DNA of 64,000 bases from Azolla caroliniana (lineage: Eukaryota > Plantae > Polypodiophyta), in contig JBHGNT010000014.1 in NCBI GenBank assembly GCA_043228905.1, positions 620,001 through 684,000 on the forward strand. The letters run 5' to 3'. Positions within the stretch are counted from its first letter, which is position 1. Each line of letters begins with the position of its first letter. The position numbers and the translations under genes are program-made. Positions 1 to 64,000 of this stretch are shown in pieces. The notes beneath the pieces were generated by a model. The model worked only from the letters and a program-made list of their open reading frames with translations, made no database searches and had not been told where the DNA came from.

Positions 1-483
1 ACATTGTTTCCCTCTCCATGGCAATCTCTTCCATTTTTCAGATTTTTCTCTATCTTCATTTTCACAGTCTTCATCAGTTTCTACATTTTGTTTTGGGTTG
101 TACCAACTACCCAACTCATCAAATATTACATCCCGACTTACCACAATCTTTTTTGTCAAAGGGTTATAGCATCTATACCCTTTTTGCTCCTCTGAATATT
201 CAACAAAAACACATTTTTCAGCTTTTGGATCAAGCTTACTTCTCACTTTAGCAGGTACATGGACATAGGCAAGGCATCCAAACACTTTTAAGTGTTCTAA
301 ACTAGGCTTCCTGCCATAGAAACATTCTTCAGGAGCTACTTCAAGGCATCCTACCATATAAACATTCTTCAGTAGTTACTTCATGCACTCCATATGTTAT
401 ACATCTATTTAGAATATAATTTGTTGTGTTTACGCTTCTACCCAATAATACAATGACATTTTTTTTTTGTCAGTAAAGCCCTT
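1..483 (-). pseudogene. Decayed Ty1/Copia integrase C-terminal fragment (Copia-C, continues left of the window)
   Basis: Manual minus-strand translation gives ..ALL..YYWVEA..NYILNRC..FYGRKPSLEHLKVFGCLAYVHVPAKVRNKLDPKAEKCVFVEYSEEQKGYRCYNPLTKKIVVSRDVIFDE, the standard Copia integrase/SH3 motif series, with stops, a frameshift and a short internal duplication. Confidence 0.9.
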
Positions 484-527
484 ATTTTGCCTCTTCCCCC
501 ATCGCTATTGCACGTCTATTCTTACCT

Positions 528-680
528 TAAACCCTAAACCCTAAACCATAAAACATACACCAATGGCCTCAACAAACCGAACCCAAACCATAAACACAAT
601 ACTAACCCTAACTTAAACCCTAACCCTAAACAACACCCTAAACAAAACCTATACTCTAACTCTAACCCCAAACCCATACC
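528..680 (+). repeat. Telomere-type repeats: TAAACCCTAAACCCTAAACC followed by degenerate CCCTAA/CCCTAAA variants
   Basis: Direct reading; CCCTAAA is the C-strand of the plant TTTAGGG telomere repeat. Confidence 0.75.
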
Positions 681-1914
681 CAATCCATACCCGGGTAGCT
701 CCCACAAACACTCCTTTCACATGAATCATAATACTAATCGATATAAACAATGGTCAGACCGTCATAGTCCTCATCACCATCATCAATCACAACCTCCACA
801 GTCAAATTACCATCAACAAAACCACACTCCTCATCATCATCATCTACAATCACAAGCTTCACCATCATACCAACACCAACACCAACATCATCACCAACAG
901 CCACTGAAACATTTTCATCCGCCATACTGTCATCAAACACAGGTACATCAACAGCGACCAGACCAACACCATCCACAAGTTCAACACCATCCGCAACCAC
1001 CGACCTTTCACCATCACCAACCATCAACCCTTCCTTAGCAATAGGCACTCATTCAACGCGCCTATTCCTATAATATAGCACCCAACGAACTCTCTTACCA
1101 ACAAAACCCAATTAACAGCAGACATAATATACATGACCTATTGTTAGACTCATCAACGTACCGATGACTCCACCGCCTCCCCGGGAACCAATCTTTTCTG
1201 ACCAACATCAATCCCATGTAATACCCCCGCCGAAAATGTGGACCACGGACATACCATGGACCACCACACATCCATTGTCAATGTCGCCACCACAACATCG
1301 CACATATGAGGTTCTCAGTGAAGGGTGCCAGAATAGTCACCCGCCCACTAGAAGCTCTCATCTTTTTGAACAGTCGTCGCTCGATCTGCATTGGATACTA
1401 ATGTCGCCATTACCATTTCCTTCGTCGCACCAATCCCATACCCATGTCGGGACTGCGTGGGGCAGCAGTCATGGGTATGGACCGCCTTCTAAAACATTCC
1501 CCTAACCCACCTATTACACCCACGTCGTCCCACATCCGCCCCTTCCCTTCCCAAGGAGCAGAACACATACCGCCTCAACCGCTTAATCCTCTCCAAGAAA
1601 GCATTATCCCCATGCTTAGAACCATCCCCATAGGAAGCATCCTCCCCATACATGTGTGTACTGAGATTCATGGACATCCTTACCCAAACCCACACAGTCA
1701 CTCTCTAATCCCTCACACACACAGTTACCCCTCGCTCCCTTCCTACTCTCACCCAAACTCACACTCACACATAAACCCCTCTTATCTCGACTCACACACA
1801 TACCCTTTTATTTATACACATACCCCTAATAATACCCTTCCTATCACCACTTCCCACTTACACCCACACAACTACATGTCACACACTTGTCCAAACCCCC
1901 CTTCTTCTTTTCTT

Positions 1915-1966
1915 CCCCCCCCCCCCCCCCCCACACACACTAAACCCTAAACCCTAAACCCTAAAC
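1915..1966 (+). repeat. Poly-C tract + (AC)n + perfect telomeric tract CTAAA(CCCTAAA)3C
   Basis: cccccc...ccacacacactaaaccctaaaccctaaaccctaaac read directly; telomeric part at 1940-1966. Confidence 0.9.
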
Positions 1967-1978
1967 GTGTAACGCGGC

Positions 1979-2590
1979 ATGCGAATCGTACAAATAGATG
2001 ATTCCGACACGCCGTACACCCTACTAAACGTCTAGTTTACCTACTTAATAGACACACAAACACCACCAATGCACGTGTATGGTTAGGAAATCTCTCTTGT
2101 CGAAGCCCTCCTACACATCCAAGCTCGTCAAGTAAGTGGCTATCCCAAAACTTTAGAATCTCGCATCTCTGACATGTTTTCGGAACTATGCAAACTTGAG
2201 ATAATCGATACTTGAGAAATCACAATAGAGCACTCGGCATTAGGTGCAAAATCTTACAGCACCAATGACCTATGGCGTAACACCTGCAGCAAGTGGCATA
2301 AAAACATGCTGAGAGAGATTAGGGGAGCGTTCAACGACTTCAAGCTCACACAATTTCTCAAGGCGCAAAATGATCACAATGCTCTCACTTAGCGAGATAG
2401 AGCTCGAGATCAAGCAATGGAAGATGCCGACAACCTCCTGCGGGAAGCAACCATTGCCGACCTCGTCAATAAATCAATCGACAATAAAATCTTGCCAATA
2501 CTCACTAGGTGTAAGCAACTCATAAAAAAGCAAGAAACTCCACCTCCCGCAAAGCAACCCATTCGAGCTGAAAGTGATAAGAGATCCTAG
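1979..2590 (+). pseudogene. Decayed 204-codon ORF of unknown (possibly retroelement ORF1-like) protein, copy 1
   Basis: One frame from ATG 1979 to TAG 2590 (MRIVQIDDSDTPYTLLNV*...EISLVEALLHIQARQ...RDRARDQAMEDADNLLREATIADLVNKSIDNKILPIL...) with only 4 internal stops (2033, 2084, 2213, 2390). Two of these are CAA in copy 2. Confidence 0.7.
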
Positions 2591-3384
2591 ACCAAACTTA
2601 CTTGACACATTCGAGTTTTATGTTTGCTCTTCTATCCCTCTCTTATCCTCTTAATCTTTCGCCTCTTCCCCCATCGTTGTTGCACGTCTATTCTTACCTT
2701 AAACCATAAAACATACACCAATGGTCTCAACAAACCGAACCCAAACCATAAACGCAATACTAACCCTAACATAAACCCTAACCCTAAACAACACCCTAAA
2801 CAAAACCTATACTCTAACTCTAACCCCAAACCCATACCCAATCCATACCCGGGTAGCTCCCACAAACACTCCTTTCACACGAATCATAATACTAATCGAT
2901 ATAAACAATGGTCGAACCTGTTGGGAATCAACGCTTGGATTCACCTTCACCACTCGGCCACAACCGAGTGATCGCGGATCAATGCAGCAGAAAAAATAGG
3001 AAATACAGAGAAAGACGCGATACACAGGAATTAACGTGGAAAACCCTATACGGGAAAAACCACGGGAGTGCGAGACTCCAAACCAAACTATGCACAGAGA
3101 AATATACAATGGCGAGCTGCAAGGCAACGACCTTGAGCTCGCTGTCCTCGCCACAGGCGGCGGAAATACACAGAGGCGTCTACCTCTTCGTCTCTCTCGC
3201 GCTCTATCTCTCTCTCTCTCTCGGCTGCTCCCTCTTCACTCCTCTTGAGTGGAAAGACAAAAAAAAATGATCAGCAACACAAAACTATTTGCCCTAAGTC
3301 ATATTTATACACATATGACTTTCGGGCTATTTACAAATATAGCCTCAAGGGCCCTTGGCAAACATATTCACAAATATGTCCCCG

Positions 3385-3555
3385 CATCCGGATCTCTCTC
3401 CGGGTACATTCGTCATCCGGCTCCGTAGTCGGGGTCTTCAGCATCCGGTTCCGTAACCGGGGTCTTCATCATCCGGATCCGTATCCGGGTACTCTTCATC
3501 CGGCTTCATGCCGGGTACTCTTCATCATCCGGTTCCGTAACCGCAACCGGGCTTG
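3385..3555. repeat. Imperfect ~25-30 bp tandem repeats (tcatccggttccgtaaccggggtcttca-like) in Copia-D LTR U3 (also ~8190-8360)
   Basis: Direct reading of repeated catccgg..ccgta..ccggg..tcttca modules. Confidence 0.7.
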
Positions 3556-3616
3556 CCGTCATTTATCCCCGGGGACATCTCATCCGGAGGGACCGAAATC
3601 CCAACAAACTCCCCCT

Positions 3617-6600
3617 TCACTTCGGCATGGGATGTCTCTCCAATCCAATCCTCTTCCGGCATGCTTCCAACTTGTCGGGTGTGAGCACTTTGGTCAGCAT
3701 ATCTGAGCCGTTCTCGTCCGTGTGGATCTTCGTCAGCACGAACTCCTTGTCTTCTATCCTTTCCCGGATCCAGTGGTATCTACGCTGGATGTGCTTCGTC
3801 CGGGAGTGATAGGCCGCATTCTTCGCAAGGTGGATGGCACTCTGACTGTCGCAGTAGAGTCGGTACTCCTCCTGCCGGATACCGAGCTCTCTAATGAAGT
3901 CCTTCATCCATATTATTTCCTTGCCGGCTTCAACAGCTGCCATGTACTCCGCCTCCGTGGTTGACAACGCAACCGTCTTCTACAGCCTCGACTGCCACGA
4001 AACGGCTCCCCCTGCATACGTCATCACATACCCTGATGTGGACCGGCTGGTATCTGCATCAGCCGACATATCCGAATCGGTGAAGCCGTCGAGTTCGGGC
4101 TTACCGGAGCCGAATCGGAGGCACACGTTTGTCGTGCCCTTCAGGTATCGGAATATCCACTTGGCCGCGTTCCAATGCTCTTTGCCGGGATTGCTCATGT
4201 ACCGGCTCACAACTCCGACTGCATATCCGATGTCCGGTCTCGTACACACCATGGCGTACATCAAGCTCCCGACGGCTGAGGCATACGGCACTTTCATCAT
4301 ATCCTCCTTTTCAGCCTTTGTCTTGGGGCTTTGCTTGCTGGACAGCTTGCAGTTTGCCGGGAGGGTCGATCCGACCGGTCTTGCCTCCGACATGTTGAAC
4401 CGGTGAAGCACCTTCGTCACGTACTTCTCCTGTGACAGCCACAACTGCTTCTTCTTCCGGTCCCGAATGATGTGCATCCCTAATATTTGCCTCGCCGGAC
4501 CCAGGTCCTTCATTGAGAAGGTTCGGTGAAGAGCCTTCTTCAGCATCCGTATCTTGACCTGGTCCCGTCCGACGATCAACATGTCGTCCACGTACAGGAG
4601 GAGTATTAGAGAGTCTCCTCCTTCGAACTTCTTCACAAACACGCAGTGGTCGGACTGCGTTTTGAGGTACCCTTCGTCGGTCATGAAGGAGTCGAACTTC
4701 CGGTACCATTGCCGGGGAGCCTGCTTCAGTCCGTAAAGGCTCTTCTTCAACCGGCATACCAGGTGCTCCTTCCCTTTCTTCTCGAATCCTTCCGGTTGCT
4801 GCATGTAGATCTCTTCTTCGAGGTCACCGTGAAGGAATGCCGTCTTCACGTCCATCTGTTCTACCTCGAGGTCCATGCTTGCCGCTATGCTCAGCACCGT
4901 CCGGATGGAGGTCATCTTCACTACCGGGGCAAATATCTCGTCGAAGTCGACACCCTTCTTCTGCTGAAACCCCTTCACCACGATCCTGGCTTTGTATCTC
5001 GGGGGGTTTTCGGCATCTCCCGGTTTCAGCTTGAACACCCACTTGTTTCGAAGTGCCCGCTTTCCTTTCGGCAACTCCACAAGTTCATATGTGTGGTTCT
5101 CATGCAGGGAATCCATCTCGTCCTGCATGGCACTCAACCACCTGCGGCTCTGGGTGTCATGCTTTGCTTCTTCAAAGCTCTCCGGCTCCCCCTCGTCGGT
5201 TAGCAGCACGTGCTCTGGTTCCGGAAATCTCCGGGGGGCCCTCCTCTCTCTTAGAGGATATCTCCGTTCGGAAGCTTCGGTAACCGGTTCTTCCGATTCT
5301 TCTTCTTCATCCGAATCCATTTCGGGATCGGGGCCGGTTCCGGTATCGTTCTCATCTTCTTCGGCCGGTTCTGTTTCTTCACCGTCTTCGGCCGGATCCT
5401 CGAGTGCTAACCGGTCCCTTGCCGGTCGGGACTGCTCCTCGTAGAGTTGATCCTCACCGGTCGACTTGGAGCTCTTCACCTTCTTCTCCGACTCCCAGTC
5501 GGCGAGTGTCTTGTCCTCCATGAAGATGATGTCTCGACTCCTGAATATCTTCTTGTCGACCGGGTCCCATACTCGGTAGCCGAACTCGTCGTCGCCGTAA
5601 CCGAGGAATATGCATGGCCGGGTCTTTGGATCTAGCTTTCCTCTCCGGTCCTTTGCCACATGCACGTAAGCGAGACACCCGAACACCTTCAGATGCCGGT
5701 AGGACACTTCCTTACCGGTCCACACTTTCTGCGGCGTGTCTCCATCCAAAGGTACTGAGGGTGATCTGTTTATCACATACGTCGCCGTCGACATTGCCTC
5801 AGCCCAAAATCCCTTGGGTAATTTCGCATGCGCCAGCATACTCCGGACCCTCTCCATTATGGTCCGGTTCATCCTCTCGGCCAGCCCGTTCAGTTCCGGC
5901 GTCTTCGGCACAGTAAACTCGAGTCGGATACCCTTCGAGCGACAGTACTCCTGGAACTGCCCCCGGTATTCCCCTCCGTTATCCGCTCGTATCGCTTTCA
6001 GCTTCTTGCCGGATTCCCTTTCCACTCTCGCGTGGAGTTCTTTGAAGACGCACAACACTTGGTCCTTTGTCTTCATCGGTGCCGTCCACAGTTTTCGGCT
6101 ATGATCATCGATGAATGTTACGAAGTACTGGGCTCCGCCATGTGACTTCGTCTCTACCTGACACACGTCAGTGTGCACCAACTCCAATGGTGCGCTACGT
6201 CTCGTCGGTGGCCTTGAGTGGAAGGAGGTTCGGTTCTGCTTACCGGCCAGGCAATCGGTGCACTTCTCCAGGTGCACATGCTTCACTGGGATAAGGTTGT
6301 CTTCTGCAAGCCTCTTCATCCCCTTCTCACTCATGTGGCACAGTCTCTTGTGCCACAGCTCACCGGCAATGTCGGCTGCCACATTCAGCTCTTCCGGACA
6401 TAACCGGGCATTCATCAGGTACAGTGTGTTGACTTTCCGGGCCCGAGCCACTATCAGGCTCCCCTTGCTGAACTTCATTACGCCGTTCCGGATGCTACCT
6501 GTGTAGCCTTCATCGTCTAGCCTCCCGGCCGAAATCAGGTTCAATCGAACCTCCGGAACGTGACGGACATCCTTCAGCAGCATTTTGCATCCGGTCGGGG

Positions 6601-7693
6601 TTGTCAACCACACGTCTCCGATGCCGGCAATCCGGCACGTACCTTCATTTCCCATCCGAACACAGCCATGCTCGCCGGCTGTGTAGGATGAAAAGTATCT
6701 TCTCTCCGGGGTCAGGTGGAACGACGCTCCGGAATCGACCACCCAGGTCATCTCATCGCCGGCAATGTTTAGTTCACCTTCTTCGGTGATGAGCATGATC
6801 TCCTCTTCACTTGCCGCGAGTGCCGTCGTTCCTTTTCGGTCCTGCCCTCGCCGATCCGGACCTCTCCGGTCCGTGGCTCCCCGGTATGCACCGTTTCTCT
6901 CCGGTGACTTCTTCGAATCGGTGTCGTCGGCTCCGTTGTCCTTTCGGTAATGCCGACAATTCTTCCGAAAGTGCCCCGGCTTCCCACAGTGGAAGCATGT
7001 GGGTCTTCCTCTTGACTGCGACCGGGTCCCCGACTTCTCCCGTCTTTGCGGACTCCGGTTCCATTGTCTTCCCCGATCCGATTCGGTAAACAACATCTTC
7101 GGGTCGGAGGCCGGTTCCTTATCTCTCCGACGCGCTTCTTCATTCAGAATACTTGTCTTTACCGTTTGTAAGGACAAGTTATCTTCGGTGCACGAGGTGC
7201 TGAGAGTCACCACCAAGTTCTCCCAGCTTTCCGGCAATGTACACATCAGGATGATGGCTTGCATTGCATCCTCCAACGGGAACTTGATCGCCGCAAGCTG
7301 ATTCACGAATCCCATGAACGTGCTTACGTGTTCCACCATACTCTCGCCGTCCCGGTACTTGAGATTCACTATCTTCCTCATCAGGGAGGTCCGGTTCAAC
7401 GCATTCTTCCTCTTGTAGAGGCCCGACAGCTTCTTCCACATCTCATATGCGTTGGTGTCGTTTGCCACATGTTGTAGGACGCTCACGTCGACGTATTGTC
7501 GGATCGTCGCTACGGCTTTCCGGTTCAGGAGCTTCCACTCCGACTCAAGTACCCCTTTCGGTATTTCCGACCTGTCAATCGGTTCGTACAGGTCCCGAAC
7601 AATCAGAAGGTCCTCCATCTTGATCTTCCAGTCGGCGTAATTCTGTGCATTCAGCACCATCATCATCGGCTGCCCGCTGCCGCCGCCTTCCAT
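3617..7693 (-). pseudogene. Copia gag-pol polyprotein with a single in-frame stop in RNase H
   Basis: Zn knuckle CFHCGKPGHFRKNC, protease WVVDSGAS, integrase (GAG-pre-INT, DDE core), RT LLLYVDDML, RNase H. TAG at 3980-3982 is followed by an in-frame continuation to 3617. Confidence 0.95.
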
Positions 7694-9539
7694 TTTCTGC
7701 AACAGTCGCTCTGATACCAGTTTGTTGGGAATCAACGCTTGGATTCACCTTCACCACTCAGCCACAACCGAGTGATCGCGGATCAATGCAGCAGAAAAAA
7801 TAGGAAATACAGAGAAAGACGCGATACACAGGAATTAACGTGGAAAACCCTATACGGGAAAAACCACGGGAGTGCGAGACTCCAAACCAAACTATGCACA
7901 GAGAAATATACAATGGCGAGCTGCAAGGCAACGACCTTGAGCTCGCTGTCCTCGCCACAGGCGGCGGAAATACACAGAGGCGTCTACCTCTTCGTCTCTC
8001 TCGCGCTCTATCTCTCTCTCTCTCTCGGCTGCTCCCTCTTCACTCCTCTTGAGTGGAAAGACAAAAAAAAATGATCAGCAACACAAAACTATTTGCCCTA
8101 AGTCATATTTATACACATATGACTTTCGGGCTATTTACAAATATAGCCTCAAGGGCCCTTGGCAAACATATTCACAAATATGTCCCCGCATCCGGATCTC
8201 TCTCCGGGTACATTCGTCATCCGGCTCCGTAGTCGGGGTCTTCAGCATCCGGTTCCGTAACCGGGGTCTTCATCATCCGGATCCGTATCCGGGTACTCTT
8301 CATCCGGCTTCATGCCGGGTACTCTTCATCATCCGGTTCCGTAACCGCAACCGGGCTTGCCGTCATTTATCCCCGGGGACATCTCATCCGGAGGGACCGA
8401 AATCCCAACAGAACCGCCATAGTCCTCATCACCATCATCAATCACAACCTCCACAGTCAAATTACCATCAACAAAACCACACTCCTCATCATCATCATCT
8501 ACAATCACAAGCTCCACCATCATACCAACACCAACACCAACATCACCACCAACAGCCATTGAAACATTTTCATTTGCCATACTGTCATCAAACATAGGTA
8601 CATCAACAGCGACCGGACCAACACCATCCACAGGTTCTACATCATCCACAGCCACCGACCTTTCACCATCGCCAACCATCAACCCTTCCTTAGCAACATG
8701 CACCCATTCAACGCGCCTATTCCTATAACATAGCAACCAACGAACTCTCTTACCGACAAAACCCAATTAACAGCTGACATAATATACAGATGACTCCACC
8801 GCCTCCCCGGAAACCAATCTTTTCTGACCAACGTCAATCCCATGTAATACCCCCGCCGAAAATGTGGACCACGGACATACCATGGACCACCACACATCCA
8901 TTGTCGATGTCGCCACCACAACATCGCACATATGAGGTTCTCAGTGAAGGGTGCCAAAATAGTCACCCGCCCACTAGAAGCTCTCATCTTTTTGAACAGT
9001 CGTCGCTCGATCTGCATTGGATACTAATGTCGCCGTTACCATTTCCTTCGTCGCACCAATCCCATACCCATGTCGGGACTGTGTGGGGCAGCAGTCACGG
9101 GTATGGACCGCCTTCTAAACATTCCCCTAACCCGCCTATTACACCCACGTCGTCCCACATCCGCCCCTTCCCTTCCCAAGGAGCAGAACACATACCGCCT
9201 CAACAGCTTAATCCTCTCCAAGAAAGCATTATCCCCATGCTTAGAACCATCCCCATAGGAAGCATCCTCCCCATACAGGAGCGTACTGAGATCCATGCAC
9301 ATCCCTACTCAAACCCACACAGTCACTCTCTAATCCCTCACACACACAGTTACCCCTTGCTCCAGTCCTACTCTCACCCAACCTCACACTCACACATAAA
9401 CCCCTCTTATCTCAACTCACACACATACCCTTTTATTTATACACATACCCCTAATAATACCCTTCCCCCCACCACTTCCCACTTACACCCACACAACTAC
9501 ATGTCACACACTTCTCCAAACCCCCCTTCTTCTTTTCTT

Positions 9540-9591
9540 CCCCCCCCCCCCCCCCCCACACACACTAAACCCTAAACCCTAAACCCTAAAC
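9540..9591 (+). repeat. Poly-C + (AC)n + telomeric tract CTAAA(CCCTAAA)3C, copy 2
   Basis: Same arrangement as 1915-1966; telomeric part at 9565-9591. Confidence 0.9.
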
Positions 9592-9603
9592 GTGTAACGC
9601 GGC

Positions 9604-10061
9604 ATGCGGATCGTACAAATAGATGATTCTGAGACGCAGTACACCCTACTAAACATCTAGTTAATAGACCCACACACGCCACCAATGCACATGTATGGTT
9701 AGGAAATCTCTCTTGTCGAAGCCCTCCTGAACGTCCAAGCTCGTCAACTAAGTGACTATCCCAAAACTTTAGAATCTCGCATCTCTGACAAGTTTTCGGA
9801 ACTATGCAAACTTGAGATAATCGATACTCAAGAAATCACAATAGAGCACTCCGCATTAGGTGCAAAATCTTATAGCACCAATGACCTATGGCATAGCACC
9901 TGCAGCAAGTGGCATAAAAACATGCGGAGAGAGTTTAGGTGAGCGGTCAACGACTTCAAGCTCGTACAATTTCTCCAGGCGCAAAATGATCACAACGCTC
10001 TCACTCAACGAGATAGAGCTCGAGATAAAGCGATGGAGGATGCCGACAACCTCTTGCGGGA
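9604..10061 (+). pseudogene. Decayed ORF copy 2 (3' truncated)
   Basis: Same frame as 1979-2590, with a frame-preserving 9-nt deletion, CAA at 9829 and 10006 where copy 1 has stops, and its own TGA at 9940 (GGA in copy 1). Confidence 0.65.
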
Positions 10062-11190
10062 TTTCTTTCTACCAGTACAAGCATTGAAACCAGATTTGGA
10101 AAACTTGGGATGCTATCCCTTGTGAGGATAGATGTTTTGAAGCTTTTATATTGAGGTCCTAAACCTCTTAAGCATATTTCCACCTTATCATCATCTTCTA
10201 CCTTCACATTGATAGAAGCAAGTGATTCACATATGCTCTTTATTTTCAGAGCAAATACTCATTCGTTGATATCTTACCTTTTTCCAAGGTATTTAGCTGA
10301 GTCTTCAACTGAATCTTTCTACCCTTTGTGTTCACTGTAAACAGTTTTACTAAACTGTCCCAAGCTTCTTTTGGAAGCATAGCATCATTTATGTGTCCAA
10401 GCATCGAATATTAGATGTTATGTGAGAGCCAATGCAATACCTTTCTTGCCCCTTGATTCCATTCCTTAAATGCTTTAATTTGTGCAGCAATTGCATTTTC
10501 TTCAGGGATCTCTGGAGCCTCTTCTAGGTCTCCTTCAATGTAATCCCAATATCCTTTTCCCATCAGGAAATTTGTCATTCTGAATTTTCACGCCGGGAAA
10601 TTGCTTTTATCCAGCTTTTCTGTGACTATTTGGCTTCCATTCTCAGCAACCATTCTCTCTTTCCATTAGTGCTTTTGTTATGATTAAGTTCACAAACAAC
10701 TCTGTCATTCATATCAACAACCAGAACCAAACTTCTCATATCTGTACTGTTCTAATCTTCTTTACGAGCAACTCTGCTCTGATACCATGTTACGAAGGCA
10801 TTACGACTCTTCTGTGTGCACAGCGGATCGTGATGTGTTGGATCGTTTAGTGCTCAAGACAGAAAGGGGAAGGGGAAGGACACTTACCTCTACACGGTCC
10901 AAAAGCTTCTATTCCATTACACACAGAGCTCAACTCGCTCTCATCAATTTTCTGTTCTTACAACTCTCTACTCTCGCAACTTCTACTTCTTACAACTTAC
11001 TACACTTACTTTTTACCTAAGTATATAAGTCACTTACATAAGCAGCTAATTAGTTGTCAGTAGCTAAATAGTTGTGCATTGCTAATTAGATGTTTCACCT
11101 TTATGTCCACTAGTAGCTAATTAGCTAATAGCTACTATAGCTTATTTTTCAATAAGCATCACATACCTTTGTTGAGCTTGCTTCTCAACA
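10062..11190 (-). mobile_element. 5' part of an old AT-rich Copia (Copia-C): 5' LTR 10788-11190, PBS, decayed gag
   Basis: LTR TG...CA; PBS gctctgatacca at 10776-10787. Gag from ATG 10653 reads MVAENGSQIVTEKLDKSNFPA*KFRMTNFLMGKGYWDYIEG...KVEICLRGLGPQYKSFKTSI, truncated at 10062. Confidence 0.88.
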
Positions 11191-11744
11191 CTATGGCCAA
11201 TGTTAGCGCTCAAGAATATCAATCCGTTTTCTCAGAGTTGCAATGCTTGAAAGAGAAGTTTCTCGCTTTGGAATGTTATTCTCTAGCCGGACAAGGCCTA
11301 ACACAAGGTGTCACGGAGACACTTCACCAAAGGGTGATTACGGCATAAGATTAAGATTCAACGATTACACCGACTTACATAGGTTACACGATTAGAATGC
11401 TTCGGTTAATTACACGCGTAAGATATAACAGTAATTACAGAACGGAAATCAAGACAGAAGTATAAACAACATAAGCTCTATTAATTATCCGCTCCGATTA
11501 CAATGGGGTCCGGGCCTTTAAATAGGTTTCCGGCCCGTAGTACAAAACGGTGCCTCTCGCACCTATTCGGGATCCGTCCGGATCTGGAACGGCATACCGT
11601 TTCCAGTCCGTCCGTCCACACTATGCTCATTTACAACCATATCTAATTAATTCCTTCACTCCGTATTTTGGACTCCTTGCCGGCCGGTAACACATGGCAC
11701 GCCCGTGGGACAGTACCTTGTACGTCGAACCCTTCTCGGCCCCT

Positions 11745-13715
11745 TCATTGTTCACCCAAATTGTCCAAATTACTTTGTTCAAGAATTTCCACTTGTTCTT
11801 CCGGTTGTGGTTGTTGCGGCTGTGCTTGCTGCTGCTGCTGTGGTTGCGGTTGGGACTGAGGCTGCTCCGGCTGCTCTGCTTGCTGCTGCTGCTCCGTTTG
11901 TTTCGCTGACTCCGGCTGCTCCGTTTTCAATTCTCTTTCGCGGCTCCTCGGCGCTTCTTGGGCAGCTAGCTCATCCTTTAAATCCTCAAGCTCTTGGGCT
12001 TGTGCCGCATTTCTCTCCGGGACGGTTTCCGTTGCCGGGGTCTGATTGCTATGTACAGGTTGATTTGACACTTTATTCTGTACATTGCCCGGAGTCACTG
12101 GTGCTTGGACTTGTGTTGTCAAAGCGAATTGAGCCATTTCCCTTGTGACCCTGTCCAAGTCTTGTTCAAGGCTCCGGATTCTGGACCGGGCCGTCTCTAG
12201 ATCTACGGTTGTGACGAGCAACCGTTCCTGGTGCGCTCTCTCTTCCGCCTCTATATACTCGACCGCTCCGGCGATTTGCTCGCCTACCCACCGTAGCCAT
12301 ATGCTACTGGTGCCTTGTTGCTGTACTGGTCGGGTCGGCTCATTCCCTGTGGAATTGTCTGGCCTGAGTGCCTGCATATGCCGTTCTGGTTCTACTCCTT
12401 GGCCGCCGTGTGCTCTGGCTGGGCTCGCCGGCTGTTGAGTTCCGGTTCTCGCCGTCTCCGGAACCGTTGGACTGACTTCTTCTATAGAAGTCAACAAGAC
12501 CGGTTCCCTACGCACCGGTTCCGGTTCTTCCCTTGTGGTTTGCTCAGGTTGAGTTGGGGGCGTTTCTGCCTCTCGCGGGTACGACCGCTCCCCTCCTGTC
12601 TCGGCGGCCCTACTTCTTGACCGTCGTTGGAGGTGCTCTTCTGGCTCCTCCGTTTCCTCTTCCTGTGTCACGGCATGTTTCTGTGCCGTCAAGGGTTCCG
12701 GTTCCTTCTGTCCCGGTCTCCGTAAGGTTATCTTGACGGGTCGGACCGGTGACACCTCCTCCGGTTCTGGGACCCGTTTCTTCCCTTTCGTCGCCTTCGA
12801 CGCCAGCAGCTGCTGTCGTTTGGACGCCGGCTTCGAGGTGCTTCCTTCCGATACTCTTGGCCGCTTCTTTGGCTGAACGGTCTCGACCGGCGGCACGAGC
12901 AATGTTATCCACTGAGCGACGGCATGCCACAGCTTCCGGCCCTCCTTGCCGTCCTTTCCTCGTACCATGTCGATTGCCACGCACAAACCGTCTGCAATCA
13001 ACACCGGCCAATCCACCTTGGTCCCTTCATAGCTGGCTATGATCATCCCTGCCCGATTTTTTGGCATGACAGGGGGTCGGGGGTACACGTGGCCGTACTC
13101 ATGGAGCACTCGAGCTATCTCCCTGAACAGCGGATCTTCGCCGCCCTGCGTTCGATAGCCTTTGCCGGCAACAGAGTACTCACCGAAATATCGGGTGAGT
13201 TGCGCCGAGGTTGGATTATCAATCTGAAAAATTCCTCCCTCCAGAAGGCCTGTTAGCGCACGGATCGCTTCCTCGGTGATGACTTCCTTGTCGAGCTCCT
13301 TGATGACCTGGTCGGCTTCTCTGTGCGGTGGTGCTTCCATGATGGCCAAGAAGCCCTCCAGTCCGTGTTGCCTGAACCATTTCCTGGCCGCTTCCGACAG
13401 CGTTTGTGGTTCCATGTCTGCTTCGAGGTCGAGGAAAGATGGCGAGGTAGAGTGGTGATGAGAGTGAGGACGAGAGAGAGAGCGTTCTGAACGTGGGGGT
13501 TCTCTGCGTGCAGGTTCGCGTTTGCTCAGCTTCCACTGTCTTGGTGCTTCTGTGCTTCTTGGCTCGCGAAATGAAAAGGTCTCCATGCGTTCTGCTTCTT
13601 CTTTGTGCGTTTTGGCGCCTTTTTCGAGCATGCACACGTCGTGTACCAATTTAGTATTAAGTAGCGTGGCGGCTCTTAAATGCCCACTACGTACCTTTTC
13701 GCGCCTTGCTTTCAC
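11745..13715 (-). CDS. Extra 656-aa ORF downstream of pol (env-position ORF, function unknown)
   Basis: Uninterrupted ORF between the pol stop and the 3' LTR. Globular-looking core (..MIIASYEGTKVDWPVLIADGL..), basic NLS-like segments, and a coiled-coil/Gln-rich C-terminus. Confidence 0.75.
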   Translation of the reverse strand: MKARREKVRSGHLRAATLLNTKLVHDVCMLEKGAKTHKEEAERMETFSFREPRSTEAPRQWKLSKREPARREPPRSERSLSRPHSHHHSTSPSFLDLEADMEPQTLSEAARKWFRQHGLEGFLAIMEAPPHREADQVIKELDKEVITEEAIRALTGLLEGGIFQIDNPTSAQLTRYFGEYSVAGKGYRTQGGEDPLFREIARVLHEYGHVYPRPPVMPKNRAGMIIASYEGTKVDWPVLIADGLCVAIDMVRGKDGKEGRKLWHAVAQWITLLVPPVETVQPKKRPRVSEGSTSKPASKRQQLLASKATKGKKRVPEPEEVSPVRPVKITLRRPGQKEPEPLTAQKHAVTQEEETEEPEEHLQRRSRSRAAETGGERSYPREAETPPTQPEQTTREEPEPVRREPVLLTSIEEVSPTVPETARTGTQQPASPARAHGGQGVEPERHMQALRPDNSTGNEPTRPVQQQGTSSIWLRWVGEQIAGAVEYIEAEERAHQERLLVTTVDLETARSRIRSLEQDLDRVTREMAQFALTTQVQAPVTPGNVQNKVSNQPVHSNQTPATETVPERNAAQAQELEDLKDELAAQEAPRSRERELKTEQPESAKQTEQQQQAEQPEQPQSQPQPQQQQQAQPQQPQPEEQVEILEQSNLDNLGEQ

Positions 13716-13784
13716 ACCCGTTCATACCTCGATTTTTAATGATTTTTTTTTTTTTTTTTTTTTTTTTAATGACGATGTGTGACC

Positions 13785-16700
13785 TTACACATCCGTAGGT
13801 CCCCTCGGACCCTTACCGTTTTCCTTACGGGTTGCCGTGTCTTCCTTCGCCTCTGCTACTGGTTCCCCGTCGTCTTTTTCTTCCGAACCGATACGTACCG
13901 ATCCCGGTGTAGTGCCGGTGAGCTGCATAAACGGGTTCTTTGGCATCGGTCCTTTATAGGGTTTTAGTCGAAATCCGTTTACCCACTTGCCTAGTACTTC
14001 ACCGGCAAGTGTCCCTATCTGATAGGACCCGTTGTATTCCCGTGTCAGCCAATACGGGCCTGTCCATCTGAACCGGAGTTTACCCGGCATCTTGCCCATC
14101 CTCGTTTGGAATACTAGCACCGGCTTTCCGATTTCGAACATCTTCTCATTACCTTTCCGGTGACGGTCAACGAACGCTTTCCGTCGTCGTTGCTCCAGTT
14201 CCATGTGTAGGATGTTGGCCAGCCGTTGCTCCTCCAGTTCGCATAGTGCTGCTAGCCGCATTTCCTCCGACTTCTTTTCATTCAGCCGTTCCCGTAGTTG
14301 GATCCGTAAGCTTGGTACCTGAAATTCCACCGGCATGACCGCTTCTAAGCCGAATGCTAACCGGAACGGCGTTGTCCGGATACTTGTTTTGTATGCCGTT
14401 CTGTACGCCCATAGCGCACTATGGAGCTTTGTGTCCCAGTCCGTCCGGTTTTCATTGACAATTTTGCGGAGAATGTTCTGCAGCGTTTTGTTGGTGGACT
14501 CTGCTAACCCGTTCGCCTGTGGGTAGTACGGTGTGCTTCGTTTATGGACCACGGCATAGAACGTTGTTAAGCTTTCCACTACCTGGCCAAGGAAGTGGCC
14601 TCCTTGGTCGCTGATTAATTCAATCGGACATCCATACCGGCACCAAATGTTTTCGTACAGGAATTTTGTTGTGGATGACGCGGTGTTGTCTCTCAGGGCC
14701 TTAGCTTCCACCCATTTCGTGCAATAATCCGTTGCCACGATGACATAACGATTACCTGTTCTCATTGCCGGTGGCTTGAACAGTCCGACAAAATCCAACC
14801 CCCACTTCTGGAATGGCTCTAGTGGAAGTACCGGTTGGTGTGGCATGCGTGCTTGCTCCGTAGGCTGGCCCATTCGTTGGCATAGGTCACATTCCTTAGC
14901 ATACTTGACGGCGTCTTTTAACGTCGTGGGCCACCATAAGCCGCTCTGCCATACTTTCCTCGCCGTCGCTTCCCCGGCATAGTGTCCTCCGGCAACCCCA
15001 CAGTGTGCTTCCCGTAAGATTACTTCTTTCTCGTCACTACGGACTGCCCGTCTCCATATTCCATCCGCTCCTTTGTGGTAGAGAGTGTCCCGTAACAGAC
15101 AGAAATTGCGGCTCTGCACCGCCAGTCGTTTCCTCTCGTCCCGGTTCATTTCCTCCGGTGGCAGGCCCGTGCTTAGGAACTGGTGCATGTTTGTCAACCA
15201 CCTATCTTCTGATGCCACCGTGTCGTCCGCTGCCGTTTCCGGGGTGATACGGAATAACTCCGCGTCCGGGAATTCATCCGCTACTCCGTCGCCTGGTTCT
15301 CCGGACTCTAACTGGCTCAGGTAGTCTGCTACGGCATGCTGGATACCGGGCCGGTGGAAAATCTCGAATTCGAACTCCTGCAACAACAAGGTCCAACGGG
15401 CCAACTTACCGGTCAAGGACGCCTTGGAAACTAAGTAGAGGAGCGCCGAGTGATCCACATGGAAGGAGAACTTCCTTCCCAATAGGTAGTGACGAAACTT
15501 TGTTACACTGTAGATCATGCCCAGGGCCTCCCGTTCCGTCGTTGAATAGTTCTTCTCCGCTTGGGACAGCTTCCGGCTGGCGTAATATACCGGTCGGTAC
15601 CATTTAGGCTCCGTAAGTTGCATTAAGGCGCTGCCAATAGCGATGTCGGAAGCGTCCACGAACACATGAAATTCCTTGCTCCAATCCGGAGGCTGCACGA
15701 CGGGTGCTTGCGATAAAAGTACCTTCAGGGCATTGTATGCCTTATCCTCCGTATCCGTCCATTGGAACGGTGTCCGATGTACCGCGGTGTGTAATGGTGT
15801 AGCCAAGTCAGCCAAGTGACGGAGCATCCGGCTGTGCCACCGGATCTGTCCTAAGAATCGGCTTAGTGCTTTGGCCGTTTTCAGCGCCGGTGCCCCTAGT
15901 ATGGCGTTTACTTTGTCCGGGTCGACCGCAATGCCCTCCTTACTTACAATGTGTCCCAGCAATATTCCACTTGAAACCCCAAAGATGCATTTTGCTGGGT
16001 TTAAGCTTAGCCGGTATAACCTACACTTTTCAAGGCATAACCGTAGGTGCTGCAAATGGTCTTTTCCCCGGCTATAGACTGCAAAATCATCCAGGAAAAC
16101 TTGCATGAAGGCAGGAATGTATTCGCCGAAGATCTCCATGATGATTCGCTGGAAAGTTGTTGGTGCCGTTTTTAGGCCGAACATCATGACTTCGGCCACA
16201 AACACCCCCCATTCGGTGACGAACGCTGTCTTCTCCTGGTCGTCCGGGTGCATCCGGATTTGATTGTATCCGCTGAAGCCGTCTAAAAAACTATAAACTT
16301 CATGGCCGGCGACGGCATCCAGTACTCCATCCGTGAACGGAAGAGGGAATGCATCCGTAATTGTGGCGGCATTTAGTTTCCTGTAATCTACACACACACG
16401 GATTTTACCGTTCTTCTTTGGGACGACGACGATGGGGCTCAGCCACGTCGCTTTCTTTACCGGCCGGATGAAGCCCACTCTTAGGAGTTTGTCGATTTCC
16501 TCCTTCACTTTGGCGGCGTAGTTGGGGTTCATTCGGTATCGTCTTTGCGCCACTGGTTTCGCGTCCTTGCCTAAGTGGATCTGATGCTGATATAATTGAG
16601 GGTCCAGCCCTCGCATGTCTTCGTATGACCAGGCGAATACGTCGCGAAACTCCGTGAGAAGTTTGATCATCGCCGCTTTATCTTCCGGCTTCATTTCTTT

Positions 16701-19636
16701 GGCGATGTGTACCGGCTTTGATTCGTCCTTGCTTCCTAGGTTCACTTCGTCGAGCTGGGATGCTTTTACCCGTTGGGAAACGGCCATTTCCCGTTCCAAC
16801 GCTTCCTGTGCTTGCCGTAATTCCCGAATCGCATCTTTGTCTGGTTCGGCTTCGGTGTCGTCCCGCTGCGGCAAGTATGCGGCTACGGCTTCAGCTACGT
16901 CAATCTCGAAGAGTGGTACGATCTTCGGGTGTTCCTCCAAGTACTGGGCTTCTTCGTCGTCTGCCAATCCTTCAAGCATGTTCACACATTCCGCATACAG
17001 CGGTGTGCATTCCTTACCGTTGCTCGTCCGTGGTTGTGTCGGTACCCGGACCTTGGCTTTTCCGCGCCGGAAGGTAATCATATTTTTTCGCCAATTTTGC
17101 TTGATGTGTGCTGTTTTTAACCATGGTCTGCCCAGCAATAGTGGGTACGCGCCTTGCGCCTGTAGCTGCAGCACGACAGCCGAGATGTGAAATGTGTGGC
17201 CTCCTATGGTGACTTCCAATTTCCGTATTAAGCCCGTCGGCCGTACAGAGCTCGTATCCGCCATCCGTAGCCAGAACGGGCATGGCTCCCATTCATGTAT
17301 TCCCAAGGCATCACACGTACGGAGGCTTATTACGTTCACCCCGGAACCTCCATCGATTACGGTGCCGGGAAGTTCGTGCCCTTTGACAATAGCTGTAATC
17401 GCCGGACTACTAGCGTCCACCACCGTTGGTCCCTCCTCCGGATTCGAGAAGAGGACTGGTGCCGGTGGGGCTATACCGTCTGTCATGACCGTTTTTAGTC
17501 CTTCTGTGAATCGCGGCACGAGCTGCAAGAGTCTTCCTAATGGTAACGTGATCTGACATTCTTGCAGTGCTTGCCATGTCTCGTTTTCTGGGTGGCTACC
17601 GCCGGCACTCCCTATGGTATTCGCCTTTTGCCGTTCCGCGTCCGCGACGTTCCTTTCATTGGCTTCCTTCACCCATTCCGTCGCCTGTTTTCGTATGGCC
17701 TCTTGTGTTTCCCATTCTTTGGCCATGCCTTTCGACCGTGTGGTTACTTGCTGTAAATCCGCCACTTCCGGAACCACCATATTAACTGCTGGTCGTTTCT
17801 CGTAGCTCTTTACCGGGCACTGGTTACTGTAGTGGCCTTCCTGCCTGCAGTAGTAGCAGTACTCTTTATGGGTATTGCTGGATTCAGCATTGCTGGTAGC
17901 CGGAGTTGGTCCCGTAGTGAGTGGTGCGTTCTGTGCCGGTTGGCTCCTTGGGGTTCCCTGTTCCGGGTCCCTAGTGTGACCACCTTTCTTGAAATTACGT
18001 TTCTTATTATTCTTATTTTTATTTCGGTAGTCCGGTCGTGGTAGATCGTAAAATCGGCCGTAGTCCTCCTGGTGCCTTCGGTAACCCGGGGAATGGTCTC
18101 TGTCGTATTGCTCGTGTCGTCTGTTGGGCTCCCGATAACGGTCCGATCGCTCATACCGGTCGTAGTTATCACGCCGATTCCCGTACCGGCCATCATTCTC
18201 TTGCATGTCCCCGTACCGGACATCCTGTGCCGGTGGGTACCGGTTCATTCTTTGCCAACGATCGTCATCTTCGTCTCGGCTGCTTCTTGGCTCGATCCGT
18301 CGGACGGGTGGTGCTTGTCGATTTAACAGGTTGTACTCGCACCGGTCCGTTGTATGACTCTTGGATTGACAAAGCACACACTGTGTGCGCATGGTGCACT
18401 CTACTGCCGAGTGTCCGGCATTCAAGCAGATTGTGCATTGAATTGCCTACCGGAACCAGAGATCTTCCTCGGTGGGTAACGCCCGTTGCAGTGTTCCCAG
18501 CGTAAGCCATGAGCTTGTCTTTTCCATTTCTCTGACCCGGTCAATGACCTGGTCGATGGTGCATCCTCGAAAGTCGATTACCGTACACACCGTGCGTAAC
18601 GGTTCCCGGAGTGCGTTTAAAAATATCGTCCGTAATTCCTCCTCCGGGGGTGCACGGGCAAGCTGGCTATGCATTCGTTGGAAACGGATGACGAATTGGG
18701 GAATGCTTTCCCCTGCCTCCTGCCGGATCGTATAAAACAGGCCCACCATTGTCGTCTGGTCGACCTCCTTGTGGAAAAAATGCAAGAATTTTGCTTTTAA
18801 TTCTGCAAAGGTTGTGATGGTCGCCGGGTCCTGCGTCCGCCGCCATCGTGTCGCCGGTCCCTCCAACGTGACTCCGAATTCCGCTATCTTCGAGCGTTCT
18901 TCTTCCTCCGGTGTCATTCGCTGGGACGTGTGATTTGCTTCCCATGTCTGCTCGAAGTCATGAACATGCGCTTCCGCGTCCGGGTCATCGCGATACTTTG
19001 AGTATTGGAACGGCATGTCGTCGTCCAGTATTAGGCCGCGGTTTAGTGGCGTTTGTTGATATCTTTCCGGTTCTTTCTCCGGTTCCACTTCCGGTTCTTT
19101 TGCCGGTGCTTTTCTGGTTCCTTTACCGGCTCTTCTTCCGGTACCTTTGCCGGCTCTTTCGTTGGTGTTGGTGGCTTTGCTTCTTCCACTTCCGGTGTTG
19201 GTGGGTTGACGGCTTCCGTTTGCGGTTCCGGATAGCCCTGGTTGAGCGGTTCCGGTTCTGGAGTTGGCACGGTATCCGACCCGTCGTCCTCCGGGCCGCC
19301 GGGGGTATCGTTGCTGCTCCGGTAGTTCGTGTGCACGCTGTAACCCCCTTCGGAATCCGATTCGTAGGCTGAAAAGGCTTCTGCCTCGTTTTCTCCGCTT
19401 GCCAGTGCCTCCAGGAGGCGTTCGGTTTCCCGGAGACTACTTAGACTGCTTCCGTCGTCCTGGTCGCGAGTTTGCCGTAACCGGAGAGATTCCTCCGCGA
19501 CTCTCCGGATCTCGTTGGAGAACGAACGATCTGAGCGAATTTCCTGCGCTGCTTGCTGGAAAGTCTCACGCCGTCTTTGCCGTTCGGCGAGGCGTCGAGC
19601 TCGGTCTGTAACCAAGTCGTGCGTTGGTCTAGTCAT
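13785..19636 (-). pseudogene. Gypsy gag-pol (three CCHC knuckles, PR IDGGS, RT FLDD, RH, INT) with one frameshift (~19110) and one in-frame TAG (18447)
   Basis: ORFs 19043-19636, 18447-19088 and 13785-18425 join via a 1-nt shortfall in an A-run and an in-frame stop (FR*AIQCTICLNAGH). Confidence 0.92.
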
Positions 19637-21924
19637 CCATTACCGTCGTTCGCTGCGAGAAAGCAGGAATCGTGGTCGCCAAAACTGTGTTATTCTCTAG
19701 CCGGACAAGGCCTAACACAAGGTGTCACGGAGACACTTCACCAAAGGGTGATTACGGCATAAGATTAAGATTCAACGATTACACCGACTTACATAGGTTA
19801 CACGATTAGAATGCTTCGGTTAATTACACGCGTAAGATATAACAGTAATTACAGAACGGAAATCAAGACAGAAGTATAAACAACATAAGCTCTATTAATT
19901 ATCCGCTCCGATTACAATGGGGTCCGGGCCTTTAAATAGGTTTCCGGCCCGTAGTACAAAACGGTGCCTCTCGCACCTATTCGGGATCCGTCCGGATCTG
20001 GAACGGCATACCGTTTCCAGTCCGTCCGTCCACACTATGCTCATTTACAACCATATCTAATTAATTCCTTCACTCCGTATTTTGGACTCCTTGCCGGCCG
20101 GTAACATGGAACAAGAAAATCAACGACTGCTGGGGGAGCTTCAACAAATCTTCTTAGAGAAGCAGCAGACGCAACAACAACATGGGGAACTAGCATTACA
20201 CATGCAACAGCTCGAAGCGACCATTGTCGCGTTACAACAACAAGGACCAAGTACGCAAGGGATTCATAAAGAACCCAAGATCAGCCTTCCTATGAAATTC
20301 GATGGAACATGATCACAGTTTAGAGGATTCCTTAATCAGGTACGATTAGTCATTCAAATGCATCCTTCCAATATCCCACCGATGCATCACGAGTGGGTCT
20401 AGTAGCCACGTTGTTAAGTGGCTTAACTTTGGCATGGTTTGCTCCGTTGTTAGAAAAGGAATCTCCATTATTAAACAATTTTGAAGAGTTTATAAGTGAG
20501 TTTAAAGCCTGTTTTGGAGATACTGATAGCATAAGGACAGCAATCATCATCTGACGGCTACGTCAAGGTGATCATCCAGCCTCCGCATACGTTGTAGATT
20601 TCCGTCTACTTGCCTCTGATATCCCTTGGGATGACCAAGCATTAATGGAGCAATTTTGTTATGGCCTACGTAATGATGTCAAGGATTTACTCTTGACCTT
20701 CCCCAAAGAACCAAAGTCATTGACAGAAGCAATCAGTCGCACAATACGATGCATTAACCGCCTCTTCGAACGACATTCGGAATGTCAGTTTCAAATTCCG
20801 AGGGCAAGATCAGAGCCCACCTACGCTTCAGTTGTAGCAAAGCCTTTCCCAAGGGAGTCATTTAATATGTCTCCAACAAATACTCTAACTCTAATGGAAA
20901 TCGACACCACACGTTCTCGCGGACCACTATCGGAAGAAGAAAAGCAGCGACGCCGGGCAAATCGATTATGTCTTTATTGCGGTGGACCAGGGAAAATTGC
21001 AATGAACTGTCCCCATCAGCCAAGAAGGCAGGTAAATCAAATAACCGCTAGTACTAATAGTACTAAACCCCGGTCTATTTCTCTAGATGTGTCTGATAGT
21101 CCTAATAGCCCAAGCCTTTCAAACAAATTTAAAATCCTTAGTCAACTAGAAGAAGAGTTAAACGATTAAGTCCAGCCAAAATAGGAGCCATTTGGTTGGA
21201 CAACCCTAGATCTGTGCAGCCCATTAGTGGTTCCATTTCCTCTAAGCAAGTTAGCAATGTGTTCTAAGCTCAAGTAATGGTTAGTACTAAAAGTACTCCT
21301 CCAGTACATGTCTTAGCACTCTTAGATTCCGGAACCAAATCTTGCTTCATGGATAGGAATTTTGCCCAAGCTCATCAGATATCCCTAAGAAAACTTTCTT
21401 GCCCAGCATCTATAGTAGTTATTGATGGTCGTCTCATTGCTTCCAGAAAAATCGTAGAGGAGTCAGAGCTAATTCAAGTTGTCCTACATAACTTGGTGTG
21501 TGTAGTATCATTTAATATAATTAGTAGTCTAGATCATCCAATTGTCTTGGGGTTGCCGTGGTTAGAATTACATAACCCAAACATAGATTGGAGAACAAGA
21601 GAAATCCGGTATCGACAAATCCAAGGATCTACTCATAAGATTGTAACCATTTCGCTACATCAATTGCGTGAGGAAGGACACAAGGAAGCGATGTTTGTCT
21701 TCGCGGTATAAGTAAAACCTTCCAACACTACTAAAGAGGAATCCACAATTCAACGTCCAGAGAAGTATCGTCAGTATGATGATGTGTTCGATAAGGTACA
21801 AGCCAATACGCTTCCTCACCATCGACCGTATGATTGCCCCATCGATTTACAACCAGGAAAAGAGCCACCATGGGGACCGATCTACAATTTATCACCAACC
21901 AAGCTAGAAGTCCTTTGAGCCTAT

Positions 21925-24900
21925 TGAAGAGAATAGCGCGGAATATTGCTCGGCCACAACCGAGTCTTGAATCACTTCATTTAAGGATCAAACACAAAAA
22001 TGGGAATAGAGATGAATACTCGTACACCCCAAAAAAGGTACACGGGATGTTTACGTGGAAAACCCTGAATGGGAAATACCACAGGAGCCCACAAACTCCG
22101 AACTATCACTATCTGAGAAAGGTACAATCAAAGACTCGGAGGCAACAAACCCGAGCTTTGTTTCTTCGCCAAGCGGCAGTTACAACAGAATATCACTCTG
22201 TATCTCCTCTCTCGCTCTCTCTCTATGTACAACAGTTATGCATACAACAATATGACTACAACAACAAAACTAAAGTGATTGCCCTAAGTCATATTTATAC
22301 TTATATGAACTTACTAGGGCTATTTACAAATATAGCCTCAATAGGCTTACTCAAAACATATTTACAAATATGTCTTCTCTTCCGGTTCTTACCGGGTCCA
22401 TCCGATCCGGTTTCCGGATCTCGTCCGTTTCTCACCGGGTCCTCTTCATCCATAGCCGGATCCCATCCAGAGGGACCGATTTCACAACAATCTCCCCCTT
22501 CATTCCGGCATGGCATGTTTCGTCAGCCCGATCCGCTTTCGGCACTCTTCCACCTTGTCGGTTGTCAACACCTTGGTCCGCATATCCAACCCGTTCTCCT
22601 CAATGTGGATCTTCGTCAACACGAACTCTTGATCTTCTACTCTCTCCCAGATCCACTGGTACCTCCGCTAGATATGTTTCACCAAGTAATGGTAGGCCGT
22701 GTTCTTTGCAAGGTGGATGGCACTTTGACTGTCGCAGTAGAGCCGGTATTCCTCCTATTGGATTCCTAGCTCTTCGATGAAGTCCTTCATCTAGATTATC
22801 TCCTTGTCGGCTTCTACAACTACCATGTACTCCGCCTCCATAGTTGACAACGCAACCGTCTTCTGCAGCCTCGACTGCCACGAAACAACCCCCCCCTGCA
22901 TAAGTCATGACATATCCGGATGTAGACCGGCTGGTATCCGCATCAGTCGACATATCCGAATCCGTCAATACGTCAAGTTGGGGATTACCAGAGCCGAACC
23001 AGAGGCACATACTCGAGGTGCATTTCAGATATTGGAGTATCCACTTGACCGTGTTCCAGTGCTCTCTTCCAGGATTGCTCATGAAGCGATTGACTACTCC
23101 TACAGCGTAACCGATGTCCGGCCGGGTACACACCATCGCATACATCAAGCTCCCGATGGGAGAGGCTTATGGTATCTTCATCATATCCGTCTTCTCTCCC
23201 TTTGTCTTCGGGCTTTGCTTTCCGGACAACTTGCAATTTGCCGGAAGTGTCGATCCGACCGATTTCGCCTGCGACATGTTGAACCTTTGAAGCACCTTTG
23301 TCATGTACTTCTCCTGTGACAACCACAACAGCTTCTTCAACCAGTCATGGATGATGTGCATTCCCAATATCTGTCTTGTTGGACCCAAGTCTTTCATTGA
23401 GAATGTCTGGTTCAGAGCCTTCTTCAGCATCCAAATCTTCCCTTGGTCTCGTCCGACGATCAGCATATCATCCACATATAGGAGGAGTATCAGGAAATCT
23501 CCTCCGTCAAATTTTTTCACAAACACGCAATAATCGGAGTGCGTCTTGTGGTACCCTTGGTCGGTCATGAAGAAGTCGAACTTCCGGTATCATTGTTGGG
23601 GAGCTTGCTTCAATCCGTATAAGCTCTTCTTCAATCGGCACACCAGGTGTTCCTTCCCTTTCTTCTCAAATCCTTCTGGTTGATGCATGTAGATCTCTTC
23701 TTCGAGGTCACCATGTAGGAACGCCATCTTGACATCCATATGCTCTACCTCGAGGTCCATGCTTGCCGCTATTCCCAATACCGTCCGGATGGATGTCATC
23801 TTTACTACCGGGGCAAAGATCTCATCAAAGTCCACTCCTTTCTTCTGTTAGAAGCCCTTCACAACGATTCAGGCCTTGTACCTTGGTGGATTTTCGGCAT
23901 CTCCCGGTTTCAGCTTGTACACCCACTTGTTCCGGAGTACTCTCTTCCCTTTCGGCAACTCCGTCGGTTCATATGTGTGGTTCTCATGCAGGGAATCCAT
24001 CTCATCCTGCATGGCACTCAACCACTTGCGGCTGTGGGCGTCTCTCTTTGCTTCTTCGAAGCTTTCTGGCTCCCCCTCATCGGTGAGCAACACATGCTCT
24101 TCATCCGGAAATCTCCAGGGAGCTCTTCTCTCTCGGAGAGGATATCTCTGTCCTTGGTTTTTGACTACCAGTTCCTCCGTTTGTTCCTCATACGAATCCG
24201 ATTCAGGATCTTGTCTGGTTCCGGTGTCTCCTTCTTCTTCTTCTTCTTCTTCTTCTTCTTCTTCTTCTTCTTCTTCTTCGGTCGGTTCAGTTTCTTGTCC
24301 GTATCCGGCCGGTTTGTCGAGTGTCATCCGGTTTTCAATCGGGTATGTCCTTATGTCCTCAAGCCGGTTTTCATTGGATGATCTGGAGTTCATCACCTTT
24401 GTCCCCGACTCCCAATCGGCAATGGTCCTGTCTTCCATGAAGACTATGTCTCGACGTTGGAACACCTTTGCATGTGCTAGCATGCACCAGACTCTCTCCA
24501 TCACGGTCCAGTTCATCCGTTCAGCCAACTTGTTCAATTCCGGCGTCTATGGCACGGTGAATTCGAGCCGGATTCCCTTCGACCGGTCGTACTCCTCGAA
24601 CTACCCTGGGTATTCTCCTCCGTTCTCCGCTCGAACCGCCTTCAGCTTCCAGCCGTTTTCTCTTTCCACTCTCGCATGGAGCTCCTTGAAGACGGATAGC
24701 ACCTGATCCTTCGTCTTCAACGGTGAGACCCACGGCTTCCAGTTGTGGTCATCTATGAACATCACGAAGTATTGCGATCCGGCATGTGGCTTCGTGTTCA
24801 CTTGACACATATCAGTATGCACCAGCTCCAATGGTGCATTCCGTCTCATCGGTGTTCTTGACTGGAAGGAGGTTCAGTTTTGCTTGTCGGCAAGACAATC

Positions 24901-26859
24901 GGTGCACATCTCAAGTTGCACGTCCTTCACCGGAATGAGATTTTCTTCGGCAAGTCTCTTCATCCCCTTCTCATTCATGTGACACAATCTTTTGTGGCAC
25001 AGCTCACCGGCAATGTCGGATGCTAGGTTCACCTCTTCCCGGCGTATCTGGGCATTCATCAAGTACAGTGTATTGACCTTCCAAGCTCGAGCCACTATTA
25101 AGCTCCCTTTGCTGAACTTCATGACTCCGTTCCGGATGCTACCCATGTAGCCTTCATCATCTAGCCGACTGGTTGATATTAGGTTCAGTCGAACCTCCAA
25201 AACATGTCGAACATCCTTCAGCAGCAACTTGCATCTAGTTGATGTCGTCAACAACACATCCCCTATGCCGATGATTTGACATGTACCTTCATTCCCCATC
25301 CGGATGCAACCATGATCACCGGTTGTGTAGGATGAGAAGCATTTCCGATCCGGTGTCAGGTGGAACGACGCTTCGGAATCGACAACCCACGTTGTCTCCT
25401 CGCCGACAAGGTTTAACTCATTTTCCTCGGTAATGAGCATCAATTCCTCTTCACTTGTCGCGATTGCCGAAGTTCCTTTCCAATCAGGGCCTCTCCGATC
25501 CGAACCATTTCGGTCAGAACTCTTCTTTGAATCGGTGGTGCCGGTTTCTTTCTCTTTCCGGAAATGCTGACAGTTCTTCTGGAAGTGCCCCTGCTTCCCA
25601 CAGTAGAAGCAAGTAGGTCTCCCCCTTGACTTCGACCTCTTCCCCGATTTGTCCCAATTTTGGGGACTTCGATACCGGCCTCTTCCCCAGTTATGGCAAT
25701 CTTCCGTGACCAAGGCCTTCGGATCGGTTCCGAACTCCCGGTCCTTCCGGCGAGCCTCTTCATCTAGCAAGCTTGATTTTACCCTTGCTAGGGACAACTG
25801 CTTTCCTTCTGGCCCGGCGTTGCCCAACATGACAACTAGCGTCTCCCAGCTATCCAAGAGGGAACCGAGCAGGAGTAATGCGAGTACCTCATAGACGAGA
25901 GGTATTTCCAACAAGGTTGCATTAATGTGCTCCACCATACTCGAGCCATCCTGGTACCAAAGCCTCACTAGCTTCCAGAACACTGAAACCCGATTAACAG
26001 CATTATTGTTCTGGAACATAATGTCGATCTTCTCCCAGAGTTCATGAACCTTACTTTCTTCATTGAAGTTGTTGTACAGGCTCATGTTGATGAAGCACCG
26101 GATGTATGTCGTCTTCTTCATGTGCATCACCTCCCACACTGTGGCATCGATCTTATCCGGTCTCTTGTCCCCGAAGTGAACCGGCAACCAAAGATCTTTA
26201 ACCCATCATATCCCTCATCTTCGACTTCCACACTGAGTAGTTGGAGCCGATGAGCTTGAACATGCTGCGGAACGAATCTTCCATTTCCTGTGTTGTTCGC
26301 TCTTATACTAGTTTGAAGAGAATAGCGCGGAATATTGCTCGGCCACAACCGAGTCTTGAATCACTTCGTTTAAGGATCAAACACAGAAATGGGAATAGAG
26401 ATGAATACACGTACACCAAAAAAAAGTACACGGGATGTTTATGTGGAAAACCCTGAATGGGAAAAACCACGGGAGCCCACAGACTCCGAACTATCACTAT
26501 ATGAGAAAGTTATAGTCAGAGACTCAGAGGCAACGACCTCGAGCTCTGTTTCTTCGCCCAACGGCGGTTACAATAGAATATCACTCTGTATCTCCTCTCT
26601 CGCTCTCTCTCTATGTACAACAATATGACTACAACAACAACACTAAAGTGATTGCCCTAAGTCTTATTTATACTTATATGAACTTAGGGCTATTTACAAA
26701 TATAGCCTCAATAGGCTTACTCAAAACATATTTACAAATATGTCTTCTCTTCTGATTCTCACTAGGTCCATCCGATCCGGTTTCCGGATCTCTTCCAGTT
26801 CTCACCGAGTCCTCTTCATCCATAGTCGGATCCCATCCGGAGGGACCGATTTCCCAACA
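21925..26859 (-). mobile_element. Older Copia (Copia-E), related to Copia-D, with diverged LTRs and an internal integrase deletion
   Basis: LTRs at 21925-22489 and 26314-26859. TSD CCTAT (21920-21924 / 26860-26864). Degenerate PBS gctcttatacta. Integrase jumps MLAHAK|VFQRRDIV at ~24470. Many stops. Confidence 0.95.
24231..24279. repeat. (TTC)n microsatellite expansion (poly-Glu in the Copia-E linker)
   Basis: Direct reading. Confidence 0.9.
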
Positions 26860-29800
26860 CCTATATAGAGGAGAATTTGGCAAATGGTTTCATTCGACAT
26901 TTGAAATCTACAACCGGCACACCCATTTTCTTCGTCAAGAAAAAGGATGGATCACTTCGTCTCGTCGTAGACTATCGTGGCTTGAATAAGGTCACCATCA
27001 GGAATAGGTATACACTTCCCCTTATCTCAAGTCTTTTAGAACGGATCAATGGTGCAAGGTTCTTCATAAAGATCGACTTACGAGGAGCATATAACCTCGT
27101 ACAGATCCGACCAGGAGATGAATAGAAGACCGCGTTCTGCACCAGATATGGGCACTTCGAGTATACAATCATGACATTCGGTCTCACTAATGCACCAACA
27201 GTCTTCCAGCACATGGCAAATGATATATTCCGAGATCTCTTGGATGTTTGTTTGATCATCTATTTGGATGATCTACTGGTTTATTCGAAGACCCAAGAAG
27301 AGCATGATTCTCATGTACTGTTAGTACTAAAACGGCTTCGAAAACATGGTCTTTATGCAAAACTAGAAAAATGTAGCTTCGAGTGCAACAAAGTGGAATT
27401 TCTGGGCTATGTCATCTCCTCAGAAGGCATCTCCATGGATCCAGCTAAGGTCAAAACGGTGGTAGAATAGCAGACTCCATGTTCGTTGCGAGATGTGCAA
27501 TGCTTTTTAGGCTTTGCCAATTTCTACCACAAGTTTATACAGGATTACTCAAAGCTTGTTCTGCCTCTCACACAGCTTACCAGGAATGGACAATCGTTCA
27601 TTTGGTCTGAAGAAGCGGACATGGCTTTTGAGAGTCTTAAGAAGGCATTTACATCAGCTCCTATTCTAGCTCATGTTGATCGGGAAAAACCATTCATCAT
27701 TGAGGCAGACGCGTCGGATTTCTCCTTAGGTAGCATTCTATCACAACAAGGCAATGATGAAAAGCTACATCCTGTGGTTTTCCACTCACGCAAGTTTGAA
27801 GCTGCCGAAATCAACTATGAAATTCATCATAAGGAGCTATTAGCAGTAGTGGACCCTTTTACACAATGGAGGCATTTTCTAGAGGGATCTTATCATCAAG
27901 TCACCGTATTCAGTGATCACAAAAACCTTGCCTACTTTCAGAATGCTCGTGTGTTAAATCGACGTCAAGCTCAGTGGGCCCAATTCCTCACTCTTTTCGA
28001 TTTCAAAATTACATTTCGCTTGGGAAAACAACAAGGGAAGGTAGATGCATTATCACGACAGTCGTATCTAGTACCGCGTCCCGGCGAGCCGGCTTTCGAT
28101 AACCAAAAGCAAGTAATCATGGGACCTACACGGCTGCAAGCAACACAGGTCTTCGGTATGCCATTAGATTTCCACGTTATCGCTACCATATGGGAGGACT
28201 TGAAGACAGATGCTTTCGCCCAAGCCATTCTCGCACAAATTGATCCCTCTCAAGCATCTTGTTCCCAGTCGCAACAACCAGGTACGGACTATCGACAATT
28301 CGAATGTCATGATGGATTACTATTCTTTAAGAAACTCTTGTATGTTCCCAATGGTTCTTGTCGCCTTCGAGTAGTCCAACACTGTCATGACACATATACA
28401 GCTGGGCATTTTGGTAGTACTAAAACATTAGATTTAGTACAACGATCATTCTGGTGGCCCCATATGCGACGATTTGTTGAAGATTTTGTTCAGACTGGTG
28501 ATACATGTTGCAGAGTAAAAATGCCAAGCCATCATCCATATGGTTTATTAGAACCATTACCAATTCCAAGCAAGCCGTGGCAATCCATTGCTCTAGATTT
28601 CATCACAGATCTTCCAGTTTCTAAGGGATTCGATACGATCTTGACAATAGTAGATTGATATACGAAGATGGCCCATTTCCTGCCATGTACTAAGGAAATC
28701 TCCAGTGAAGAAACCATTGAAACTGTCATGCGTGAGGTATGTCGGCATCATGGCCTCCCCGATAGTATCATCAACGACCATGGACCCTAATACGTCTCGA
28801 AATTTTGGAAGCACCTCTTCAAAATGCTCAAGTTCACTTGTAACCTCTCCTCCGGCGACACCCGCAAACAGACGGCCAAGCAGAATGAACAAATCAAATG
28901 CTGGAGCAGTATCTTCGGTGCTTTCTAAGCTATTATCAAGATGATTGGGCGGATATTCTCTACTTCGCCAAATTTGCATATAATAACTCTGTCCACTCAT
29001 CGACAAAGGTTACACCATTTTATGCTTGTGTGTATTTGAAACCCCAGAGTTACCCACAAATCCTTGCGTAGAGGATCGTTTGGAGCGGCTCCGCAAGATA
29101 CTAGCGGATTTATCTACTCATCTACAACAAGCTAAACAAACACACAAGGTTTACACGGATTGTCATCGACTTCCATCCAGTTTTAACATTGGAGATTGGG
29201 TATGGCTACTACGACAACACATCAAGACTACTCGCCCATTCGAAAAGTTGGATTATCGACGATTAGGTCCTTTCCATATTATCGAAAAAATTAATGATGT
29301 CACTTTTCATCTCGATCTACCTCCGCACCTATGGATACATCTAGTGTTTCATAGCTCTCTCCTAGAACCCTATCAATACAGCACCATCCCAGGTCGTATT
29401 AAACCACCTCCACCCCCGATCGAACTTGAAGATGGACCTGAGTACGAGGTTGCCGCCATCCTCGATTCCAAGATTGTTCGCAACAAGCTCTACTATTTAG
29501 TCGATTGGCCAGGATATAGTCCCAACGAGCGTACTTGGGAACCAATAGAGAATGTGACCAATGCTCAGGCTCTTCTTGAAGACTTCCATCGTCAATATCC
29601 AGACAAACTGGGTCCTCAATCCAAAACAACTCGTGACACTCGTCATTTTAAAAGGAGGATAATGTCATGATATGGCAAGATTCGAACCCATGACCTTATG
29701 TTACATGGGTCGAGCTCTTAACCATTAGACTATACATTGTTATACGAAAGATATTATTTTCATTTAAGTTTTACTATAGAAAATTGATGTATATTCCAGA

Positions 29801-30833
29801 TTTATCTGGAACATTCTAGAAACTTTAGGAGTACTTCTAAGAACACTACAAAAGGAGGCACAAGGCATTATTTCGAACCAAATCGGTTCAATGCCAGTCT
29901 TAAGCCTCCTAGCTACTACTGTATATTCTCTTCACATAATATATATCTTTTGTTATCATCATGAGAGAGAGAGAGAGAGTTCTACACCTCTCTTAGTACT
30001 AATCCTCATCTTTTAGTACTAATTCCTTCTCTATCTTAGTATTGTTCCTAACAGTACTTCTCTGTCTTAGACTGCTCCTAACACTACTAACATGCTTGGA
30101 TGAAATGGAACCTACACTAGGTTGTACAGATCTAGGGTTGTCCAACCAAATGGCTCCTATTTTGGCTGGACTTATTCGTTTGACTCCTCTTCTAATTGGC
30201 TTAGGACTTCAAACTTATTGGACAATGGTGGATTATTCATAATATTAGAATCACTAAGTGCTTCTAAAATGTTGAACTCATTTTTATTGTCATAGTGAAT
30301 TTGATTTACCTGACGTTTCGACCTACTTGATCAATGAATGGCTATATGTCATAGACCTCCGCAATATAAGCATAGACAGTTTGCTCGACGTCGTTGCTTC
30401 TCTTCATCTCACAATGGTCCTCGTCGTTGGGTCATATCGATCTCCATGGGTGTAGGCCTATCTATTGGGGTTGGACTACGTGTTTGCCTTGGAGTTGGAG
30501 CATGGCTATATGTTTGCCTTGGAGATGATTGCGCCGTTACTGATGCTTAAGTTGGTGTGAATCTTGATCTTGTTATTTTTTGTTGTCGCTCACATCGATG
30601 CATAAAAAGATGATTATCACACCGTATTGCTCGACTAATAGCTTCTATAAGTGATTTTGGATCCTCGGGGAAGGTAAGAAGTAAGTTCTTCACATCACTA
30701 ATTGCTCCATTAGGGCTTGTTCATCCCAAGGAAAATTGCATGCGATGAGACGGAAATTGGGTGCATATGTCAATGTTGGCTGATCACCTTGACGTAGTGT
30801 ACGAATCTTCTTGATTATTGTTCTTGCCCCATC

Positions 30834-30937
30834 TGTCATGAACAGTACTGAGACAGAGAAGGAATTAGTACTAAACGAAGGATTAGTACTATGAGAGGTG
30901 TGGAACTTCTTCGAAAGAAGGAAGAAGTGAGCGAGAC

Positions 30938-30969
<32 letters not shown>

Positions 30970-33900
30970 TGATGATAAGAAAGATATGTATTATATGAAG
31001 AGAATATACAATGGTGGCTAAAAGGCTTAAGACTAGCGTTGAACCAATTTGGTTCAACATAATGCCTAGTGCCCTCTTTTATAGTGTTTTCAGGAGTAAT
31101 CCTGAAGCTTCTAGAATGTTCCAGAGAAATCTGGAATATACACTAGTTTCCTATAATAAAATGTAAATGAAAATAATATCCTACGTATTACAATAAATGA
31201 TCTAATGGTCAAGAGCTCGACCCATATAACCTAAGGTCATGGGTTCGAATCTTGCCATATCATGACACTATCCCCACTTTAAAACGACGAGTGTCACGAG
31301 TCGTCTTGGATTGAGGACCTGGTTTGTGTGGATATTGACGATGGAAGTCTTCAAGAAGAGCACGAGCATTGCTCACATTCTCAATCGGTTCCCAAGTACG
31401 TTCGCTGAGGCTATAGCCTAGCCAATCGACTAGATAGTAGAGCTTGTTGCGAACAATCTTGGAATCAAGGATGGCGGCAACCTCGTACTCCGGCCCATCT
31501 TCAAGCTCGATCGGGGGTGGAGGTTGGATAAGACGTCCTTGGGATGGTGCTCTCGTGGTAGGGTTCGAGGAGAGAACTATGAAACACCGGATGTATCCAA
31601 AGTTGAGGAGGTAGATCGAGACGAAAAGCGACATCATTAATCTGTCCAATAATACGGAAAGGATCTAATCGCCGATAATCTAACTTCTCACATGGACGAG
31701 TAGTCTTGATGTGTCGTCGTAGCAGCAACACCCGATCTCCAATATTAAAACTGGATGGAAGTCGATGACGATCCGCGTAGACCTTGTGTGTTTGTTGAGC
31801 TTGTTGGAGATGAGTAGATAAATCCGCTTGTATCTTGCGTAACTGCTCCAAACGATCCTCCGCGCACGGATTTGTGGAAACCTCTGGGGTTTCAAGTACA
31901 CTCCACCGGGGGTGACATCCCGTATAAGCATAAAATGGCGTAACTTTAGTGGATGCGTGGATAGAGTTGTTATAGGCAAATTCGGCGAAGTGGAGAATAT
32001 CTGCCCAATCATCTTGATGATAGCTGAGAAAGCACCGCAAATACTGCTCCAACGTTTGATTTGTTCGTTCAGCTTGGCCGTCGGTTTATGGGTGGTAGCC
32101 GGAGGAGAGGTTACAAGTGACCTTGAGCATGTTAAAAAGGTGCTTCCAGAATTTGGCCACGAACTGGGGTCCACAGTCGCTGATGATACTATCGGGAAGT
32201 CCATGATGCCGACATACTTCACACATGACAATTTTGGCAGTTTCTTCACTGGAGATCTCCTTAGTACATGGCAAGAAATGAGCCATCTTCGTATATCGAT
32301 CGACCACTGTTAGAATCGCATTGAACCCCTTAGAGATTGGAAGATCTGTGATGAAGTCTAGAGCAATGGATTGCCACGGCTTGCTTGGAATTGGTAATGG
32401 TTCTAATAAACCACATGAATGATGCCTTGGCATTTTCGCTCTGCAACATGTATCACAAGTCCGAACAAAATCCTCGACAAATTGTCGCATACAGGGACAC
32501 CAGAATGTTCGTTGTACTAAATGTAATGTTTTAGTACTACCAAAATGCCCAGTTGTATATGTGTCATGACAGTTTTGTACTACTCGAAGGCGGCAAGAAC
32601 CATTAGGAACATACAAAAGTTCTTTAAAGAAGAGTAATCCATCATGGTATTTGAATTGCCGATAGTCCGTACCTGGTGGTTGCGACTGTGAACACGACGC
32701 TCGAGAGGGATCAATTTGTGCTAGTATAGCTTGGACGAACGCATCTGTCTTCAAGTCTTCACGTATGGTATCGATAACGCGGGAATCCATAGGCATGTCA
32801 AAGATCTGTGTTGCTTGTAGTCGTGCCGGTCCCAAGATGACTTGTTTTTGGTTATCGAAAGTTGGCTCGCCAAGACGGGGTGCTAGATACGAACGCCGTG
32901 ATAATGCATCTGCCTTCCCTTGGTGCCTCCCCGAACGATATGTAATTTTGAAGTCGAAATGCGTGAGGAAGTGGGCCCACCGAGCTTGACGTCGATTCAA
33001 CACATGAGCATCCTGAAAGTAGGCAAGATTCTTGTGGTCACTAAATACGGTGACTGGATGAGAGGATCCCTCCAGAAAATGCCTCCATTGCATAAAAGAA
33101 TCCACTATTGCCAATAGCTCCTTATCATGAATTTCGTAGTTGATTTCGGCGGCGTCAAACTTGCGTGAGTGAAAAGCCACAGGATGTAGCCTCTCATCAT
33201 TCCCCTGTTGTGACAGAATGCTCCCCAATGCAAAATCCGATGCGTCAACATCGATAATGAATGGTTTTTCCGGATCGACATGAGCTAGAATTGGAGCCGA
33301 TGTAAATGCCTTTTTAAGACTCTCGAAAGCCATGTTTGTTTCTTCAGACCAGATGAACGGTTGTCCCTTCCTGGTAAGTTGTGTGAGAGGTAGAACGATC
33401 TTTGAGTAATCTTGTATGAACTTCCGGTAAAAATTGGCAAAGCCTAAAAAGCATTGCACATCCCGCACCGAACGCGGAGTCTGCCATTCTACCACCGTTT
33501 TGACTTTAGTTGGGTCCATGGAGATGCCTTCTGACGAAATGATGTAGCCGAGAAATTCCACTTGGTTGCACCCGAAACTACATTTTTCCAGCTTTGCATA
33601 CAGACCATGTTCTCGAAGTCGTTTTAGTACTAATAGTACATGAGAATCATGTTCTTCTTGGGTCTTTGAATAAACCAGTAGATCATCCAAATAGATTATC
33701 AAACAGTCATCCAATAGATCTCGGAATATATCATTAGCCATGTGCTGGAAGACTGTCGGCACATTAGTGAGGCCGAACGGCATGACCGTATACTCGAAGT
33801 GCCCATATCTGGTGCGAAACGCGGTCTTCCATTCGTCTCCTGGTCGGATCCGTACGAGGTTATATGCTCCCCATAAGTCGATCTTCGTGAAGAACCTGGC

Positions 33901-36169
33901 ACCATTGATCCATTCTAAAAGACTTGAGATAAGGGGAAAAGCATACCTATTCCTGATTGTAACCTTATTCAAGCCACAGTAATCTACAACGAGATGAAGC
34001 GATCCATCTTTTTTTTTTACAAAGAAAATGGGCACGCCGGCTGGAGATTTTGAATGTCGAATGAAACCATTTTCCAAATTCTCCTCTATATAGGCCCGAA
34101 GGACTTCCAGCTCGGTTGGTGACAAATTGTAGATCGGTCCCCATGGCGGCTCTTTTCCCGGTTGTAAATCGATGGGGCAATCGTACGGTCGATGATGAGG
34201 AAGTGTGTTGGCTTGTACTTTATCGAACACATCGGCGTAATGACGATACTTCTCGGGAAGTTGAACGGTGGATTCTTCTTTAGTGGTGCTGGAGGGGTTT
34301 ACTGATATTGCAAAGAGGAACATTTCCTCTTTGCGCCCTTCTTTACGCAACTGACGTAGCGAAATGGTTGCCATCTTCTGAGTTGACCCTTGGGTTTGTC
34401 GACACCGGATTTCTCTTGTTCTCCAATCTATGTCTGGGTTATGTAACTCGAACCACGGTAATCCTAAAACTATAGGATGTTCTGGGATACTAATAATATT
34501 AAATGATACTACACATGCTAATTTATCTAAGACAATATTAATGGGCTCTGACTCTTCTATGATATTTCCGGAAGCAATGGGACGTCCATCAATGAGTACT
34601 ACAGAGGCTGGACACTGGAGTTTTCTTAGGGATATCTTATGAGCTTGAGCAAATTTCTTATCCATAAAGCAAGAGTTAGCTCCAGAATCTAGGAGTGCTA
34701 GGACATGTACTGGAGGGGTACTTTTAGTACTAACTATTACTTGGGCTACGAACACATCACTAACTTGCTTAGAGGGAATGGAACCACTAATGGGCTGCAC
34801 AGATCTAGGGCTGTCCAACCAAACGGCTCCTATTTTGGCTGGACTTAGTCGTTTAACTCTTCTTCTAACTGACTAAGGACATCAAATTTGTTTGCTAGAT
34901 CTGGGATATTAGTACTATTAGGACTATCAGATATCCCTATTGAAATAGGCTCGGATTTAGTACAATTAGAACTAGCAACTATTTGGTTTACCTGTCTTCT
35001 TGGCCTATGGGGGCAATTTATTGCGATATGTCCTGGTCCACCGCAGTAAAGACATAGTCGATTTGTACGGCGTCGCTGCTTTTCTTCTTCGGATAATGGC
35101 CCTCGACGACGTGTAGTGTCAACCTCCATCGGAGTCGGAGTATTCGCTGGAGGCGCATTATATGACTCCCTCGGAAAAGGTCTTGCTACCACTGAGGCGT
35201 AGGTGGGCTCTAATCTTGCCCTCGGCATCTGTAGCTGTCGTTCCGAACGTCGCTCAAAGAGGCGGTTGTCACATCTCACCGCGCGACTGATTGCTTCTGT
35301 TAAGGACTTTGGCTCTTCGGGGAAGGTCAATAGTAAATCCTTGACGTTGTTGCGTAAACCATAACGGAATTGTTCCATCAACGCTTGATCATCCCAAGGG
35401 ATATCGGCGGCGAGTAGGCGAAAATCTGCAGCGTATGCGGAGGCTGGACGGTCACCTTGGCGTAATCGCCGGATTTTGTTGATTGCGGTCCTGATGCTGT
35501 CAGTATCTCCGAAACATGCTTTAAACTCACCTAGAAACTCTTCAAAATTGTTGAGTAACGGAGATTCCTTTTCTAATAGTGGAGCAAACCATGACAAGGT
35601 TGAGCCACTTAACAAAGTGCCTACTAAACCCACTCGTGATGCATCGGTGGGATATCGGGAAGGATGCATTTGAATAACTAATCGTACCTAGTTAAGGAAC
35701 CCTCTAAATTGCGATCGCGTTCCATCAAACTTCGTGGGAAGGCCAATCTTGGGTTCTTTATGAATCCCTTGTGTTCCGGGCCCTTGTTGTTGCATCGCTA
35801 CGATGGTTGCTTCGAGTTGTTGCACGCGTAACGCAAGTTCCCCATGTTGTTGTTGCGTTTGCTGCTTTTCTAAGGAGATTTGTTGAAGATCCCCCAACAA
35901 CCGTTGGTTTTCTTGTTCCAAAGCATGGAACTTCTCCTTCAAGCATTGAAATTCCGAGAAAACAGATTGATATTCTTCAGCGCTAACAGTGGCCATGGGA
36001 TGAAAGAAAAGAGGAATAAAAGATTAGTAGGAAATGAGAGAGACAGAAGGTAGGGAAAATTGGTTCAAACTGTCATGAACAGTACTGAGACAGAGAAGGA
36101 ATTAGTACTAAACGAAGGATTACTACTATGAGAGGTGTGGAACTTCTTCGAAAGAAGGAAGAAGTGAGC

Positions 36170-36204
<35 letters not shown>

Positions 36205-36501
36205 TGATGATAAGAAAGATATGTATTATATGAAGAGAATATACAATGGTGGCTAAAAGGCTTAAGACTGGCGTTGAACCAATTTAGTTCAACATAATGC
36301 CTAGTGCCCTCTTTTATAGTGTTTTCAGGAGTAATCCTGAAGCTTCTAGAATGTTCCAGAGAAATCTGGAATATACACTAGTTTCTATAATAAAATGTAA
36401 ATGAAAATAATATCCTACGTATTACAATAGATGATCTAATGGTCAAGAGCTCGACCCATATAACCTAAGGTCATGGGTTCGAGTCTTGCCATATCATGAC
36501 A
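30834..36501 (-). mobile_element. Near-complete Tcn1-like chromoviral Gypsy (Tcn1-F)
   Basis: LTRs at 30834-31267 and 36071-36501 (about 6 substitutions plus small indels). PPT aaagtggggatag. Gag at 34845-35996 (one stop). Pol at 31260-34850 with PR LLDSGA, RT YLDD, RH, INT and a C-terminal chromodomain. Confidence 0.96.
36338..36357. promoter_or_regulatory. Heat-shock element (4 alternating nGAAn units) upstream of the LTR TATA box
   Basis: tGAAg cTTCt aGAAt gTTCc; minus-strand TATAAAA at 36312-36318. Same motif at 31103-31122. Confidence 0.6.
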
Positions 36502-37456
36502 CTTCCGAAGCAAGCCTTAAATTCTTTGATAAATTCCTCGAAATTATGTAGTAGAGGAGAGTTTGTCTCTAGTAATGGAGCAAACCATGACAACGTTATG
36601 CCAGTCAATAAGGTACCCACTATCCCAACTCGTGATGCACTTGTCCGATAACACGTGGGATGCATTTGAATTACCAATCACACTTGATTCAAAAAACCTC
36701 GGAAATGCGCCCTCGAACCATCAAATTTAGCTGGGAGGCCGATTTTGGGCTCCTTGATAATTCTTTAACCTTCGACCCTTTGTTGTTGTAAAACTATGAT
36801 TGTCGATTCTAATTGTTGCACCCGTCGTGTAAACGCCTCTTCTTGTTGTTGCTTCTCCACAATAACCTTTTGTAGATCTCCAAGAAGACGTTGATTCTCT
36901 AATTCAAGAGATGCAAACTTAGATTTAAGATTCTCCATTTCTGCAACAAGGTGAGATATTTTTCTAAGTTGATGACAGGCATGGTTTCGTAATGTTTATA
37001 GAAGAGGATAAAGGAGAGAGAGATAAATTCAAATCAAACTGTCAGAACCAAGAGAAAAGATAGAGTGACAGAAGAAAGATATATAAAGAGATCACAAGAA
37101 GAGAGAAATGAAATGATAAGAGAAAAATGAATGTATTAGATAGAATGAGAATGGATACAAGATAGGTGATGAGAGCTTAAGACTAGTGTTGATTCGAATT
37201 GGTTTTAGAAGAATTGTATGTCTATATTTATAGGTTCCTATAGAATAGCCTAGAGATTTCTATAATGTTCTAGAATGTTCTAGACCTAGAATATTCTAAG
37301 ATGTTCTAGAGTATTTACAATAATCAGTGTATTACAATAAGTAGCTTTTATCGTCTCATATGATCATAGGCTATCTTAATGGTTAAGTTCTTGATTGTAT
37401 TGTAAGGTTTTGGGTTCAAGCCCAGGTGAAGCCATGATGTTTATGTATTCATGACA

Positions 37457-37842
37457 ATTATTCGGCAACACGAAAGTTAGGAAAACATAGAGTAAGGGAG
37501 AGAGAGAGAGAGAGACTAAGTGGAGCAGACAACAAAAAGTTTCAATTACAAAAACTCAATACTCAATACAACGAGTGTGCTCAAAGATCACTGTATATAC
37601 AAGCCCTGATGAGTGGGCTGACACAAGTATTGATAAGTACTTGAATGCTCATTAACCGAGCCTGACACTAACTTTACCTATAATATTCCTACTTACTAAA
37701 ATAGGAATATAGGCCTCTAACGACCAACCGATTCAGCTTTCGGTGTATTCAGCCAATTCAGGCCTAGCCGATCGGTCTCCATCTGATCTGGCTCTCGGCT
37801 TCTTCAATCGATTCAGCCCTAGTTGAGCTTGTTCGCTCAACA
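37457..37842 (-). mobile_element. Fragment of another Copia-type LTR (host of Tcn1-B)
   Basis: Ends in gttgagcttgttcgctcaaca, like the LTR termini at 11190 and 42627; contains a (GA)n tract typical of these LTRs. Confidence 0.55.
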
Positions 37843-38094
37843 ATTATCATTCGGCTTGACCATCACATATGGCCAAAACTAATGCACAAAGAACTTTCAG
37901 GAATATAGGCCTCTAACAACCAACCGATTCGGCTTTCGGCGTATTCAACCGATTCAGGCCTAGCCAATCAGTCTCCATCCGATCTGGCCCCCGGCTTCTT
38001 CAACCAATTCGGCCCTAGTTGAGCTTGCTCGCTCAACAATTATCATTCGGCTTGACCATCACATATGGCCAAAACTAATGCACGAAGAACTTTC
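37703..38094. repeat. 196-bp tandem duplication spanning an LTR end and its flank
   Basis: aggaatataggcctctaac... occurs at 37703 and 37899, with scattered substitutions. Confidence 0.9.
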
Positions 38095-38134
38095 ATAGAA
38101 AGTTATGGTGGTTGTCAAGTATATTGTTATAGAC

Positions 38135-41100
38135 TGTTAATGATTAGGTAAGTAATTAAGCAAGTGTTAATTAGTACCTAATTATGTGATTGGTTGATAA
38201 GCGAAAGATTAGGTGATATGTGTGTGAGAGGAAGAGAGAGAGAGAGAGAGAGATACACCTATGAACAACACAAGATGGGGGATGAGTAACTATATTAAAT
38301 TAGCCTTATCATCATCAAATACAAAAATACCCACAATGAGGTATATATACATGTTGAGAATCGCGGAATATTGCTCGGCCACAACCGAGTAATGAATCAC
38401 AGAAATGGAAAGAACGAGAGAGTGCACAGAAAATGACACATGATGTTTACATGGAAAACCCTAAATGGGAAAAACCACAGGAGCCTACAGACTCCAACTA
38501 TCACTATGAAGGAAAAAGGTACAATCAGAGACTCGGAGGCAATGACCTCGAGCTCTGTTTCTTCGCCAACCAGCGGTTACAACAGAGTATTTCTCTGTAT
38601 CTCACTTTCTCTCTCCCTCTCTCTCTCTGTCGCACTCTGTACAATAGTTATGCACCTACAACAATATCAACACCCATCAAGTGATTGCCCTAAGTCATAT
38701 TTATACTTATATGAACTTCGGGCTATTTACAAATATAGCCTCAATGGGCTTACTCAGAAACATATTTACAGATATGTCTTCTACATCCGATTCTCACCCG
38801 GTCTTCTACATCCAGTTCTCACCAGGTCTTCTACATCCAATTCTCACCGGGTCTTCTATGTCCAGTGCTCAAGATCCCATCCGGAGGGACCGAAATCCCA
38901 ACAATACATTTCATGTGCAAGGGTGCACATGTGTGAGGATAATATAGGTACAAAAGTGTAAGTCCTATATTAAATGTACTTAGGAGTGGAGGATCTAGAA
39001 TATCCCACTTAAGTACAAGGTCTTATTTAAGGTATTATAGTCAACACTTCTAACTAGATTCTATCTAGGTAACTACAAAGTTACATGGTTGACTAACTAA
39101 CTAAACTAAGTTGAGCTTGATCTCTCAACACGCCCCCTCAAGCTCAAGTACGGGGCATCTAATGTCCGCTTTGGTTTTCGATGTTCGGATCTTCGATTCG
39201 GTTGAATTGGCTTTGGCTTTGGATGGCGGGTATTGTTTTTTTCGACATCGATGTTTTTGTGGCAGTTTCGGTTCCTCCCCCTCAAGCCTGTGATGAAGGC
39301 CTGTCGTGCAAAATTGGCGGACTACTTTCACCCATCATGGGTTACAAACCACTTCCGTAGAGCTCTCGGGCTCTTGTTCGGTCGTTACCTTCATCGCGAA
39401 GGCGTAATGATGGGCCATACACTCGTTGTAGCCGAGCTAAGTGACGGGATTCTTCTCTCTAGAAGAGTATCGAAGTTTTTCGCTCGCCGATGTGAGCGCC
39501 TTCTTTACTCCAAGTGTACATATGATGGGTACACCAAACTCACTGTCTAGTGAGGGAGCAGATCCATCCGAATCATTGTCGTCAGGGTGGTCGACTTCGT
39601 ATTCGGGCATCTTACCTTTGCCTTTGTCCAAGTTCGTACTTGGTCGCGATGTGCTTAGGTCGCGTGGGGGCTCTTGTGGCCCACTAGGCCTTGCCGTAAT
39701 CGGACTTTCTTCGAACATGTGTTCGAAGCGATCTCCATCTTCTACCTCTTGTTCGGCGGATTCTGGATCGAGCAGAGTCGGAGTCGAAGTTGTCTCTGGT
39801 GTGTACCACGATGCGGACTCGTCGAAGACTACATTTCAACTTACCCAAACCACTCCAGTAGAAGGGTTGTAGCACTTGTATGAGGATACATTTCTCCGAC
39901 TTCACGTCGGGCTTCTATCGGCTTTCGTTCGGAATGCGTACATTCACAATGCTTCCGTACACCTTGAGGTGCGACAAGATCAGCTTCCTTTCAACGAGGA
40001 GCTCGTAGGGAGTTAGCTCATGCACTCCATTAATGGTGCACCGATTCATGAGATAGACGGTCGTGGATGCCACTTCAGCCCAATAGAGGTTCGGCATGTG
40101 CTTCTCATGCATCATGGCACATGCTACCTCGAGTATTTGCCGATTCTTCCTTTCGGCGACTCCATTTTGTTGGGGGGTGTGTCGGCATGAGAATTCTCTT
40201 CAAATGCTTTGACTTTGGAGGTAGGAGGTGAATTCATTGGAGAAGTACTCCTTGCCTCCATCTAATCGTAGGCATCGAATGTGCCAACCGGTTTCTTTTT
40301 TTACTTGCCCCTTGAGCTTTTGGAAGTGGGAGAACACTTTGCTCTTCTTCTTCATCGGAAAGATCCACGCATAGCGCGAGTAGTCGTCGATGAAGGTGAC
40401 GTAGAATCGGCATCCACCGATCGTCGGCATTTGAGCCGGTCCCCATACATCTGAGTGTATGACGTCGAGGAGGCCTTTGCTTGCGTAGCTCTCCTTCAAG
40501 AATGAGAGTCGATGTTGTTTTCCGAGTTGGCATGCTTCGCACACTCGGTCGACTCGTTTCAACTCGAATGTCAGAAGTCCGATGACAACTCCCTTTGATT
40601 GCATAGCTCGGAGCCGTTGGAGGTTTATGTGGCTAATTCTCTTGTGCCACAACTCGATGCTTGTCTCGATTTTGAGACCTTTGGCATACATGGCCAATTT
40701 CACCTCGTTCAAATCGAGGATGAACATGCGACCGTCTCTCCGTCCCTTGGCTATGAGTTGTCCATCTTCCTCGATGAAGCATCCTTCGTTGTTAAAGTGG
40801 ATTTGCATGCCTTGCTCCACGATTTGGCCTACCGAGACCAAATTCTTCATTATCGTGGGCACATGCAAGACATTCTTGATGCAATTGTTCTTTCCATCGT
40901 TGTCGAATGGAACGTTGTCGATGTGTTGAATGGGATGCGTGGTGTCGTCTCCCATCTCTATGTAGTCGGGTCGATCCGGTGTACGCAAGTCATTGAACCA
41001 CTCTTTGTGGGATGTCATGTGATATGAGGCACCGGAATCGACGAACCGCACGTCTTCCAATTTGGAGGTGCTTGCGGAGTCGGAGGCCGTCATAGAGTTC

Positions 41101-42627
41101 GATCTATGCCTCATTACTAATAGTCTGTCGTAGTCGTCGTATTCGGAGTTGGTGGCATAGTTTGTGAGTTGTCGACTTGTTGAAGCTGACTCACTTCTCT
41201 TTTTCCAACACTCCGCCTCGTAGTGGCCGATTTTGCCGCAATAATTGCAAGTTGCAGGCCTCGTTTGCCGACCATGTTCGGCGTAGAAGCTCCCCCTTCT
41301 TCCAAAGGTTCCTCGGTGGCTTCCGTGAATGTTTGAGTTCCCTTCGTGTGATGGGTTGAATTAACCACTTTTACTGCTGCGACCTCGTCCTCGGCCACCG
41401 TCCGAATTCGAGAAGAACATTTGTCCTTCCGATGTCTTGCTTTTGGTTCAGACGTGGTTCTGTTCGACCAATAGCATTGATTGGAGGTCGAAGAATGGAG
41501 AGTTTTCTCTCACCAAGATTGTCGTCCGTAATGGATTGAATCGTTGTGCGAGGCTGCCCAAGCATACTTGAACCATCTCGTCTTTGTCGACGTTTATGTT
41601 GATGGAGCCAAGTGAGTCACAAATGCTCTTGATCTTGGCGGTGTAGTCTGACACGGACATGTCTTTTTGTCGAATGTTATTCAACTCTTTTCGGAGTTGA
41701 AGCTTGCGGGCGGTCATGTTGGCGGCGAACATCTTCTTTAAGTTCTCCCACGCCTCTTTAGGCGTCTTGGCGTCTCAAATGTGGCTAAGCATGTGGTCGT
41801 GGACACATGTTGCCAAGCAATACATTACTCGACTAGCCGCTTGCACCCATGTTGAGTGGTCAACGTTCTTTGGGTCGGGTCTTTTCTTGAGCGTCGTTGA
41901 TGTAGCTCCAATACCCTTGGCCGACAAGGTATTGGGTCATCGTGTACTCCCAAGATGAATAATTGCTCCGATCTAGCTTTTCACTAGGGAGCAAGCTACC
42001 CATTTGTGTATTCATTTTGATGTAGTGTCTTCCGTTTTGCTTTTCTTCCTTCGATCACGTACTCATGCTACGTAGCGGCACTACGGTAGCGGATAGCCGG
42101 AATTTGTCGTCGGCGTCTCGAACACACAATCACGGAGTCAGGTGGGATTAATGGATTTTCTAAACCACACACTCTGATACCATGTTAATAATTAGGTAAG
42201 TAATTAAGCAAGAGTTAATTAGTACCTAATTATGTGATTAGTTGATAAGCAGAAGATTAAGTGATATGTGTGTGTATGTGTGTGAGAGGAAGAGAGTGAG
42301 AGAGAGATACACTTATGAACAACACAAGATGGGGGATGAGTAACTATATTAAATTAGCATTATCATCATCAAATATAAAAATACCCACAATGAGGTATAT
42401 ATACATTTCATGTGCAAGGGTGCACATGTGTGAGGATAATATAGGTACAAAAGTGTAAGTCCTATATTAAATGTACTTAGGAGTGGAGGATCTAGAATAT
42501 CCCACTTAAGTACAAGGTCCTATTTAAGGTGTTATAGTCAACACTTCTAACTAGATTCTATCTAGGTAACTACAAAGTTACATGGTTGACTAACTAACTA
42601 AACTAAGTTGAGCTTGATCTCTCAACA
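38135..42627 (-). mobile_element. Non-autonomous Copia (Copia-G) lacking RT/RNase H
   Basis: LTRs at 38135-39130 (split by a solo LTR) and 42183-42627. TSD TAGAC (38130-38134 / 42628-42632). PBS ctctgatacca at 42172-42182. Gag, PR (FVDSGAS) and INT are present, then the sequence jumps from the RT start to the RNase H end at ~39320. Confidence 0.93.
38352..38903 (-). mobile_element. Solo LTR of the Copia-D/E lineage
   Basis: TG...CA ending ccggagggaccgaaatcccaaca like Copia-D; TSD ATACA (38347-38351 / 38904-38908). Confidence 0.93.
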
Positions 42628-42729
42628 TAGACCAACACTCAGTTCCCCTCTTCCACTTTCTCCAATGGAAGAGGATGTCACTTATTAAAATGCTTCAGGC
42701 ATCTTTCAAATCGTGAACCCAACAATAAC

Positions 42730-42775
<46 letters not shown>

Positions 42776-43032
42776 TTTTATAGACCTATTCTTATCTTCA
42801 ACTTGATGCCTTGTTTGACAATGGCACACATAGCACATTCACCTATTTTTATCGTGTATTTTTCCCTCCCATTATCTTCAATGGGTATGGAACCCTTGAC
42901 CCTTCCATTAGCAATAGTTAGCTCTTACCATTTGAGCATTTTCCTTGCAATAAAAACTTTTCAATTTTTACCATGACACCTTATGTTTTCATGTTTTGCT
43001 TTTGTTGCACACACAAGATCATGACATTATAA

Positions 43033-43600
43033 CTACGAGGTACACTCAACATAATTGTCTACCAATGGAAAGCGCATATAGACACTATGTGCTATTACGA
43101 AAGGATCAACATGTAGGCTTTGAACCTTAATTAGGCAAAGGGAATAGTTTAGGAAGGTGTCCCAATACAATGTCTCAACACGATCAATTAGGAACCCACA
43201 CTTGGGGCTATATGTTGTCAACATTAGTACATTGTATTACATATGGGGTTTTTTATAAGTCTCGACTCTAGCAGTCATCGATGACCCATCATTGATAAAA
43301 TTTTCTACTTTGACCTTAAAGAAAAACACCAGATCTCCTTGTCGCCATAACACACTAATGGTTTTTAATGTCTAAATTGTATATTGTCCATCCCATATAG
43401 CATAATTTAAACTTCTAAACAACATAACTTTCTTTGAGGATAATCTTGACATTGCCATAGCACATGCACATTTTATTTCATTCATGTTGATAAAACTTTT
43501 CGCCTTTCATTAATATTTGAGAAGGTTTTAGTAAATGTTGGGCGGTGTCATGCACACCATGTCTTTGCATAAAGTCTAGTGAAGTTTGATCTTCCAAGAT
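43033..43600 (-). pseudogene. Eroded intronless ORF of unknown family
   Basis: About 190 codons in one minus-strand frame with only 2 internal stops in AT-rich DNA (ILEDQTSLDFMQRHGVHDTAQHLLKPS...GDLVFFFKVKVENF...ARVETYKKP...). Confidence 0.45.
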
Positions 43601-46600
43601 TTAGAAATCTAATACATAATATAGAAAGAGCAAGTAACACCAAAAAATTATTTGTTATGTGCCAATACTAGAGTGCTTTAATGAAATAAAACAAGAAAGC
43701 TAACACTTTTTGATCTAATGAGATTTTCAAGGTGTAAAAGTCAACATTCTAGAGGATGATTATTAATGGTCATTTCCATGCAAAGACCTTTTGACTCATA
43801 ATGTAGTCAAACTAATTTACTAAGTTCTTGTGCATAATAATACTTCCCTAAGTATATAGATCTCCATAATGATATGATTGAAAGGGTATCACCCTTAACT
43901 TTTTATAAGACTAATAGTTCTTTGACTATGACTAAGAGTTCATGCAATACATTTTCATGTAATAAACCACATAATTGATATGATTAGTTCAACCATTGAC
44001 ATAATATGGCGATGCAACTAAGAATCGTCATGTTGATGAATCAAATAAAGATTGTTTCCATTTGAATAGATTACCCATCCACTTTAATTGATCCTCGACT
44101 GGTCACTTCTCCCAGGTTTCTCTCTAATGAATATCAATGTTTTTATTGATGCAATGAAGGTATCATTGTAATTTGTGAAATCTTCAGGGTAGTCTAGTAA
44201 AATAATCCCAAAAGTTATAGTGTTTTGTCGTGTAATAGTGAATAATAAAGGAAGTATGCATAAATTTGCAGAGAATCTCCTTTATTAATGCACATGTTTT
44301 TTGACAAACACAAAATTACAAATACCACACTTCCACTTTGATCATATAATAAGATAATAAGGAGCGTAAAAGTAACATTCTATTTCTCTTGATTGAAACG
44401 GTTTTTGTCACCATCATTTGTTTGCACGGGACAAGATACAAATTGATGTTGAATACAAAGCTCATTGTCTCTTGTAAATGAATTACTTTCGTGAACCTAT
44501 GGCAATATATGGTATACGTGTCTTTCTCAACTAATAATAAAACATGCATCGTGTCATCAAATTCGGCTTATATCAACACATGACTTTAGCGTGTTTGGTG
44601 TCCCAAACATTCCATACGTAATACTCAACTTTAAAAGTATCTCCTACAAGAAAGAGCTCATCATTGTCACCATTTCTCTCAACTTTTCTTCCAAGCTCTC
44701 ATGTTACTACACTAAATAGCTCAATATCATGTTTTCATTGGTATTAGTCTATCGCAAATACATTAAAAAGACCACATGACACTAATGAGTATTGATTGAT
44801 GCCAAAAAACTACAAGAATTTCTAGATATATTGTTGTAGCAGAGGGGCCCATGACATGGTCTAATGAATATGATATCAAAATTGTTTATCTATGCATGTT
44901 TAATCATATTGAGAATAGAAATCAAAGTCTTTCTTCTTCAACCGCACTCAATTTAGCAAAAAGTTTTGTGAACAAGAATCCAAATCGATACACATGTCAA
45001 CAAGGGCATCATGAATAAAATAGTATGCACTTCAAAACAAGAAAAGCTTAATTTCATACAATCCACCAATGATTATTTGAATATGGAGGAGCATGCACAT
45101 GTTGACATTTCCTGTGATGCTACAATTTGCAATATCTAAGGCATTAAGAGAAAACAATTTTGATTGTAGAATAGGGGGAAAAGTTTGTCATTGGGCTTGC
45201 CTTTAGGTTCATTGTTAGTGAAGGATTAATTGAGCAATAGATGATAACACATTTGAAAATTTATAAACATTCATATTTTGGTGTAGAGATTTGATCATCC
45301 TTAAAATTTTGGGATTACAAGCTCTACAACCTCTAGATGATTAAGTTAAGCAATTTAACAAGAAGGTAAACACATTGTTCTCCTTGTAATTAAACAATGT
45401 GGTTTCCTTTGTTTAGTAGAATTTCCTTAGATCTTTTAATGCTCAAGATGGCATGTGTAATGAATGCACTTCATAATAGACGAATATTTTGGAAATAATT
45501 ACTCTGAAATTCAAAAGGAAACGAAACTAGAAAGTCGCGTTTTCACAAAGACAATAACTACATCGCCTAGTGGCAATGACCTTTGGCCATGCCCAAACAG
45601 AAAGCGACTATGCGGAATCTAAAAGGAAAAAAAGGAGTTGGGGTAGAGGAAAGAACATACATAGTAGTGAGACACTCCCATACAAATACACTTCCCATGT
45701 TGCTACAACAACATATGGGGAAAGGCAACAAAGTATTTGCACAAACATTGGAATTCTTGAACCTAATGGTTTCTCTATATATGACATGAAATCCTAATCC
45801 ATGGGAGAACAAATCTTTCATGTTCCCTTTTTTAAAGATGAATCCACAACGTATATATTCATTGCAGAATGGTGGACAAATGTGGAGTTTGGGTGAATTT
45901 GAGTAACATTATAAGGGAATAAGGGATGAACCAAAGAAATAAAGAATTTGATGATGGAGTTAGAGATCAAAATCATTTCATTTTCTTTTGACGCTTCAAT
46001 TATCATATGTAAAATTGTATATCGTGAAGGACAATTTGAAATTCTTAATCAAAGTGGAAAAATGTCTTCAATTGATGTTGTGGTGATCAAAACGAAGACC
46101 ATTAAGAGATTTAACAAGCATTCACCGATTTTGTATGATGGCATCATAAATGACGACTTTTGCTGAACATACTTGGTCCATTATCATATTCACTTTCTCC
46201 TTCTTCTACGAAGGATTGGTCAATCTTACCATACTTCATTCATTTACAACTCATGCAACTAGCTTATATGCTTGCTAAATATGCATTGCATTCATAAAGT
46301 GGATGCATTAGAGTAATATATCAAGCTCATGGGGAAACATTTATTGAATGAGTTGTGAAAATTATGTTATTTGGAAAGAAAACTAGAGAGGATTTAGAGA
46401 ACACTAGACTTATACTTTCATTGTTCATCTACTTTCTTATGTGTGTGTGAATTGTCGTGCTAAACATTTAGCTAAGCAATTATAGTCCATTTGGTAACAT
46501 GCCACAACATCCTTAGCCACATCCATCACATGTTGTCGCCTTTGTAAATAAACTTGAATTGCATTTAGAAGGTTTGTGTCCCCTAGTATGTTTAGTGTTG

Positions 46601-48179
46601 CTCATTCTTTGGTCACATATGGTTCAAAGTGAGTTACTACATATGGGGGGGTAACATTACAACTCAATGCCTTAGAACACATCATGCATCTTCTATGGAA
46701 CTCAGAACTAGAAGACAAATGATGTTTGTATAATTACATGAAATGACATATTTCTATTCTAATATAAATGAACCATAACGAGATATTTCATTATCATAAT
46801 CAAGAATTGGTCAATTAAAGGACCAAATTGACAAAGACAATTATCATTGAGTTATTACTAATGTGCCATAAAATGGATGTTTCTAAAGAACATGCATGTT
46901 CTTCCGATGCAAAACTTAAAACAAAATTGGATGGTTGGGGGTTAAGCCACCACATGCACGTTATTACCATGAGTTTCAATAGAAAATTAAGAACCACTAC
47001 CGTTGGTGTCCATGCCTTTAATAAGTTGTGAGTTCACAAACTTGAGTTGGTAATACATACATATCCTTTTACTATTGATATGCCCCAAGAGAGATGATTT
47101 CCTAGAGGATACTTGACTTTTGGAGAATGTGTAACTCAATAGAGACATTCTCTTGAATGAGACCACTAAGATAACATTAAACTCTTGAACTCCATCAAGT
47201 AACCCTTTAAGTGGGATGACACTCAACCCTTTAACCCATCGAAGAGCATTCAATGGATAATCCTCCAACTCAAATCAATCTAGCAAATGATTGAATTATG
47301 AAGGAATGGCCCTCTCTACAACAAAAGCGTAACTAACAAGAACGACACTTTGGAGGAGCGTCTTCACAAAGACAACCAACCTATGGGCTCCATAAATCGA
47401 GTTGACACTTGTGAGTCCGTCTTACGAGCTCTTATCTAACGAGTCAATAATGGAGGGCAAGGCCCCTTTCATAGAGCGGGCAACAAAACTCTTCAATCAA
47501 TTGCAATCGATTCGAACAATAACATGCGGTTCTTTCCAAGGGCCATATACACATGCATGAACGTTTATTCAATGTAACATAATCTACCCATTTGGTAATA
47601 GCAGCGAGGGTGCGCAAAGTAGGACTAGCAGGCAACTGTTAGAGTGCATTGTATTAGTTGCCAATGGGGGATTGATCCCTCGCGCGCCTGTGCACACACT
47701 TAAAAGACCATGGAGACCTTCAATAAGGAGCAGGAGGAACTCCTCAACATTCATATAAATAATCAAAGTTTCAAACCTTGATCCAAAAGTCAATACCAAT
47801 AAAATAGCTACTTAAAAAAACAAATAAATTATAAAAAACACGAAAAGACAGATAAATAATTATAGCCTCTCTTTTATTTATTTATTTATTTATATATGTG
47901 GGGGCAACAAATAAACAATGGCCCTTTTTAAATTTAATTCCATTGATTAGCTGATTAGCTAGCAATAATAAGACTACTAATTGATTTCTTAATCAAACAA
48001 AGAAATCAATTAAGCTCGTTTACAAACCAAACAATAAATTAGTACATAATTCTATGTTTTATAAATGAATAAACAAATTGATTGATGCATACTATTTCCT
48101 AACTAATCCTACTTTTTCAATAAATCTATAGTTAAATAATCTTAAGCAAAAGCCATTTATTCAATAAATATAACTATTT

Positions 48180-48302
48180 TAAATAAATAAATAAATAAAT
48201 AAATAAACAAACAAAAAACAAACAAATAAATAAATAAATAAACAAACAAACAAATAAGTAAATAAATAAATAAATAAATAAATGAATAAATAATTAAATG
48301 AA

Positions 48303-48353
<51 letters not shown>

Positions 48354-48657
48354 ATAGTGCAATTGATAAAATACAAATAAATAGTGCAATTGATAAAATA
48401 CGAATAAATAGTGCAATTGATAAAATACGAATAAATAGTGCAATTGATAAAATACGAATAAATAGTGCAATTGATAAAATACAAATAAATAAATTAAATA
48501 TTTAAAAAAATAAAATAAAATAGTGCAATTGGTAAAAAAAAATAAAAAATACAATTGGTAAAAAACAAACAAAAAACAAACAAAAAATAAAAATAAAATA
48601 AAATAAAAAAAACAAAAAGAAAAATAAAAATAGAAAATAAAAATAAAAATAAAAAAG
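48180..48657. repeat. (TAAA)n microsatellite with an embedded 27-bp minisatellite (aataaatagtgcaattgataaaatac[a/g], ~5 copies) and A-rich tail
   Basis: Direct reading; minisatellite at ~48348-48485. Confidence 0.92.
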
Positions 48658-50295
48658 CTATTTTTGAGTTTTCTCCTTCAAAAGGAAGACACTTCTGCCT
48701 ACACCCCCCACCATGCCCATCACCATAGCCATATGAGCTTCTCAAGCTCTCCAGCACATAAAGAAGCATTCATCTTCTCCTTCCTTCCTTCCTTCCTTCC
48801 TTCTCTTTTACCAGATAAGGTGTGCGATTCCCTCCACTGCACTATCTCTCATAGACCCAAAACCAAGAGATTCCATCCCACCGCGAATTTAGGCCAGCCG
48901 TCACACACCCTTTGCGGTCGATTTCCCATACTGTACCAGCAGCAAAATAAGAAGAGCATGCCTTTTAATTCCTCAAAAGTAATTCCTCCCCCCTCCTTTT
49001 TTATTTTACTTTTGATTCAATGGGTTTATCTGGTTTCCCCTCATGGTTTTGTTGATCATCAAGTTGTCTTGGTAAGATTGTTTTTTACAGCTTAATTCTG
49101 CTCTTTTAAGTCAACGTTTCTAGATGTTAACAAATGGATTAGTGATGTACAAGAATCTTGCTTTGAAACAGAATAAAAGAATCTACTGTTTCTGTATAAG
49201 ATCCATGACATGATTTTATGGCAGCGTGTTTTTGTGATCCAAAATCTAGGATCCTGATCATCTTTTCTCTCTTGAATGTATTGAAAAAGATTTTTTGAGC
49301 TGTAAAATGCGTTTTGGGATCCGTTGAATTCTTGCATAAGCTGCTAATTTTCTGAAACAGTGATGGTAAGAAGCAGCTTCAAAATGATTCTGATCTCTTA
49401 AATTGTCATAAAATCGTTTTAGTCTTTGGAACAGGGGCAAGAAAGTGCAATTTCGGAATGGTTTTTTGATCTCTTGGATTGGTGTGAAAAGCTTTTGGTT
49501 TTCTGAGAGGGGGAGAATGCTTTTTTGCACCTCCTGATTTGTCAAAAAAACATTTACTTTGATTGCTTGGATCGGCAGAAAAAGAATTTAGTTATTGGAA
49601 AGGGAGGTAATGCAGTATTGCATCTCTTGAATTCTCGAAAACCATTCTACTTCTTGAAGGAGAGGATGTACAAAGCACTCTGAATATTACATCACTCTGA
49701 ATATCGCTTGAATTGTCAAAACAGCAATTGGTTTTTGAAACAAAGGTGATAACAAAGCAGCTGTGAGCCACTTTTTGAGCTCTTGAATTTCCTTTTTTGA
49801 ACCAGGGGACCATAGGCAGCTGCAAAAGCTGCATCGTCGGATCATCGCAAATGATAGGTCCTTCTCTTCTCGTTCGTTTTCTAGGAAAATGGGTGATGGA
49901 AACTAAGTACTTGGAATCTGACAATTGTTGATTCTTGTTGTTCCAATTGCAGGATTTTGCGGGCCATCATAACTCATGGCTTTTGTCCATGTAAATGGTG
50001 ATCCTTGATGTTAAGATTGTACGATTTTCCATTGGGATCAAAACCGAAAAGGGAGCTCTTGCTTTAATTAGGAAATGGAGATTGATGTAGAGATGATAAG
50101 TGGAAACATAAAGACCTAGTTTATCACCATCAAGGTATATATTGTTACATGTACATAATTGCCCGAGTCTTGGTGGTTGCAATATCTTCATCTCTATGAT
50201 TCTTATTATTTATACAACGACCAGAACTCAATCAAAATAACATTTACCTGTTGTAGAATCTTTAACTGATCTCGAGAGGAATTACATTTGAAGAG

Positions 50296-53200
50296 ATGGA
50301 GCAAAAGGTGAATAAAAAGAAGTACCCTCTCTCAGCTTCCTCATATACATTACTAGAAGAGGTGGGCCAGGGTGCAAGTGCACTCGTGTATCGGGCTAAA
50401 TGCATCACATTAAATCAAATTGTGGCAATCAAAGTACTGGACATGGAGAGATGCAACAGTAGTTTGGTAAGTATTAGTGATATTTGTAGGAATTTTTCAT
50501 GTATCATTATTGTATCCCCATGTGTGTCTGTATTCTGTAATGCTCATGGAAACTATCAAATTTATTCAAAGATGAAATCTTGCATATTTGATGAGATGTG
50601 CATTCTCTTGTTCAAAAAGTGTTTACGTCGTGTTCTCTTTGTGTCTATAAGTATTCTAATCCAAACAGTCATGTAAGAAGGCAACCATCTTCGTGCTTTC
50701 ATATGTGAATCCAACAAAGCAACACTTTTGTTTGAACTTTGAAGCAATATTCTTACTCCAAGCAAGAAGATGCTGTACAGTTTTCTTTCCTCTTCAAAGC
50801 AACTATCTTTGAACTCGGACATGGCTAATGAGGAAAGATTAAACTGTGATTCAAAGATATGCACATGCATTTCAAATTTTGCACAAAAATAAAATAAATT
50901 CTTTATTACTCTGGAATGGCCTTCATATATGCTGAATAGGAAATATGATTGCATTCTATGCAGGATGACGTTCGTCGGGAAGCTCAGACCATGAGTCTCA
51001 TTAGCCATCCAAACGTGCTGAGTGCATTCTGCTCATTTGTTGTGGATCATAGCTTGTGGGTGGTCATGCCCTATATGGCTGGAGGTTCATGTCTCCATAT
51101 CATGAAATCATCTTATCCAGACGGTTTTGAAGAGCCGATTATTGCTACAGTATTGAAGGAATGCTTAAAAGCATTGGAGTATCTACACGCCCATGGTCAC
51201 ATTCATCGTGATGTCAAGGTTTATCTTATTTACCAGCTCTCTCCTTCTATGTGAGGATTTGTAAACCTATGATGTGCTTTGTTAGTAATACCATTTGTAC
51301 GATATCTTTTCCATTCGGACATGCATCCTAATGATAAATGTACATCCCATTGAATGAAAACTCAAAAAATACCAAAACGAAATTATTATTGAATTAACCT
51401 GTGGCTTTATTTAAATGTAGTTGATTGAAAATTTTGATTGCAGATGTGGCACTTGTCTTTGATTTTCAATGTAGCGGTTAAATTAAAAAGTTAAGATGGG
51501 CAAGTGGACAAGTCAATCAAAGTGTCTCCTGGGTTCACTGAGACATTCTACTTTGGTCTCCCTAGATTTGAACGTTGGCTCGTGCCGCTGTCTTGTGACT
51601 CATGCAGATGATGATGTCTTAATGACCATAGGTGGCTAACATGACCCATGGGACCAGCAGATCGATATGCCAATCATGCTCCCCTTGCGAATGTTTATTG
51701 ATTTACTCTCAGAGCATCAATGTAGGTATCAAATAAAGTAGATGTGAAAGTGAGCAACCTTGCTTCACTCCGAATTGTGCAGCTGAGAAATCTTGATGTT
51801 CCCCAAGCGTCCGATGCCTACATGCATTGGTCTGATGTAAAGCAGAAATGCTCCATAGTGTATCCTTAGCCACACCCGTGGCTTGTAATTTCTCCCCATA
51901 CGTGTAGCATGGGCACTGTACCAAAAAGCTTTAGAAAAAAATCCACAAATCAATAATGTTTTTTTCTTCTTGTGAGCCCTATGCTCCTCAAAATGGTAGC
52001 CCTATTGTAGTCTTGTCTGAAATGACCATAACTCATTGTGATATAAGCAATGCTACTTAAAAATATTTCTGCTCAGCTACTTGACACATCAATGAAGCTG
52101 AAGAAAAATCCATATTGTATCATTAGCTGATCCATGAGAAGGTCCATCTAATACTTCCATTAGATGCTGCCAAGTGGCAATTTAAACCATTATGAGTTCT
52201 TTTTGTAGAAATAAGATGTAGAATCATTAAGATATTTTCATCGGCGCGAATACAAGGTCCATCTAACCAAACCACAGTAGCAACAATTTGGAATCGAGAA
52301 ACTCTGTGGTCTGTTATGGTTTGGATTGTATATAATGCACATCTATCCTTTTCTCGATGGAGGCATTTGATGTATTCATGTGATAAAAACCTACAAAAGG
52401 AATGTAATCTTGCATAGTCTTGAGTTAGAGACTCATGTGCTTAAAAGTTATTGTTTATTTTCTGCAGGCTGGAAATATCTTGATCGATGCCCATGGTAAT
52501 GTCAAGCTGGGTGATTTTGGTGTGTCTGCATGTATGTTTGACACTGGGGATCGACAACGTGCAAGAAACACTTTTGTTGGAACTCCTTGCTGGTGCTTAA
52601 ATGACTTTATTCTTTGAGTATTATTTTTCTTCATTTAATCATTTTACAAGCAGAGGATTCAAGGATGATTTAACTCTTCTTAACTTTATTAGGATGGCAC
52701 CTGAAGTATTGGAGCAGGTTCATGGCTATGATTTTAAGTGAGTGTTCATTTTAAAATGGGATTAATGTCTCAATCTCACTAAGCAAGGCCTTCATTTGAT
52801 TAATTCTCAAAAACAGTCGTAAGTAAATTTATGTTCGAGGAATATATTTGCCTATTTGCTTACCCAAGTAAATTTCATGTCCTCATGTTTGGGTTTCAGG
52901 GCTGATATATGGTCCTTTGGGATTACAGCACTCGAGCTTGCGCATGGTCATGCACCCTTCTCCAAGTACCCACCTATGAAGGTTATGTTGGAACTTTGTT
53001 TTTATAAGAGCTTGCATCAGTATGTAGTTCTATCTCCATTCCCAAATTGTTTTTTAGTTTTCTTGAATTCTTTGGAGTACAGGTCCTGTTGATGACACTG
53101 CAGAATGCTCCACCTGGACTTGATTATGAAAGAGATAAAAGATTTTCAAAGGTAGAGTCGATGTGGTTCTTCTGGTGGTTTTTTAGGCAAAAGCTTTGTC

Positions 53201-56200
53201 AAATCTCATTTTAAATTAGTGCAAATTGTACGAAGTTGTAACTGTTTCATGATTTTATGCATTTCTAGTCTTTCAAAGAGATGATTGCAATGTGCCTGGT
53301 TAAGAATCCAACCAGGCGGCCAACTGCAGAAAAGCTTCTAAAACACTCCTTCTTCAAGCATACTAAATCACCCGAATACCTTGTTCGGACGGTCCTTGAT
53401 GGGTTGGCTCCACTCGGTCAAAGGTTTCAAGATTTGAAGGTAAATCTTTATGACTGAAATCTTATGCATTAAAAAAATTTGATAAATCCATGCATATTGA
53501 AATTTAGTTTAGTTTTCTTATCTTTTAGGTGAAAGATGCTGAGAGGCTTGCTCAAAAGCAGATGCCATTCGGTGAAAAAGAAGAAAGATCACAGGTACTG
53601 TTTGAATTATTGCTCATTGATAACTTTTTATTATCTTTCATTGGCTTGAATCTTGAAACATATAATCCATACCTTACAATAGACTGAGTACAAACGAGGA
53701 GTGAGCAGTTGGAACTTCGACATTGAAGATCTAAAAGCACAGGCTGCTGCAGTAAGATATTAAAAATATCTTGATCTTTTATGTATAGATGTTCTCCTAC
53801 TTATTGATAATATTGCATTTGGTTTTCTCCAAATGAAAACAGATGCAGGATGATGATGGTTGCTTTGCCACGGGAAAAGAAGATGCCGAGCAAATGGAAG
53901 CGTCCACTACCATGTCAGATACTGTAGATGATGGTCATGGCCCCATAACACTACACTCTTTAAGTTCTGAGAATGTACCTGATGTAAGTCTAGGTTGGAG
54001 CCACATAGAAATTTTTATGGTTTTTGTTTTTAGGACCACTAACCGAAAATTTTGACTTCTCACAGGCAGATGGTCCTTTTACAAGGGTCCGTTCGGGGCC
54101 ATTGCCTCTTGGCCTGCAATCGGGTTCAGAAGAATTGATTGAGTAATCTATACTACCTTAATCTGATTATTGTCCATTGCATGAAATATGAAACAATTTT
54201 ACTTATGCTTAAGTAGATATTCCAAACTGTTTAATGTACAGGTCATGCGCTGTTCGAGATGATGATGATTTGGTAAATGAAGGTTTACTTTCGACTGATA
54301 ACTTGAGCATCCAGCAGCTAGCTGGAGATCCAAAGATTTCAGAAGCAGCTTCACCTCTAAGAGAGAATAAGGGAGAATCTAAGAAAGTTGATAAGTCTCT
54401 TTCATATTCTGGGGATATGAAGAGAGAGGATAAACCATTTCAAAATATGGAAGAGAGAGACTTGAGATCGGAAAAGGTGGTACAAGAAGGGCGGCGTGCA
54501 TCGAGTGGACCGCTAGTACCAGAACATGTCATTGCAATGCACCGTGGTCGTGAAGAAGAAAAAGATAGTGGCAGGTAAAATAAAAAACCTCCTTTTCAAT
54601 ACAAATATGGAAAAAGATAGCTGCTAGTAAAATGCGGAAAGCATGGAAAAGAAATGAGAACTGGGTAATTTTCTTTCACTTCTGTTCTCTTTGCTGTCTT
54701 AGGCTATCATTTCGCAGCAGTGGTGATGATGATACTCCACGTGCTCGTTTTCACCGCGAACGGGCCTATAGCGGCCCTCTAACAATGCATGGAACATCAT
54801 TTGATCAACGTTTTATGAATGGATTCTCTTCTACATCAAAGCAAATTGCAGGCATGTTACTTCAATAAATCCTCATGCTCGTTCCTATATTTAATGCTAT
54901 ATGTAATGAATTATGTCTCACTTGATTTGGTTGGAAGAATAGGCTCGAGGGATGTTCCAGATAAAGGGTTATATGTACAGAAAAAGGGTCGATTTTCAGT
55001 GACTTCAGCAGATGTCGAATTGATGGAGGTTTGATTAAAATCACAAACCATTTAGAGCTTGCATGATGCCCATGGTTCTGATTTAGGATAGGAAAAAGAG
55101 GGAATTGGAAATGGAAGGTAAAAGTTTCCAAATTTGTGGCAATTCTGATCTATTGTTTTTAAAGATTCATATACATTATAACAGTATTTCTCCTTAGTAA
55201 GCTACGTTGCATATAAACTACATTAAGATTTAAGTGCTTTTATGTTTGGACTTTGAATACAAGATCGAATTGATATAAAACTTGATAATGAAATCGAAGA
55301 AAATAATTGATAAAATAGATAAATATCTACATGGCATATGGTATCTACTAATAGACACAAAAAAAGATAGCTATAAAATATCATTATCACGATCTTCACC
55401 TTGGACAAATATGAAAAATTAAAGGAAAGAAATCAAAATCAAAACTTATGTTGACAACAAATGAATGATATCATCCATTGCACCTGCTGTAATTAAAGAT
55501 CCATTCTTTTGTAACAGGATCATCCAGCGACAATGCCCACACGAAGGAGTGCAAGCATGCAGGTACCTAAATGACAATAATAAAAAATAAGCAATAACAT
55601 GTGCGTGTATGTAAATTGATTTGATCATTACAAGCACTTCCACAGGTACTACAATCGTCTCCTGCATCGCCAAACCCAACAAATCCAATTCAGAATACTG
55701 CACTGTTCACATGTTTGCAAAATCTTCTAAACCATACCTCCTCTCAACAGGTAAGAATGACTGTTTACTACTCTTTTGAGTTTTTTTAAAGCTTTTTCTA
55801 GTGTTAAAATTTCATGCTTTCTTGAAACTTTCCTTCTTCACTTTCTCACTCTCTCCTTTTAGGAACTTCTCTTGAGCATGATAAATAACATCAGCAGAGG
55901 AGAACCTTTGCAAGGCAAGGAAGAAAAAAAAAAGAAAAAAGAGATACAGTAACAAAACCATGTTTTATTATAAAACAAATATTTCTTGAAGCCCTCTGCA
56001 TATGCTTAATTAGTATTTGTTTTCATGTTGTTTTTTACTTTGCAACAGGTCATGGTGTTCCTGACAGCTCTGCCTTGAAACAAAACTACTCAGGTTCAGG
56101 AGCTCGCTCTTCGGATTCTTTGGTATGCGAAAACCCATGAAAAAAGAAGAAAAGATAAAATTCAACCTTGAGATCTACATTGTTTTTTCCCCTTTTTTCC

Positions 56201-56869
56201 AACATATTTGAAATGCAAGATATGATATATAAAACACTTAAAAAGGAGAATTCTGGATTTTATATAGGAAGTAGAGATATCATCAGATAGAGAACATGAA
56301 CTCTTACAACAAGTCTCAGAGCTACAAAACAGGTCAAGCAAAAAACCCGCTCACCCAAACTTTTTTGTTTTTCTTCTATATTTGCCCAAAGGAAAAGAAA
56401 TCTTTTTTTTTTTTTAATCTTATGCTGTGATGAATATATCTTTGTTTTTCGCGGATTTTTTGGCAGGCTTGTGAGCTTGGTGGATGAATTGCAGACCCAA
56501 AAGCTCAAAAATATTTCTGTATTGCTCCATCACTCCTTTTTAAATATTTCGTTCAAATTTTTATTGTTTTATATCTTAAACATTTCTTGTTGCATGGAAA
56601 AACAAAATCTCAGAACTCTGAAATCTCCGAAAAGAATGACTATTCATTAAAATTGCCAAATATATTGGCTAATTTTCCTAAAAACAGAGGAAGATTATTA
56701 ACTGAAATTTCCGAAAAAGATTTCAATACTAAAACTGAAAAGATAGAAATATTATATTGTAATTTGGTTTCCATTGTATCCGACGCAGCTTGAACGACAA
56801 CTGAATGCTCTATATAATAAAAAGGAGGAAGAAAGGATACGAAGAGAAGATGAGGCCAACGAAGACTAG
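50296..56869 (+). CDS. STE20-family Ser/Thr kinase (plant MAP4K, FRAY/OSR1/BLUS1-like), 21 coding exons, ~770 aa
   Basis: Kinase motifs VGQGASA, VAIK, HRDVKAGN, DFG, GTPCWMAPE, DIWSFG, plus the family motifs [25 protein letters not shown] and a C-terminal coiled coil. Exons: 50296-50466, 50964-51218, 52468-52592, 52693-52737, 52900-52981, 53083-53151, 53269-53439, 53529-53594, 53683-53751, 53843-53983, 54066-54142, 54242-54574, 54703-54851, 54943-55028, 55518-55562, 55646-55750, 55863-55914, 56049-56122, 56268-56332, 56467-56518, 56789-56869. Sum is 2313 nt, in frame. The 3' exon boundaries are less certain. Confidence 0.93.
51700..51950 (-). mobile_element. Non-LTR (LINE) reverse-transcriptase relic in kinase intron 2
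   Basis: Degenerate [17 protein letters not shown]...[14 protein letters not shown] motifs (LINE RT domains 3-4). Confidence 0.6.
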
Positions 56870-59800
56870 CGCAGTGTTTGTTTTGTGCACCATTTGTATA
56901 TATATAATATCAATTAATTTTCTTTCTTTACTGTAACACTTTCCTGGAGACGTCCCGGCCACATTTTTTTGTTTTCCATCATATTGGAAGCGTGAAGAGC
57001 CGCACGTAACATGTCAATTTCTACTAAGAGTTTTTGTATAATCTTTACACATGATGAAAAAAATTTGTATGCAAGAAAATATTTTCTTTAGAATCTAGAG
57101 GGTAAGAAAAAGAAAGATTACTCTTTGAGTTGTAACATAAAATGCTCCTTATTTGTCTTTCTTATGGAAGGAGCAGTCAAAATGCCCAACAAAGTGCATA
57201 TTACGTTCAATAAGAGCAACCAGTATTTTTTGCTTCAGTTTATCAATGAAATTGGGCTTGTGTGCACATGCTTTCGATGCATGCAATTATATATTTTCTA
57301 TATTCCGAGACATTAACTTGATTGTGATAAATTATTTAACAGTCTTAATTGACACTTGTTAAGTGGAGAGGTAAATAATAAGCAAAATGAGTTTTACTCT
57401 ATGAAGAGATAATGATCATTATTAGTTCCTACATAACAGGTGCCAAGTTAGGAAGTAATCTGATTGCTCACTTAGCATCCTATACTTGTAGACAATTACA
57501 ATAGAGTTCCATTAAGCTAAGGTTGGACTCAATCTTGGTGCAGGCAATTCTAAAGGGATATATTGTTCAAATAACATCTTGATTCATTCAAAGCATCAAC
57601 TTAAACAAAGAATTTGATGTAGAGAGCACTTTCTCCTTTCTAGAAAGGAATCAACTTACAATTTGTAAAGAAAGGATTGCACGGGATTTGTTGCATTTTT
57701 CAAGCTGCAAGAGGTACTAATAAAACCCAACAACAAAATTTCTAACTTACATACTTATTTTGTATAGACTTTGGATCCTCATGTATTATAAACAATCTTT
57801 AAGAGAGTATAACATTATATATAACCATATTTCTTTGCAAAACACATGTCATGTCACAAATGTGGAACAAGGAGAAGAAGCCACAATCATGGAACCATAC
57901 ATACGAAGTTACTAACTTCCGTCATAGGAGGTAGGGCAAGATGGAGATGAGGACTCGTAAAAGCATTGATGTTACGATGATTCTAAGAACATGTCATACT
58001 TTTAGACGTTTTAGTTTGATATTATTCAACCTATCTACTTGTTTTGATAAAATAGCTTTATTGGTTTTATGACACATTTTCCATAATATAAGGAGAGAAA
58101 GTCATAGCATTGTTAAACATAAGAGTAATAATAGCTTAAAAGTTCCTAACAAATTCATATTCATGCATTGCTACCTAGTCGACCTACAATCTTAATGTTG
58201 TAACTCAATAGTTTCATCACTACATCATCAACATCCTTAATAAGGTTTTGAATGTCTAACGAATTTCCTAGCTATGTCTTAGGAAATGTTCAAGCATGTC
58301 TATAAGCTTTGATCAAATCTTGATTTGTACATTGTTGGACTTTGTCTTGTTGTTCATTTGTTATTGCACTTCAAATCTAAAAAAATCCCCTTTATGGAAT
58401 ACTCTCTTTGGCCAATTTGATTTATTCAAAATTCCTCCTTTTGAACCTATTCGAAAGGAGGAATTTTGAAATTTATGATGTGCCATCATTTCCAAAATGA
58501 ATTCATCATATTTCTAACAAATTTCCTCTAAGATGGGCATCAAATATTGCAACTACATGTTTGTATGTAATTGAGGATATCATGTGGGGTCGTAATCTAA
58601 AAAACTGGGCCTTTCTTATTACATTTACTTTTTCTGATTGTATTGGCAAAATGCTTCTATGTGCATGATTAATGTCAAGAAAATTTTAACGTTGGAAGGT
58701 GCACAAACTATCTCCTCCCCTTCGATATGTGCAATATCCATGATCCAATCAACCCATTGCTTCGTAAATTAACTGGATTGTATAGTTTATCTAAGATGCT
58801 AACCTTATGTATTTGGTTGAATTGTGAATTGAGAGAATATGTATGGTCATTCAACTTGTACAGAAAGTAACATAGACTTTTAAAGCAACTCTTTACTAAC
58901 ATATCATGGATGTTGACATGTTTGTATTTGCATGCTAGGGGTTCAAAAGTCTTATTGTTTTGTATTTCTTCTTGGAAGGTCGCCACTTGTTGAAGCACTT
59001 TGAGGTTTCCTTTTTCAAACTAAAAGTGGAATATCTTAAGCCTTATGAAATATTATTTGGTACATTTTGCCAAGTGTATAGAAACGTCCTTGACCAAATT
59101 AAAAATCCATAGATGTCCAGATAAATATTTGCAATCAGTGAGTATGTAGATTCTTGAAACTGCAAAAAGGTTTGAGCACACGGAACTAAACAACCGAAAT
59201 AGTATTTAATCAACCGATACATTAAAAGTCAATATCCATCAATGTGCTTTATTCATGGTTCATCATTTTGTCCACATAGTCAAGCTAAAACCCAAGGCAT
59301 ACAACATCAAATGTTATTCTAAATAAAACACAATGTGACATAAATGCAAGAAGCTTTAAACTTAATGAACATCACTTTGCTTAATATATACTAGTGAAGT
59401 ATCTCAAGGAAAACATTTCCATGAAGTATAAACAAGTTATATGTTGAATGCGATGAGCTCACATAGGCTTGGTGTAGAAGTGATAGGTGGACAAATATCC
59501 AATATTACCTTAGGAATCTTGTGACTATTTGAAGGATTTGTGCTGGAGGGGGCTGCAAATATCAAGACTCAAATGTTGCATTAGGTCGGATTAAATATTG
59601 TACATGGGATTCTAGGTGCTAAAGTAATCGACTCTTAGGTCACATGGTGCTAAAGTAATCAACTTTTATCAATAAATATCATCTATGTGTTGTGGACCAA
59701 CAAAATACTCCCACCATTAGAGTTGTTATAGTTGCAACCAAAATTAGATTGAACAACAATGTTTGTAACCAAATCAAAATTTCTAACAACAATATGACAA

Positions 59801-59979
59801 GTGATAAGTCACAATGTTTCAATCTTTCTCAACATGGAATGATCAACAATCATGTTGGAAAATTATTTGAATAGCTTTCAAAACATATATTGTTATCAAA
59901 TTTACATTGCTAAAAATAAGATGTTATCAAATTTACTTAGCACAATGTGTATCTAGAGTCTTGATATAATTTTGGAAAT

Positions 59980-59987
59980 TACGTCCT

Positions 59988-60032
<45 letters not shown>

Positions 60033-63000
60033 TGTTCTCTGTTTTATGCTTCCGCAAACACTCACGTTTACATGGTATCAGAGCGCGAGGGTTGAGAACC
60101 TCTGCTGCAGACATTTAACTCTTGAGAAGAAAACCCGAACAGGTCGAAAACAGACACAGTAGAAGACATGGATAGAGGCATGGCTACGTCGCTCCCGGTG
60201 GAGAAGCTCGACAGGAGCAACTACGCATCCTGGTCTTACAAGATGCACCAATACCTGCTTGGACACGGGTACTGGAGTTATGTCGAAGGAGCGAATGATG
60301 CGGCACCCGACTCGGCACACAAGGACTTCCCGGTATGGGAACAGGCGGCAAGCAGGGTGATGTACTGCTTCGCGTCCAGTGTCGGCGATCAACTGCTCAG
60401 CCACATCCGTGACGCCAAGACACCGAAGGATGCTTGGGGGAACCTGAAAAAGGTTTTCGCCGCAAGAACCACTGCCCGGAAGCTGCAACTCAGAAAGGAG
60501 TTGAGCAATGTTCGACCGAAGAACATGTCCGTGGCAGACTACACGGGCCGGATAAAGGAGATCTTCGACTCCCTCGCCTCTATCAAATGTTACCGTAGAG
60601 GAAGACGAGATGGTGCAGGTATGTCTCGGAGGCCTGGCATCCAAGTTCGGAGCGTTCCGGACTGCGGTGTGTACAAGGGAGAATACCCCCTCATTCTTCG
60701 ACTTACAGTCGATGCTCCTTGTAGAGGAGAACCACGCCGGTGCATCTACCAGTGCATCCCCGGACAGCCGAATGTTGTACACGGGAACGGATCGGTTTCG
60801 TGGGCGTGGTGAAAGAGGAGGGTCGGCACGCAATGGAGGCGGCCGACAAGAGCAGGAACGGAGGCACTATGAGTGTGTCGACAGCAGTTCCGGGACTTCC
60901 ACAAGCAGGGGGAGTCAAGGCGGTGCCGGAGGCCGGCAAGACAAATCCGCTACGGAATGCTGGTACTGTGGCAAAAAAGGCCACAGGGAAAGCGAGTGCT
61001 GGAGAAAGCGTGCCGATTCGGACAAATCCGGATCCGGCAAGACCGGTAAGGATGGCCGGCAAAACTCGCACTACGCAAACGGATCAGGAGGATCCGGAAC
61101 CGGAAAGGCCGATAAGGGGCCAGCCTTGGTGATGAATCACAAGGCAAACTCAATGAAGAAGACCACTTCCAAAACGGAGGAAGTGTGGTATGTTGATTCC
61201 GGCGCGTCAAACCACATGACGAGCCACAAAGAGTGGTTCTCCTTTCTGGAGAAACCGGATCGACCAGGAGTAGTCGAAACCGGAGACGACACTCCTCACC
61301 CAATCGTGCACGTCGGAGAAGTCCCTCTAAGCCACGTCAGACAGAAAGGGAAGCTGATGAACGTATTACACGTCCCGACAATCACGAAGAACCTGGTGTC
61401 CGTCGGTCAGATTGTCGACCAGGGGATGCAGGTGCGGTTTACGCACCTCGGGTGCTTCATTGAGGATGAGGGCGAAGTCATTGCGCAAGGGCGCAGAGAC
61501 GGGAGGATGTTTATCCTCAACACCAATGACTTTGGCACCGCTCTGTTCGCGGAACGACAGAAGGTCGAGTCGGACATCGACCTGTGGCACAAGCGGATAC
61601 GCCACATCAACTACCAGAGGCTTCAAGACCTGCAAACGAAACAAGTCGTTTTCGGTTTGCCGAAGTTCAGCGGCCGGAGAGCCGAAATTTGTGAAGCCTG
61701 CCAACTTGGGAAGCAACACTAGCTTCCATTCCCCACCGAACGGAACCGGAGCCGTAACAAGCTCGATCTCATCCATTCGGATGTGTGGGGACCGGCACAA
61801 AGTGTAAGCCTTGGCGGGAGCCGATACTTCGTCTCCTTCTTCGACGACTATACTCGACATACTTGGATCTACCTCATTGAGCGGAAGAGCGAAGTCTTCG
61901 ACTGTTTCCGGAGCCTCCAGAAGATGGTGGAACGGGAATCGGAGAGGAAGATCAAATGCCTTCGGTCGGACGGTAGAAAGGAATATTTTTCCGGCCAATT
62001 CACTAGTTATCTGCAGCAGAAGGGAATTCGGCGAGAGTTCAGCTGCAGATACACACCGGAGCAAAACGGTGTGGCCGAAAGGAAGAACCGGACACTCGTC
62101 GAAGTGGCAAGGGCAATGCTGGAGGAGAAGAGCATGCCCCGGTTCTACTGGGCGGAGGCGGTCCGGACGGCCGTCTACATACAAAACCGAATTGGTGACA
62201 AGGTGTCAACTCATGAGCTGTATTTCGGGCGCAAGCCGAACTTAAGACACCTTCGGATATTCGGCAGCATAGCGTATATGCATGTGCCGGATCAGAAGCG
62301 GAGAAAGCTAGATGCAAAATCGGAAAAATGCATCCTAGTCGGCTATGCTGAAGAGCAAAAGGGGTATAAGTGCTATAACCCCCGGACGAAGGAAGTCCGG
62401 GTTAGCCGGGATGTCGAGTTCGATGAATCGGCATCCTGGTACTCCGTACCGACTCCGACTTCCGATCCCGACCCAATGTCGGAAGATCAGGCCAGTGAGC
62501 CTGAATCAACCCTGGCAGAGGATGATGATGCCGGGACTCAAGATGAGAGTCCGGAATCGTTACGGTTGAGTGGACCGAACGAGCGACTGAGTCGGTTGGA
62601 CCAGTCGGATGAAGAGACGGCAAGTGGTTGAGACTCTGCCGTGCTCTCCCCGCGCAAGGCACCGAGGAAACGGTTCACGCGCAAAGAGAAGGGGAAGAGG
62701 AAGATGCCGGAATTCGAAACCGGCAACGATGAGTCAGATTGGTGCGTATCCGACTCCGGAAAGGAGAAAGGCGGATCTTCGGCAACGAAGACCGAACGGG
62801 CCAAGAAGGGCCTCAAATCAGGTGACGGTGCGTTGCGCCGATCAACCTGCCAGAAGGATCCCGTCACGCGGTACGGGTAAATGAATACATGGCGCATCAT
62901 TATGCGTACATGAATAAGGTGACAGAAGTGCGTGAGCCAGAGAGCTACGCAGAAGCGGCAAAGGACACGAATTGGCGTGCCGCTATGGACGAAGAAATGC

Positions 63001-64000
63001 GGGCACTCGATGCCAACGAAACTTGGGACCTAGTTGATCCTCCCCGTCACTGTAAACCGATCGGATGCAAGTGGGTGTACAAGGTCAAGTACAACGCCGA
63101 CGGTTCTGTTAACTGGTACAAAGCCTGGTTAGTGGCGAAGGGATATGCGCAGACACACGGAATCGACTACGATGAGACCTTCGCTCCTGTGGCGAAGATG
63201 ACGACGGTTCGGTTGGTACTGGCGGTTGCTGCGGCAAGGGGGTGGCATCTTCACCAGATGGATGTGAAGAACGCCTTCCTTCAAGGAGATCTTGAAGAAG
63301 TAGTCTTTATGACTCAGCCCCTCGGATTTCAATCGGAGATGAACAAATCGGCGGTATGCCGACTGAAGAAGTCGCTTTACGGCTTGAAGCAAGCCCCCCG
63401 AGCTTGGAACGCGAAGATCACGCACCGGTTGTGTAAGCTGGGGTTTGCTGTCTCTAAGTCGGACTCTTCGTTGTTCATCCGGCAAGGCTTTGACGGTCCG
63501 GTATGTATACTCTTGTATGTGGATGATTTAGTCATCATCGGACCAGGTCTTCCCGAAATCAACCGCGTCAAGTCCCAGTTGTCGGACGCATTCGAAATGA
63601 AGGACCTAGGGGACCTTCATTATTTTCTTGGGATCGAAGTGATCCAGACCCCCGACGGCATATTGCTCTCACAACGACATTACGTGTTGAATATGATGTA
63701 TAAGTTCGGCATGACGGATTGCCGACTTGTCTCCACACCCCTGGACTGGAACCAGAAGCTCCGTCCCAACTCCGGACTGGCCTGGAATGAGAAACGGTTC
63801 CGACAGGTTGTCGGAAGCCTGATCTACTTAACCATCACCCGCCCCGACATCAGCTATCCGGTCGGCATGGTAAGTCAGTTCATGCAGAAGCCGACCGTGG
63901 AGCACCTTTAGTGCGCGCAACGAATATTACGGTATGTCAGTGGCACTAAGGACCGGGGACTGCTATACCGGTGAGGTATACCCGAAGAGCTTGTCGGTTA
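59980..64000 (+). mobile_element. Decayed Copia (same lineage as Copia-G), running off the window end; 5' LTR start unresolved
   Basis: LTR end ..tttaca at 60072. PBS TGGTATCAGAGC at 60073-60084. Gag MATSLPVEKLDRSNY, CWYCGKKGHRESEC, PR YVDSGAS, INT, RT YVDD. Stops or frameshifts at ~60580, 61720, 62629, 62878 and 63909. Confidence 0.95.
59988..60028. repeat. (CT)n microsatellite in the LTR U5 region
   Basis: Direct reading. Confidence 0.9.

What the first reader, a model, noticed from the sequence alone, without database searches (positions are those of the whole stretch)
486..10061. Tandem ~2.17-kb units in which telomeric repeats cap a decayed ORF: candidate telomere-associated retroelement chain
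Seen: two head-to-tail units with strong C/A strand skew. Each has poly-C-(AC)n-(CCCTAAA)3 immediately followed (12 nt) by a ~200-codon frame on the same strand. The frame behaves like real coding DNA: no frameshifts, stops only of the TAG/TGA type, complementary stops between the copies, and a frame-preserving 9-nt indel. More telomere-like motifs occur at 528-680. Established: endonuclease-deficient Penelope-like elements (Athena in bdelloids, Coprina in basidiomycetes, relatives in Selaginella) form tandem, 5'-truncated chains in which C-rich telomeric repeats lie on the sense strand at junctions. Inference: this is a non-autonomous remnant of such a terminally transposing element. The helical tail (ARDQAMEDADNLLREATIADLVNKSIDNKI) looks to me like PLE ORF1 tails, but no RT is visible here, so the family assignment is unproven.
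Basis: partly seen in the sequence, partly recalled or inferred. Interest (0 to 1): 0.8.

Follow-up and report, generated by a model that had tools for sequence, protein, structure and literature searches.

The report
Telomere-stitched Penelope chain inside a retrotransposon
This is a decayed tandem of pieces from two plant Penelope-type jumping genes with no detectable DNA-cutting enzyme, joined by short telomere repeats and sitting inside another transposon 620 kb from the chromosome tip; it was likely pasted into a DNA break, and its intact relatives lie mostly inside chromosomes rather than at their tips.

Summary
The two units and their telomeric repeats are real. Three corrections. (1) The ~200-codon ORF is a chimera: its first ~43 codons are an off-frame reading of the start of one family's RT ORF; the rest is ORF1 of a second PLE family. 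(2) The 580-680 motifs are Asn/Pro-coding ORF1, not telomere relics. (3) The chain is not terminal: it lies inside one copia insertion whose TSD and both LTRs survive, with ~1.3 kb deleted. The (CCCTAAA)2-3 tracts sit in register at 5'-truncation points and are absent from other copies, so telomerase likely added them. The genome holds young, intact two-ORF, hammerhead-bearing relatives with no GIY-YIG detected; 99 of 114 chromosomal RT hits lie over 1 Mb from assembly ends, and 14 of 16 satellite insertions face the telomere, opposite to Athena polarity. The scan noted this family elsewhere in the genome. Verdict: dead locus, new variant of a known kind.

The parts
263..483 (-). Host copia element, left part (its left LTR starts at C14:618,136, 1.87 kb before the window)
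   Evidence: aligns to copia copies elsewhere ~1.3 kb from the right flank; TSD CTATG
484..531 (+). 3'-terminal fragment of PLE family Y (left end of the chain)
   Evidence: same as 2655-2700; homolog at C8 just upstream of a Y ORF1 ATG
532..545 (+). (CCCTAAA)2 at the junction of the Y 3' end with 5'-truncated W ORF1; in register with native AAACC
   Evidence: absent from 4 of 4 other W copies that span this point; unit B has a single imperfect repeat
543..1944 (+). 3' half of ORF1 of PLE family W (Asn/Pro/His/Gln-rich, decayed), ending in poly-C and (AC)n
   Evidence: 83-88% to C51/C189 copies, where it follows an ORF1 N-terminal domain (45% to intact ORF1)
1945..1965 (+). (CCCTAAA)3 replacing ~175 bp present in other W copies; ends in register at the ORF1/ORF2 slippery site
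1963..2107 (+). First ~47 codons of the W RT ORF (ORF2), with the stem-loop of a predicted -1 frameshift signal
   Evidence: (E 9e-9), (z -3.1 for 1960-2030)
2108..2572 (+). Middle of ORF1 of PLE family Y (predicted long helices), with decay stops at methylation-type sites
   Evidence: (71% to P0004)
2578..2700 (+). 3'-terminal ~125 nt of family Y
   Evidence: local score 122 against the C8 copy; 200 shuffles mean 27, max 43
2701..2918 (+). Unit B: W ORF1 piece, first part
2919..8410 (-). Young Ty1/copia insertion that splits unit B (LTRs 2919-3606 and 7723-8410; TSD GAACC; open 1254-aa frame); a later passenger
8416..9569 (+). Unit B: W ORF1 piece, second part
9570..9590 (+). (CCCTAAA)3, same junction as in unit A
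9588..9723 (+). Unit B: start of the W RT ORF (9-nt deletion)
9724..10059 (+). Unit B: Y ORF1 piece, cut at the right end of the chain (2-nt microhomology with copia)
10060..11190 (-). Host copia element, right part with LTR 10788-11190, followed by TSD CTATG

Best explanation
The locus is a decayed 1.8-fold tandem of a 2.17-kb chimera of two Penelope-like families with no detectable endonuclease, lying inside one copia insertion, and it was likely written into an internal DNA break by a Penelope reverse transcriptase acting in trans. Shown: the order of pieces (Y 3' end, W ORF1 3' half, telomeric repeats, W ORF2 start, Y ORF1); the intact host TSD and LTR pair; a ~1.3-kb target deletion with no TSD for the chain; telomeric tracts exactly at 5'-truncation points and in register with native AAAC/AAACC. 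Inferred: the RT primed on a free 3'-OH by microhomology, stalled and switched templates between W and Y RNAs. Telomerase likely added 2-3 repeats to the stalled cDNA 3' ends (G-rich strand), which then primed the next piece, as in Athena chains. The finished chimera was probably copied twice from one template at insertion, soon after the host copia arrived. It has since decayed neutrally and most likely does nothing now.
For: Piece identities. Same copia insertion on both sides. Deletion 1293-1351 bp in 3 of 5 reference copies tried; the other 2 lacked the marker word. Tracts absent from other W copies and in register. Timing: units differ 4.8% (91/1908), host LTRs 4.7% (16/340, partial alignment), inner copia 1/688. 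Neutral decay: 7 synonymous vs 16 non-synonymous codon changes in the Y piece; 27 of 39 polarised changes in the W piece are C>T or G>A. The family does this elsewhere: young copies sit in LTR elements or satellite with fixed 3' ends, variable 5' ends and junction microhomology. Telomeric words lie within 35 nt of the 5' junction in 6 of 54 segments, in both polarities. No GIY-YIG in or near them. Telomerase-linked insertion of short telomeric tracts at repaired breaks is a published idea (PMC6410037, passages).
Against: The closest W copies are subtelomeric (C51, 57-63 kb from a telomere; C189, beside a telomere-associated satellite) and the chain has Athena polarity, so the chimera may have been built at a chromosome end first. 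The Y 3' end carries its own telomere-like repeats at C8, so the tract at 532-545 need not be telomerase-made. The window has no hammerhead and no promoter was shown, so an RNA template for the whole chimera is not demonstrated. The age match rests on 16 LTR differences. No second copy of the W-Y chimera was found (26 of 26 candidates scored; 40 of 86).
Confidence: 0.62

Rival explanations
1. The chimera was built at a real chromosome end by Athena-type terminal retrotransposition and was later copied into the copia break by DNA-templated repair or re-retrotransposition.
For: C-rich repeats on the sense strand at both truncation points and 5' ends toward the nearer telomere. The nearest W copies are on subtelomeric contigs, and C189 is a ~40-kb A/W chain with a recurring (CCCTAAA)2-type junction. 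The Y 3' end ends in telomere-like repeats. Identical junctions in A and B show that the chimera existed before the tandem.
Against: No terminal donor chimera was found. 0 of 54 surveyed segments end on two or more C-rich repeats, though three C189 segments end on one. The young copies next to telomeres (C46, C60, C7) face the other way. Telomeric fillers also occur at interstitial junctions (C4, 8.7 Mb).
Confidence: 0.25
2. No telomerase and no RNA chimera: DNA-level microhomology recombination among old PLE copies built the unit, slippage expanded AAACCC words into telomere-like runs, and a local tandem duplication made the pair.
For: PLE sequence here is rich in AAACCC-type words; poly-C and (AC)n next to the tract are slippage-prone; tract length differs between A and B at the Y/W junction. 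The tandem itself cannot be told from a DNA duplication.
Against: The tracts are perfect 7-mers at exact truncation points, and the native W sequence at those points has no CCCTAAA to expand. G-rich perfect tracts occur at other PLE junctions (C4, C7, C51). Pieces come from two families with no nearby donor.
Confidence: 0.11
3. The ORF is a host gene or DNA-transposon fragment with an incidental telo-box.
For: No Pfam match for the ORF itself; C51 shows long inverted arms.
Against: The arms are inverted PLE copies with RT between them. The ORF's relative hits PLE ORF1 and lies upstream of RT.
Confidence: 0.02

Closest known systems
Endonuclease-lacking PLEs of the Coprina group, including Selaginella Sm1/Sm2 (PMC8557442, PMC13159263, PMC4209133; passages)
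   Same: PLE RT without GIY-YIG; upstream helical ORF1; type I hammerhead in the 3' repeat; partial tandems and inverted 5' pieces. The nearest named RTs are Cryptomeria (40%) and Selaginella (37%), in one land-plant clade.
   Different: Mostly interstitial, not chromosome-end. 3' ends join ordinary DNA or satellite by microhomology. Families C and D have no telomeric repeats in their last 450 nt. The hammerhead has a short palindromic helix III, whereas Selaginella PLE hammerheads are described as canonical. Identity with Sm1/Sm2 was not tested: no labelled reference was on hand.
Athena/Terminon chains of bdelloid rotifers (PMC6431247, PMC12477314; passages)
   Same: Head-to-tail chains of 5'-truncated units from different families, capped by short telomeric repeats that are C-rich on the sense strand; ORF1 separated from RT by a predicted frameshift signal.
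   Different: The chain is 620 kb inside the chromosome, within a copia element. In relatives the hammerhead lies ~200-720 nt from the 3' end and is not followed at once by telomeric repeats. 14 of 16 satellite insertions have the reverse polarity. Units are ~6 kb, with no accessory ORFs.
PLE-X families of Chara and Selaginella (EN-less Chlamys; PMC8557442 section 9)
   Same: PLEs without an identified endonuclease, with hammerheads, that reach internal sites; the paper calls the route an open question.
   Different: Those carry a CxC motif and belong to the IFD-bearing Chlamys group. The RTs here show no CxC and a short fingers region by inspection, and no rDNA targeting was seen.
Short interstitial telomeric sequences from break repair (PMC6410037, passages); endonuclease-independent L1 insertion (recalled)
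   Same: Few perfect telomeric repeats at repair junctions; target deletion, no TSD, microhomology.
   Different: Here the repeats link retroelement cDNA pieces to each other, repeatedly, in a plant PLE.

Membership tests
Penelope-like elements | PLE-type RT (DK motif, RT core, thumb) | tested here: met
   Window holds only the first ~47 codons. The contiguous C51 copy and intact relatives have it (RVT_1 E~1e-6, below cut-off, in 2 of 3 ORF2s; tree).
Penelope-like elements | 5' truncation, partial tandems (pLTR), inverted 5' pieces, no regular TSD | tested here: met
   TSD scan reached 7 nt or more in 4 of 54 rows, all in satellite, telomeric or chain repeats.
EN-minus PLEs (Athena/Coprina) | No GIY-YIG endonuclease | tested here: met
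   Pfam scan of ORF1/ORF2. Genome-wide PF01541 gave 1 match among 9 candidates, at C8:2.59 Mb, not at a listed RT hit. No such motif in frames of 80 aa or more in units A and B. Hits with PF01541 are 32% identical or less. ORF1 model is helical, with no fold match at E<=0.001. A very divergent nuclease is not excluded.
EN-minus PLEs (Athena/Coprina) | Coiled-coil ORF1 upstream of RT, often with a frameshift signal | tested here: met
   (stem-loop z -4.3 in family B, -3.1 in the window, -1.7 in a C51 copy); frameshifting itself untested.
EN-minus PLEs (Athena/Coprina) | Hammerhead ribozyme in the 3' repeat | tested here: met
   Motif present in families A-D and W (Rfam scores below gathering). 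Absent from the window itself. Cleavage untested.
EN-minus PLEs (Athena/Coprina) | Reverse-complement telomeric repeats next to the hammerhead at the RNA 3' end | tested here: inconclusive
   Perfect CCCTAAA in the last ~450 nt: A 7, B 3, C 0, D 0. Y ends in such repeats at C8. Not adjacent to the hammerhead.
EN-minus PLEs (Athena/Coprina) | Confined to chromosome ends, 3' end attached to the G-rich overhang, 5' end toward the telomere | tested here: not met
   99 of 114 chromosomal hits over 1 Mb from assembly ends. Window chain inside a copia. 14 of 16 satellite insertions reversed; 0 of 54 segments end on 2 or more C-rich repeats.
EN-minus PLEs (Athena/Coprina) | 5'-truncated copies capped by telomeric repeats | tested here: met
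   Window junctions. Only 6 of 54 other segments have telomeric words at the 5' junction, some G-rich on the sense strand.
Coprina clade proper | RT groups with labelled Coprina references (Cc1, Pc1, Sm1, Sm2) | not testable with these tools
   No labelled references on hand. A quick tree groups the families with an unlabelled Selaginella protein and gymnosperm proteins (SH-aLRT 99).
PLE-X / Chlamys | CxC motif and insertion-in-fingers domain | tested here: not met
   By inspection of the five ORF2 sequences; no profile test.

The most novel reading that the evidence does not exclude
An active land-plant PLE lineage without an endonuclease has left the telomere-overhang route. It spreads genome-wide by priming on internal 3'-OH ends (breaks, or the nascent C-rich lagging strand in subtelomeric satellite, which would explain the reversed 14:2 polarity), and it uses telomerase as a linker enzyme that stitches cDNA pieces of different families into chains anywhere in the chromosome.
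Probability: 0.35. Interest if true: 0.75.

Novelty: new variant of a known kind. Interest (0 to 1): 0.52.

Why it matters
Endonuclease-lacking PLEs are the closest mobile relatives of telomerase and are described as generally restricted to chromosome ends; how some spread internally without a nuclease is stated as open (PMC8557442). A 2025 review names only Selaginella for plant telomeric PLEs (PMC12477314). This genome offers several young, intact families with 96-100% identical copies, fixed 3' ends and readable junctions, so the priming route can be tested directly. The window locus is dead, but it records template switching between two families with telomerase-type fillers at an internal site.

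Tried and rejected
Long-TIR DNA transposon idea from the C51 inverted arms: rejected, RT lies between them. Intron explanation for the shared stops: rejected, they come from reading ORF2 off-frame. ESM Atlas: best score 0.81, chance level. PDB sequence and Foldseek searches: nothing significant. Expression: no RNA holder listed; laying contigs of 4 runs on window 300-3000 gave only short pieces; neither bears on expression. Hammerhead pattern in the window: 0 matches. The careful tree did not finish; the quick tree is reported, and family Y was left out. The polarity bias is 8:0 in family A but 6:2 in the others, which alone is not significant. The A 3' end resembles the satellite (score reached by 14 of 500 shuffles on the G strand, 43 of 500 on the C strand), so sequence likeness may drive part of it. 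Literature searches that found no description of such elements in ferns or of this route: 0 papers; 0; 0. Gladyshev and Arkhipova 2007, Lin 2016 and Arkhipova 2017 were not held; they or their supplements may already report interstitial EN-minus copies in Selaginella or conifers.
Full report
Observation. The window is G000:C14:620,001-684,000; C14 begins with a CCCTAAA telomere, so the locus is 620 kb from that end. Unit A spans 484-2658. Unit B is 2659-2918 plus 8416-10059, split by a copia element with TSD GAACC and LTRs differing at 1 of 688 nt. A and B differ at 91 of 1908 aligned bases. Runs of two or more perfect CCCTAAA occur only at 532, 1945 and 9570 in the window, and in 0 of 2000 shuffles of the unit.

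The unit is PLE-derived. A DNA search of the genome (40 of 86 candidates scored) found 83-88% relatives of 543-1930 on C51 and C189; I call them family W. At C51 this sequence runs on into a reverse transcriptase with PLE motifs and ends after the thumb without an endonuclease. That RT piece retrieves 150 scored hits of 453 candidates, many in open frames of 656-698 codons. Intact units of 5.6-6.1 kb hold an ~850-880-aa ORF1 overlapping ORF2. The overlap has an A-AAA-AAC slippery word followed by a stable stem-loop, a predicted -1 frameshift. The 3' region holds a TATA-like word, a type I hammerhead motif with palindromic helix III and, in families A and B, degenerate C-rich telomere-like repeats. 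No GIY-YIG was found in these ORFs or units; a genome-wide search gave one unrelated match among 9 candidates. The nearest named RTs are from Cryptomeria (40%), Selaginella (37%), a Gb-labelled gymnosperm set and Closterium. A quick tree of 59 rows nests the families with the Selaginella and gymnosperm proteins (SH-aLRT 99), with GIY-YIG-bearing rows outside. I did not test this with host genes.

Window 1963-2103 matches the first 47 residues of an intact ORF2 in another frame (53%, E 9e-9). P0004 hits ORF1 of intact PLEs at E~1e-13, and its family (Y) has RT downstream of ORF1 at C13; a more distant Y-like copy at C1 shows the same order. A 13-sequence AlphaFold model shows long helices over residues 137-364 and disordered flanks (mean pLDDT 58.8), with no fold match. 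Window 2578-2700 is the Y 3' end: it aligns to the stretch just before a Y ORF1 ATG at C8, which there ends in telomere-like repeats (score 122; shuffles max 43). The Y piece decays neutrally (7 synonymous, 16 non-synonymous), and its stops fit methyl-cytosine deamination (inference).

The telomeric tracts mark truncation points. The (CCCTAAA)3 replaces ~175 bp found in 4 of 4 other W copies and ends on the AAAC of the slippery site. The (CCCTAAA)2 starts where W is cut and shares AAACC with native W. On the cDNA strand both are G-rich additions in register with a 3' end in GTTT, the pattern expected of telomerase (inference from general telomerase biology, recalled).

The chain is interstitial. 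Sequence left of 484 and right of 10059 belongs to one copia family, collinear, with 1293-1351 bp missing (3 of 5 reference copies gave a value). The host's two LTRs are flanked by the same 5-bp TSD, so both sides come from one insertion and the distal chromosome piece was kept. Host LTR divergence (16/340) matches A/B divergence, consistent with two copies made from one template soon after the host inserted. No other copy of the W-Y junction was found.

The family behaves the same way elsewhere. Of the 150 RT hits, 114 are on C1-C22; 13 lie within 500 kb of an assembly end (5.3 expected, p 0.002) and 99 lie over 1 Mb inside. The other 36 are on small contigs that hold 8.7% of the bases. So there is subtelomeric enrichment but no confinement. 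I fetched 47 regions around RT hits, hand-picked for intact frames or small contigs, so the following are not unbiased rates. With C189 they gave 54 aligned segments: fixed 3' ends per family, variable 5' ends, no regular TSD, and microhomology at 3' junctions. None ends on two or more C-rich telomeric repeats; three C189 segments end on one. Telomeric words lie at 6 of 54 5' junctions, G-rich on the sense strand at C4 and C7 and C-rich at C96 and C189. After merging copies with identical junctions, 14 of 16 insertions in the 178-bp subtelomeric satellite read toward the telomere (p 0.004), the reverse of Athena. Against over-reading: the split is 8:0 for family A, whose 3' end resembles the satellite, and 6:2 for the rest. 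C189 is a ~40-kb A/W chain with a recurring telomere-repeat junction and Athena-like polarity, which favours the rival that such chimeras can form at ends.

Mechanism. Best reading (0.62): PLE RT in trans patched an internal break, switching between W and Y templates, with telomerase-type fillers on stalled cDNA ends. Rival (0.25): built at a chromosome end, then relocated. Rival (0.11): DNA-level recombination and slippage. Host gene or DNA transposon: 0.02. The PLE identity itself is near certain.

Known kinds. EN-minus PLEs are described as generally restricted to termini, attaching to G-rich overhangs through C-rich repeats next to a hammerhead (PMC8557442: passages, and section 9; PMC6431247: passages; PMC13159263: passages; PMC12477314: passages). 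Selaginella PLEs carry canonical hammerheads (PMC4209133: passages). EN-less PLE-X families already reach internal sites by an unknown route, so internal spread without a nuclease has precedent. Telomeric insertions at repaired breaks are also known (PMC6410037: passages). The three primary papers most likely to mention interstitial plant copies were not held, so novelty is provisional. Two unreviewed notes of this scan describe the same superfamily elsewhere in this genome; one agrees on break patching, the other leans to tip attachment, which my counts do not support for most copies.

Verdict. It works like an Athena chain but fails the telomere-confinement test: a new variant of a known kind, interest 0.52.

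Noticed in passing
window 2919-8410: Very young copia element (LTRs differ at 1 of 688 nt, open 1254-aa frame) nested in the PLE chain, which is itself nested in an older copia.
   Followed up: partly
G000:C189:900-39,400 (L036-L039): ~40-kb same-strand chain of A and W fragments plus an unidentified ~0.8-kb piece; the same telomere-repeat junction recurs five times.
   Followed up: partly
G000:C51:53,591-73,800: W copies joined to a piece that looks like ORF1 of a third PLE family through G-rich telomeric repeats on the sense strand; long inverted arrangement around an RT.
   Followed up: partly
G000:C32, C57, C52, C8:217-220 kb, C35, C136: The family A 3' end resembles a near-palindromic word of the 178-bp subtelomeric satellite, present on both strands; 4 of 4 independent insertions at that word use the G-rich strand. 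Possible switch of targeting from telomere repeats to satellite.
   Followed up: partly
G000:C60:148,934 and C7:3,716: PLE 3' end or truncated ORF1 joined directly to (TTTAGGG)n on the sense strand; at C7 this is the chromosome end itself.
   Followed up: partly
L104:1880-1980 and equivalents in families A, C, D: TATA-like word about 20-35 nt upstream of the hammerhead in all four families, suggesting that the promoter lies in the terminal repeat.
   Followed up: no
G000:C22:8,945,515-8,968,470; C29; C400: Near-identical (99%) tandem arrays of four or more full 5.58-kb units at internal or satellite sites; a rolling-circle or multimeric template is possible.
   Followed up: no
G000:C13:1-1500: Subtelomeric satellite in the opposite orientation to the other 8 of 9 contig starts that carry it; possible mis-join or inversion.
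   Followed up: no
window 20,100-36,650: Two related retroelements in inverted orientation (arms 81-88% complementary over several kb).
   Followed up: no
window 11,274-19,987: Retroelement with an identical 300-nt repeat at both ends and long open frames (658 and 1553 aa) on the minus strand; likely a young LTR element.
   Followed up: no
window 37,703-38,095 and 48,134-48,663: 196-bp two-copy tandem; (TAAA)n array with a 27-bp minisatellite.
   Followed up: no
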